This document shows, piece after piece, positions 1-64,000 of a stretch of DNA of 64,000 bases. The DNA is taken from assembly GCF_963921235.1 (NCBI RefSeq), contig NC_086108.1, positions 29,576,001 to 29,640,000 on the forward strand, read 5' to 3'. How positions within the stretch are numbered: position 1 is the stretch's first letter; each line of letters opens with the position of its first letter. The translations under genes were made by a program, and so were the position numbers. The DNA is from Mobula hypostoma (Eukaryota). The notes beneath the pieces were generated by a model. The model was not told the DNA's origin and made no database searches. It saw nothing but the letters and a program-made list of their open reading frames with translations.

Positions 1-215
1 CTGGATGGTGAGAGTCCTTGGTGACGGATGCCTGTTGAAGATGACCTCAGTGGTGGGAAGGGTTGTGCCCATGATGGAGCAGACTAAGTCTGCCACTGTC
101 TGCAGCCTCTTGCAAACCTCTGTACCAGAGCCTCCACACCAGGCTGCGATGCAACCAGTCAGAATGCTCTCCACTATACACCTGCTGAAACTTTTAGAAG
201 CCTTCAGCAATATAC
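1..215 (-). mobile_element. Rex1/Babar-like LINE fragment (3' part of ORF)
   Basis: Resembles the other Rex-like copies in the window (gtgcccatgatgga, ccagtcagaatgctctcc; compare 49120-49260). Boundaries approximate. Confidence 0.55.
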
Positions 216-638
216 TCAAACAAGTAAAAAAAAATAATTCCCAACACAAATTAAATCCTACCCAACAGACAGATTTTGGACCATTAATATGGACCCATGA
301 CTAGCTCCCACTGTGACAGCTGGGAGATTAATTTCAACTAATTAAATAAATCTGAAACATGAAAAATCTACCAGGTAATTGTAAAAACCCACCTGGATAA
401 CAAATGCCCTGCAGCAGAGAAAATCTGCTGTCTTTATACAGTCTAACGTGTATCTACTCCATACTTGTGGAGTTAAATGTTCCCTAGGTAGGTTGTGGGC
501 AATAATTACGATGTGCCATATGACTTGCTGGTGCTAACTATTGAGTATGTGCCACACCTCTTCTCCCCATGAAGGATTTTCATACCAAATCATCAGGAAA
601 TTATAGTTGCTGAGGTAAAACTGAGGGAGGAAAGGAAA

Positions 639-870
639 TTTCCAAATGTAGTTGTTTAACAGCACAGGCGCATATTCCAGATGTGCTTTTTTTGCAATGC
701 AAGTGTGAAGTCCAGATGTGCTTCTCTAATAGCTCACTTGCGGACTCTAGGTGTGCTTGTTTAACCATACAAGTATAAGTACAGACTCCAGATGTGCTTC
801 CTTAATGACACAAGTGTGAACTAAAGGTATGTAGTTTTAATTGACAAGTGCAGACCTTGGGAGCTGTTTT
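639..870. repeat. Degenerate ~35-bp tandem repeat, about 6 units
   Basis: Units begin TCCAGATGTGCTT or variants (near 640, 676, 711, 746, 787, 822) and end CAAGTG..AC-like. Confidence 0.65.
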
Positions 871-1689
871 CCAATCAACACCTTAACAAAGTGCGCACTG
901 CTCTCAATACCATATCTGTGCCGAAATGGTGACCAATCTTCACTTACAAATCATTACCAATTTCTGAAAATATTGCGTCTACTGGATTTTGATGGGATTA
1001 AATCTTCAACAGATTTAATGAATTATGAGCTTCATAAATTAATTCATAGAATTAATAAATTTGCAGCAGCTTGAGTTTAATTGTCATTCAACCATACATG
1101 AATGCCCATGAATACAGCCAAACTAAACAGCATTATTCCAGGGACAAGGTGCAATAGACAGTACTAACAATCGTACACAGCACAAGGCACATATAAGATA
1201 GCAGTAAAATATAAAGTCACACAGAAATATCTAGTCCAAGTCCCTGAGCCTGCAGTCGAACACAATGTATATTGTTTTCTGCCGAGTGAACACCAGAGGG
1301 CAGCACCAACTCCGACATGTACGCTGCGCCATACCCACTCTGTCACTCTGATGGAGCACACCAACTCTGATATCTCCTCCAGGTGGCCACAAACAGGCGA
1401 CATTGCGGCTTGAAGCCTAGTTGCCACCTTGACCAAGGGCATGCAGCCCCCCTCACCCCCCAGCACCATTCACCAATAATTCAGTGGATCGGACTTGCCG
1501 CATTCCACATTAACAATGTCCAACAGGGTCTTGCAATCACAAGGAAAGTGGTGGAGTTGATCTCTTGCTGTTAGACTGCACATCCACTCTGACACAGGCA
1601 GCAGCACAATCCACAGCAAGTCCAGCTCCTTCAGTTTCTCCGCCAGCGAGTAACTCGCTGCTGGGGTAGACCTGTAGTAATTTAAGTTC

Positions 1690-3496
1690 TTAATGTCCAG
1701 CAGGGTCTTGTGGGTAAGATGGTGTTGAACACTGACCTGTAATCAATAAACAGCAGCTTGACATAGCTATTGCTATTGTCCAGGTGGTCCAAGGCCAACA
1801 GGGGAGCCAGTGGGATTGCATCTGCTGCAGACCGATTGTGGCAAAAGGCAAACCGCAGTTGATCCAGGCCCGTCCTTAGGCAGGATTTGGTTCTGGCCAT
1901 GACCAAGATCTCAAAGCAGTTCATCACGGTAGATGTGACTGCAACTGGGCAATAGTCATTGAGACAACTCACCCTGCTCTTCCTTGGCACTGGTATGATT
2001 GTCCACAGTTTGAAGCAGGTGGGAATCTCTGACTGCAGCAGTGAGAGATTGAAGATGTCCTTGAATACTCCTGCCTGTTGGTTAGCACAGGTTTTCAGTG
2101 TCTTCCCGGGTACACCTCCGGGGCCTGACACCTTGTGAGAATTCACCCTCTTGAAAGGTGTTCAGACATCAGACTCCGAGACAGAGGTCACAGGGTCACC
2201 AGATGGTGCAGGGATTCACACAGGTATCGTTTTATTCTCCCTTTCAAAGTGTGCATAAAAGGTGCTGAGCTCATCTGGGAGTGAAGCAACACAGCCATTC
2301 ATGATGTTAGGTTTCACCTTGTAGGGAGTAATGGCCTGCAGATCCTGCCAGAGCTGACTTACATCTGGTTCTACCTCTAACTTCAATCAGAATTCTTTTT
2401 TTTCACCCTTAAAATAGCCTTCCATAGGTTATACCTGGACTTCTTGAATAGTTCGGGATCACCAGTTGTGAAAGCACAAATCAAATCTGTAGTAGACTGT
2501 GAATTTCCTGATTCATCCATGGCTTTTGGTTTGGGGATGTCTGGTGTGTTCTCGAAGGCACACTCTCGTCCATGCAGGTCTTGATGAAGTTGGTGACAAC
2601 TGTGATATATATTCATTCAGATTCAAGCTGAACCCCTGAATAGCATCCAGTCCACTATTTCAATGCTGTCCTGTAAGTGCAACTCCACCTCCCTTGATCC
2701 CTTGATCATACCTTCATAGTCCTTCACCGTTGGTACTGCCGTCCTCAGTTTCTGTCTGTATGTTGGTAGTAGAGATGCAGCCAGGTGATTGGACTTTCCA
2801 ATGGTTGGGATGGCGAGGTAAGCATTCCTGATGGTGGTGTAACAGTGCTCGCATGTGCTGTCTCCTCTGGTGATATGTTGGTGGTAGGTAGTCAGAGACA
2901 TCCTCAATCTGGCCTGGTTGAAATCCCCTATAATGATAAAGAAGGCATCAGGATGCACTGTTTCGTGACTGCTGATCATGGTGCTTAGCTCCTTCAAAGT
3001 CTGCCTGACTTTGGCCAGGGGTAGAATGTACATCGCTACCAGGATGATGATGGAACTGTCCCTTGGCAGATAAAATGGACACACTTGGATGCTAGATGTT
3101 CCAGGTTGGATGAGCAGGCCTGAGACGGAAATGTCATGTCTATGCACCCCTGATGTGTTTGTCGTTCAACACACTCACTCTTCTCTACCTTTAAAAGATT
3201 CAGCTATTCTGACTTTGCATAGATGGTGAAGCCCTTAGGCTGTAGCGATCTGGCCAAAATGGTGGATTTCAGCCAGGTTTCCTTGAAACAAAGTACGCAG
3301 CATTCCCCGGTGTCCCTCTGGTACTCAATCTTGCACTGAGGTCTTCAAGTTTATTTTCCAGAGAGTGTACATTCACCAGCAGGATGTTCAGGAGTGGGTT
3401 GTCTAAGGGTTGTGCGTTTCAATCGTATTTGCAGAACAGTATGCTTTGCGTGCTTCCTTTTTCTGAAAAGGAAACTACTTGCAACCTGAGTCTGCA
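1690..3496 (-). mobile_element. Degenerate Rex1/Babar LINE (endonuclease and RT fragments), interrupted by the LTR element and continuing at about 8604-8720
   Basis: ORF fragments CPFYLPRDSSIIILVAMYILP..IIGDFNQA and GPGGVPGKTLKTCANQQAGVFKDIFNLSL..LLFIDYRSVFNTI, with frameshifts. Confidence 0.85.
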
Positions 3497-4360
3497 CATA
3501 AAATTAAGATGTTTGCTGGCCTGGGCTAGCATCAGTGGCATCAGCAGTTGGTCTGCCACCTGCCCTCAGGGGAAGGAGAGATAAGGAACAATGGAGCAGC
3601 GTCTGGAGATGTGTAATGTAAGGGATGTGGGAGAGAGAGCTGTCTGGAGCGGCTCCCCCCTTTGAACCCTGAACTGTTTGAAGTGATGGACAGGCGATAC
3701 CCCAGCAGGGGGATAAAAAGGGACAGGTTCGCTAAGACAGACACACACGCCACCCGAGGTAACGAGACCCTGGAAGCGGTGCGCCTCTCACGAGTGGTGA
3801 GAAGTACCGGACAACGCACAGGGTGGAAAGGTACGATCAGCGGGAACCCGGTGTGTGTCCGCCCTTGCCTGGGTGCCGGGTTCACTGCAGAGGATCGACC
3901 GCATCTGGAGGAGGGGTCACAGTCGGTGACCTCAGGTGACATCACCAATGACCCGCCCAAAAGCTGTTTGCGAGCCATCTCGCTGGTCTGTGAGCCATCT
4001 TGCTGGTCTGTGAGTGAAGCCGTTCTGAATGATCAGTTGTTCCTATTCTATGTCTCTCTTCCCCCACCTTGTCCATCGCCATGGCAACGATTACTGCGAA
4101 TTGAACTACTAACTGGACTGAACTTTGAGTCATTTTGAAATTGGTCATTTACCCCTAGACAACGATAGAGCTTGATTGATGCTGTTATCTTAATTCTGTG
4201 CACATGTGTGGTTATCATTGTTGAATTGTTGCATTTATTATCCTTTCGATTACTGTGTTGCTTGTTTCTTTAATAAAACTTTCTTAGTTCTAGTACTCCA
4301 GACTCCAACTGAGTGATCCATTTCTGCTGGTTTGGCAACCCAGTTACGGGGTACGTAACA
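3495..4360 (+). repeat. 5' LTR, lacking the first 13 nt (TGTTACGAGAATA) and carrying a 20-bp tandem duplication at about 3972-4011
   Basis: Aligns to 7550-8395; ends CGTAACA; AATAAA near 4272. Confidence 0.95.
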
Positions 4361-4364
4361 TAAG

Positions 4365-4390
4365 TGGGGTTCTCGTCCGCGATTTTGAAC
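4365..4390 (+). promoter_or_regulatory. Primer-binding site, imperfectly complementary to the tRNA-Pro 3' end
   Basis: TGGGGTTCTCGTCCGCGATTTTGAAC compared with the tRNA-Pro complement TGGGGGCTCGTCCGGGATTTGAAC; starts 4 nt after the LTR end. Confidence 0.8.
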
Positions 4391-4459
4391 GCTAAATTTG
4401 GGACGGAGTAAATTGATTGGGTTAAAATTCCCGAAAGAAAGAAAAGACAAACAGCAGAA

Positions 4460-7364
4460 ATGGAGGTTGAGGAATTTATAAAGGCGCCGACCTTGGAGGC
4501 ATTAGAGGATGCCAGGAAATCGGAATTGATAGCTGTGGCCAAACGGGTGAATCTTGATAAGGTGAAGTCGACAATGAGGAGAGAGGAGATACACAGAGCT
4601 ATTGTAGAGCACTATGTATCTAAAGGTGTGTTTCCCCAAGGTGAGCTGGGGGAGGTGTCTATTGAAAAACCTGCTGGAGACGCGGTACAGGTACAGCTTG
4701 AAAAACTGAGACTCGAGCACGAGTTCCGGGTACGGCAGTTAGAACACGAAGAGAAGCAGTTAGAAAGGCAGGAGAAAGAGAGAGAGTTAGAAAGGCAGGA
4801 GAAAGAGAGAGAGTTAGAAAGGCGAGAGAGAGAGAAAGAGGTAGAAAGGCAAGAGAGAGAAAGACAGTTGGAGAGAGAAGAGAGAGAGGGACAGACAGTT
4901 GGAGAGAGAGGAGAAACAGAGGGAAAGGGAATTTGAGCTGGAGAAGTTAAAGATAAGGGCCGAGCAGGGGCTCGTGCCGAACCAAGGTGGAGGGTTCCGG
5001 GCGACCCAGGAGGTTAGGCTGGTTCCCCCATTTGACGATACCGATGTGGATCGGTACTTTCTCCATTTCGAAAAAGTGGCCATAAGTCAGGACTGGCCAA
5101 GGGATAAGTGGGTTGTTTTACTTCAGAGTGTACTGAAAGGGAAAGCCCAACAAGCTTACTCCGCTTTATCCGCGGAAGATGCCCAGAAGTATGAGGTGGT
5201 GAAGGAGGCCATCCTCAGGATTTATGAGTTGGTCCCGGAGGCATACCGGCAGAGGTTCCGGAATGCGAGGAAGCAGTGGGACCGCACGTATTTGGAGTTT
5301 GCTCGCGAGATGCAAACATATTGTGAGCGTTGGTGCGCCTCGAAAGGGGTAGAGGGGGATTATGACAGACTGCTGCAGCTGATTCTGATTGAGCAGTTTA
5401 AAGGTTGTGTCCCTGAGGGTATGAGACCCTACCTCGATGAGAAAGAGGCAGCCACGTTAGCCGCAACTGCTAAGTTAGCGGATGAGTATGCGTTGACGCA
5501 TAAAATGAAGGTTGCCCCGAGTAAAGGCTACCAGAAGGGTAGTCAGGACGGAGGGGAGAGTCCGCCGGAAAAGTCAGAAAGTAAGCCGGGGACTAGTGAA
5601 AAGGATAAGGTGGACCGGGAGCAGTCTGGTCGGAAGTCTCCTGGGGTCGTCTGTTATAATTGTGGGAAAGTCGGACACTTTGCGTCCAGGTGCTTTGCCC
5701 CAAGGAAGGAGACGGGGAAAGGAAAAGCGGAAATTTTGAATGGCTGTATTGAGCTGTTAAGCGAACCGCTAGGGAAGGACAGGTCTGAAAAAGTCCAGGA
5801 AGGGCGCGAGAGGTTTATCTCGGCCGGACTGGTGTCAGTGAAGGAGAGGTTAAAACCAGTTCCAGTGCGGATCTGGAGAGACACGGGAGCGTGTCAGTCA
5901 CTAATACTGAAGAGTGTATTAGAGTTTAGCTCAGAGACCCAGACTGGGGAGGTAGAGGTCAAAGGTGTTGGGGAAGGGACAGAGTCAGTCCCTTTGCACC
6001 AGATACATTTACAGAGCAACCTGGTCTCTGGACTAGTCACGATCGGGGTGAGGTCCGAATTACCGATGAAAGACGTGGAAGTCTTGCTCGGTAATGACAT
6101 CGCCGGAGGAATCGTGTTCCCAGTCGTGAGATTGACGGGTCAGCCTGCCAGCATGGAGGCCCCGCCCGCAATGGTGAATTTGGCTGAAACATTTCTGCCA
6201 ACCTTGTATGAGACAGGGTGTAGTGAGATAAGAGGTAGTGAGGGAGCTGGGACGGACGTAGCAGTAGCCAGGAAAGAATTTGTGCAGACGCAGGAGCGAG
6301 ACGAGGGGCTGATGGTTCTTGCCGAGACCGCTCTCTCTGACACAGCCTTGACAAGGGAACTAGTAGGCTATTGTGCGGATGAGGAAGTGCTAAGGAAGAA
6401 AGGGAAATCAAGGACAGTATCCGCAGATGAGGAGTGGGGGGTGGTGCAAAAGAGTTATGGGGATGAGGTTTTTAACATGGCCCACGAGGTACCCCCCGGT
6501 GGACATTTTGCGGTGCTGGAGGAAACAGTTGGTGGAATCATGAAAGAGATTTACCGGCTGCCCAGGGGGAAAAATGTTATTGATCATGACCGACGCGAAC
6601 TGAGACGGTCACCGGTTTTTGATATGCTAACAAACCAGGTCGGTGTTAGCGTGGAAATCAATGAAGCTAGGGGCCCCCTGCTAAGAGGAAAAAACCATTT
6701 TGAAAAGATTAGGATGGGATCGGTCAGATGGGAGAAGGCTATTGTTTTGGCCAGGTCTACTGATAAGGTCTCTCCCTTAATCCCCGAAGGAGTAATTAAA
6801 CGACTCGCACCCATGTGTTTGATTGTCCCGAGGAAATGCAAAGAACTGGGACGTTGGGTGATTGTGGTTACAATAGGGCGGCCAAGTAAACAACACCCAT
6901 ATTTTTTGAGTAATTCAGTGACTAAAGGGCTGATGAACACAGAGGTGTGTATTGGCGATTTAACACGGCTGTCTGAAGCCAGCTTGATAGTGAACCTTGA
7001 AAAAAATGAATTCGGCCACACGAAGATCACTTACCTGGGAATTGTGGTGACACAGGGGCAGCTGGCAGTGATGCAAGCTACAGTGCAGGCTATCGCTGAC
7101 CTCCCAACCCCGACAGACAAGAGGGCCCTCAGAAGGCTCTTGGAGATGGTGGGGTACTGCAGGAAGTTTTGCAATAACTCTGCGGTCAATACCCGTCCCC
7201 CTCCTACTAAGCCCTTGCGAGAGAAAACTGAGCCGGAATGGGACGACCCTTGTTGTTGTGGTCCGGGACAAAACCAAATGAGAGGTTACATTGGTCGCAA
7301 TTCATCAGTGTTTTTGGCCACTATGAAGTTTGCTGAGTTGGAGCCTGGTCTAAGGGATTATTAA
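4460..7364 (+). CDS. Gag-protease-truncated Pol polyprotein of the Gmr1-like element; one frameshift near 4890 in the GA-rich coiled-coil repeat
   Basis: ORFs 4460-4936 and 4899-7364. SCAN-like PEAYRQRFR..LILIEQF..LADEY; CYNCGKVGHFASRC; RDTGA..LLGND protease; AHEVPPGGHF (INT zinc-finger half); KQHPY and VNLEKNEF..TYLG..VGYCRKFC (RT). Confidence 0.85.
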
Positions 7365-7524
7365 TAACACGTGTAAAAGGAACAGAAAATGTGATGACTG
7401 TCTGTCAAGGTGTTGACAGCTTCAAATTCTCTGTATTAGCTAAATAACTGTTAAAGATGTATATTGTGTATGTATCAGATAATGTAGTCATGTTTGTAAT
7501 TTTTACCTCCCGGTAAAAATCCTT

Positions 7525-7536
7525 AAAGGGGGGAAG
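7525..7536 (+). promoter_or_regulatory. Polypurine tract
   Basis: AAAGGGGGGAAG immediately before the TG of the 3' LTR. Confidence 0.85.
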
Positions 7537-8395
7537 TGTTACGAGAATACACATAAAATTAAGATGTTTGCTGGCCTGGGCTAGCATCAGTGGCATCAGC
7601 AGTTGGTCTGCCACCTGCCCTCAGGGGAAGGAGAGATAAGGAACAATGGAGCAGCGTCTGGAGATGTGTAATGAAGGGATGTGGGAGAGAGAGCTGTCTG
7701 GAGCGGCTCCCCCCCTTTGAACCCTGAACTGTTTGAAGTGATGGACAGGCGATACCCCAGCAGGGGGATAAAAAGGGACAGGTTCGCTAAGACAGACACA
7801 CACGCCACCCGAGGTAACGAGACCCTGGAAGCGGTGCGCCTCTCACGAGTGGTGAGAAGTACCGGACAACGCACAGGGTGGAAAGGTACGATCAGCGGGA
7901 ACCCGGTGTGTGTCCGCCCTTGCCTGGGTGCCGGGTTCACTGCAGAGGATCGACCGCATCTGGAGGAGGGGTCACAGTCGGTGACCTCAGGTGACATCAC
8001 CAAGGACCCGCCCAAAAGCTGTTTGCGAGCCATCTCGCTGGTCTGTGAGTGAAGCCGTTCTGAATGATCAGTTGTTCCTATTCTATGTCTCTCTTCCCCC
8101 ACCTTGTCCATCGCCATGGCAACGATTACTGCGAATTGAACTACTAACTGGACTGAACTTTGAGTCATTTTGAAATTGGTCATTTACCCCTAGACAACGA
8201 TAGAGCTTGATTGATGCTGTTATCTTAATTCTGTGCACATGTGTGGTTATCATTGTTGAATTGTTGCATTTATTATCCTTTCGATTACTGTGTTGCTTGT
8301 TTCTTTAATAAAACTTTCTTAGTTCTAGTACTCCAGCCTCCAACTGAGTGATCCATTTCTGCTGGTTTGGCAACCCAGTTACGGGGTACGTAACA
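7537..8395 (+). repeat. Complete 3' LTR (859 bp)
   Basis: TGTTACG...CGTAACA inverted termini; near-identical to the 5' LTR. Confidence 0.95.
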
Positions 8396-8603
8396 CAAAG
8401 TACGCAGCATTCCCCGGTGTCCCTCTGGTACTCAATCTTGCACTGAGGTCTTCAAGTTTATTTTCCAGAGAGTGTACATTCACCAGCAGGATGTTCAGGA
8501 GTGGGTTGTCTAAGGGTTGTGCGTTTCAATCGTATTTGCAGAACAGTATGCTTTGCGTGCTTCCTTTTTCTGAAAAGGAAACTACTTGCAACCTGAGTCT
8601 GCA
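8396..8603 (+). repeat. 208-bp direct duplication of host sequence 3289-3496 flanking the LTR element
   Basis: CAAAGTACGCAGCATTCCCC...AACCTGAGTCTGCA occurs on both sides at offset 5107 and appears identical. Confidence 0.93.
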
Positions 8604-9044
8604 GTATGGACTCTGCCAATTTTGAGGATCAATAGATTATTTTTGTTGCTTAAAAACGATGTTGTTTACTGAAGTAAACATGGCTGTGACTGTGGATTTC
8701 AGCTGTAGTAGTCCAAAGTGGGAATACTTTGTGATTGCATTCAGAGCTGCTCACAAAGTTTCACCGTTTTCTGGTGCCATCTTGGAACAAAAGTGCTGGG
8801 ACCACAACCTATGGACTCACTTTCAAGGACACTTCATCTCATGATCTCAATATGTATTGCAAATATATTTATTATTGTTGTTTTGTTTCTTTCCTCTTTT
8901 TATATTTACACAATTTGTTGTATTTTGTACATTGTTTATCCGTCTTGTGTGTAGTTATTCATTTATTTTATTGTGCTTCTTGTATTTACTGTGAATGCCC
9001 ACAAGAAAATCAATCCCATGCTAGTATATGGTAACATATATGTA

Positions 9045-9859
9045 CAGGTGCACATTTCTTTATCCGAAATCCTGATATCCAAGAAGCTCCGAAAACCGAA
9101 GTTTTTTCGCCAACAGCTGACATGTGTCGTGGCAGCAGAGGCCGCCAGTCGTCAGTTGAGGCTCAGCACTCGTACTGGTTACACGTCCATGTGCTGTTCG
9201 CTGATATTTTGTGTTCACTGTTGACTTTGTGTTTAATTTCACTGTGAAAATGTCACAAAGAGCTGCAGATACCCCCATGGGTAACAATGAGAAAAAGAGA
9301 AGGAATCTTCTCTATCAATAACGCAGAAAGTGGAGTTATTGCAGAAGCTTGATCGTGGTGTGTCTGTGCGGCGTCTTACTCAAGAAAATAATGTCGGAAC
9401 TACCACTGTATATGATTTAAATAAACAGAAAGACAAGTTACTGAAGTTTTATAGCGACACTGACAGTGATGTTCTACACTTATTCCAATAAGTCATTTAC
9501 CATGTGTTGATTCGGTTCGTTTGAAGCTGTATATTTTTATGTTTTATTGAATGTTTTTGTTGGAAATAAAATTTCTTCATCATTATTCCCTAAACAATAC
9601 AGTATAACAATTATTTACATAGCATTTACATTGTATTAGGTATTATGTAATCTAGAGATGATTTAAAGTATACGGGAGGATGTGTGTAGGTTTGGTGCGC
9701 CGCTGGGTCCTAAAGTCCACTGCACAGAGACAGGTTAAATAAGGGACTTGAGCATATGTGTTTTTTGGTATTGGAGGGGAGGGGTTCTGAAATCTGAAAA
9801 ATTCAAAATTCTGAAATGCAACTGGCCCCAAGGGTTTCGGATAAGGGATTGTGGACCTG
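9045..9859 (+). mobile_element. Tigger/pogo-family non-autonomous DNA transposon with an N-terminal HTH transposase remnant
   Basis: TA|CAGGTGCACATTTCTTTATCCGAAA ... TTTCGGATAAGGGATTGTGGACCTG|TA. Frameshifted MSQRAADTPMGNNEKKRR/SITQKVELLQKLDRGVSVRRLTQENNVGTTTVYDL at about 9250-9460. Splits a Rex-like 3' tail (about 8800-9044 and 9860-9890). Confidence 0.88.
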
Positions 9860-9924
9860 TACTTTGATAATAAATTTACTTTGAACTTTATCTTCATTCC
9901 ACCGAGATGTAACACTAAGTGTCA

Positions 9925-10145
9925 TAAGAAGTCATTCTTGCCTGTGGCCATCAAACTTTACAACTCCTCCCTTGGATGGTCAGACACCCTGAGCCAATAG
10001 GCTGGTCCTGGACTTATTTCCTGGCATAATTTACATATTACTATTTAATTATTTATGGTTTTATTACTATTTAATTATTTATGGTGCAACTGTAACGAAA
10101 ACCAATTTCGCTCGGGATCAATAAAGTATGACTATGACTATGACT
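9925..10145 (+). mobile_element. Rex1-like LINE 3' end with (CTATGA)n tail
   Basis: Reverse complement of about 17551-17775; ends AATAAAGTATGACTATGACTATGAC. Confidence 0.8.
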
Positions 10146-10312
10146 TCCTCACATTTCCCTTAACTCATCCCAGGTTCTACCATACACAAATAATTGAGAG
10201 GCAATTTACAGTGGCCAATTAACCTACATTATCTTGGAATGTGGAGCACACAGGGGAAACTCATATGGCCTCATTGAGGAGATGCAAGCTTCATGCAGAC
10301 ATTACCTGAGGT

Positions 10313-12125
10313 CATAGAAACATAGAAACATAGAAAATAAGTGCAGGAGTAGGCCATTCGGCTCTTCGAGCCTGCACCAGTATTCAGTATGATCATGGCT
10401 GATCATCCAACTCAGAACCCTGTACCAGCCTTCCCCCCATACCCCCTGATCCCTTTAGCCACAAGGGCCATATCTAACTCCCTCTTAAATATAGCCAATG
10501 AACTGGCCTCAACTGTTTCCTGTGGCAGAGAATTCCACAGATTTACCACTCTCTGTGTGAAGAAGTTTTTCCTAATCTCGGTCCTAAAAGGCTTCCCCTT
10601 TATCTTCAAACTGTGACCCCTCATTCTGGACTTCCCCAACATCGGGAACAATCTTCCTGCATCTAGCCTGTCCAATCCCTTTAGGATTTTATACATTTCA
10701 ATCAGATCCCCCCTCAATCTTCTAAATTCCAATGAGTATAAGCATAGTTCATCCAGTCTTTCATCATATGAAAGTCCTGCCATCCCAGGAATCAATCTGG
10801 TGAACCTTCTTTGTACTCCCTCTATGGCAAGGATGTCTTTCCTCAGATTAGGGGACCAAAACTGCACACAATGCTCCAGGTGTGGTCTCACCAAGGCCTT
10901 GTACAACTGCAGTAGTACCTCCCTGCTCCTGTACTCGAATCCTCTCGCTATAAATGCCAGCATACCATTCGCCTTTTTCACCGCCTGCTGTACCTGCATG
11001 CCCACTTTCAATGACTGGTGTATAATAACACCCAGGTCTCATTACACCTCCCCTTTTCCTAATCGGCCACCATTCAGATAATAATCTGTTTTCCTGTTTT
11101 TGCCACCAAAGTGGATAACTTCACATTTATCCACATTAAATTGCATCTGCCATGAATTTGCCCACTCACCTAACCTATCCAAGTCACCCTGCATCCTCTT
11201 AGCATCCTCCTCACAGCTAACACTGCCGCCCAGCCTCGTGTCATCCGCAAACTTGGAGATGCTGCATTTAATTCCCTCATCCAAGTCATTAATATATATT
11301 GTAAACAACTGGGGTCCCAGCACTGAACCTTGCAGTACCCCACTAGTCACTGCCTGCCATTCTGAAAAGGTCCCGGTTATTCCCACTCTTTGCTTCCTGT
11401 CTGCCAACCAATTCTCTATCCACATCAATACCTTACCCCCAATACCATGTGCTTTAAGTTTGCACACTAATCTCCTGTGTGGGACCTTGTCAAAAGCCTT
11501 TTGAAAATCCAAATATACCACATCCACTGGTTCTCCCCTATCCACTCTGCTAGTTACATCCTCAAAAAATTCTATGAGATTCGTCAGACATGATTTTCCT
11601 TTCACAAATCCATGCTGACTTTGTCCGATGATTTCACTGCTTTCCAAATGTGCTGTTATCACATCTTTGATAACAGACTCTAGCAGTTTCCCGACCACCG
11701 ATGTTAGGCTAACCGGTCTATAATTCCCCCGTTTCTCTCTCCCTCCTTTTTTAAAAAGTGGGGTTACATTAGCCACCCTCCAATCCTCAGGAACTAGTCC
11801 AGAATCTAAAGAGTTTTGAAAAATTATCACTAATGCATCCACTATTTCTTGGGCTACTTCGTTAAGCACTCTGGGATGCAGACCATCTGGCCCTGGGGAT
11901 TTATCTGCCTTTAATCCTGTCAATTTACCTAACACCACTTCCCTACTAACATGTATTTCCCTCAGTTCCTCCATCTCACTGGACCCTCTGTCCCCTATTA
12001 TTTCCGGAAGATTATTTATGTCCTCCTCAGTGAAGACAGAACCAAAGTAATTATTCAATTGGTCTGCATTGTCCTTGCTCCCCATAATCAATTCACCTGT
12101 TTCTGTCTGTAGGGGACCTACATTT
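10313..12125 (-). mobile_element. Young 5'-truncated CR1 LINE (ORF2 RT and C-terminus; one nonsense codon near 11042)
   Basis: ORFs 11042-12091 and 10412-11011 with [18 protein letters not shown] and KFADD motifs; (CATAGAAA)n tail; probable GGTCA TSD inside an older SINE. Confidence 0.95.
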
Positions 12126-12459
12126 GGTCAGGGCTGAATCGTCTCCGAAGCTGTGAAGTAGCAACTCCACCACCCACAGCACATGCCATCTATAAGGTGC
12201 ATGTACTGGTTTTCTTTACAAGTACCTCCAGAACACATGGAGAGATCAAAAGGATAAGAGCTGAGGCAATGTGGGTACATTGCCACTTGTCTACAATTCT
12301 CCTATCATCCTACCACAGAATTATATGTCACTGTTCCTTCATTGTCTCTGGATTATAATTATGGTAATTCCTTATGGCCACATAGTTGTACTTTAGTCAG
12401 TGTGGCTGTGTTCTACAGTACCTAGGTTCAATTCTGACTCTGGTACTGTCCATGTAGAG

Positions 12460-12533
12460 CAGGAGTTTCCAATCGTTTGAATGCCATAGACCATTAAGCA
12501 ACGGGTCCGTGGATCTCAGGTTGGGAACCCCAG
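12460..12533. mobile_element. 74-bp hAT-type MITE inside a SINE
   Basis: CAGGAGTTTCCAA...TTGGGAACCCCAG termini; TGTAGAG/TGCAGAG flanks resemble a decayed TSD. Confidence 0.6.
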
Positions 12534-13722
12534 TGCAGAGTGTGCACACTTTTCCTGTGACACTGTGCCCTTGACTACTTGAGTTTCCTCTCATTTCCTA
12601 AGGATGTTCTCACCTGTTAATTGGTGCTGGACATTACTTCAGGGCACAGGTAAGTGTCAAAAGAGATTGAACTGGGTATGAGATAAAAATAGGTTACAAG
12701 ACCAAGGGAAAATGAGGAGTGGGGGATGGGGGGCGGTAGAGATCAATGGGAGTGCTCTCTCAGCAGCTGGTATTGACTTGATGGGCTGAATGGCTTCCTT
12801 CAATGTTTTGGTAAGAGAGTCATTTTTCCAGAAGCACCTTCTCCAGCAGGACTGCAGCAGTTTAGAAGATGGTTCAATAGCACTTACTGAAGGACAGGTT
12901 GGTGATGTGAAATGAGTACTAGCTTTGTCTGAGAATGAGATTAGAAGCACTTGGGTAAAATTGTTCTGTATTTTGTGTGCAATCTCTTTGAAAGTGCTCA
13001 TCAACTCGGTCTTTTTTCTGCATCATATTCTAAAGCCCGGTGTCAAACATGAAAATTCTTTTATTTATAGGATGAGGAATTAATTCAAAGGACTACCAAT
13101 ATTTCTCTTCCATCCAATTCCTCTGGCACCACAATTCTAAATCACAGCACTCTTTAGCCAGAGAGTGGTGAATCTGTGGAATTTGTTGCCACAGGCATCC
13201 GTGGATGCCAAGTCATTGGATATATGTAAGGCAGAGGTTGATACGTCTTGATTAGTCAGGGCCTGAAGGGATATGGGGGCTGGGGCCGAGAGAAAAAATG
13301 GATCAGCATGATGAAATGGTGGAGCAGACTTGATGAGCCAAATGGCTTAATTCTGCTCCTATGTCTTATGGTCTTATTTCACACAGGGAAGATTTAAAAC
13401 ATGATGCCTGAAATATTGTAAAAAATAGGTTGCTTACTGTATACTATTAGTCAATCTGATACTTAAAATCATTTTTCTGAACACCACCTATGTGACTGTA
13501 GTACCTGTGATGCTGCTGCAAGTAAAGTTTTTACTTTACCTTTATGTCACTGTACTTGTGCACATGACAATAAATGTGACTTGACTAGACTTGAATGTTG
13601 TTCTTAGCCCTGACAGGAAATTCACTTTCTATTCCCATTCAAAATTAAAACCATTGTGTTCACTAACTTATTGACCGCAAGCTCAACTTTGATTAACCTG
13701 CCATGATTTTGTCTTACCTTAG

Positions 13723-13833
13723 GGCCGCCACAGATCACAACATTGACAACACAACAGCTGTGCTGCGGGAGTGGTTAAAAAATGTACAACAATTTTACCA
13801 CTACGTGGAGTGGAGACCTCTGGATCAACCCAC
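13723..13833 (+). CDS. colgalt2: colgalt2 coding exon (likely exon 2), 111 nt, phase 2-2
   Basis: ttaccttAG|g gcc gcc aca gat cac aac ... caa ccc ac|GTgagt; encodes [36 protein letters not shown]. Confidence 0.93.
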
Positions 13834-16800
13834 GTGAGTATTCTCAATTGCTCGAAGCAAACGGGCCCTCATTCAAAGACAAATTTTAGCTTGTTTCCAG
13901 ACATTGACTAAGTGATCTCTTTCAACTAGGGAAATATTCTTTGGTTATATGAAATTAAAATAAAAATAATGAGAGATTCTTTCTTCAAAAGAGAACCTAT
14001 TTCATCGAGAATTTGCATGTTGCCATGCAAGGTCTTTGCAAGAGCAGTGACATATTTTCTTTGCTGCTTCTTTCCTTTGAGTAGTTAACAAGTAGCACAC
14101 CCTCTCTTACAATCAGAGCAGGGTGATCTTGTGAGAGTCATAAGAGCGATGAGGGAAGAGCAAGGCAAATATTTTCATTCAGCTTTGCTGTGGGCTCCTT
14201 GAGGGGTAGGGCGAGCATATTGTCTGCCAAGGTCAGGTGACCCCTATGCTAAGGCTGTTTGGGTAACAGGAATTTACCCTGAAGGAATTAACACATTGCT
14301 ACCAGAAAGTCTGGGGCTATATCCACACTATGCCGGATAATTTGAAAACGAAGCTTTTTCTCTTCGTTTTGACCTTCCGTCCACACTGAAATGGCATTTT
14401 CAGCGCGCGAAAACGGAGATTTTCAGAAATGGTCTCCAGAGTGAATAAATCTGAAAACACCTAATATCCATTGCAGTGTGTACGGGGTATCCGGAGCTTT
14501 TTATAACCGCTGTCATGACGTGCCGGAACAGATGGTGACAGCGCAGCATTTCTTTGTTTTTTTCTTATTTTTCTTCTTCTTATTATTATTATTACTACTT
14601 TATTGTCACCAAACAATTGATACTAGAGCGTACAATCATCACAGCGATATTTGATTCTGCGTTTCGCAGAACCTAACAATTTCAGAACAGGTGGCAACAA
14701 GACTGAAGCCAGAAGGGTTGGAAATGTACTCACCAAATACGTTGACCCATAGCTTACTGAATAAATAAGTATACTCACTTTGCCCTGTTTTCTGTCCTTG
14801 CTTGTATGAAGGTGGTTTACCTATTTATGCAAGTACTTCTCTGACAATAGATGTGTAACAGCCTAATGTAACATTGTATGGAAATACAAGATAACACTGA
14901 TGCAGACATGTTTTATACATTTAACAAAGTGCTTTATTAATGCAACAGAGTTAGTCAGTTTTTCAATGTTTGTCGTCAGCCGGGTCATACTGTCCGTGAA
15001 CTCGCTGTCGGTTGCCTCCATACGCTCCAGTATTTGTTTTTTTTCAGTTTTATGTCCTCCTGCGCGAGAGCCAAAAGCAAGTCCTTTTAAGTTTTTCTAC
15101 TCTGTAACTGGACAAACGTGCACCAAGTATATCGTTTCCTCTTCACTTGTTTTCTGTGTGTCCTGCACGTGCCCAGTAGGAGGAGATTCGCCCAAATATC
15201 TGTCTAACGTGGACAGAGATATTTTGATAAACACTTAGTGTGGACGCCTATCTTTTTTACTTGAAACCGGCGTTCTCAAAATTATCCGGCGTAGTGTGGA
15301 CGTAGCCTGGGACATAGAATAAAAACGTGTCTCTTTGTCACTTTTTATGCGACAAAGGAAAATAAATAAACACAGTTTTTTACAACTTCCATTTCTTGAC
15401 ACATGCACAGATGACATGGCTTTGAGTTTTGGAAAATCATGATCCAGACTGCCTCCAAACAGTGCAACTCTCTGTCTCTGGCTGTAACATGGGGTGTGGG
15501 AGGGTGATCACCTGTACTGATCTATTCTTGGGGATTAAACTGTCCAGCCAGTTAGCAGCTAATTCCCGGCCACATAATCCTCATCCTCTGTGCTGAGATC
15601 AGGACATGAAAGGACTGGGAAAGATTGAGATAAGTGTGGGAGATAACGTAATGTAAAGCTTCTTTAATTCTCTGTACATTAATCTATAGGCATTACACCA
15701 TTCCAAATATTAGCATTCTATTCATCTTTTTATCCTCTCTATAATAAGACATCTCTTGAATCAATAGGGTTTATAGTGAAGTGTCACCACAAACACAGTT
15801 CCTCTATATACTTGGTTCTGCCTCACCTTTCCTTGTGTAGAAGACTGTGGTACTGCAGCAACCGTTGCAAAGCATCAGGGAAGTATGAGGTTAAAAAGAA
15901 TAGCAAATATATCTAAGATGTTGGATTTATTTTTAAGTATTGTTCCCTGCCTCCATCCCCTCAGGGACAAAACAAAGGGTTGACACATGAAAGTTCAATC
16001 AACTTTGATTAAAGATCCATTTTATTCAATAGGTAATCCACCGAGAAGCTATTATATATTGTGGACTTATTAGTGAAGGAGTTACAGTTACTCTTGATGT
16101 AGAATGTTAACTGTAATGTGGAAAGTGTAAAGAAGAATTAAAGACTGTGTCATGCGGGAGATAGTGCTCCATGGGTCATATCAAGCCTGAGAGACAATAG
16201 GAATCATGGTTTTTTAGGAACTTATGAGTTTGTGCTGAGGAATTTTGACATTCCAAGTGAAATGGAATACCCAAGAGAGGTCTGAGTGACTTATTTTTAC
16301 AGTCTAATTCAAAATTATTTTTGCATGTTCAAAGACCTCTATAGATTCAATGTGCAATGCAAAATGGGTGTCTGTATGTTAATACCTGGTCCAATAATCC
16401 CATTCTAAATTATATACAAAGATAATTTGTTTCCAAGCGAATGCAGCACATTAATAAAATTCATAGAGTAAGTACCTGGCATGTTACAAACTCAATTTTT
16501 TCACCAGAAATGACAGAGATTACAGCAATAATCCAGTACATTGTGCTTTGTTGCAATATCCCCATTTGTGTATGTTTGCAAGTTTTCCTTCAGTGTACAT
16601 TCCCATCTCAACGATGGTGTCCGAGCGGTTGAGGGAAAACTACTAACAATTGAAGGGATCATATGATGGAGAAGCATCAAGCAGCCTTGTAGTGGTTTCC
16701 GAAGATAGACCTCCCTGCTTCCTACCCAGCAGAATGGCACAACTAAATCTGATGTGGGAAATGAATGAGGAAAATGTTGGATTGATTGATTGATCGATTT

Positions 16801-19800
16801 ATCAATTTAATTATTTATTTATTCATTTACTTATTGATTGATTGTCTGAGATACAGCATGGAATAGGCCCTTCTGCCCTTCGAGCTGAGCAGCCCAGCAG
16901 TCCCCTGTTTTAACACTAGCGTAATCACGGGACAATTTACAATGACCAATTAACCCATGAACTGGTAGGTCTTTGGACTGTGGGAGAAAACCAGAGCACC
17001 CACAGGAAATCAATGTAATCTGTGGAGGGAGAGCATACTTACAGGCAGTGGCGGGAATTGAACCTGGGTTGCTGGTCCTGTAAGGTGTTGTGCTAACCAC
17101 AGTACTACTGTGCCACCCTTGATCCAACAGCAGGAAAGGTTAGATCAGCTCCACTCTCTACTGAATTCTAACTGGTTAAATTTATGTTTTTTTTCCTGAT
17201 ATGACTAGGCCATTCAGTCTGTTATCTTTTCCACTTCTTTGTTGATCTTGCGATAAGGGATTGCAGCTTTTTGCAGCATCCAGAAAATGCACTGCAGAGT
17301 CTTCTGATGTGAAAATAACCTGTATAATGAAGAAGCCGAATCCCTGTGAATAAAGATGGGTTTTAAAGTGGGATACAAGCAGACCATATCGCAATATCAA
17401 ATTATGTAAAACGTTGGTAATGACAAAGAATATCTGCATAATTAAAATTAGATTCTAGAATAAACTGCCTCAATTTTAACTTTAATTTGGAGCTAATCAG
17501 AGTTAACCATGATTCAATTGGTTAGTCATCTTCTATTGTTGCAACCTGAATAGTCATAGTAGTCATACTTTATTGATCCCGGGGGAAATTGGTTTTCATT
17601 ACAGTTGCGCCATAAATAATAAATAGTAATAGAATAATAAATAGTTAAATAGTAATATGTAAATTATGCCAGTAATTTATGAAATAAGTCCAGGACCAGC
17701 CTATTGGCACAGGAAGTCTAACCCTCCAAGGGAGGAGTTGAAAAGTTTGATGGCCACAGGCAGGAATGACTTCCTATGATGCTCAGTGCTGCATCTCGGT
17801 GGAATGAGTCTCTGGTTGAATGTACTCCTGTGCCCACCCAGTACATTATGTAGTGGATGGGAGACATTGTCCAAGATGGCATGCAACTTAGACAGCATCC
17901 TCTTTTCAGACACCACCGTCAGAGAGTCCAGTTCCATCCCCACAACATCACTGGCCTTACGAATGAGTTTGTTGATTCTGTTGGTGTCTGCCACCCTCAG
18001 CCTGCTGCCCCAGCACACAACAGCAAACATGATAGCACTGGCCACCACAGACTCGTAGAATATCCTCAGCATCATCCAGCAGATGTTAAAGGACCTCAGT
18101 CTCCTCAGGAAATAGAGACGGCTCTGACCCTTCTTGTAGACAGCCTCAGTATTCTTTGACCAGTCCAGTTTATTGTCAATTCGTATCCCCAGGTATTTAT
18201 AATCCTCCACCATGTCCACACTGACCCCCTGGATGGAAACAGGGGTCACCGGTACCTTAGCTCTCCTCAGGTCTACCACCAGCTCCTTAGTCTTTTTCAC
18301 ATTAAGCTGCAGATAATTCTGCCACACCACGTGACAAAGTTTCCTACCGTAGCCCTGTACTCAGCCTCATCTCCCTTGCTGGGTTTACAGGAAAATCCAC
18401 ACCACTCACTCCCCTCTTCACATCAGCCGCACAGCAGTGGAAACTGCAAGCAGTTTCCTACACTGTCCAGAAAGCTTCGCAACACCTCTACTTTCTGAGG
18501 AGACTGAAGACAGCTGGACTATGCACACCCATTCTCAAGACGTTTTACTGTATTTTCATCTGCTCTGCTGCTACCAGGAAAAGTTCCTCTCGCTAAGAGT
18601 CACTGTCACTTTATCATTTTCTATCAGTCACTATGTACAGATACTCCGGCACCAGGTGTCACTTCAGATCCATGCAATCAGTCTATGAATATAAGCTAAT
18701 CCTTATGTATGCAGCCTCACTCCACAGTTACTTGTACATTATGTTTTATAGGATGCTTTTATATTGATATTGATCATGTGTGGTTATGCTTATTATGTTT
18801 TTTATGCTGCATCAGATCTAGAGTAACAATCATTTCATTCTCCTTTACACCATTGTACTGAAAAATGGCAATAAACAATATTGAAATTTTTACAAAAGCT
18901 AAATATTGTTGAAACTGAAAATGCAGAAACTACTAAATGATGAATGTACTCAGCCGGTCAGACAGTACCAGTGGAGGGAGAAACATCTCAGTGGAAGTTA
19001 GAATCACAACAAACTTTAGGTTGTAGAGACCTCTTTTGGTTTGCATCTACCTTAAAACTTGTCAACCCAGAAGTTCATCGGTGTTTGGAAGCAATGGATA
19101 GTGGGCCAATGAATATCTGTTTACCAGTGACCCAGCTGCAAAATTTTAGGAATAAAAGAGAAAAGAGAAACTCTAAAGAGAAAAAGCTTCTGTTATTTTT
19201 ATGGGATCTGAAGAGCATGCGTGCTGTCCTGGAACTCTCAACCATTTTGTGGGATGCGGCTGTCTTGAACTACCTGTCCGGAACAGTGGCATGGTTAGCA
19301 GGGTCACCACTTTGCAGTGTCAGAGATCCAGGTTCAAACCTGACCTCAGTAAGAACCGTGTGGGACTTGTGTGGGATTCCTCCAGGAGTTCTGGGTTCCA
19401 CCCACATCCCAAAGCTGTGTGGGTTTGTGGCTTAATCTTCCATTGAAAATAGTGAAGGAAGAGTTGAAAATTATTTTTGTAATCGGGTGGTTTATAGTTG
19501 GTGCGGGCTCAATATGGCTCCCAGGGTCAGGAGAGAGTGGGAGGAGATCATTGGCTCAAGGATCAGGTTGGGAGGTCGTTGGGTGGGGAGGGTCATTGCT
19601 GTCAACTGCTGGAGGTGCATTATGACCAGGTGGAAGGACCCTGAGAGGTGGAGTTCTCGTGATGGGTGGCTGGGAGGCCCAAATAGAGATCTACCAGCGT
19701 GGATGAGCCTTTCTGTTAAAATGGAACTACTTAAAGCGGGTTACTTGTGGCTGAATTCACGAACTGCAAAATAGATCATGCACTGTGGGACACGCTGGTC

Positions 19801-22800
19801 AGCATCATTTGAGTGTCGTGCATGTTTTAATGGAAGTAGTAGAAATGCTGTCCAATCAAGCGTTTCACACCACTGGTCCCTACAGTGTATATTTAAGCAG
19901 AGTCAAATATTTTGAGGGTTGTATAGAAAATTGTGGCTTCATGGAACATACATTAAGCCAATGATCACAATGCTACGTCCATCATCAGGGACCCCCACCA
20001 CTCAGGCCATCAGGAAGAAGGTATAGGATCCTCAGGACTCACACCACCAGGTTCAGGAACAGTTATTACCACTCGACCATCAGACTCCTGAACAAATGGG
20101 GAGAACTTCACTCACCTTCATTTGTCCCATCATTGAAATGTTCCCACAAACTATGGACTCACTTTCAAGAACTCTCAACTCATGTTCTTGATCTTTATTG
20201 TTTATTTATTATTTATTATTATTTCCTTTTTTTGTATTTTTGTGGTTTGTTGCCTTTTGCGCAATGGTTGAACCCCCAATTTGGTGTGATGTTTCAATCA
20301 ATGATTCTATTATGGGTTTATTGAACATGTTTGCAAGAAAATGAATCTCAGGGTTGTATATGGTGGCATATTCTTTTTGAACTTTCAATGTTAGGCTGGT
20401 GCAGCAGTTAGTGTTGCTGCCTCATGGCTCCAGGTTCAGTACTAACCTCGGGTGCCTTTTTGTGGCCTGTTGGGTTAACTGTCTGCTGTAGGTTGTCCCC
20501 ACTTTGTAGATGAATGATAGAATTGGAATGGGAGACACACAAGAGAGAATAGGTTATGAGCAAATGGTGAGAAAATGGAACAAGTGGGGAAAAGGAAAAG
20601 AAAAACTTGTGGTGTCACAGTGACACAGCTGGCGCAGTTACTGCTTTAGAGGCCCAACAACCTGGGTTCGATCCTGACCTCAGGTGTTGTGTGGACTTTG
20701 CAGATTCTCCTGTGACCACATAGCATACAGGGCTAGTAAGTTAATTGGCCACTGCAAGTTGTCACTAGTGTGTAGGTGAGAGGTAGAATTTGTGGAGAAT
20801 GTGAGGTTAGTGTTTAGTAAATGAATGCATGATAGTCTGGGTGAACAACAGGATGAAGAGCCTATTTCTGTGCTGTATGACTCTGTGACTGAAACTTTGT
20901 AAGGGACCAAAGAACTTGAAGCTGTGATATCCCTAAGGTTACTTCATCTTATTTGTCCTGCTGTGACTTTTTAACATTTTTACATGTTATTCTGTAGTTG
21001 TTTTGATGCCCTCGGACAGCACATGTTGAATATCCAGTGACCTTCTGAGTATCACTGAGTAATTGCAGTTTGTGGTGATCCAAATTTCTCAATTAGAGTT
21101 CCTTACACATTGGTGTGGTTCAGGAGCCAATTGTCTCAACTTTTCTCAGTGGGGAAAGAAAATGACATGTTAGCAAAAAGGAGATTCATGATGTGCATAC
21201 CCAATTTTTGTCATTAAGGTGCGCCTCCCAAGGTTGAATCTCTCCTCATTCCTGTCCCCACTGAGGTGTCAGTCTGTGATCTGGTATTTGTTTGTTCCCA
21301 CCTCTGATCCAGCAGCTTTGTGTTCATCTCCAGGTACTACGCTGATGAAATAAGCCCCAAACACTGGACCGGTTCCAGGTTCTCACATGTAATGAAACTC
21401 AGGCAAATGGCCCTGAAAACTGCAAGGGAGAAGTGGGCTGACTACATCCTGGTAAGTGGAAGGTCATTCAGGCCACAGTCTCCTTCGAACCAAGCAGGCG
21501 ATCACTTATCAGTTATCATTTGGATTGAAACAAATGCTATTATTGCTTACTACTTCTATTTTTGGTGGGTGATCTACTAAAATACTCCATTGGTGGTTGT
21601 ACCAAGAGTCTAGGAATTGGGCAGGGTGAAGCAGGAAGGCCACATGATGATACTTCTAGGGATATGTCCAATATCATTAGTAATCTTATGTACAGTTATG
21701 TTTGCCTGATATGTGAGGTTTGTGACTGGCTGAATGTGTAAATTCTCTGACACCACATTAATCTTCCAAGGTACCAAGAAACAGAAAATCAGTACTTAAA
21801 AAGATGTAGATTCAGAGACTGCAGGTGCTGAAATCTGGAGCAACAAATTATCTGTTGGAAGAACTCTGTGGGTCATGCAGTATCTGTGGGAGCACGATGC
21901 AGTATTTCAAGCCAAACCGTTGACAATTCCTTTCCTCTCACAGATGTCGCTCAACCTGTTGAATTCCTCCATTAGATTGTTTGCGGCTTAGTTAGATGTG
22001 ATCACTGATTGAAATTATTACCTTATATACATTTGAAATACCATTGGAGCAAAGCAATTAGGACTACAGTATGTATTGCAGACACTGCCCAAGACTATAG
22101 AGCTTACTGAAATATTTTTTTCCCAATTCTTGTTGCGTGGAGATGTGAGTTCAGGCGAAATGTAAACAAAGTTTAGGATTATTTGGATGTAATACATGAG
22201 GGGATATCTAAAATTAAGAGGCACAAAGCAGCCTTCTTTTAATAGTAACTGAATTAATCTTTTGTCTCAACCTCTTTATCTTCCAGTTTGTGGATACAGA
22301 CAACTTTCTGACAAATGAGCAGACACTAAATATGATGATTGCTGAAAATTTGACTGTGGTTGCTCCCATGCTGGACTCGAGCACATTATACTCCAATTTC
22401 TGGTGTGGTATGACACCGCAAGTAAGTTGTTTTAAATGGGCCGTCTTCACCTCTATTATTAAGTAAAGAAACTGATGATTTTTTTTCCATCCACTAAAAT
22501 CACATTACTGATTTCTTGTTTTCAATTTGCTCAGAAACTGCAGAAGGATTTGAAATCAAGTCATTATTCTAGTATTTTGCTTTGGTAATTATCTTAAGAA
22601 TACGTTTTGTTTTTAAGCAAATCCATCTGAGTGATTACAATATTAGCTACAGCTCCATATCAAAACATAAGAAGAAGTAGCAGACAACCATTTGGCTCCC
22701 TTGCTGGCTCTGCTACTCAATAAGATCACTTTGACCTCAGTCTGCCAAAATGTTTGGTTATGGCCCAGGTGCAGAGAGAGAGAGAGACACTGAAGTGGGT

Positions 22801-25800
22801 CAATGAGAACTGTTGCAGAATTTAAAGGAAACAAAAAAACAATAAATGCCTGGCCAACAGGGCTGTTAACTAAAGCTCCCAAACTAAAAGTTACTGCCAA
22901 CACTGCGGGCAGAAACAATAACTAATATTAAATAAATATTGTTCCTTGACAGCATCAGTTGAAATGGTAGTCTTCTTTCCTAATCAAGGATAGGGGCATG
23001 CAGGGAACATAAACATTGCTGTGTTTCTGGTCAAGTCTCAACAAGACTAGAACGAAAAGAGGGGAATTAAACACCATCATAATGGAACACTAATTAGCTG
23101 CAACGAGCGCGATTGCCGAACTTGTTGTGCAGTTCACCTGCGCAGGTGCATAGATCCGGCAACAGGGTCCATGGTTGTGACACAGTCTATTTTCCTGCCC
23201 TAAATCCTTAGCCCTTGATTCACCTAACTTGCAAATATTTATCAATCTCTCTAATATACTGTAACTGGGCCTCCTCCGCCTTTTTGGGTAATTAATTCTG
23301 AAGTTTAACTTCTTTTCATCTCTGTCCTGAGTAGTAACCCTTTATTTTGAGATTGTCCTCCCTCATTTTGCAAACCCCAGTCCTTGGAAACATCATCCCT
23401 GCACCCATTGCTAGGTTTCCAGACCACAGCGGACTCTGTCTGATGAAGGTCTTTAACGTTGCTGATCCAGCCCTCCAGTTCCTTCTAATTTCATCATCTC
23501 TTCCTCATCTTAAGTACCCACTTATAATCCTTTAATTTCTTCCACCAGCCACCCTTATTCCCTTTCAAATCCATTTTTCATTGTAGTCACTATAGATCAA
23601 TTTCACTCGTTCACCGTGCAAGCTCATTTCATCTAAAACAATACGCACAGTAACCCATTCCTTCTTTGAGTCTGCGCTAGATGGGAGTTGAGGTGCTTGA
23701 AAAGTGTAAAGATAAAGTTAACTCTGTGCTGTGAAAGGCATTTCTCCACTGTTAGTAAAGTGAGCAAGTTAGTCGTTCCACAGAGGGCTCAGACCCATCC
23801 ACTATTTCATAACCTTTGATTATTTTAAACTGCAGAGAATCAAGAACAGTTGATGCATTATAAAAAATGTAGGTACTTTTTAATCACAACAGCCCAGCCA
23901 TCCTTGCTGTTAGTGGTTAGACGTGAACAAAACGCGAGTTTTATTATTACTATGTGCCTGGTAAACATTATGTTCTATCAGGCAGCTTTTCAGAGAGTTT
24001 CCAGGGGTCAACCATGGCACTTCCACTCTTCAGTGCTTCCTCAGCACTGGCACTAATTTCCCTTAGAAGATGTCCTCAGTGCCGTTCCTGGTTAATATCT
24101 GTTCTTACTGCCCCAAGGGAAGCTGCTGCCTGCAGTAGTAGGTTTCATTGCAGAGCTCTTTACTACACAGAAGGCAAAATGTACAAGCAGATTAATGCAC
24201 CACTAACTTGTGACTCTACCCTTTCTTCAAAGTTCAAAATTCAAAGTAAATTTATTACTGAAGTACATTATATCATCATATACAACGCAGAGATAATTTT
24301 CTTGCAGGCATTCACGGTAAATACAAGAAACACACTGGAATCATTGAAAAACCATACCAAACAGGATGGACAAATGATCAATGTATAAAAGAAAAGCAAC
24401 AAACTGTGAAATACAAAAGTAAGAGAACAAAAGAAATAATAATAATAACAAATAAGCAATAAACATTGAGAACATGAGATGAAGAGTCCTCGAAAGTGAG
24501 TTCTTTGGTTGTGGGAAGTGTTCAGTGATGGGGCAATTGAAGTTGAGTGAAGTTACCCCCTTTGGTTCAAGAGTCTGATGGTTGAGGGGTAATAACTGTT
24601 TCTGAACCTGCTGGTGTGAGTCCTGAGGTTCCTGTACCTTCTTTCTGATCGTAACAGCAATAAGAAAGCATGGTCTGGGTGGTGGGGGTCCTTTCCTGCC
24701 ACAGCGCTCCAGGTAGATGTTCTCTATGTTGGGTAGGACTGGGCCATATCCAGTACTTTTTGTAGGCTTTTCCACATTGGTATGTACAGCATTGGTGTTT
24801 CCATACCAGACCGTGTTGCAACCATTCAGTATACTGTCCTACCATCGAGAGAAGTTTGTCAAAGTTTTAGATGACACGCTGAATCTTGGCAAACTTCTAG
24901 GAAAGTGGAGGTGCTGCTGTTGTTCTTTCATAATGGCACTTTTGTCCAGGGCCCAGGACAGTTCCCTTGACAACACCGAGGAATTGAAGGTTGCTGACCC
25001 TCTCCCCCTCTGATCCCCCGATGAGGACTGGCTCATGGACCTCTAGTTTCCTCTTCCTGAAGTCAATAATCAGCTCCTTGGTCTTGCTGACATTGAGTAA
25101 GAGGTTGTTGTGTCACCACTCAGCCAGAAATTCAGTCTTCCTTCTAGATGTTGGTTCTTCACCACATTTAATTTGGCCAATGACAGTAGTGTCATCAGCA
25201 AACTGAAATAAGGAATTGGAGGCGTGCTTAACCTCACAGTCAAAAGAATAAAGCGAGTAGAGCAGGAGTCTAATACACAACCTGTGGTGCATCTGTGTTG
25301 ATGGAGATTGTGGAGGAGATGTTGCCAATCCGAAATGACTTGGGTCTGCAAGTGAGGAAATTGAGGATCCAGTTCCACAAGGAGGTATTGAGGCCAAGGC
25401 CTTGAAACTTATTGATTATTTTTGAGGGGATGATGGTGTTGAATGCTGGACTGTAGTCAATGAAGACCATCCTGATAAATTTATCTTCACTGTTCAGATA
25501 AACAGCCAATGAAGTGGCATCTGCTGTAAATCTGTTGTGCTGATAGGCAAATCAGAGTGGATTAGTTTCTCAGGCACGTGTTGGTATGTTTCATCACCAG
25601 CCTCTCAAAGCACGACGGCACGGTGGATGTAAGTGCTACTGGATGATTGTCATTGTGGCAGGTTACCATGTTCTTCTGAGGCACCAGTAAAACTGAAGCC
25701 TGCTTGAAGCAGATGGGTGCCTCAGACTACTGAGGCGAGAGTTTAAAGATATTGACGAACACTCCAGCCAGTTGATCAGCACAGGTCTTTAGTACTCGGC

Positions 25801-28800
25801 CAGGTACACCTTCTGGGCTTGGAGCTTTCCTTTGGTTCACCCTCCTGAAAGATGCTCTCATGTCAGCGTCAGAGACTGAAATCACAGGGTCACTGGCAGC
25901 TGTGGGAATTTGTGAAAGTGCCTCCATGTTTTGATGGTCAAAGTGAGCATTGAGCTCATCTGGGAGTGAACCCTTGTTGCCACCCGTGTTACTTGGTTTC
26001 ACTTTGTAGGAGGTGATAACATTTAAGCCCTGGCACAGCTGTTGAGCATCCTTCAGTGATCAGATTTTGTCTGGAATTGCCACTTCGCATGTGAGATGGT
26101 TTTCCAGAGGTCGTACCTGGACCTCTTGTATTTAACTTGGTTGCCAGACCTGAATGGTACTGATCTGGCCCTCAGCAGATTGTGGATCTCATGGTTCATC
26201 CAGGGCTTCTGCAGAGGGAAGACTGAATGATGTTTATTTATTGAGATGTAGTGCAGAATGGACCCTTGCAGCCCAGCAACTCTCAATTTAATCCTAGCCT
26301 AATTGTGGGATAATTTACAATGACCAATTAACCTGGTACATCTTTGGACTGTAGTGGGAAACTGGTGGAAACCCATGCAGTCACAGGGAGAATGTACAAA
26401 CTCCTTACAGACAGCAGCGGGTATTGAACTGGGTTGATTGCAGCATCTCCAGTTTGCTGATCACGGCACTCAATAGCTTGAGTGCTTGCTTAACTTTGGC
26501 CTTTGGTGGTATGTAGACTGTGGTCAAGATCATGGAGGAGAACTCTCTTGGTAAGCAGAATGGTCACCACTTAATTGTGACGAAACCGCTACATCTAAGC
26601 ACCACAAAGAGTTTATCATGAAACACAGACCCTTGCCCTCTTTTTGCCTTCTCAAATCAGCAGTCTGGTCCATCTGGTACATTGGGAAGCCCTTGGGTCT
26701 TACCAACATATGTGGCATGTCTGGAGTAAGCCATATTTCCATGAAACACAAAACACAGTAATTCCTCATTTCCCTCCAAAACAGTAATCTTGGCCTGAGG
26801 TCCTCAACCCTGTCTCCAGCGACTGTACGTTTGTTAACAAGATGATGGGTAGAGGAAGCTTCATTCCCTAGCATTTCACTCTGCAGCTTTGCAACTTTGG
26901 GCTAGGAATCAGGACTGCTTTTAAGATGTCAGATTATGCCTGGCTTCCAGGCAACAGTAATGTTTCTAAATTTCATGTGCATGTATGCACTGACACATTT
27001 TTGTTGTCACTTTTACAGTACAGTAAATTTGGTGTTAAAGCTTCAGACAAGCATAAGAAATGGAGTTAACTGCAAAGACAGAACTATACCCAGCTCTGTA
27101 TTGGTCAGACCCTTTCCTTAGTCCAGTGTGAACTTGCACAGAGAACACACTTGTAAGCCACCCATGTACACTTCATTATTTTGCACTCACTTCATTGTTC
27201 TTTTCTGTCTGTCTAGGGTTACTACAAGCGGACTCCTGATTACGTTCCAATCCGCGAGTGGAAGCGTTTGGGTTGTTATCCCGTCCCCATGGTGCATTCC
27301 ACGTTCCTCATTGATCTCCGCAGGGAAGCGACAAAAAACCTGGCGTTCTTTCCTCCTCATCCAGACTACACTTGGGCATTTGATGACATCATTGTTTTCT
27401 CATTTTCCTGCAAAATGTCTGGTAATTGTTTCCACCTTGTACAGATCAGTCAGATAGCAGCTAAGAGTATAGGACTACTTGATACTGGTTAGTTGTGGTT
27501 GTTGATTAACCATTATTGGATGTATATGATAATTGCTAAATTGGTTATTGTCCCACATACTGAGGTTTTCATGTGATCTATACAGATAATTCGATTACAA
27601 CTTTGCAGTGAGATAGTACAACGCAAATAATAACACAATGCAGATTAAAGTGTTACAGTTGCAGAGAAAATGCAGTGCTGGCAAATATTAAGGTGCAAGG
27701 CCATAATAAGGCAGATTGGGAGGTCTTATTGTACTAGGGGATGGTTCAATAATCTAATAACAATGGGATAGCTGTTTTCCTAGAGCCTAGTGGTCCCTGC
27801 TTTCAGGCTTTTGTATCTTCTGTCTGATGGGAGAGGGGTGAAGAAAGAATGTCCAGTGAGTGGCCTAAATCTGCTCCTATACACATGGTCTTATGGATGG
27901 AGTCTTTGATTATGTTGCCAATCCTGAGAATTAAGTAAAAGGTCCTTTTCGATGCTAAATCTCATGAATGTGGGAATGTTGGATGATCAGCCATGATCAT
28001 AATAAATGGCGGTGCAGGCTCGAAGGGCCGAATGGCCTACTCCTGCACCTATTTTCTATGTTTCTATGTTTCTATATACAGTATATACTTAGAAATTCTT
28101 TAACTGGAATTTGTATCCCGATACAGTTATCTTCTTCTTGGGTAATTTCCATTATTCGTGCTAAATAAACATGAAGAAATCCTTCAGCTACCAATTTATT
28201 TTCTCAGATAATCAACAAAATATACTTATCTTACCTCAGGCTTTTTTTTTTTTGGCACGTTTGACTTAAGTATTTGCTGTGCCCTGACTAAATAATTGTC
28301 TCACATGTAAGCTTTGTGGCAGAGAGCTTACATTTTTAATTCATTAGCAATGATTATGGTAAATTATTTCAAGGAGAAAATGTTTAAACTGAGGAAATCT
28401 GCCAAGTTAAATTTCTATTTAGAACAGTTTGTTTCTTTTCACCTTCCATGACATTGCGCAACTTTTATGAGGCAAAATTTCATTAGAACTAGCAAGCAAG
28501 TGTCCAATCTTTATATGTGAACTTCCCTAGTGAGTAAGCACTCTGTAAGCTTATGGCTGAGATGCTATTATCATGAGCAGTTGCTCAAATGTTTACTTTC
28601 CAGGCAAAAGCAGTGAATGTTTTTAAGAATCTCAAAGATTCAATATACTTTTATTATCAAAGGTTGTATGCAGTAAACACTCCAGAGTTTCCTATAGGCA
28701 GCTATGAAACAAAGACACAACATGGAACCTGTTCAAAGAAAACATCAAACACCCAAAGCACAAAAATAAAATCGTGCAAAAGACAGAAAGATGAGTGAAA

Positions 28801-31800
28801 AACACACAATATTAAACATCAAACCACAAAGTCCTTGAAAAACAGTCTAGAAATGTTCAGTGTAGTTCAGTTCTGTTCAAGTTAGCATCGTGTTGTTCAT
28901 TAACTTCAGGCCATAGAGCCAATCTGTGTCAACGTGCCCTGATCAAAATTGTGCTAAATAGCAATTAAAAAAGGCATCACCCAAAATGACAAAAAATTTA
29001 ACATGAACTGCGGAGATCTCTAAAAATGAATCCAATCCACAAATCGTGCTGATCAAACCTTGCTGAAGACCGAAGACACTTCCACTTCCCTCTGTTAGCA
29101 GCGGGTGAGAGTGGGGGAGAGAGGAAGAGAGGGAGACAGCAGATATACCTGCTTAAGAAGGCGTAACTCTTATTCAGTTATGTCTAGAGATCCTCTGGAA
29201 CTAGAGACTTTTCTCTCGGACACTGCTGTGAGTAACCCAAGAGGTGGAAGTAGGCTCTTTTACTTATTTCCTTTGAAAACCCTGCTATAAAATAATTTAA
29301 TGATGGGGAAGGAAATGCAGGAGGTATGATGTCTTGTGATAAACCTTCCTAGAAATAGCTAAATTAGACTTTACAACCTGGTTTAAAAAATTAGTATTAG
29401 AAGTACTTTTTGGATGCAGGAAAAATAATGAAATAGTTCTGCACATTGGCTGAACTTTTTGGCTCCATCCTAACCAGCAGTGACTGAATCAATGCATAAA
29501 TTCCAGAATCCCTGCCTCCATACTCTCCCCTTAAGCCTTGCCTGAGTTCATGGTGTACTGAGTCTTGATATGCTTTATCCACAGTATGCTTAGACTGTGA
29601 ATGTTACAATACAGGAAGGCACGTAGTCTGTAACAACATTACTCGCAGCTTTCCAATATCTGTTCTTAGCCCATTACAGAATCACTTAAAGTCATCAACC
29701 AGATACTTCCTGAACATTGCTGTTAAATCTGTTTCCCGTATCCTTTAGGCAGTGCATTGCCACTGCTCATCACGTCAGCCCCACTTTGTTCACCATTCAC
29801 CTCTCATTTCTACCATCTAGGTACTGTGGACATTTTAATTTCATTTATTTGCTGAAAACAACAATTTGTCAAATTCTCTCAAATCTGCTTTTGGACCTTT
29901 AAAAGGAGAACAGCCCCAGCTTCTCCATCTTATAGAACTTTCTAGTAAAGCTCTATTGCACTTTCACCCAGATGTGATGGCCTTCCCAATGAACAGTGCT
30001 GAGCAATGATCACAATGCTCACTTTTGACCACATCAGTTATTTCCAGAGGGTGTAGATCAGCTTTCTTTTATGTGCCATGCTCTTATTGATGGAGCCAAA
30101 GATCCTTTTTCTAGAGTACATTCTAGCGTGTTTGTAGATGTGTAAGGATAATAAGTAAACTGTATGAATAGTTGAAGTTCAGGATGTTTTATTAGAGGTG
30201 AACTTTGTGAGTAAACATCTCTCCTATCTTGACCAAGAACAACGATGTTCAAAGGTTTAGATTTTGAGTGAATTTTGTGATTATTTTATGAAAATTGTTG
30301 GAACATAAGACCATATGTTCAAAGTTCAAAGTATAATTATTTATCGGAGTACATATATGTCACCAATACAACCCTGAGATTCTTTTTCTGCGTGCATACT
30401 TAGTAAATCTATAGAACAGTAACTGTGGTCAAGTACCCCGTGATGGGAATAAAGAAGCAGCAGAAATAGAAAACACTTTGGAGTCCAGTATTGCTATTAA
30501 CTAGTAATAGTTATTAGTAACTATGCAACACAGTAATATAAATGTAGATAAATCAAACAGGTTAGCAATGATTATATATATAAGTAAGTATATCAGTAAG
30601 TGTGTAAATATATGTGAAAATCAAGCTTCTTCAAGTCTAGGAGTAAAAAGATACAGTCTTACGATGATGAGTAAAGTTCAGTTCAATTCAGTTCGTGGTA
30701 TTGAGTTGAGTAGTGATGGAGAGAGAGAGAGAGAGTGAGAGATTTGAGTCTTCAGGTGAGCTGACGCCATCGATCTTCTCGTTGTCCTCCGAAATCTTTT
30801 AAAAGTCACCGACTGTGACCACAACTAAGGGGATTGGTTTTCTTTGGTGGAGCTATCACCCAGGCGAGGGTGGACACATGAACAACTTCCCACCAGTCAA
30901 CCCCTTTCCTTTTCACTGCAAGAGCGACTGATCAATCCTCCAAAACCCACTTTTTCTGCGGGCACAACAAAGCTCATTCAGTGTCCAAAACATGTGTCTG
31001 AGGTCTATCATCTGACCTCCTATTTTATCTTCCCATGCTGAGCACCAACTGACGCTCAAATAACTCCTCCTTCCTTTGTCTGTGTAAGAAATGTACAAGC
31101 ATGCCATGTCCTTGGGAAGTATCAACACGCTGCCGAAAATCAAAACATCGAGTGTCCATCAAATAACACCGCCTTCGGTCATCATAGCTGCTTGGTGCCA
31201 TCTCTCTCTCCAACTCAGCAGAAATCCAAAAGTTAGCCAGTTCTTCCTTGTGCCTTAAAGTGACAGTCCAACAGTTTGTCATGGTCCGGATCGGGGTCCC
31301 TTTAAATTTAGCTTGTTTATGTTACGATCCGGACCCGCTGATTCCCTATTTTCCTGTGTCCCTCGACTTTGGTGATTAGAGGCAATTAACACTCGGCTGA
31401 ACTGGTAGTTTATAGTCTCCGGCTTTCATCCGTTCGGGGCGGGAGCATCTGCAAAGTCTGCAAAGTCACGGCGTGCCAATGTCATCTGGCCGGAGCAAGC
31501 CTTGACTCCGCTCGAAGCAAGTGCTGGTAATTCGCCTTTCCTCACCGGAGCAACCCTGTCCAGTTACCTCACCGAAGCGAGCCTGCAAAGTTTCCTCATC
31601 AAGGTGGGTCCGTCAGTTAACCCGCCAGAGAGAATCAAGAGCCGCTGTCTACTGTTCCCGGGCCGAGTCGAGAGCTCACCACTACCCGGAGGTTCCAAGC
31701 ACCACGTCCTGGCTCTGGCGGCATCCAAGTACCACGTCCACGTCCTGGCCCTGGCGGCGTTCAAGTACCACGTCCAAGTCCTGGCCCTGGTGGCGTTCAA

Positions 31801-34800
31801 GTACGACATCAAGTCATGGTCCTCGTGGCGTTCAAGTATCACGTCAAGTTACGGCCCTGGCAGCGTTCAAGTACCGTGTCAAGTTCCGGCCCTGGCGGCA
31901 TTCAAGTACCATGTCAAGTCCTGTCCCTGGCGGTCTGTGATTCCTGTCCTACCCCCTTGTCTGAATCCCTTCTCTGCCCCTCTCGCCTCTAACCCTCGTC
32001 TGCAGCCCTCACCTGCACTTCAGTCTAGTTCCATCACCGGAGCTAGATAGGTACTGTCTGGTGTTCATTCGTATTTGTCTTGTCTTGTCTTGTCTTGTCC
32101 TCGCCTCCGTGGGGTAAGTCAGGCTGTCTTGCTGTTACCCCGTGGGGGGTCACGTCTTGTCATGTCTTGTCCTCGCCTCTGTGAGGTAAATCAGGCCGTC
32201 TTGCTGTTGCCTCGCGGAGGGTCATGAGTCCCGGCCCTATGTCCTGTACCCAAGGAGGGGTCCTGGCTCTCTGTTCTGTGTGTGAGTGCCGGCCCTATGT
32301 CCTGTACCCAAGGAGGGGTCCCGACTCTGTGTTCTGTGTATGTGTCTATGGTTCCATGTACCTGCTCTCCCGAGACCGAGGCTCTGTGTTCCCATGTTCC
32401 TCCTCTCCCTAGCCCATGTCATGTCCTTGTCTGGTTCTGGGGTCTGAACCCGAGGCAAGACCCGGGTACTGGGTCCTTGCCCAGTCTCGGGCTCGGAGTC
32501 CATACCCTAGCCTCTTCATGTCTCCTCTAGTTCTGGGAGCCGATTCCGAGTCCAAGCTCAACCCTTGTCCCAGCCTAGTCGTAGTCCTGAGTCCTTGTTC
32601 AGTCGCTATTCCTGCTCCTGCCTTGCTCTCCTGGTATCGAACAATAAACTAAATCTAAGTAACCTCACAAGATGTGTCTTGCATTTGGGTCCACCCCACG
32701 CCCCCGCCATCGTGACACAGTTAGTCTTTGTCTCTCTCTCTCTTCAAAACAACATGTCTGTTGTAATATGAGCATAATTAAAAGTAAGTTAATACTAATT
32801 AGGATATCATGGGGGGGGGGGGTCTAGTTCCGTTTGTTCTCCCGGTGGCCCTCGTGTACATAGTGTTCCCGCCGTGCCGTACGGGTTGTGAAACTCTCTG
32901 TATAAATTCAGGACCCCCGTCACACTTTAAACAGGATCAATAGACAGCAAACTGTGCAAATGCGATTATAAATAAATAGCAATAAATAATGACCATGAAG
33001 TAACAAGATAAAGCGTCCTTAAAGTGAGACCATTGGTTGTGGGAACACCAAAAGTAGAATGAGTGTAGTTACCCTTTTTGTTCAAGGTCATGGTGGTTGA
33101 GGGATAGTAACTGTTCTTGAACCAGGTAGTGTGAGACCTGTACCTTCTACCTGATAGCAGCAGTGAGAAAAGAGCATGGCCTGGTTGGTGAAGGTCTTTG
33201 ATGATGGATGCGCTCAGTGGTTGGGAGGGTTTTACCCATGATGTACTGAGCCAAATCCACTACCTTTTGTATGTGGTGTAAAGTGGGGTGGGGGGCAGGT
33301 AAGTACACATCCCTGTGGTGTAGAGCGAGTGGGGGGGAGGGGAAGGTAACTACACATCCCTGTGGTGTAGAGCGAGTAGAGCAGGGGTAATTACACATCC
33401 CTGTGGTGTAAAGTGAGGGGGGGGGGTAAGTACACATCCCTGTGGTGTAAAGTGAGGGGGGGAAGGTAACTACACATCCCTGTGGTGTAGAGCGAGTAGA
33501 GCAGGGGTAATTACACATCCCTGTGGTGTAAAGTGAGGGGGGGGGGTAAGTACACATCCCTGTGGTGTAAAGTGAGGGGGGGGGGGTAAGTACACATCCC
33601 TGTGGTGTAAAGCGAGAGGCAGGGGGTAAGTACACATCCCTGTGGTGTAGAGTGAGTAGAGCAGGGGTAATTACACATCCCTGTGGTGTAAAGTGAGGGG
33701 GGGGGTAAGTACACATCCCTGTGGTGTAAAGCGAGAGGCAGAGGGTAAGTACACATCCCTGTGGTGTAAAGTGAGGGGGGGGGTAAGTACACATCCCTGT
33801 GGTGTAAAGTGAGGGGGGGGGTAAGTACACATCCCTGTGGTGTAAAGCGAGAGGCAGAGGGTAAGTACACATCCCTGTGGTGTAGAGTGAGTAGAGCAGG
33901 GGGTAAGTACACATCCCTGTGGTGTAGAGCGAGTGGGGGGGGGTAAGTACACATCCCTGTGGTGTAGAGCGAGTGGGGGGGGGTAAGTACACATCCCTGT
34001 GGTGTAGAGCGAGTGGGGGGGGGAGGTAACTACACATCCCTGTGGTGTAGAGCGACTAGAGCAGGGGTAAGTACACATCCCTGTGGTGTAAAGTGAGGGG
34101 GGGGGTAAGTACACATCCCTGTGGTGTAGAGCGAGTGGGGGGGGGAGGTAACTACACATCCCTGTGGTGTAGAGCGACTAGAGCAGGGGTAAGTACACAT
34201 CCCTGTGGTGTAAAGTGAGGGGGGGGGTAAGTACACATCCCTGTGGTGTAAAGTGAGGGGGGGGGGTAAGTACACATCCCTGTGGTGTAAAGCGAGAGGC
34301 AGAGGGTAAGTACACATCCCTGTGGTGTAGAGCGAGTAGAGCAGGGGGTAAGTACACATCCCTGTGGTGTAAAGTGAGGGGGGGGGTAAGTACACATCCC
34401 TGTGGTGTAAAGTGAGGGGGGGGGTAAGTACACATCCCTGTGGTGTAGAGCGAGTAGAGCAGGGGGTAAGTACACATCCCTGTGGTGTAGAGCGACTAGA
34501 GCAGGGGTAAGTACACATCCCTGTGGTGTAGAGCGAGTGGGGGGGGGAGGTAACTACACATCCCTGTGGTGTAGAGCGACTAGAGCAGGGGTAAGTACAC
34601 ATCCCTGTGGTGTAAAGTGAGGGGGGGGGTAAGTACACATCCCTGTGGTGTAAAGTGAGGGGGGGGGTAAGTACACATCCCTGTGGTGTAAAGCGAGAGG
34701 CAGAGGGTAAGTACACATCCCTGTGGTGTAGAGTGAGTAGAGCAGGGGGTAAGTACACATCCCTGTGGTGTAGAGCGACTAGAGCAGGGGTAAGTACACA

Positions 34801-37800
34801 TCCCTGTGGTGTAGAGCGAGTGGGGGGGGGAGGTAACTACACATCCCTGTGGTGTAGAGCGACTAGAGCAGGGGTAAGTACACATCCCTGTGGTGTAAAG
34901 TGAGGGGGGGGGGTAAGTACACATCCCTGTGGTGTAGAGCGAGTAGAGCAGGGGGTAAGTACACATCCCTGTGGTGTAAAGCGAGTTGGGGGGGGGTAAG
35001 TACACATCCCTGTGGTGTAGAGCGAGTTGGGGGGGGGTAAGTACACATCCCTGTGGTGTAGAGTGAGTAGAGCAGGGGGTAAGTACACATCCCTGTGGTG
35101 TAGAGCGAGTGGGGGGGGGGTAAGTACACATCCCTGTGGTGTAGAGCGAGTGGGGGGGGGGTAAGTACACATCCCTGTGGTGTAGAGCGAGTTGGGGGGG
35201 GGTAAGTACACATCCCTGTGGTGTAAAGCGAGTTGGGGGGGGGGTAAGTACACATCCCTGTGGTGTAGAGCGAGTTGGGGGGGGGTAAGTACACATCCCT
35301 GTGGTGTAAAGCGAGTTGGGGGGGGGTAAGTACACATCCCTGTGGTGTAGAGCGAGTAGAGCAGGGGGTAAGTACACATCCCTGTGGTGTAGAGCGAGTG
35401 GGGGGGGGGTAAGTACACATCCCTGTGGTGTAGAGCGAGTAGAGCAGGGGGTAAGTACACATCCCTGTGGTGTAGAGCGAGTGGGGGGGGGGTAAGTACA
35501 CATCCCTGTGGTGTAGAGCGAGTGGGGGGGGGGTAAGTACACATCCCTGTGGTGTAGAGCGAGTAGAGCAGGGGTAAGTACACATCCCTGTGGTGTAGAG
35601 CGAGTGGGGGGGGGTAAGTACACATCCCTGTGGTGTAAAGCGAGTTGGGGGGGGGGTAAGTACACATCCCTGTGGTGTAAAGCGAGTTGGGGGGGGGGGT
35701 AAGTACACATCCCTGTGGTGTAGAGCGAGTGGGGGGGGGTAAGTACACATCCCTGTGGTGTAAAGCGAGTTGGGGGGGGGTAAGTACACATCCCTGTGGT
35801 GTAAAGCGAGTTGGGGGGGGGGGTAAGTACACATCCCTGTGGTGTAGAGCGAGTTGGGGGGGGGTAAGTACACATCCCTGTGGTGTAAAGCGAGTTGGGG
35901 GGGGGTAAGTACACATCCCTGTGGTGTAGAGCGAGTAGAGCAGGGGGTAAGTACACATCCCTGTGGTGTAGAGCGAGTGGGGGGGGGTAAGTACACATCC
36001 CTGTGGTGTAGAGCGAGTAGAGCAGGGGGTAAGTACACATCCCTGTGGTGTAGAGCGAGTGGGGGGGGGTAAGTACACATCCCTGTGGTGTAGAGCGAGT
36101 GGGGGGGGGTAAGTACACATCCCTGTGGTGTAAAGCGAGTAGAGCAGGGGGTAATTACACATCCCTGTGGTGTAGAGCGAGTGGGGGGGGGTAAGTACAC
36201 ATCCCTGTGGTGTAGAGCGAGTGGGGGGGGGTAAGTACACATACCTCTGGTGTAAATCTAGTAGGGGGGGGGGGTAAGTACACATCCCTGTGGTGTAAAG
36301 CGAGTAGAGCAGGGGTAAGTACACATCCCTGTGGTGTAAAGCGAGTTGGGGGGGGGGTAAGTACACATCCCTGTGGTGTAAAGCGAGTAGAGCAGGGGGT
36401 AATTACACATCCCTGTGGTGTAAAGCGAGTTGGGGGGGGGGTAAGTACACATCCCTGTGGTGTAGAGCGAGTTGGGGGGGGTAAGTACACATCCCTGTGG
36501 TGTAAAGCGAGTTGGGGGGGGGGGTAAGTACACATCCCTGTGGTGTAGAGCGAGTTGGGGGGGGGTAAGTACACATCCCTGTGGTGTAGAGCGAGTAGAG
36601 CAGGGGGTAATTACACATCCCTGTGGTGTAGAGCGAGTGGGGGGGGGGTAATTACACATCCCTGTGGTGTAGAGCGAGTGGGGGGGGGGTAATTACACAT
36701 CCCTGTGGTGTAAAGCGAGTTGGGGGGGGGGTAAGTACACATCCCTGTGGTGTAAAGCGAGTTGGGGGGGGGGGTAAGTACACATCCCTGTGGTGTAGAG
36801 CGAGTGGGGGGGGGGTAAGTACACATCCCTGTGGTGTAGAGCGAGTAGAGCAGGGGGTAAGTACACATCCCTGTGGTGTAGAGCGAGTGGGGGGGGGGTA
36901 AGTACACATCCCTGTGGTGTAAAGCGAGTTGGGGGGGGGTAAGTACACATCCCTGTGGTGTAAAGCGAGTTGGGGGGGGGTAAGTAAAAATCCCTGTGGT
37001 GTAGAGCGAGTGGGGGGGGGTAAGTGCACATCCCTGTGGTGTAGAGCGAGTGGGGGGGGGGTAAGTACACATCCCTGTGGTGTAAAGCGAGTAGAGCAGG
37101 GGGTAAGTACACATCCCTGTGGTGTAGAGCGAGTGGGGGGGGGTAAGTACACATCCCTGTGGTGTAGAGCGAGTGGGGGGGGGTAAGTACACATCCCTGT
37201 GGTGTAGAGCGAGTGGGGGGGGGGTAAGTACACATCCCTGTGGTGTAGAGCGAGTGGGGGGGGGGGTAAGTACACATCCCTGTGGTGTAGAGCGAGTAGA
37301 GCAGGGGGTAAGTGCAACTTTCCTGACTTGTTTTGACTGGATGATGGTATGGTATTAATGCTGAGCTTAACACCATGAGACATAGCATCAGAATTAGGCC
37401 ATTCGACCCTCCATTTGTTATCCCTCTCAACTCCATTTTCCTGCCTTCTTCCTTTAACCTTTGACATCCTTACTCATTAAAGAACTTATCAACCTCATAT
37501 TTAAATATACCAATGTCTTGGCCTCCACAGCTATCTGTGGCAATGAATTGCAGTTTCATCATCCCCTGGCTTAAGAAATTCATCATCTGTTCTAACGGGA
37601 TGTCCTACTCTGAGGCTGTGCCCTCTGGTCTTTTACTTTGCCACGAAAGGAAACATCCCCTCCACATTCACTCAATCTGAGCCTTTCAATATTCGATAGC
37701 TTTCAATGAGATCCTCCTTTATTCTTCAAAACTCAGTGAGTACAGGTGCAGAACCACCAAAAGCTCTTCACTCATTTACCCTGTCATTAGCAATTTATTC

Positions 37801-40800
37801 TTGTGAATCTGCTCTGGATCCTCTCCAAAGCAGCGCATCCTTTCTCGGATAAGGTGCCCAAAACTGCTCACCATACTTCAAGTGCTGTCTGAGTGATGTC
37901 TTATAGAGCCTCTGCGTTACATCCCCACTTTTATATTCTAGTCTTTTTGAAATGCATGCTAACATTGCACTTACCTTCTTCACCTCCGATTAACCTTTCA
38001 GTTAACCTTCAGGAATTCCTGTACGACGTCTCCCAAGAGTTAGGCTGTGTACATTGGATGCATTGCAAATGTGTACAAATTTTGTTGCAAGAGTTCTAGG
38101 GAATTGTTTTTCCATGGGACTTGGTAAAATTTAAGTGAAGGTCTATTGGGAATTCTCCTTTGGAGCAAACACACTAAAGTCGTGCAAGCTTAATATAAAC
38201 AGTAAATTCTGAGGAACTAAAGACATTAATCCATTGCCAACAGCCGTTTCTCATTAGATCATGAAGCAGTAACTAAGACTGTGGACCTTGGGCACCTGCT
38301 CTCCTTATTAATTCGTAGATCATGATAGGGTACCAAAGAAAATCACTCTCCCTGGGGAATAGTATGTGATATGGAAGTAATCAGAGATCTTAAAACACTT
38401 AACACGGTGCAATTGTTTTGGCCTCCCTTGAATACATTAAAAATTTATCATTGATGGACATTGCTGTTGTATCTATGAGCTGATACTTTTCTGCAATGCC
38501 TTTTTTTGTTCAAATCTTGTATAATCATTTAATTTAATTGGTGAAAGGAAGTCCAGAACCATTTTTTTTCCTGAAAAAGGACACAACCAACAGACGTAAC
38601 ACACGCAAAATGTTGGAGGAACTAAGCAAGCTAGGAGCATCTATGGAAAAGAGTACAGTCGACGTTTCGGGCTGAGACCCTTCAGCAGGACTGGAGAGAA
38701 AAGACGAGGAGTCGGAGTAAAAGGGTAGGGGGAGCAGAGAGAGAAACACAAGGTGATATCACGCTGTTTTTCTCCATCCTCTTTTCTCCATCCCCCATCC
38801 TGTTACTCTGACGCCTCGTCTTTTTCTCTTCAGTCCTGCTGAAGGGTCTCAGCCTGAAGCATCGACTGTACTCCTTTCCATAGATATTGCCTGGCCTGCT
38901 GAGTTCCTCCAGCATTTTGCGTGTGTTACTTGAATTTCCAGCATCTGAAGATTTTCTTTTGTTTGCAACCAACAGAAAATAGATTCAATGAGAAGGAATA
39001 AAAAAGATCATCTCTCCCAAAACAGATCCTAAGGAACAGAAATACCTCTTCAATTGAGATAAATCTTTGATGCAGAATACATCACATAGTCACTTAGCTG
39101 GTATTTCTATTCACAGCTACTCAGTGTATTGAACCGCTTTCATCATAAACTCTCTGCAGCTACTGGTCTTGTCAATCAACCTGACTTCTGCTAGCCTACA
39201 CCCCATTTTGAGTTTGAGGAGTTAGAGGGGATTTGGCTTGTCACCAAGGACACTCACATATTTCTGCAGATACACCATGGAGTGCATTCTAACTGGCTGC
39301 ATCACCATCTGGTTTGGAGAGGCCACTGCACAGGATCAAAATAAGCTGCAGAAAGTTGTGAACTCAGCTCCATCGTGGGCACTAGCCTGCCCAGCATCCA
39401 GGCCGTCCATCATTACGGACCCCCATCACCTAGGTCATGCCTTGTTCTCACTGCTACAATCAGGGAGGAAGTACAGGAGACTGAAGGCACACACTCAACA
39501 ATTCAGGAATAGTCTCTTCCCCTCTGGCACCAGATTTCTGAATAGACATTGAACCAATGAACACTACCTCACTACTTCTTTCCCCTCTTTTTTCACTATT
39601 TATTTAATTTAACTTTTATATATATATTTACTATAATTTACAGGTTTTATTATTACGTACTGCGATGTACTGCTGTCACATAACAACAAATCTCACGATG
39701 TTAGAGACATTATACCTGACTCTCATTAAAGCCAATATTGTCACTCACCCTGCGTTGTTCTCTATGGTATGGCTTTCCACCAGTGCCTCAAATCCAATGA
39801 GTACAGATCTGGATATTGATAGCAGGCATCTACTTTATCCATTCAATGTTAGATTTGGCTGGACCACATAAAAATATTACACTCTGTTCTCCTTTCTCAA
39901 AACTGCTCTCCTTTCCAGCACCATCCTGGAGTGATGATCTTGGCTTCAGTTCTTCAGGACAAACCATCTCCTTGAAGCCTTCTCCACTCCGGAACAACAA
40001 ATGAGGAGAGATCATGGCTGCCTCTATCCTCAAGATCCATGTCATTTCAGCCAGCCACCTCTGTTGCTTCCCTTCCTCCCCCTTGCCCACTGGGCTGATG
40101 TCCTGGGAACCCCACTCTCCCATTCTCAACCCCTTCAGTTGCATGTTTCTCTAGTTTCAACCTCATCAGGAATTTTATAATTTGGTCTCCAAACATTTTC
40201 CTTCACTACTCTGTTGGCTGCACAACTTCTCTTCTTGAACTCCAGGTAAACTCAGCAAACTGAGATGATTAAATAGATTTATTCTTCTTTTCAAATCCAC
40301 CATATTCACTCCTCAAAAGAAAAAATGTTTGATTCTTCTACACTTGAAAACAACTGCCCTCCATATCATTCCTTTCCAGTTCCTTGAGTGGCTGTTTTGA
40401 GTGAAATACTGTATTTATCACTTATCCCATGATTAAATCTCTCAATTCAAGTTTCTGCTCCTGCCACAACACTAAGATTGTTTATATGAAATTAGGAACA
40501 TGAGAAATAGTAGCAAATAGATCATTCAGTCAATCATATCTCGAGTGGTTGATATTTTATCTCAATGCCACTTCATATTTTTAATTTACATGCACCAAAT
40601 TGATATTTCTTGAATAACTTAATATTCCAACAATGTGATGACCTGTGTTTTGTATACACTTAACAAATGAGCTTCCGCACACCACTTGAGGGAGAATGCC
40701 AAAGTATGGTGATGGTTTTGGTGAAGAAATCTCTTCTCAGCTCAGACGTAAATGGCCACATTTTTATTTAGAAACCTATGTTCTAAACTCCTCAGCCAGG

Positions 40801-43800
40801 AGAAACATCTACCCTGTAAGGCCCAAGAGAACTGTGTATATTTTAATGATATCACCTTTACCATGATGAAAATTGGCAATAATGTAAAAGGTGGAAAATG
40901 CATTGCTGGCACTTAGTCATAGAAATACAGCTTGAAAGCACATCCAGTCATTATCCACCCATCAACACCAATCCTAGGTTAATCTTCGTGATATATTTCC
41001 CCTACATTATTGTAAAATATCTCCAGATTCTACCACTCAGTTGCACAGTAGCCACTTGTGCTTTAAAGATTTTATTCACAGAGAGCATCACATGAAAGAA
41101 CAAATAAAGATGTGCGTTTGCAGCTTAGTAAATGCCTGTTTGAAAGTCCCTTCAGTAGTGTAACACAGCCACTCGCTGGATCAAAGAACACTCGTGGTTG
41201 GTAGCGGTACAAACTGAAACCTGACAACATTTAGGTATGTGGTACTGTGCTGGCACATAGAAAGGTTCTAAATGACCTATGGTAGATTAACTGGCCCCTA
41301 ATTAATAGAGACCAGGGATAAATCGACAGGAAGGTGGGGAGAGCAAAATAGGACTCATGTAATTGGGTGCTTGATAGTCAGTCTGGATTTAATGGGCCAA
41401 AGTGCTTGTTTCCTTATTGTATGACTTTCATCACATAGTATCAATTAGTAATCAATTTAGCCCAAACGTAATTAAATGCATTTTGGCAAAAAAAATCTGA
41501 TCCCATTGGTATCAATTTAGTATTCCTTAAAAAAAAACCTGTTTATCCATACTAGCAGTAACAATTTCCTTATCTCCTTGCAGGAGGCTCTTTCAGTCTA
41601 TGCTTTCTCACAGAGCAATCTTATTTCCTCCATTAATTTTTCCTGCAGCGTTTTCCACACATTTCCTTCAATTCTTCCTCATAAACTACACACACCTGCA
41701 CACAGAAAGAGCAATTTACAGTGGCAAATTTACTTACCTAAAATGTCCTTTTATGAACTCGCATTTAAATCCTATTTCCAGCATAGCAACCTCAGTCCCA
41801 TCTCCAGCATAGCAACAATTAAGTTAATATGGCAGCGTGGTCATTTATTATACTGTAATGCTTTGCTGCATTTTTCAGCCTCTGACATTAGGTGAAAGAT
41901 ATTTATTGTGCAGCACGCAGCAATCTGCAGATGATAAAATTTGCATTTTCTTCCAGCTTGATGCTGGTAATTCCAAAATATGCTTTTCAAATAATTTAAA
42001 ACCAAGCACCATTCAGCCGTTAGATGATATTGCTGAACTTGATTATGACCCAGAAAAGATACAATATGGAACATGGTCTGTTTGCTTCTTACTATGTCAG
42101 AACCTACGGGATACAATGGTACTGAAGCTGATAACCAAACATGGTAATAAAAATTTCTATCGATATCTCTACAACAGTCATAACATATCAAGAGGAAAAC
42201 CCAGTGGTGAAGAACAAAGTTCCAAAAGTGTACTTCTACTTCCAGTTTTATTTATTGACTAGGCCCTTCCAGCCTTTCAATTTGTGCCGCCTAGCAACCC
42301 CCAGTTGAACCCTAGCCTAATCATGGGACAATTTACAATGTCCAATTAACCTACCAACTGGTATGTCTTTGCGCTGTGGGAGGAAACCCATGCAGTCACA
42401 GGGAGAACAAATTCTTTGCAGACGCCAGTGGGAATCAAACCCAGGTTGCTTCTACTGTAAAGTGTTATGCTAACCACTACACTACCATGCTACTGAGGTC
42501 GATTTTTCCTCAGACCACTGTTTAGCATTTGAAAGTCATTCCAATTTTTTTGTATTAAATATGAATTCCTGACACAGGTATTGGTCTGTCATTGTTCCAT
42601 CATTGAAAAACTTTGCTTGAGAGAATGGATATAGAGAAAGGAAAAATATCTAGAATATGGAAACCTATTGGATCTGGAAATGATATAAGGAATCCAGCCA
42701 TTTAAGCATTACATTAACTAAATACCCTGCTGTATTTTCTTACATTTCTTTGTTATTTTAAAACTTATTTGAACTGGTGATTTGAAACAAAGCATTGAAA
42801 ACTTTCCACATGGGACGTCAATGGAATTAGTTAGCTGAGAATGCTGGAAGTACCCCCTTCACAGTGAAGCACTGTGTGCTACATATAGGATGGTCTGCAT
42901 CCTAGAGTGCTTAAGGAAGTAGCCCAAGAAATAGTGGATGCATTAGTGATAATTTTTCAAAACTCGTTAGATTCTGGACTAGTTCCTGAGGATTGGAGGG
43001 TGGCTAATGTAACCCCACTTTTTAAAAAAGGAGGGAGAGAGAAACCGGGGAATTATAGACCAGTTAGCCTAACGTCGGTGGTGGGGAAACTGCTGGAGTC
43101 AGTTATCAAGGATGTGATAACAGCACATTTGGAAAGCAGTGAAATCATCGGACAAAGTCAGCATGGATTTGTGAAAGGAAAATCATGTCTGACGAATCTC
43201 ATAGAATTTTTTGAGGATGTAACTAGTAGAGTGGATAGGGGAGAACCAGTGGATGTGGTATATTTGGATTTTCAAAAGGCTTTTAACAAGGTCCCACACA
43301 GGAGATTAGTGTGCAAATTTAAAGCACACAGTATTGGGGGTAAGGTATTGGTGTGGGTGGAGAATTGGTTAGCAGACAGGAAGCAAAGAGTGGGAATAAA
43401 TGGGACCTTTTCAGAATGGCAGGCGGTGACTAGTGGGGTACCGCAAGGCTCAGTGCTGGGACCCCAGTTGTTTACAATATATATTAATGACTTGGATGAG
43501 GGAATTAAATGCAGCATCTCCAAGTTTGCGGATGACACGAAGCTGGGTGGCAGTGTTAGCTGTGAGGAGGATGCTAAGAGGATGCAGGGTGACTTGAATA
43601 GGTTGGGTGAGTGGGCAAATTCATGGCAGATGCAATTTAATGTGGATAAATGTGAAGTTATCCACTTTGGTGGCAAAAATAGGAAAACAGATTATTATCT
43701 GAATGGTGGCCGATTAGGAAAAGGGGAGGTGCAACGAGACCTGGGTGTCATTATACACCAGTCATTGAAAGTGGACATGCAGGTACAGCAGGCGGTGAAA

Positions 43801-46800
43801 AAGGTGAATGGTATGCTGGCATTTATAGCGAGAGGATTCGAGTACAGGAGCGGGGAGGTACTACTGCAGTTGTATAAGGCCTTGGTGAGACCACACCTGG
43901 AGTATTGTGTGCAGTTTTGGTCCCCTAATCTGAGGAAAGACATCTTTGCCATAGAGGGAGTACAAAGAAGGTTCACCAGATTGATTCCTGGGATGGCAGG
44001 ACTTCCATATGAAGAAAGATGGATGAACTGGGCTTGTACTCATTGGAATTTAGAAGATTGAGGGGGGATCTGATTGAAACGTATAGGATCCTAAAGAGAT
44101 TGGACAGGCTAGATGCAGGGGGATTGTTCCCGATGTTGGGGAAGTCCAGAACGAGGGGCCACAGTTTGAGGATAGAGGGGAAGCCTTTTAGGACCGAGAT
44201 TAGGAAAAACTTCTTCACACAGAGAGTGGTGAATCTGTGGAATTCTCTGCCACAGGAAACAGTTGAGGCCAGTTCATTGGCTATACTTAAGAGGGAGTTA
44301 GATATGGCCCTTGTGGCTACGGGGGTCAGGGGGTATAGAGGGAAGGCTGGGGCGGGGTTCTGAGTTGGATGATCAGCCATGATCATAATAAATGGCGGTG
44401 CAGGCTCCGAATGGCCTACTCCTGCACCTATTTTCTATGTTTTCTATATTGGAAGGAATGTCCAAAACCTTTCCCTATGAAATGGATCTTCCCAGAAGAA
44501 TATTGTAATTTACTGTCTTTCTTTCCCTGGGAAGACTCCCACTAAGAACTCTTGTAGTCCATAGTTTTAAATAATCATGCCTGCAAAGACATAGAGATAT
44601 AAATAGCCGTTTGAAACATTATTCTCAGCATGGTCAATTAAATCAGAAATCTTTCATCTGCTTTAAAATCAGAAAAATGGTATTTACCGGCAGTGAAAGC
44701 AGTTACTAAAAGAACATAAGTTGAATCATGAGTTAAACCATATAATGTCACCAGAAATATGAAATATATCTGTAATTGGAAAATCTAACACATTATTTCC
44801 AACTGGAAGACATCAGAGACTTTTAATCTTTTCTATGCAGCATTGCAGTCACTACAACTTTCTCATTATTGTTGGGGCTGGTTTCTGATTTGAATACACT
44901 TAAGTGAAGTTGGGTAAAATGAAAGGGGTTACATATTGTTTGTTTAAAGCTATTTCAATGAATCTTGGCATATCATTCCTAAAGACAAAACATGGTGGGG
45001 GAGAAAATGCCGTTTGCGGTGGCTTACAAGACAAAGGAACAGAATTAGAATATTTGGCCCATCGAGTCTGCTCCAACATTTCATCATGGCTGATCCATTT
45101 CCTTCTCAACCTCATTCTCCTGCTTTTCTCCTGTAATGTTTCCTGCTCCGACTAATCAACCTATCTACCTCTGTCTTAAATACACCCAATGACCTGTCCT
45201 CCACAGCCACCCGTGGCAATGAATTACACACGTTCACCACCCTAAAGCTAAAGAAATTCCTTCTCATCTCTGTTCTAATGGGCATTATCCTATTGGTTGC
45301 TCAGTGTACACCTTACCTGAAATTTAATTCAATTGCAGTCAATTTAATTGAACATTATGACATATGATACTCCCAGTTCAGATCCAGCAACCTGAAAGCA
45401 CGAGTTATTATGCATTTTATCTGTTTATCCATCCTGATGCGTATTTCGTAGCAGTGGTTATTTTTGCAAGAATTGTATTTTGATAGTCCACCCTGGTGTG
45501 GGAATCAATCTTGCTTCACTAGTGCTATGGATTTGCCTGTCCTGACCAGACTGACAGGAAGAGAATGGAAAATTGCCTGATGTGTTATGCAGGAGTTAAT
45601 GCGTCCTTTGCAAGGCTGATCCTTTTGACTAGTTAAGGAAATATTATAGATACGAGGACTTTGGGATGTGTAGGAAATATGACAGATTAAGCCAAAGTAG
45701 CTCTTCACACTTTACAATTATCCAGGAAGACATCTTAAACAGGAATCTGGCATGGAGAAATATATTTTTTTATATCAACACACTAACAGGATCAACACCA
45801 TTTTCATTAAATGGCACTGCTGATCTGTGTAAGATCTGCTCACAAAACACGGGGCTGTCCCAGGAGCAGGTCTTGAACAACTGGCTGATATCCAGTTGTG
45901 CAACAGCTGTGATACACTGAAAGAAGGACCCTAATTGTCTGTCCCCTTGGGGCATGTAGGCAGCATTTGCAGCATTTAAGAGCCACCTTGTTATTTGTGA
46001 TGGCCTTTCAATACTTACTAACGACCTCACACTCAGCAGTGAGCACTCCAAATTCTTTCCCATCCATGTGACAGTTTCTGTGGATGGGAAGACAACCGTG
46101 CTGAATCTAAATGGGTGGTAACACATGGAGGTTTACGACTACAACACGTAGAGACGTTTGGATAGGTACATGGAGGGGAGAGTCTGAGAGGATTATGGGC
46201 TGCACATGGCAACCGGGTCTAGGAGGGAGGATGCTGTGGTTGGCATGGTGAGTGAGCTAAGGGGCCTGTTTCCGTGCTGTAGCACTCTATGACTCTGGGT
46301 TTAATCACAGACAGTTTCTGTACTGACCAGATCTGAAAGCAGGAAAATTTTCTCATGCAAAAATCTGGGCCCTGTAATATAACAGAATGAGTCTTGTGGC
46401 AGGACTGTTTGGGGAGGCATCCACAGCGGTATTCTGGTACAGTGTGGATACACGGCTGTCGTCACTCCCGGGGGGTGGGGCAACAGTTCTGTCTCTCTTC
46501 AGTTGCTACCTTTCCTGAGGCCTGACACGTCCAGGAATAAATCTGCTACATAGGTTAAAATGGCAACCTTCCTTTTAAGTGGCTTCTGCCCATACTCCAC
46601 CTAGATTACACCTGAAAGTAGATGAACTGATGCCATGCTTTAACCTCCGAACTGATCCTATCCCACCTGTTAAGGGGGTTAATGTCTCCTTAATGCCGTT
46701 GGTTCAGTTCCAGGTGGGAATTAGTAGACCAAATAGTTTTAACTCTCTACCTTCACTCTGACAATTGTTAAGCACTTTTGTACAGAATATTCAAAACATT

Positions 46801-49800
46801 ACTCATACTCTATCAGACTCTGGGTTGATAAATTAAAGAATAAAACTAATGCATCCTATTGAAATCATGTGTCTGAGAGAATAAGCTAAAATGCCTCCAT
46901 TCATCAATGGTATCTGCCACGTGGGTGGGAAAGAGACCCCAGATATTTGGAGGCATTACTGAGTGTGAGGTAGACAGCAGGTGTTGGATGGTCATTACAA
47001 ATATCGCTAAGGCTCATGCCATATCACTATCCGACTGGCCGCAGCATGGCGGCAAAACAAACCCAATCAAAAGGTAGATTCATCTGTTGGATGACAGATG
47101 CTGGTGATAATAAATCTGATTCCGATTCTGGAGATGCAGCAGATTCTTATGTCCAGTCGGAATCACCCTTCAAACACTAACTAAAGTAACGTTGTCTTAC
47201 CAGTAACCCACTGTTGCAGGAGGTTGCTGTGCAGAAATGAGCTTCGTCTCTTTCACCACTGAAACAATGCTTCAAGCAGAACCAATCTGTGGTAAAGTGC
47301 TTAGAGGCATACAGAAATCATGGAAGGCATTACAGTCATGAAAGGTTTTATTAATTTGTTTATCATGCAAAAACTGTGATCTATGTTGTGAGCAAAAGCA
47401 TTCCTATTTTTCTAAAAATCAATTGATTATTGTGGTTTCTGCTAAAGCGATATGTTTACTGCATTCTACCAAAATCTATCATAGTTTTATCCTATGAATT
47501 ATTTAACAACTTCTTCATTAAGTACCCTTCCTGTCAGTTCTGCATCAGTGAAGCTACTTCCATACTGTCTAAGCTACAAGGGGATCAATGAATAGAAAGA
47601 TAGATAATTGTTCCTTTATCGTAAAAGGACCCCTCTTTTGTATTGGTATTGCAAGCACCAATGCCTTATAAGTTTTATAAGGGTTAATAGAGAAACCTAT
47701 CCCCATTCCAACAACAATGATAGCTAATTGTGGCCATAGTCAACCATTGCCTGGGAATAAGATCATGCTTGAAAAACAATGCTCCTAGTGAACTATTATA
47801 ATTGTTTTCTCCTGCTTTAGGCATCCAGATGCACATATGCAACAGAGAACTCTATGGCTACCTGCCAGTGCCCCTGAAGGCCCAGCAATACTTGGAAGAG
47901 GATGTCGAAACCTTTGTCCACATTCTGCTTGAGAGAATGAGTGAGTTTACCAAGAATTAGCAAAGAAGATGTGAGACCTGAAAGTTCAAACACTCTTTTT
48001 AAGCACCAAATTGTAGCATAAGGTTAATAGTTGCTGGAATCTTACAATGTGTGGAGATCACGTTGTTTGTATGTATATACCATGTGGGTAACATGTATGT
48101 GTTGGAAGTATATGCAGGTGTGGTCAATTTTCATATTACCCGTAGCTGATACCTGGCCTGTGAAATTGATTTGTTTATATGCAATTAACACCCAGCGCGG
48201 GTTATGCATGGGAGAGCAGGATCAGGCAAGATGTTCCAGGCCAGCACCTGTGCTACCTAAAGAGGCCATCAGGCCATCAATCACTGGGAGACCTGTCAGA
48301 GTACTGGGGGCAAGTCTCTTTAGGCTCTATAGTATGGAATTTCATAGCAGCAGGAAATTTGGAGTGTATATAACTATGGTAGAGGGTGACGGCAAACTAA
48401 CAATTATGGGTGCTCTATTTACAATACCACTGAGTTTCTTAAGCCTGCATTAGTTTGGTTCAAAGGCAATAAATAGCTTGAACTGCCCAGGAGTTTAGGC
48501 TGTGGCTGTAAAGTAAGCACAGAAGGCCCTACTCCCCTGCCAGCAATCCCCTGAGGGAATTGTGTCCATATGACCAAGAACTGATTGAAAAGCAGCTGGG
48601 AGCAAGGCAGCTGGAGGTTTATGCAACGCTTCAGGGTAAAGAAAGAATCAGTGCTCATGTCTTAAAGGCAAAAATTGAAAGGAAACTGCCAACAATTTAC
48701 TTCTGTGTCAGTTCATCAAGGACGATTATCCCGATCTATAATCATTGCTTCATGCAGCCAAACACATCAATCATTTGATGAGTTTTCCTTTTGCATCTCA
48801 GGACAACACTGGGGTTTAAATGTCAGGCAAATCCTCAATGTTGTGGCTTTCAGACTTTTCTGATATATATTTTAAAAATTAAATTAAGTAGTGTAAAGAA
48901 AAATGTAGTGAGCTAGTGTTCATGAGTTCGATGTCCATTCAGAAATCTGATGGTGGAGGAGAAGAAGCTGCTTCCTGAATTGTACAGTGTGTGCCTTTAG
49001 ACTCCTGTACTTCCTCCCTGATAATAGCAATGGGAAGAGGACATGTCCTGGGTGATAGGGTCCTTAATGATGGATGCCTACTTTTTGAGGCTGTGCTCCT
49101 TGAAGATGTGCCGGGTGCTGTGGAGGCCAGTGCCCATGATGGAGGTGATTGAGTTTACAACTTTATGCAGCTTATTTCGATCCTATGCAGTGACCCCCCT
49201 CCCCCACCTTCCCATATCAGATGATGATTCAGCCAGTTAGAATGCTCTCCTGGTACATGTGTAGAAATTTGTGAGTGTCTTTGGTGACAATCCTAATGAA
49301 ATATAACCACTGTAATGCCTTCTTTGTAATTGCATCAATATGCTGGGCCCAGAATGGGTCCTTAGAGATGTTTGACACCTACAAATTTGAAGCTCCTCAC
49401 TCTTTCTACTGCTGATCCTCTATGAGAACTGCTGTGTGTTCCTTCATCTTACCCTTTCTGAAGTCCACAATCAGTTCTTTGGTCTTACTGATGTAGAGTC
49501 CAATATTGTCGCTGCAACACCACTCAACTAGCTGGTATATCTCGCTCCTGTATGCCTTCTTGTAACCATCTGAAATTCTGCCATCAATAGTTGCGTCATC
49601 AGAAAATGTACGGATGGCATTTGGGCTGTGCCGAGCCACACAGTCATGGGTGTGGAGAGAGTAGAGCAGTGGGCTAAGCACACACCCCTGAGGTGCACCA
49701 GTGTTTATTATCGGTGAGGTAGAGATGTTATTTTCAATCTGCACAGACTGTGGTCTTCCATAAGGAAATCGAGGATCTAGTTGCAGAGGGAGGTACACAG

Positions 49801-52800
49801 GCCCTGTGTTTGCAGCTTTTTGATCAGACCTATAGGAATGATTGTATTAAACACTGAGCTGTAGTCAATAAACAGCATTCTGACATAAGCATCAGTGTTG
49901 TCCAGGTGATCCAAGGCCACATGAGGAGCCAATGAGTTCGCATCTTTTGCTCGTGAGATAGCCCTCCATAAGTCGTACCTGACCTTCTTGTATAGTCCTG
50001 GATCACCAGACTTCAATGCCACAGATCTAGCCCTCAGCAAACTATGAATTTCCTGGTTCATCCACGGCTTTTGGTTTGGGTATGTAGAGTATGTGCGAGT
50101 GGACACACACTCATCCGCACAGGCTTTAATGAAGTAAGTGGCAACTGTGGTGTACTCTTTCAGCCTCGAAGATGAATCCCTGAATACAATCCAGTCCAAA
50201 GACTCAAAGCAGTCCTGTAAGTGCTCCTGCACCTCCCTTGTCCGTGCCTTCTTGGTCCTCACTGCTGGTGCTGTGGTCTTCAGTCTCTGCCTATAATCAG
50301 GGAGTAGAGGTGATCAGACTTTCCTCAGTGTGGGTGTGTGATGGTATGGTAAGCATCCTTGATGGTACTCTAATAGCGGTCCAGTGTGCTGGCTCCCCTG
50401 GTTCCACAAGTGATATGTTGGTAATAATTACTTAGAGACTTTTTCAAGTTGGCTTGGTTAATCTCCCCCAAAATGATGGGGAAGGCATCAAAGTGCACTG
50501 TTTCAGGCCTATTACATTGCTCAGATTGTCTAGAGCAGGGGTCAGCAACCTTTTTGCCTCTGTGGGCCAGATCACATATTAATGAGCAGCTGGTAGGCCA
50601 GATAAATGCCATAAAAAACTTGAAATATGGAATTATCCATTTAAATACATCTAGTTATGTTTTGCCTCAAATTAATGAATAACACATGCTAGAAAATCAT
50701 TTGTGCTTAACCAAGGATGCCAATTGGCAATCAAGAACTCAGTTTAGTTGCAACTAATTTCAATCAAGGCATCTTTTGAATCTATTAAAAGGACACAAAG
50801 AATCTTTAAACATAAAACTTATGAACGTGATGCATTGAATGGTGGTAAATTAAGTATAATAAAAAAGAAAATTTTAATGCAAACAGTCGATAAATCAATG
50901 TGAAATTTGATGCAGTTTGTTGCTTGAAAGCTTCTCAATATTGGGTGTCCGACTTGTTGATGCCAAGAGCAAGACATTATCCAGATGGGCATCAGTCAAT
51001 CTTGCTCTCAAATGGTTCTTGGTGTGCTTCATTTTAGAAAATAATTGCTCACACAGATAAGTGCTGCCAAACAATGATGCCATCTCTTTTGCATGGTCCA
51101 CTAAGTTAGGCTACTTCCTACTTGGATGAACATATTTTCTATAGAAGTCAAGAGTTGAAATTTCGATCTCAATATGTCGTCACACTGCATCTCAATCAAT
51201 TCCATTTGAAAACTTTCTGATGCCGTGTCCACTTCCATATCAAATGGAGCAGCAAACAGCTTGAACTCATTTGCATGCAAGCGAAATCAGCAAAACGAGA
51301 TGAAAATTCTTTTCTCAATTCTTGGACCATATTCACAAAAATGCCTGGATCTTGTGCTTTACTTTTTTGAAAAGTGGGAAAATGTGCACAATTTCCTTTT
51401 TGAAGCTGGTACTCCCACAATTGCAGCTTTCTTTCCACTATGGCGGGTCTCATAATGTCGCCTGATATTTGCCACCTTCTTCACAACAACATTTTCTAGG
51501 CAAATGAGACAAACTGGTTTCCCAGCTTGCTCGATTAAGAAGTAATCTAGTGTCCAAGTGGCTTGGAAATTTCGGCACTCAGTGTCCACCTTCCTGCGTT
51601 TTGCATTCATTGCCATTGGAATATTTCTCTTCGATTTACTTTGAAACATGAGTTTTCAACAAGTATCGTAGCACATGTAAATATCTGGATATTTAGCGTG
51701 GATTTCTTGTTAAAACACAGTGAAGCTGTTTCTGTTTACAAATTTGAACCATCCCATCTGAAAACCTGCGCGTGCATGGAGGGTATCTGATACATATTAA
51801 TAAGGTAGTCTGCCTTCCCGTCATTCGTATATACCAGTGTTTGATTTGGAACAAAACGGAACCTGGGGCCAGTGTAACAAGACGCCATGCATGTCCATCA
51901 GTGTGGTTGTGTGAAACACTCAGAATAAGGAAAAATCACTCAAGGGCTGGATAAGCATAGTATCCCAATATTTGCTCACGGGCCGGTCAAATTACCTTCG
52001 CGGATCAGATCTGGCCCACGGGCGTAGGTTGCCTACCCCTGATCTAGAGCCTGTTTGACACAGGCCTCAGGTGGGATGTACACTACTATCAAGATGATGG
52101 CTGAAAACTCCCATGGCAAATAAAATGGCTGACACTTGATCACTAAATGTTCCAGGTCGGGTGAGCAGGACTGGGACAGAACCACCAAATTTGTGCACCA
52201 CAAGGAGGTAATCATAAAGCTTCGCCTTCCTAAACAACCTTTTAAACCAACGCACTGTCCTCTCTTCCGCTGTCTTAAGGGGGAACTGCAACAGCGACCA
52301 GAGACATCCATCTGAGATTCGTGGACTTTGAGTAGCGATAGATTTTTTAATCACCATAAAATTATATCACTTACTGTATTGTCCTTGTCCATGGCTGTAG
52401 CCATGGATTTCAGCTGTAGCAGTCTTAGCGGGAATATTTGATGACTTCCATCAGAGCTGCTTGCACGAGTTGCCTTCTTAATGGTGCCCCGTATTACTGA
52501 GGGACCTGTGACGGTCTGCTTTAAGTCTGACTGTTTGGGATTCATGGAGGAATTTGCTTGGGCTGAAAATAGAGGAAGGTGCCGAGTTCTTTTTCACCTT
52601 GACCTGGAGGAAGAAGGTATATAATTCAAAACAGAGTGATCTTCTATTGCAACCAGAGGATTTGTGCTTTCACTTCTTCCTTTTAGCGCAGCTTAGCAGT
52701 TGCTGTCAATTAAGAGGTGAAAGCATTTTACAGTGTTACACATACATTTGTGAACATGCTTTGGGCTAGATTAAGGAGCCTTTTGTACTGTTGCACAGCA

Positions 52801-55800
52801 GCAATTGGCAACCTGATCAGGTAGAGTTGCTCTAGAAGAAGTCCCCTAGGTTTCCCTCTAATGCCTTGCCCAAAATGGCCAATGTGATTTGTGACTCTGG
52901 GTTTTGATCTGTTGTTTGGCACTTGACCGCGGAAACATCTTCAAGCATAAAATGGTCTTTGTGGTTGGCTGAGTATGGCAGTGGGGTACATAACATCTAA
53001 GATTATAAGACCATCAGATATCGGGTGCAGAATTAGGCCATTCAGCCCATCAGAATTAGGCCAATCGGTTCCACCATTCAATCATGGCTGACCTTTTATC
53101 AGCCTTATTCTCCTGTCTTCTCCCTGTACCCCTTATCCCAGTCATCAGTCAAGAATCTATCAATCTCTGCCTTAAATACATTCAATAACTTGGCCTCCAC
53201 TGCTGTCTGTAGCAATGAATTCCACATATTCATCAACTATAGGCTGAAGAAATTCCTTTTCATCTTAGCTTAAAAGGGACATCCCTTTTATCCTGAGTCC
53301 GTGCCCTTAGATCCTAGACCCTGTACTAATGGAAATAGCCCCTCCATATCCATGCTATCCAGACCTTTCAGCATTCTATAGGTTTCAATGAAATTGCCCC
53401 TCATTGTTTGAACTCTTGAGTACAGGCCCAGAGACATCAAATGAGCCTCATAAATTAACCCTTTTGTTCCTGGGATCATTCTTATGAACCTCCTGTGAAC
53501 TCTCTCCAAGACCAGCACATCTTTCCATATACTATATATGGGCCCAAAATTGCTAACAATATTCCAAATGCATTCTAACCAATTCCTTATAAAGCCTCAG
53601 CAGTATGTTCTTATTTATATATTCTGGTAAACACAAAATTATCTGCAGATGCTGTGATCAAAGCAACACTTTCAGTACGCTGGATGAACTCAGCAGGTCG
53701 GGCAGCATCAGTTAGAAACGATAGGTCGACAATTTGGGCCGGAACCCTTCGTCAGGACTGAAGAATGAAAGATGGGGAAGGATTTGAAGAATGCTTGTAG
53801 CTTCAGTTGAAATACCAGTAATTTGAAAGACAAAGGGGTGGGGGAGGGGAATCATTGACGTCATGGCCCTGAAAACAATGGGTAGTAGATGAAGGAGGCG
53901 GAACAATGAGGGAGCTCGGGGAGGGGGTAGAGTGAAATAGGGATAGAGGAAGGAAGGGTGAGGGAATTACCGGAAGTTGGAGAATTCTATGTTCATACCA
54001 AGGGGCTGGAGACTACCTAGACGTTATATGAGGTGTTGCTCCTCCAACCTGAGTTTAGCCTCATCATGGCAGTAGAGGAGGCCATGTATGGACATATCTG
54101 AATGGGAATGGGAAGCAGAGTTGAAGTGGGTGGCTACCAGGAGATCCTGTCTGTTGTGGCGGACGGAGCGGAGGTGCTCGACGAAGCGGTTCCCTAATCT
54201 GCGTCGGGTTTCACCGATGTAGAGGAGGCTGCACCGGGAGCACCGGATGCAATAAATGACCCCAACAGACTCTGAAGTGAAGTGTTGCCTCACCTGGAAG
54301 GACTGTTTGGGGCCCTGAATGGTTGCAAGAGATGAGGTGTAGGGACAGGTGTAGCACTTACGCTTACAGGGATAAGTGCTGGGTGGGAGATCAGTGGGGA
54401 TGGACGTGCAGATAAGGGAGTCGCGGAGGGACTTATATATTTATATATATATTTTATATATTCTGGTCCTCTCAAATGAATGCTATCATTGCATTAGCCT
54501 TCCTTCCTACCCAACCTGCAAGCTGAGTCAACGGTGTCTCAAGATAGCAGCATCATTAAGAACCTTCACCATCTGCGATATGCCTTCTTCTCATTACTAC
54601 CATCAGGGAGAAGGTACAGGAGCTTGAAGATCCATACTCAATGTTTTAAGGACAGCTTCTTCCCCTCTGCCATCAGATTTCTGAACAATCCATGAACCCA
54701 CTGCATGAACACTACCTGGCTATTCCTCCTTTGCACTTTATTTGTTTCTTTATTATAAATTATTGTAATTATTTATGTCTTGCACTGTACTGCTGTCACA
54801 AGCACTTTTCACAACATACATCAGTGATAATGAACATGATTCTCAAACTTATGGAAATCCTGAACTAGGAACCCCAATTGCCTTTGCGGCTCTGAAATGG
54901 GTAATGATTGAAACTGAAGTATCACAGGAATTTTTTGGTTAACAATCGGAATGTATGTAAACTGACAAGTTAAGAGCATGAGCAGTGAATGCAACCTGCT
55001 TCAACAGTTAATAAGGTCACATTTGATCTGATTGTAACCATAGCTCCACATTCCTGTTTACTCATATTAACCTTTTACCCCTTGCTTATGATGAATCTGC
55101 CTTAAGGAATGCCTCATTCTGCTTTTACCTGTGAGCGCACTTCTAAATGCTACAATTTACAGAGTTTTTAAAATGTACACTCTCAAATTAAGCCATAAAG
55201 ATCCACCAACTATGGAAAGGGATTATTCTGAATTGCTTGGTGATATGAACCAGATACAAACCACAATAACTTACCTATATCATTGCTTTGCAGTTGATCA
55301 TCCCCCTATGGAGCCTTCTGTGTATGTGTCCATGCCTCCTAGGCACCCAGACAAAATGGTATTTGATGAGGTGAGAGAACGACAGCCCCTACTGATCTCC
55401 TAGCTAGAAGTGAGCTCCGATGTATGAAAGACCTCAGAAAACAGTAGCATGAAACCTGTTACTTTGAATATATGAGGGGTGATTGATAAGCTCATGGCCT
55501 AAAGTAGAAGGAGTCAATTTTAGAAAACCTAGCACATTTATTTTTCAACATAGTCCCCTCCTATATGTACACACTTAGTCCAGCGGTCGTGGAGCATACG
55601 GATCCCTTCTTTGTAGAAGTGGTCCACAGCAGGGCTGACTGATGAGTTCGTGGCCTAAGGTAGAAGGAGATGAGTTATTAACTTCAAACTTTCTGCATAA
55701 TCACTCAAAGAGTTGAACTGCACGTGCATGTAACGAGAGTGTCTTGGACCTCCAGGTGGTCCACAGCAGGAGTGGTTGATAAGTTTGTGGCCCAAGGTAG

Positions 55801-58800
55801 AAGAAGATGAGTTATACAGCTCTCTTTACATGCACATGCAGTTCAACTCTTTGAGTAAAAATGCAGAAAATTTGAAGTTAATAACTCATCTCCGTCTACC
55901 TTAGGCCACGAACTTATCAATCACCCCTGCTGTGGGCTGCTTCTGGAGGTCCAAGACACCGATTTCTACAAAGAAGGGATCTGTATGCTCCACGACTGCT
56001 GGACTAAGTGTGTAAATGTAGGAAAAATAAATGTGCTAGGTTTTCTAAAATTGACTCCTTCTACCTTAGGCCATGAACTTATCAATCACCCCTCGTATAT
56101 TATATAGAATATTATCTGTGAAATGTGCACTACTTTCTGTTCAGAACTAAATTAGCAAACTCATTATCCTCTATGGACATTAATATTCCAGGGTATAATG
56201 GACCCTCAGCTTTTACTGCCTATTACATTGATTAAGCTTGCTCAGCCACTGCTGATGGCATAAAAGACAGAACTGATATGTGGAATGATTTATAATGTAT
56301 TCAGTTCTCAAGCTTTTCCTTCTGTGAAGGGATGTCCATCACTGAAACATTGACTTTATTGTATTAATGTGCATTTTAATATCTATCAGTGGGTAATAAA
56401 GATCGACTTCTTTTGGCTTAATTTAGAAATCATGAGCAGGAGAAGAAATTACTGGATAAAGGTGAATGGTCAAATTAGAAAGGGCTAGAATATGAGAAAA
56501 TGAACTTGTGAATAATTGTATGAACCTCCTTAAGAAGTTCCATTTCATTTTGTTTTTTTTTCATCCTGCTTGGTCTCAGCTGTGTTTTTTTTCAAATTCG
56601 TTTCCTTTAGCAATACCTGGATTATTATTATCTAGAAAATAAAGGATGGTGCACATACATGCTAAAATTGCTATAATTTTGATAGATCTCATCATCACGT
56701 CTGCTCCAATGATAAGCTATAACTGGTTGCAGGCTGAGTCATTTGCTTAACAGCAGTTAAATCAGATTGATTCTGAATCATCCCCTGACTCCACTGTAAA
56801 TTCATCGGCTGTAGATACAATTTCTATTCCTGGACTGCCTATGTTATCGTTTCCAGAAAATTAGAATGTCTGAGAGTCCAGCATGCCATTTATGTTAAAG
56901 GTTTCATGTTTGCTATAGTTATGAAACATTTAATTATCTCTGACAGAAACATCTTTGAATAACAGCTGAGGAATGACCCAAAGAACAAGCAAAAAATTAA
57001 AAACAAAAACGTAAAGAAATGGAAGACAAATCAGTGCTTTTTTATACGTGTTTCTTCTGACCTGAATACTGACCTCTTCCTCCCCACAGATGGGGATTTA
57101 CATTCAGCCTGATAACTTCTGACTAAAATGCAATCCAGAGTTCGCCTTCCATCTGACGCTTTCTTCCACTGTGGTCTTTGCTTGAAGCCTTCCACCAATG
57201 AGGTGGTTGGAAGTCTGAATTCAAAACAGGGAATGTCAGAAACATGCAGTAAGGCAAATCTCCTATATCTCTTGTGTTGTCACCTCAGTTTTCTAATAGG
57301 AGATGTCACCTCATACAATTATGTTCCCCAGGCAATCTTAACCTCCACCCTACTACACACATTCCCACTGTCCTGTCCGTCCCTCTCCACCTTCACAATT
57401 TAAAACACACAACACTGCGACAAGTGGAGCTGATAGCTCACAGCTCTGAAGATGCAGTTACAATCCTGCCCTCCAGCCCTACCCACGAACTGTTTGCATG
57501 TTCTCTTGTGTGGATTTCCATTGGGTTTCTTCCACATCCCAATGGTCTGTAGGTTAATTAGCCACAGTAAATTATCTCTAATGAGCAGGGATTTACAACC
57601 AGCCTGATAACTTGTGGCAAATTGCAACCCAAAGCAACTTTTCCTCTGACCTGAATGACAAAATGGGGGGAGAAAATAAATAATGTCAATGAGTCAGCAT
57701 GGACTCGATGAAGTGATGCAGCTGTTTCTGTGACACTTATTTTGTCATTTTGCTGATTCTGTGGAAGCATCCTACACTTGATATATTAATCTGTTTCTTT
57801 CTTTCCAGTGTTTTTGGCAATGTATGCTCTTCAATCTTTTTCAAATGCACATCTAAAATATTAACTTCCCTGATCAAGCTGAAACCATTGTAATATAGAC
57901 AGAGAATGCTGGAAAAACTCATCCAGTCAGTCAGCTTCTGTGGAAAGAGAAGCAGAGTTAATCTTAGAGCAAGTGGAAGCATCATTTCCTCCTTTGAGCT
58001 CAGGAAAATGTACATAAATAGCTATTCGCTCCCTTTCCAATCCATACCTCCTCTCCCCCAGCTCAGTGCTTTCTGTCAGCAGCACAAAGAGGAAACATGA
58101 GGTTCATGGCATTTTATAATGGAAGATAAATTATAAGGTGCCGCAAGCAACACAGTGTGTTCAGTTGGTTTCCCAAAACTCTGTATAATAAATCTGTTAG
58201 CAAGTTCATGAATTATCTACACCCCTCTGCATGCAACTTTAAATAGGGCAGAACAAGATAATTTATCGAGTTAGCTGACATTGCAATACAATAACCCTGT
58301 TATTTGAAGTGTTGGCTATACAACATCTTAGGGTAATGAGTAAGAGGTTTAGAAGTGACATGAGATAGAACTTTCTCATCCAGAGCTTACCTGAGCCAGT
58401 GGTGGAGACAGGCACTTCAGACTCTTCATGTTTAAGATGTACCTAGAAGAGCACTTGAATCACTAAGGCAAGGAAGGCGACAAATAAATTGCTGGAAAAT
58501 GGGATTCGTAATGATAGGGTCTCACTTGGCATGGATAGGGTGAGTGGAAGAGTTTGCCTCTGCACTCTGCAACTCAAGAAGGAAATAATGTGGCCACACT
58601 TTATATAGCAGCAGGTCACTTTCTAAGCATACACCCCAAACTCTGAAATTTTCCAAACAGCTTGCAGTCTTTCAATCTTTCTTTCTTGAAATTCACCTCT
58701 TCACTTGTCAAAATGTCCCTCCATGGAATCGCAGATGAGACCATTCACCCCACCCTATCCTACCATACCCATGTGAGCCGATAAAGTACTATCTACCTAA

Positions 58801-61800
58801 ATTTAGCCACCAGCTTTTAGTCCTAAGGCCACTGTTCGAGTGCACACCCAAGTACTTTTTAAAACTGATGAGGGGATCTCATCCTTTCAATTTGAAAACT
58901 CCAGATCCTCACTCTGATCTGAGTGAAAGGATTTCAAATGTCTTCTAACCTTGAGTGGTGTGAAATAGGAAAGGCAGAGATGGAAGAAGACCTGCATGTC
59001 ATAGGTTCATAGATATAGTAAAGAAACGGGCTCTTCAGTGCATGTTAATCATCAAACACCCATGGACATCAATCCCCCATTAATCCTATCTTTATTCTTC
59101 TCACACTTTCATCATATTCTTTCACACACCTTCCCAGCCATGGCAATTGATATTGATCAACTAACTTACCAGCTCTCACATCTTTGGGTTGTAGGGGAAA
59201 CCAGAGGAAACCTATGTAGTCACAGATAGAATGTCCAGATTCCACACAGACAGGACTCAAGGTCAGGAATGAACCTAGGTCTCTGGTGCCTTGAGTGGTG
59301 GCTCATCTAACGTGCCATTGTTCTGTCTTAGAGCCACTTTGTTGTCCTCAACACAATCCTTGTACACCTGCTGATAAAAGTAAGCATGCAGGTGAATGTT
59401 AGTCTTCATAGCAAGAGGCTTTGAAGGTAGCATCCAGGATGTCTTATAGTAGTTGGTTAAGACAACTGGTGGAACTCTAGCTTGTGTATTCTGTCCATAT
59501 TGGTCTATTTTCTGTGTAAGAATATTCAAAAAAGGATGTTCTCAGAAGGAGTCATGGAAACATAGAGTCATAAATACGTCCTCTGCTTTTGTTCACCTCT
59601 GATATGGGGAAAACTTCCTGCAGTCTACCCAATATATATCCTTCATAACTTTACGTACTTTGATTATGGCACCTCGTAACCTCCTGTACTCCAGAGTGAA
59701 CAGACCTACTTAGCCCCATCAGTCATAGAACACTACAGCACAGAAACAGGCCTTTTGGCCTGTCTACATGCAGAACTATTATTCTACCCAGTCCCATCGA
59801 CCTGTACCCAGACCATAGCCCTCCCGTCCATGTACCTATCCAAATTTCTCTGAGATGTTGAAATTGAACCAACATCTATCACTTCCATTGGCAGCACATT
59901 CCACACTCTCACTGCCCTCTAAGTGAAATACCCCCTCATGTTCCCCTTAAACATTTCATCTTCCACCCTTAACCCCTAGTTCTAATTTCACCCAACCTCA
60001 GTGGAAAAAGTCTGCTTGCATATACACTATCTATACCCATCATAATTTTGAATACCTCTATCAAATCTCCCCTTAATCTCCTACACTGCAGAGAATGAAT
60101 TCCTAACCTATTCAATCTTTCCCTATAACTCAAGGCATTAAGTCCTGGTAACATACATGTAAATTTTCTCTGCACTCTTTCAAACATATTAATATATTTC
60201 CTGTAGGTAGGTAACCAGAACTGCACATAATACTCCAAATTAGACCTCAATGTCTTACACAACTTCAACATAATATCTGAACTCCTGTACTGAATACTTT
60301 GATTTATGACTGCCAATGTGCTGAAAGATCTCTTTATTGCCTTATTTACCTGTGATGTCACTTCCAAGGAATTAGAGATCTGTATTCCCAGATCCCTCTG
60401 TTTTACTGCTCTGCACAGTGCCCTACTGTGTAAGCCCGGTTTGTCCTCACAAAGTGCAACGCCTCATACTTGTTTGCATTAAATTTTCCACATAACTGAA
60501 ACTGAAGCTGAGTACAGAGAAGGTTCACCAGACTGATTACTTGGGTCATAGGACTGACATACAAAGAGAGATTTGGGAAAAACTGAGCTTACTTTCATTA
60601 GAGTTTAAAAGAATGAGAGGGGATTTAATTAAAAAGTATAATACTCCAATAGCACTGAACTCACTGGCTGCGGGAGTAATGTTCCCAGTGGTGGGTGAAT
60701 CCAGAGTTAGGGGGTCCCACCACTATGGTACCAGACAAGGTACTTCAAACTGAGGTGAGGAAATATTTCTTCCCCCAAAAAAGTAGTGAACCTGAGAAAT
60801 TCTCTACCACTGAAGGCCCCTGAAGCCAAATAGTTAAATATATTCAAGAATGAGTTAAATATGGGACTGTTGGATAAGGAGAATAAGGAATATGGGGGGA
60901 AGTTAGAGGTGGGTGCTGAGTTTGGATGCTCAGTCATGATTATGTTGAACACCAGGGCAGGTCGCAAGAGTCAGATAGCCCAGTCTTGCTCCTGTTTTCT
61001 GTGTTTCTAATTACTTTAATACCATCAATTATATTAATCCAGCTTTTGGGACAGTGGAACTGTCATCTCTGGGGATGTTGGATTGACTAAGTCTGTGTCA
61101 TGAATTTTGGGGAATAGAAGGAGATCTAACTGAGATGTGCAACATCTTGACATGGCTCTATGGACAATGTAGGGATGATTTCTCCTGCCTATAGGAGTGT
61201 CTTGAAACAGAGGTCACAGTCTCAGTATGCAAGGCAACGCATTTCAGACTAAGGTGAGGAGAAATGTAATTACCCAAGTAATGGTGAACCAGTGAAATTC
61301 TCTACTTCAGGGCCAAGTCACTGAATGTGTTTAACAAGAAGGTAGACAGACTTCTGTCTCAAAAGGAATCAGGTGCTTTGGGAAAGAGCAGGAATAGGGT
61401 GCCGAGGTGATTGATCAGCCATGGTTGTGTTAAATGTCTGAAAGGGCCAAGTGGGCTTTTATTTTGTAAAAGGAAGTTTATGGACAGGAAGATCTCATAA
61501 GCAGGAAAGAGGTGATGACTAGATCTGTTGTTACTGTGATGCCAGCTGGAAGATAAATATTGGCCAGGACACTGGAAGAAATCTGCCACACTTCTTTGAA
61601 TATTGCCCATGATTTTGTGACATACACCTAAAAAATATCTACATGAATTTATAGATGTGTTTGCTGTACGTGAATGGATGTGTCATTGCTAGAACTGTGG
61701 AGTTAGTCATAAGGTATTCCCTTCCAAAAGAATGAAGCTAAAAATACACACTACAAATATTAGATGATGTACATATTTATAAAGCAAAATATTCTCTGAG

Positions 61801-62040
61801 TGGCTTGTCAGAGACAAAAAATAGCTTCACTGATAAATTGTCAGTTTATTAGAATATTGAGAGAAACTTTAAAATGATGTAAAATGGTCACTAGGCCATC
61901 TGTATTGATTATATAATGTAAACTTGTGCTTAGATCTTCATGATAAATCTCAAGCGCAGAAAGGACAGGAGGGACCGAATGCTACGGACACTCTATGAAC
62001 AGGACATTGATACCAAGTTAGTCGATGCAGTGGACGGGAA
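13723..62040 (+). CDS. colgalt2: Procollagen galactosyltransferase 2 (GT25 family), partial: join(13723..13833,21334..21451,22287..22421,27217..27421,47821..47940,55294..55370,61934..62040); first and last exons outside the window
   Basis: Seven AG/GT-bounded exons splice into one open frame from (W)[32 protein letters not shown] to [28 protein letters not shown]. The residues [22 protein letters not shown] and [16 protein letters not shown] match recalled COLGALT2 better than COLGALT1 or CERCAM. Confidence 0.9.
14315..15307. mobile_element. PIF/Harbinger-like non-autonomous DNA transposon
   Basis: ~35-bp TIRs GGCTATATCCACACTATGCCGGATAATTTGAAAACG / CGTTCTCAAAATTATCCGGCGTAGTGTGGACGTAGCC; 3-bp TSD TGG; subterminal GAAAAC/AAACGGAG motifs. 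Confidence 0.8.
16845..17118 (-). mobile_element. tRNA-derived V-SINE (HE1-like); related copies near 19285-19450(+), 20610-20890(+), 26240-26435(-), 42260-42492(-), 59150-59320(-) and 62840-63530(+)
   Basis: Minus strand reads GGGTGGCACAGTAG..GGTTAGCAC (A box) and GGTTCAATTCC (B box), then the V-domain-like GGTGCTCTGGTTTTCTCCCACAGTCCAAAGAC...TTAATTGGTCATTGTAAATTGTCC. Confidence 0.8.
17551..18381 (-). mobile_element. Rex1-like LINE, 5'-truncated, with open C-terminal ORF (17701-18330)
   Basis: [51 protein letters not shown]-type tail. Confidence 0.9.
21334..21451 (+). CDS. colgalt2: colgalt2 coding exon (likely exon 3), 118 nt, phase 2-0
   Basis: tctccAG|g tac tac ... atc ctg|GTaagt; encodes [39 protein letters not shown]. 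Confidence 0.94.
22287..22421 (+). CDS. colgalt2: colgalt2 coding exon (likely exon 4), 135 nt, phase 0-0, with DxD motif
   Basis: ttccAG|ttt gtg gat aca gac ... ccg caa|GTaagt; encodes [45 protein letters not shown]. Confidence 0.94.
22743..23182. mobile_element. Solo LTR (440 bp) inserted in a CR1-like 3' tail
   Basis: TGCCAAAA...TTGTGACA termini flanked by the 5-bp TSD CAGTC (22738-22742 and 23183-23187). Confidence 0.7.
24228..26880 (-). mobile_element. Degenerate Rex1/Babar LINE interrupted by a SINE at about 26225-26435
   Basis: ORF fragments [50 protein letters not shown] and [18 protein letters not shown]-type tail. Confidence 0.85.
27217..27421 (+). CDS. colgalt2: colgalt2 coding exon (likely exon 5), 205 nt, phase 0-1
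   Basis: gtctAG|ggt tac tac aag ... atg tct g|GTaatt; encodes [68 protein letters not shown]. Confidence 0.94.
27978..28075 (+). mobile_element. CR1 3' end fragment, same family as 10313-12125
   Basis: GTTGGATGATCAGCCATGATCATAATAAATGGCGGTGCAGGCTCGAAGGGCCGAATGGCCTACTCCTGCACC...TTTCTATGTTTCTATG. Confidence 0.85.
30427..32924 (-). mobile_element. Solo LTR (about 1.05 kb without its nested insert), with a terminus resembling the Gmr1-like LTR; inserted in a Rex1 3' remnant (about 30318-33271)
   Basis: Minus strand starts TGTGACGG and ends TTTCTGCTG...ACGGGGTACTTGACC (compare ATTTCTGCTG...ACGGGGTACGTAACA at 8355-8395); decayed 4-bp TSD CTGT/CTTT. Confidence 0.7.
31277..32717 (+). mobile_element. 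Solo LTR (1441 bp) nested in the previous LTR, with internal tandem repeats
   Basis: TGTCATG...CGTGACA termini; perfect 5-bp TSD CAGTT; AATAAA at 32643; ~35-40-bp repeats GTCCTGGCCCTGGCGGCGTTCAAGTACCACGTC at about 31690-31935. Confidence 0.88.
33272..37313 (+). repeat. G-rich minisatellite (VNTR), ~40-42-bp unit, roughly 100 copies
   Basis: Near-constant core GGTAAGTACACATCCCTGTGGTGTA(G/A)AG(C/T)GA plus a variable end (G7-11 run, GTAGAGCAGG, GAGGCAGA or CTAGAGCA). Confidence 0.97.
37375..38035 (-). mobile_element. Old CR1 LINE 3' fragment
   Basis: Remnant [35 protein letters not shown]1-type 3' UTR. Confidence 0.75.
38595..38965. mobile_element. Penelope-derived inverted-repeat element with two minimal hammerhead-like motifs
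   Basis: Arms at about 38596-38745 and 38775-38929 are reverse complements; 11-bp TSD CAACCAACAGA (38584-38594 and 38966-38976); motif shared with the Penelope 3' end at about 53630-53760. Confidence 0.8.
39220..39720 (+). mobile_element. Rex1-like LINE 3' fragment
   Basis: [50 protein letters not shown]. Confidence 0.8.
42888..44447 (+). mobile_element. Young 5'-truncated CR1 LINE (RT; 1-bp deletion near 44019), inverted relative to 10313-12125
   Basis: ORFs 42907-44061 and 44019-44363 are nearly identical in protein to the 10-12 kb copy; TTTCTATG tail. Confidence 0.95.
47821..47940 (+). CDS. colgalt2: colgalt2 coding exon (likely exon 6), 120 nt, phase 1-1
   Basis: ctttAG|gc atc cag atg ... 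aga atg a|GTgagt; encodes (G)[39 protein letters not shown]. Confidence 0.93.
48880..52430 (-). mobile_element. Degenerate, internally deleted Rex1/Babar LINE interrupted by a hAT element
   Basis: [72 protein letters not shown]. Confidence 0.85.
50536..52041 (-). mobile_element. hAT (Charlie/Buster/SPIN-like) transposon, internally deleted transposase pseudogene
   Basis: TIRs CAGGGGTCAGCAACC / GGTTGCCTACCCCTG; 8-bp TSD GTCTAGAG/ATCTAGAG; N-terminal [37 protein letters not shown]-terminal [24 protein letters not shown] dimerisation domain. Confidence 0.92.
53000..54525 (-). mobile_element. Old CR1 3' fragment split by a Penelope insertion
   Basis: [33 protein letters not shown]; continues after 54467. 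Confidence 0.7.
53629..54431 (-). mobile_element. 5'-truncated Penelope-like retroelement (GIY-YIG endonuclease and 3' pseudo-LTR)
   Basis: ORF 54024-54293 [35 protein letters not shown]; 15-bp TSD TTTATATATTCTGGT (53614-53628 and 54453-54467). Confidence 0.9.
55294..55370 (+). CDS. colgalt2: colgalt2 coding exon (likely exon 7), 77 nt, phase 1-0
   Basis: ttgcAG|tt gat cat ... gat gag|GTgaga; encodes (I)[25 protein letters not shown]. Confidence 0.92.
55471..56097. mobile_element. Tc1/mariner-type foldback MITE (near-palindromic, 627 bp)
   Basis: TA|TATGAGGGGTGATTGATAAG... and ...CTTATCAATCACCCCTCGTA|TA; arms are reverse-complementary over most of the length. Confidence 0.85.
59722..60485 (-). 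mobile_element. Old CR1 LINE 3' fragment; further + strand CR1 remnants at about 60510-61010 and 61100-61450
   Basis: [42 protein letters not shown]. Confidence 0.8.
61934..62040 (+). CDS. colgalt2: colgalt2 coding exon (likely exon 8), 107 nt, phase 0-2
   Basis: gcttAG|atc ttc atg ata aat ctc ... gac ggg aa|GTaagt; encodes [35 protein letters not shown], the GT25 INL..R.DR motif. Confidence 0.94.
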
Positions 62041-63019
62041 GTAAGTACTCATCCTGATGTAATTAAACTGTGTGGAAAGTGGCTTTGCTGCATTGCTTGT
62101 TAGGCAGGATGATCTACACCCACTGAATATGTCTGTTTCCCCCCAAATCCTTGACTATCCATAAACTGGCACCCCTTAAGTCTCCCAACCATTTTTAGTG
62201 TCTTTCCAACCACCACTGGGCCTCCTTGTGATACCTTTTGACACTTGCACACCAAAACATATTCAGCCTACTCTCCAATCAACTTTAGAACCTTTAACCT
62301 TCCTAGCCCTCATCTTGACCACCACTTGAATGCCATCCCCACCCCCCACCAACACTTATTGACCACCCTCCTTTGGTGAACATCAGCCAACAACTGCTCA
62401 TCACCTTTGCCATTACCAATAGAATCCCCTGAACTATCATTTGTCTTCCATTTGTCCTACATCTCCCATCACAATCTCCACCTCCAGACCACTGGCTTTT
62501 GGTCCAGATCAACATCAAAGCAGCTTCCATTCCCCTCAACCATCATCACTGACCCTTAACGATCACCAGTGGAGCCTCGGCAAAGAGGATACCATCCACA
62601 TTATCTCCCACTAGACCTGGCTATTCCAGTAGGTTGTCTTCTAACCAAAGGGCCTTCAACCTGTTAGCCAGGGGATAGGACACAGACAGAAAGTAAATGT
62701 TCAGAAGAACCACTGTTAAAAGCTGCATGGATGTTCAGAAAGCTTGGTTCCAAAACTCACATCACCCATTTCACTCCCAGTTTTCAAGGAACATGTGTCT
62801 TCCCATAAGGGGTCCTGAGGCATTCAGAAATATGAGTTAAGTGGCCTAGTGGCTGCTATCTTACAGGACCAGAAACCTGTATTCAATTCTGACCTCTGGA
62901 GCTCTCTGTGTGGAGTTTTCATGTTCTTCCTATGACTATGTGGGATCCCTCTGGGTGCTCTGATTTTCTCCCACACCCCTAAGCCATGCTATTGTCAGAT
63001 TAATTGGCTATTGCAAGTT

Positions 63020-63366
63020 CCAAAGGCGGTGTAAGATGCTCCTTCCCTCCACCAGCCTGCACATCACCCTCGGGCAAGGTGTAGCACCTGCTTAGCCCCC
63101 TGGATCAGGGTCATGTGAAGCCATGAGAGCAGGTGGCGGATAGTCGTATGAGCAGCTGATGCCCATCTCAAGTCCTGGTTATGTGATCACTGACTCCAGG
63201 CAGACAATCTCTGCAGAGTATTGATGATGGCTGAGGTCACCTGCCTTGTAAAGACACTGCCCAGGAGAAAGCAATGGCAAACCACTTTTGTAGAAAAATT
63301 TGCCAAGAACATTCAAGGTCACCATGATCGCCTGTACCGTATGACTGGCACATAATGATGATGATG
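63020..63366 (+). mobile_element. Short retroposon with an RTE/BovB-like 3' tail, nested in a V-SINE
   Basis: TSD AAGTT; GGAGAAAGCAATGGCAAACCACTTTTGTA..TTGCCAAGAA resembles RTE-clade tails; (GAT)n terminus. Confidence 0.65.
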
Positions 63367-64000
63367 AAGTTGACCCTAGTGTATATATAGGTGAGTGAAA
63401 CAATCTGGGAGAATTTGATGAGAATTTGGGGAGAATAAAGATTGGAATAATGCAGTATTAGTATTAATGAACAGTTAATAGCCAGAACAGACTCGATGGG
63501 CTGAAGGACCTATTTCCACACTATATCCCTCTATAATTCAATATTCTGGGTCTAAAATGAAAAAAAATATACATAATATGCAGCAGCTGAAACCAGCATA
63601 AATGAGCATAACAAGGAACAGCTAGTGAATCAATAGTAAAGAATGAAGCCGTTGTATGCTAAACTTTTGGATTCATAGTAAGTATTGGGAATGAGCCTGA
63701 GCAAAGGGGTATGGTGTTGATCTTTGAGCATACCCCTTAAAGAATAAGATGAACTGGTCTTACTTTATGATGCCTACTAGTGGCTCCTAGACTATGTGGT
63801 TGCCTCTCACACATTCTCCGAATTGGCCGAGCAAACCATTTGGTTCACAAATAATTGGAGATTGGGAATAAAAGCCAACGTACGTAGGCAGTGGTACCCA
63901 CAGGACACAATACATTGAGATGGGTAATTGGACCAATGGGCTTAAAGTTTCCACTGAAACTGAAACATACACTTGTGGCTCATAACTGACGTTCAAATAG

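Follow-up and report, generated by a model that had tools for sequence, protein, structure and literature searches.

One-ended proviruses have been described for HIV-1 and ASLV (Varadarajan et al. 2016, PMC5041404). According to the sections of that study used here, the other end of such a provirus is often truncated and usually shows short homology at the join, and in most cases hundreds or thousands of bases of host DNA are duplicated; the model offered is that a host polymerase primes from the free viral 3' end, with recombination to follow. Amongst 451 putative target-site duplications (TSDs) of HERV-K (HML-2), eight exceed 10 bp and six measure at least 61 bp (Kahyo et al. 2017, PMC5488345). 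The long ones range over 61-450 bp, with 206, 250 and 450 bp amongst the values given in the sections used, and pre-integration alleles are reported for two. A 3'-truncated HERV-K provirus at 21q21.1 has a 450-bp duplication (PMC4422153), and the relevant passages of that report tie HERV-K loci to aberrant integrants of RSV vectors, the integration of which is finished by host enzymes. As far as these parts of the two reports go, germline records of one-ended integration are already described for HERV-K and are already attributed to the same mechanism. No precedent from a retrotransposon, of the gypsy group or any other, was found in a literature search that lacked most subscription journals, and for that reason we make no claim of a first.

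The locus considered here lies in a 64,000-nt stretch of DNA from Mobula hypostoma (the window, to which all positions refer). Like the HIV-1 and ASLV integrants, as they are presented in the sections cited above, it combines a normal integrase end with short homology, a long host duplication and, in the assembly, a truncated end; whereas those cases come from cultured cells and involve drugs, integrase mutants or a mutated end, the Mobula copy is spontaneous, inherited and of the gypsy group. It resembles the HERV-K loci, to the extent that the same sources describe them, in being a germline LTR element between long host duplications, but HERV-K is a betaretrovirus-like endogenous retrovirus of primates and the Mobula element a non-autonomous Gmr1-like retrotransposon of a ray, in which, as a further difference, neither LTR has been lost and the assembly retains the trimmed junction. 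Gmr1-like gypsy elements are described, in the passages of the preprint used (bioRxiv 10.1101/2025.03.03.638093), as encoding a SCAN-type capsid followed by protease, integrase and reverse transcriptase (RT), and as abundant in fish genomes. The Mobula element shares with them a SCAN-type capsid and, as collinear remnants, the order protease, integrase, RT/RNase H; unlike autonomous Gmr1-like elements as characterized there, its family is without the integrase core and most of the RT, and has kept one long frame.

Structure of the insertion

The features of the locus are the following.

3289-3496, no strand: left copy of the duplicated host segment (D, 208 nt), equal to 8396-8603; contigs of both organisms examined join D to the left flank
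3495-3496, plus strand: CA microhomology at the aberrant junction, where the host end equals LTR nt 14-15
3495-4360, plus strand: 5' LTR without nt 1-13, 866 nt, aligning to the 3' LTR from LTR nt 14
4365-4383, plus strand: primer-binding-site-like sequence, 4 nt past the LTR end
4460-4936, plus strand: N-terminal part of gag, 158 aa; in this copy its reading frame differs from that of the rest
4845-7364, plus strand: long frame, 839 aa, with SCAN-type capsid, zinc knuckle, protease motif DTG, integrase zinc-finger remnant, about 110 codons, and RT C-terminal remnant
7525-7536, plus strand: polypurine tract, adjoining the 3' LTR
7537-8395, plus strand: intact 3' LTR, 859 nt, TG...CA; its CA end is a clean integrase-type junction
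8396-8603, no strand: right copy of D, followed by the right flank

The order is thus left flank, D, the LTR without 13 nt, the internal region, the intact LTR, D again and right flank. A first-pass annotation of this DNA had claimed that the host sequence at 3289-3496 is repeated at 8396-8603, and the two copies do match at 208 of 208 nt, or over 209 nt if the common A at 3288 and 8395 is included; against chance, an exact repeat of 209 nt has a blastn E of 3e-106. The right end had been described as a clean ...CGTAACA, and this also holds: the sequence at 8395 is the family LTR end, and the 3' LTR runs from TGTTACG to CGTAACA with a perfect 7-nt terminal inverted repeat. The family LTR end is fixed at 4360 because 131 contigs of run X5 (see below) depart behind that position into unrelated flanks. 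The LTR start sequence occurs once within the window, and no other family copies were found by it in the window or in the metagenome contigs. The TG...CA LTR ends and the polypurine tract are present as in Gmr1-like gypsy elements, except that the 5' LTR is without its TG. The two LTRs differ by two substitutions (3949 and 4302) and three indels, one at 3619, one in a C-run near 3655 and the third a 20-nt tandem duplication of the 5' LTR, at about 3972-4014, that the 3' LTR does not have. The contigs indicate that the 5' LTR also has the family-rare state at 3619 and 3949.

Integrase joins CA-3' ends, and gypsy integrases produce TSDs of about 4-5 bp. A source for this last value was not found in the literature search, nor were TSD data found in the passages used from PMC4131045. 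At the ends of the present element no TSD of 4, 5 or 6 nt fits. In the assembly, the LTR-derived bases of the left end begin with CA on the top strand, not with TG, and so this end, as assembled, is not integrase-made. Use of a cryptic internal end by integrase was considered and rejected on the same ground, the TG at 3493-3494 being host sequence that recurs in the right copy of D. The CA at 3495-3496 can be assigned either to the host or to the LTR. A microhomology of 2 nt is not significant on its own (at least 2 nt is expected with P = 0.16 for a random join), and six of the last nine bases before the join agree (P = 0.01), over a span picked after the fact. The breakpoint lies at most 15 nt from the terminus, which is 0.3% of the element length.

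The duplicated segment belongs to an old interspersed repeat and probably holds, on the minus strand, the beginning of a LINE endonuclease frame. It contains what we recognise as an endonuclease-start motif, presumably marking a LINE remnant; the Exo_endo_phos_2 match on 2623-3162 falls below the cut-off (E 0.067) and lends weak support to a LINE, and 2414-2964 matches 49958-50504 at 70.6%. Elsewhere in the window there are two inverted LINE copies, 31 kb apart and 93-96% alike (10368-11887 and 42889-44407), with an RVT_1 match on 11042-12124, a 41-bp satellite at 33272-37313 (approximately 99 copies, 88% matches, strong G-skew), and a palindromic, MITE-like element of nested inverted repeats at 55463-56101 (arms of 80, 60 and 125 nt, 90-96%).

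Identity and coding content of the element

To judge from its coding content, the element belongs to the Gmr1-like gypsy retrotransposons, is non-autonomous and SCAN-bearing, and has its closest relatives in Mobula. The sequence at 4365-4383 appears to resemble a tRNA-Pro primer site. Pfam comparison of the long frame gives SCAN above the cut-off (E 4.6e-13) and zf-CCHC (E 3.8e-6). With this frame as the query of a protein search, 8000 candidates were scored and 431 matched. The eleven that matched best all come from M. hypostoma (79-98% identical), and the first of them is 97% identical over the full query length. The frameshift that separates the two parts of gag sits within AG-rich repeats (4749-4921), and the relatives P0001 and P0002 have both parts in a single frame.

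The full-length relative P0015 (1424 aa) has the Pfam order SCAN, Integrase_H2C2, rve, RVT_1, RNase H, with which the remnants in the element are collinear, although alignment is confined to aa 2-605 and 1145-1275. There is no counterpart of aa 606-1144 in the long frame, and hence no integrase core, and a YxDD RT motif was not found there; a profile of 40 full-length relatives leaves the same gaps. The approximately 110 codons at 6582-6911, which take the place of the integrase core and RT, gave no retroelement domain and no convincing match of any kind (best phmmer iE 0.12 against 11 relatives, 2.9 bits with the profile, no Atlas cluster), a result with which capture of a host gene would be compatible. 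Since P0001-P0004 carry the same reduced pol, its loss is a family trait, and with the integrase core and most of the RT lost across the family, helper enzymes would have to be supplied in trans. P0001 consists of one open frame of 966 aa despite a pol without integrase core and most of the RT. Its gene model is named 'metastasis-associated in colon cancer protein 1 isoform X1' and aligns to the element over residues 1-966; it looks like a retrotransposon frame bearing the name of a host gene, and P0010, named phosphatidylserine decarboxylase, may be a similar case.

The duplication in the contigs of public runs

Of 20 public runs, four contain 0.79-0.85 of the words of the window (organism A, that of the window, one sample) and four hold 0.40-0.41 (organism B, one sample); runs X9-X20, with word shares of at most 0.08, were left out. 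Logan contigs of two runs each (X1 and X2 for A, X5 and X8 for B) were compared over 2000-4745. These are de Bruijn contigs in which neighbours overlap by 30 nt, so that the words are 31 long; X1 and X2 represent one sample, possibly that of the assembly itself. On the sequence of the window, the duplication predicts that the contig of the left flank stops at 3317 and that another stops at 3496, whereas a normal insertion with a short TSD predicts a break at 3292-3294.

In X2, the contigs cover 2964-3317 and 3344-3496, such that both breaks predicted from the duplication are present, and over 3344-3496 the depth reaches 23.9, which is 1.94 times that of the flanks (11-13.6). The corresponding depth in X1 is 14.1 against 5.1-8.1 (2.24-fold). 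The break at 3496 is seen in both A runs and that at 3317 in one of them, a contig of X1 (2964-3373) passing 3317 unbroken, contrary to prediction; the low depth of X1 (5-8) may be the reason. The duplication is real in organism A. The first-pass annotation had set against its own reading a normal TG start with a TSD of 4-5 bp, and as far as the contigs allow, neither X1 nor X2 has the break at 3292-3294 that this would give. It could be supposed instead that the assembly has merged a heterozygous normal insertion with the empty haplotype. Such an artefact should break the contigs at 3292-3294 but not at 3496, and should leave the depth undoubled. Both runs show the reverse, and there is no N in the window; the artefact gains something from the unbroken 3317 in X1 and from a left junction that is not directly spanned, but is to be regarded as exceedingly improbable. 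Since the depth ratio is close to 2 and not to 1.5, the sampled animal seems to have no empty allele, and the insert is probably on all of its flank-carrying chromosomes.

None of the contig records listed (70645 more exist) spans the left junction, where a contig of about 58 nt is expected, and the 13-nt loss is therefore read from the assembly. Here the first-pass annotation, which had the left LTR lacking its first 13 nt and joined through CA, is borne out by the assembly alignment and has no counterpart amongst the contigs listed. The unspanned junction leaves room for the proposal that the left LTR was intact when integration produced the duplication, and that the 15 nt between the two CA dinucleotides disappeared afterwards, or during polishing of the assembly. 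Several HERV-K loci with long duplications are solo LTRs of about full length, according to the sections of PMC5488345 used, which fits this proposal. It requires an extra event, though, and trimmed ends are common among the one-ended integrants treated in the corresponding sections of PMC5041404; moreover, no insertion of 13-15 nt at 3496 is present among the matches listed. We consider such a secondary loss very unlikely.

The site in a relative and the origin of the two LTRs

In both X5 and X8, a single contig spans the left flank and one copy of D at flank-like depth, and extends past 3496 by 105 and 104 letters, respectively, that do not fit the LTR. Between organisms A and B, 26 of 1214 bases differ in the alignment of the four X5 flank contigs (2.1%). 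Two of these differences, at 3405 and 3440, fall within D, and at neither position does A show a variant. Because B has one copy of D and no LTR, the site was single-copy before the insertion and the duplication arose on the line of A. The possibility, raised at the outset, that the empty allele already carries the 208 bp in tandem thus meets a single copy, in a relative rather than a conspecific.

This bears on two models given in PMC5488345 for pseudo-TSDs, in which either a tandem duplication was already present or two insertions 208 nt apart recombined via their LTRs. The great abundance of the family, and the five places at which the two LTRs differ, could be cited in their favour. Besides the single-copy site in the relative, they are opposed by a T that is common to both LTRs (4101 and 8136) and near-private in the family: in X2, C accounts for 551306.5 of 551336.3 depth units at this position, and the remainder of 29.8 equals 2.4 flank-depths, or about two LTRs. 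Both LTRs would accordingly derive from one cDNA, which argues against recombination between two separate insertions. The non-C remainder is 0 in X5 and X8, as expected; it is also 0 in X1, against approximately 12 expected, for which the low depth of that run may again be responsible. Neither model accounts for the trimmed, non-TG end, and a pseudo-TSD appears highly improbable. The summed LTR depths show the family to be very abundant, and are not a measure from which copy number can be derived.

The LTRs diverge by approximately 0.24%, against 2.1% between A and B, which would place the insertion late, at roughly a tenth of the A-B split, with a wide error given only two substitutions. At the age of the LTR pair, zero differences in D would be seen with a P of about 0.3-0.6 (826 columns used, of an ungapped alignment of 845). 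Being only 208 nt long, D with 0 differences still allows a divergence of up to 1.4%, and so it cannot be dated apart from the insertion.

Proposed mechanism

We propose, with a probability of about 70%, that the locus records a one-ended (half-site) germline integration of a non-autonomous Gmr1-like element, coupled to repair by the host. The four features of the published cases are present in the assembly, in keeping with the reading first offered for this DNA. Integrase supplied in trans would have linked the CA terminus of the 3' LTR to the host DNA that precedes 3289 and left the other end unjoined. This free end would then have lost 13-15 nt during host repair and been attached, via CA, to the host 208 nt further along. 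There are two routes by which this might occur. In the first, which follows the model of PMC5041404, the free 3' end of the element would act as a primer on the host at 3495-3496, and D would be copied leftwards. In the second, which we infer, the host end broken at 3288 would, after replication, have copied D from the intact sister and been end-joined to the element. Both routes lead to the same sequence. A break at most 15 nt from the terminus points to a free end, and not to a random later break, with the caveat that it was a nearly whole LTR that drew notice to the locus.

Alternatively, a normal two-ended integration with a short TSD might have been followed by a later break on the left, repaired from the empty homologue, with approximately 204 bases copied and a microhomology join to LTR nt 14-15. 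This would yield exactly the same sequence, and D, which is not datable apart from the insertion, is compatible with it. It calls for another break, independent of the integration and no more than a few tens of bases from the junction, at a time when the site was still heterozygous, and there is no trace of a normal allele in X1 or X2, the contigs of which cross 3292-3294 (a point of little weight, coming from one animal). We regard later repair as unlikely. The first-pass annotation had allowed for a repair event soon after insertion; this and the integration-coupled repair proposed here predict the same sequence and are inseparable by sequence.

Implications

The one-ended integration proposed here provides a clean inherited example, outside the retroviruses proper, of an accident of integration that was worked out in cell culture, and indicates that insertions of the gypsy group can duplicate host DNA. 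LTR finders based on TSDs will miss such copies or set their bounds wrongly, and recombination between the 208-nt repeats could remove the element precisely, to leave an allele that looks empty. A single copy changes no model. As about one in 75 HML-2 loci (six of 451) have duplications this long, a family of this abundance should hold many such copies. It can also be speculated, as a decidedly doubtful extension, that one-ended insertion is far commoner in a helper-dependent family, which has to take its integrase from a diverged helper, than among autonomous elements. If that were true, the family copies in ray genomes, at thousands of sites, would form a natural archive of germline half-site integration, from which the rate, the end bias (U3 or U5), the trim length and the duplication size could be measured, and the family would be a steady source of small host duplications.
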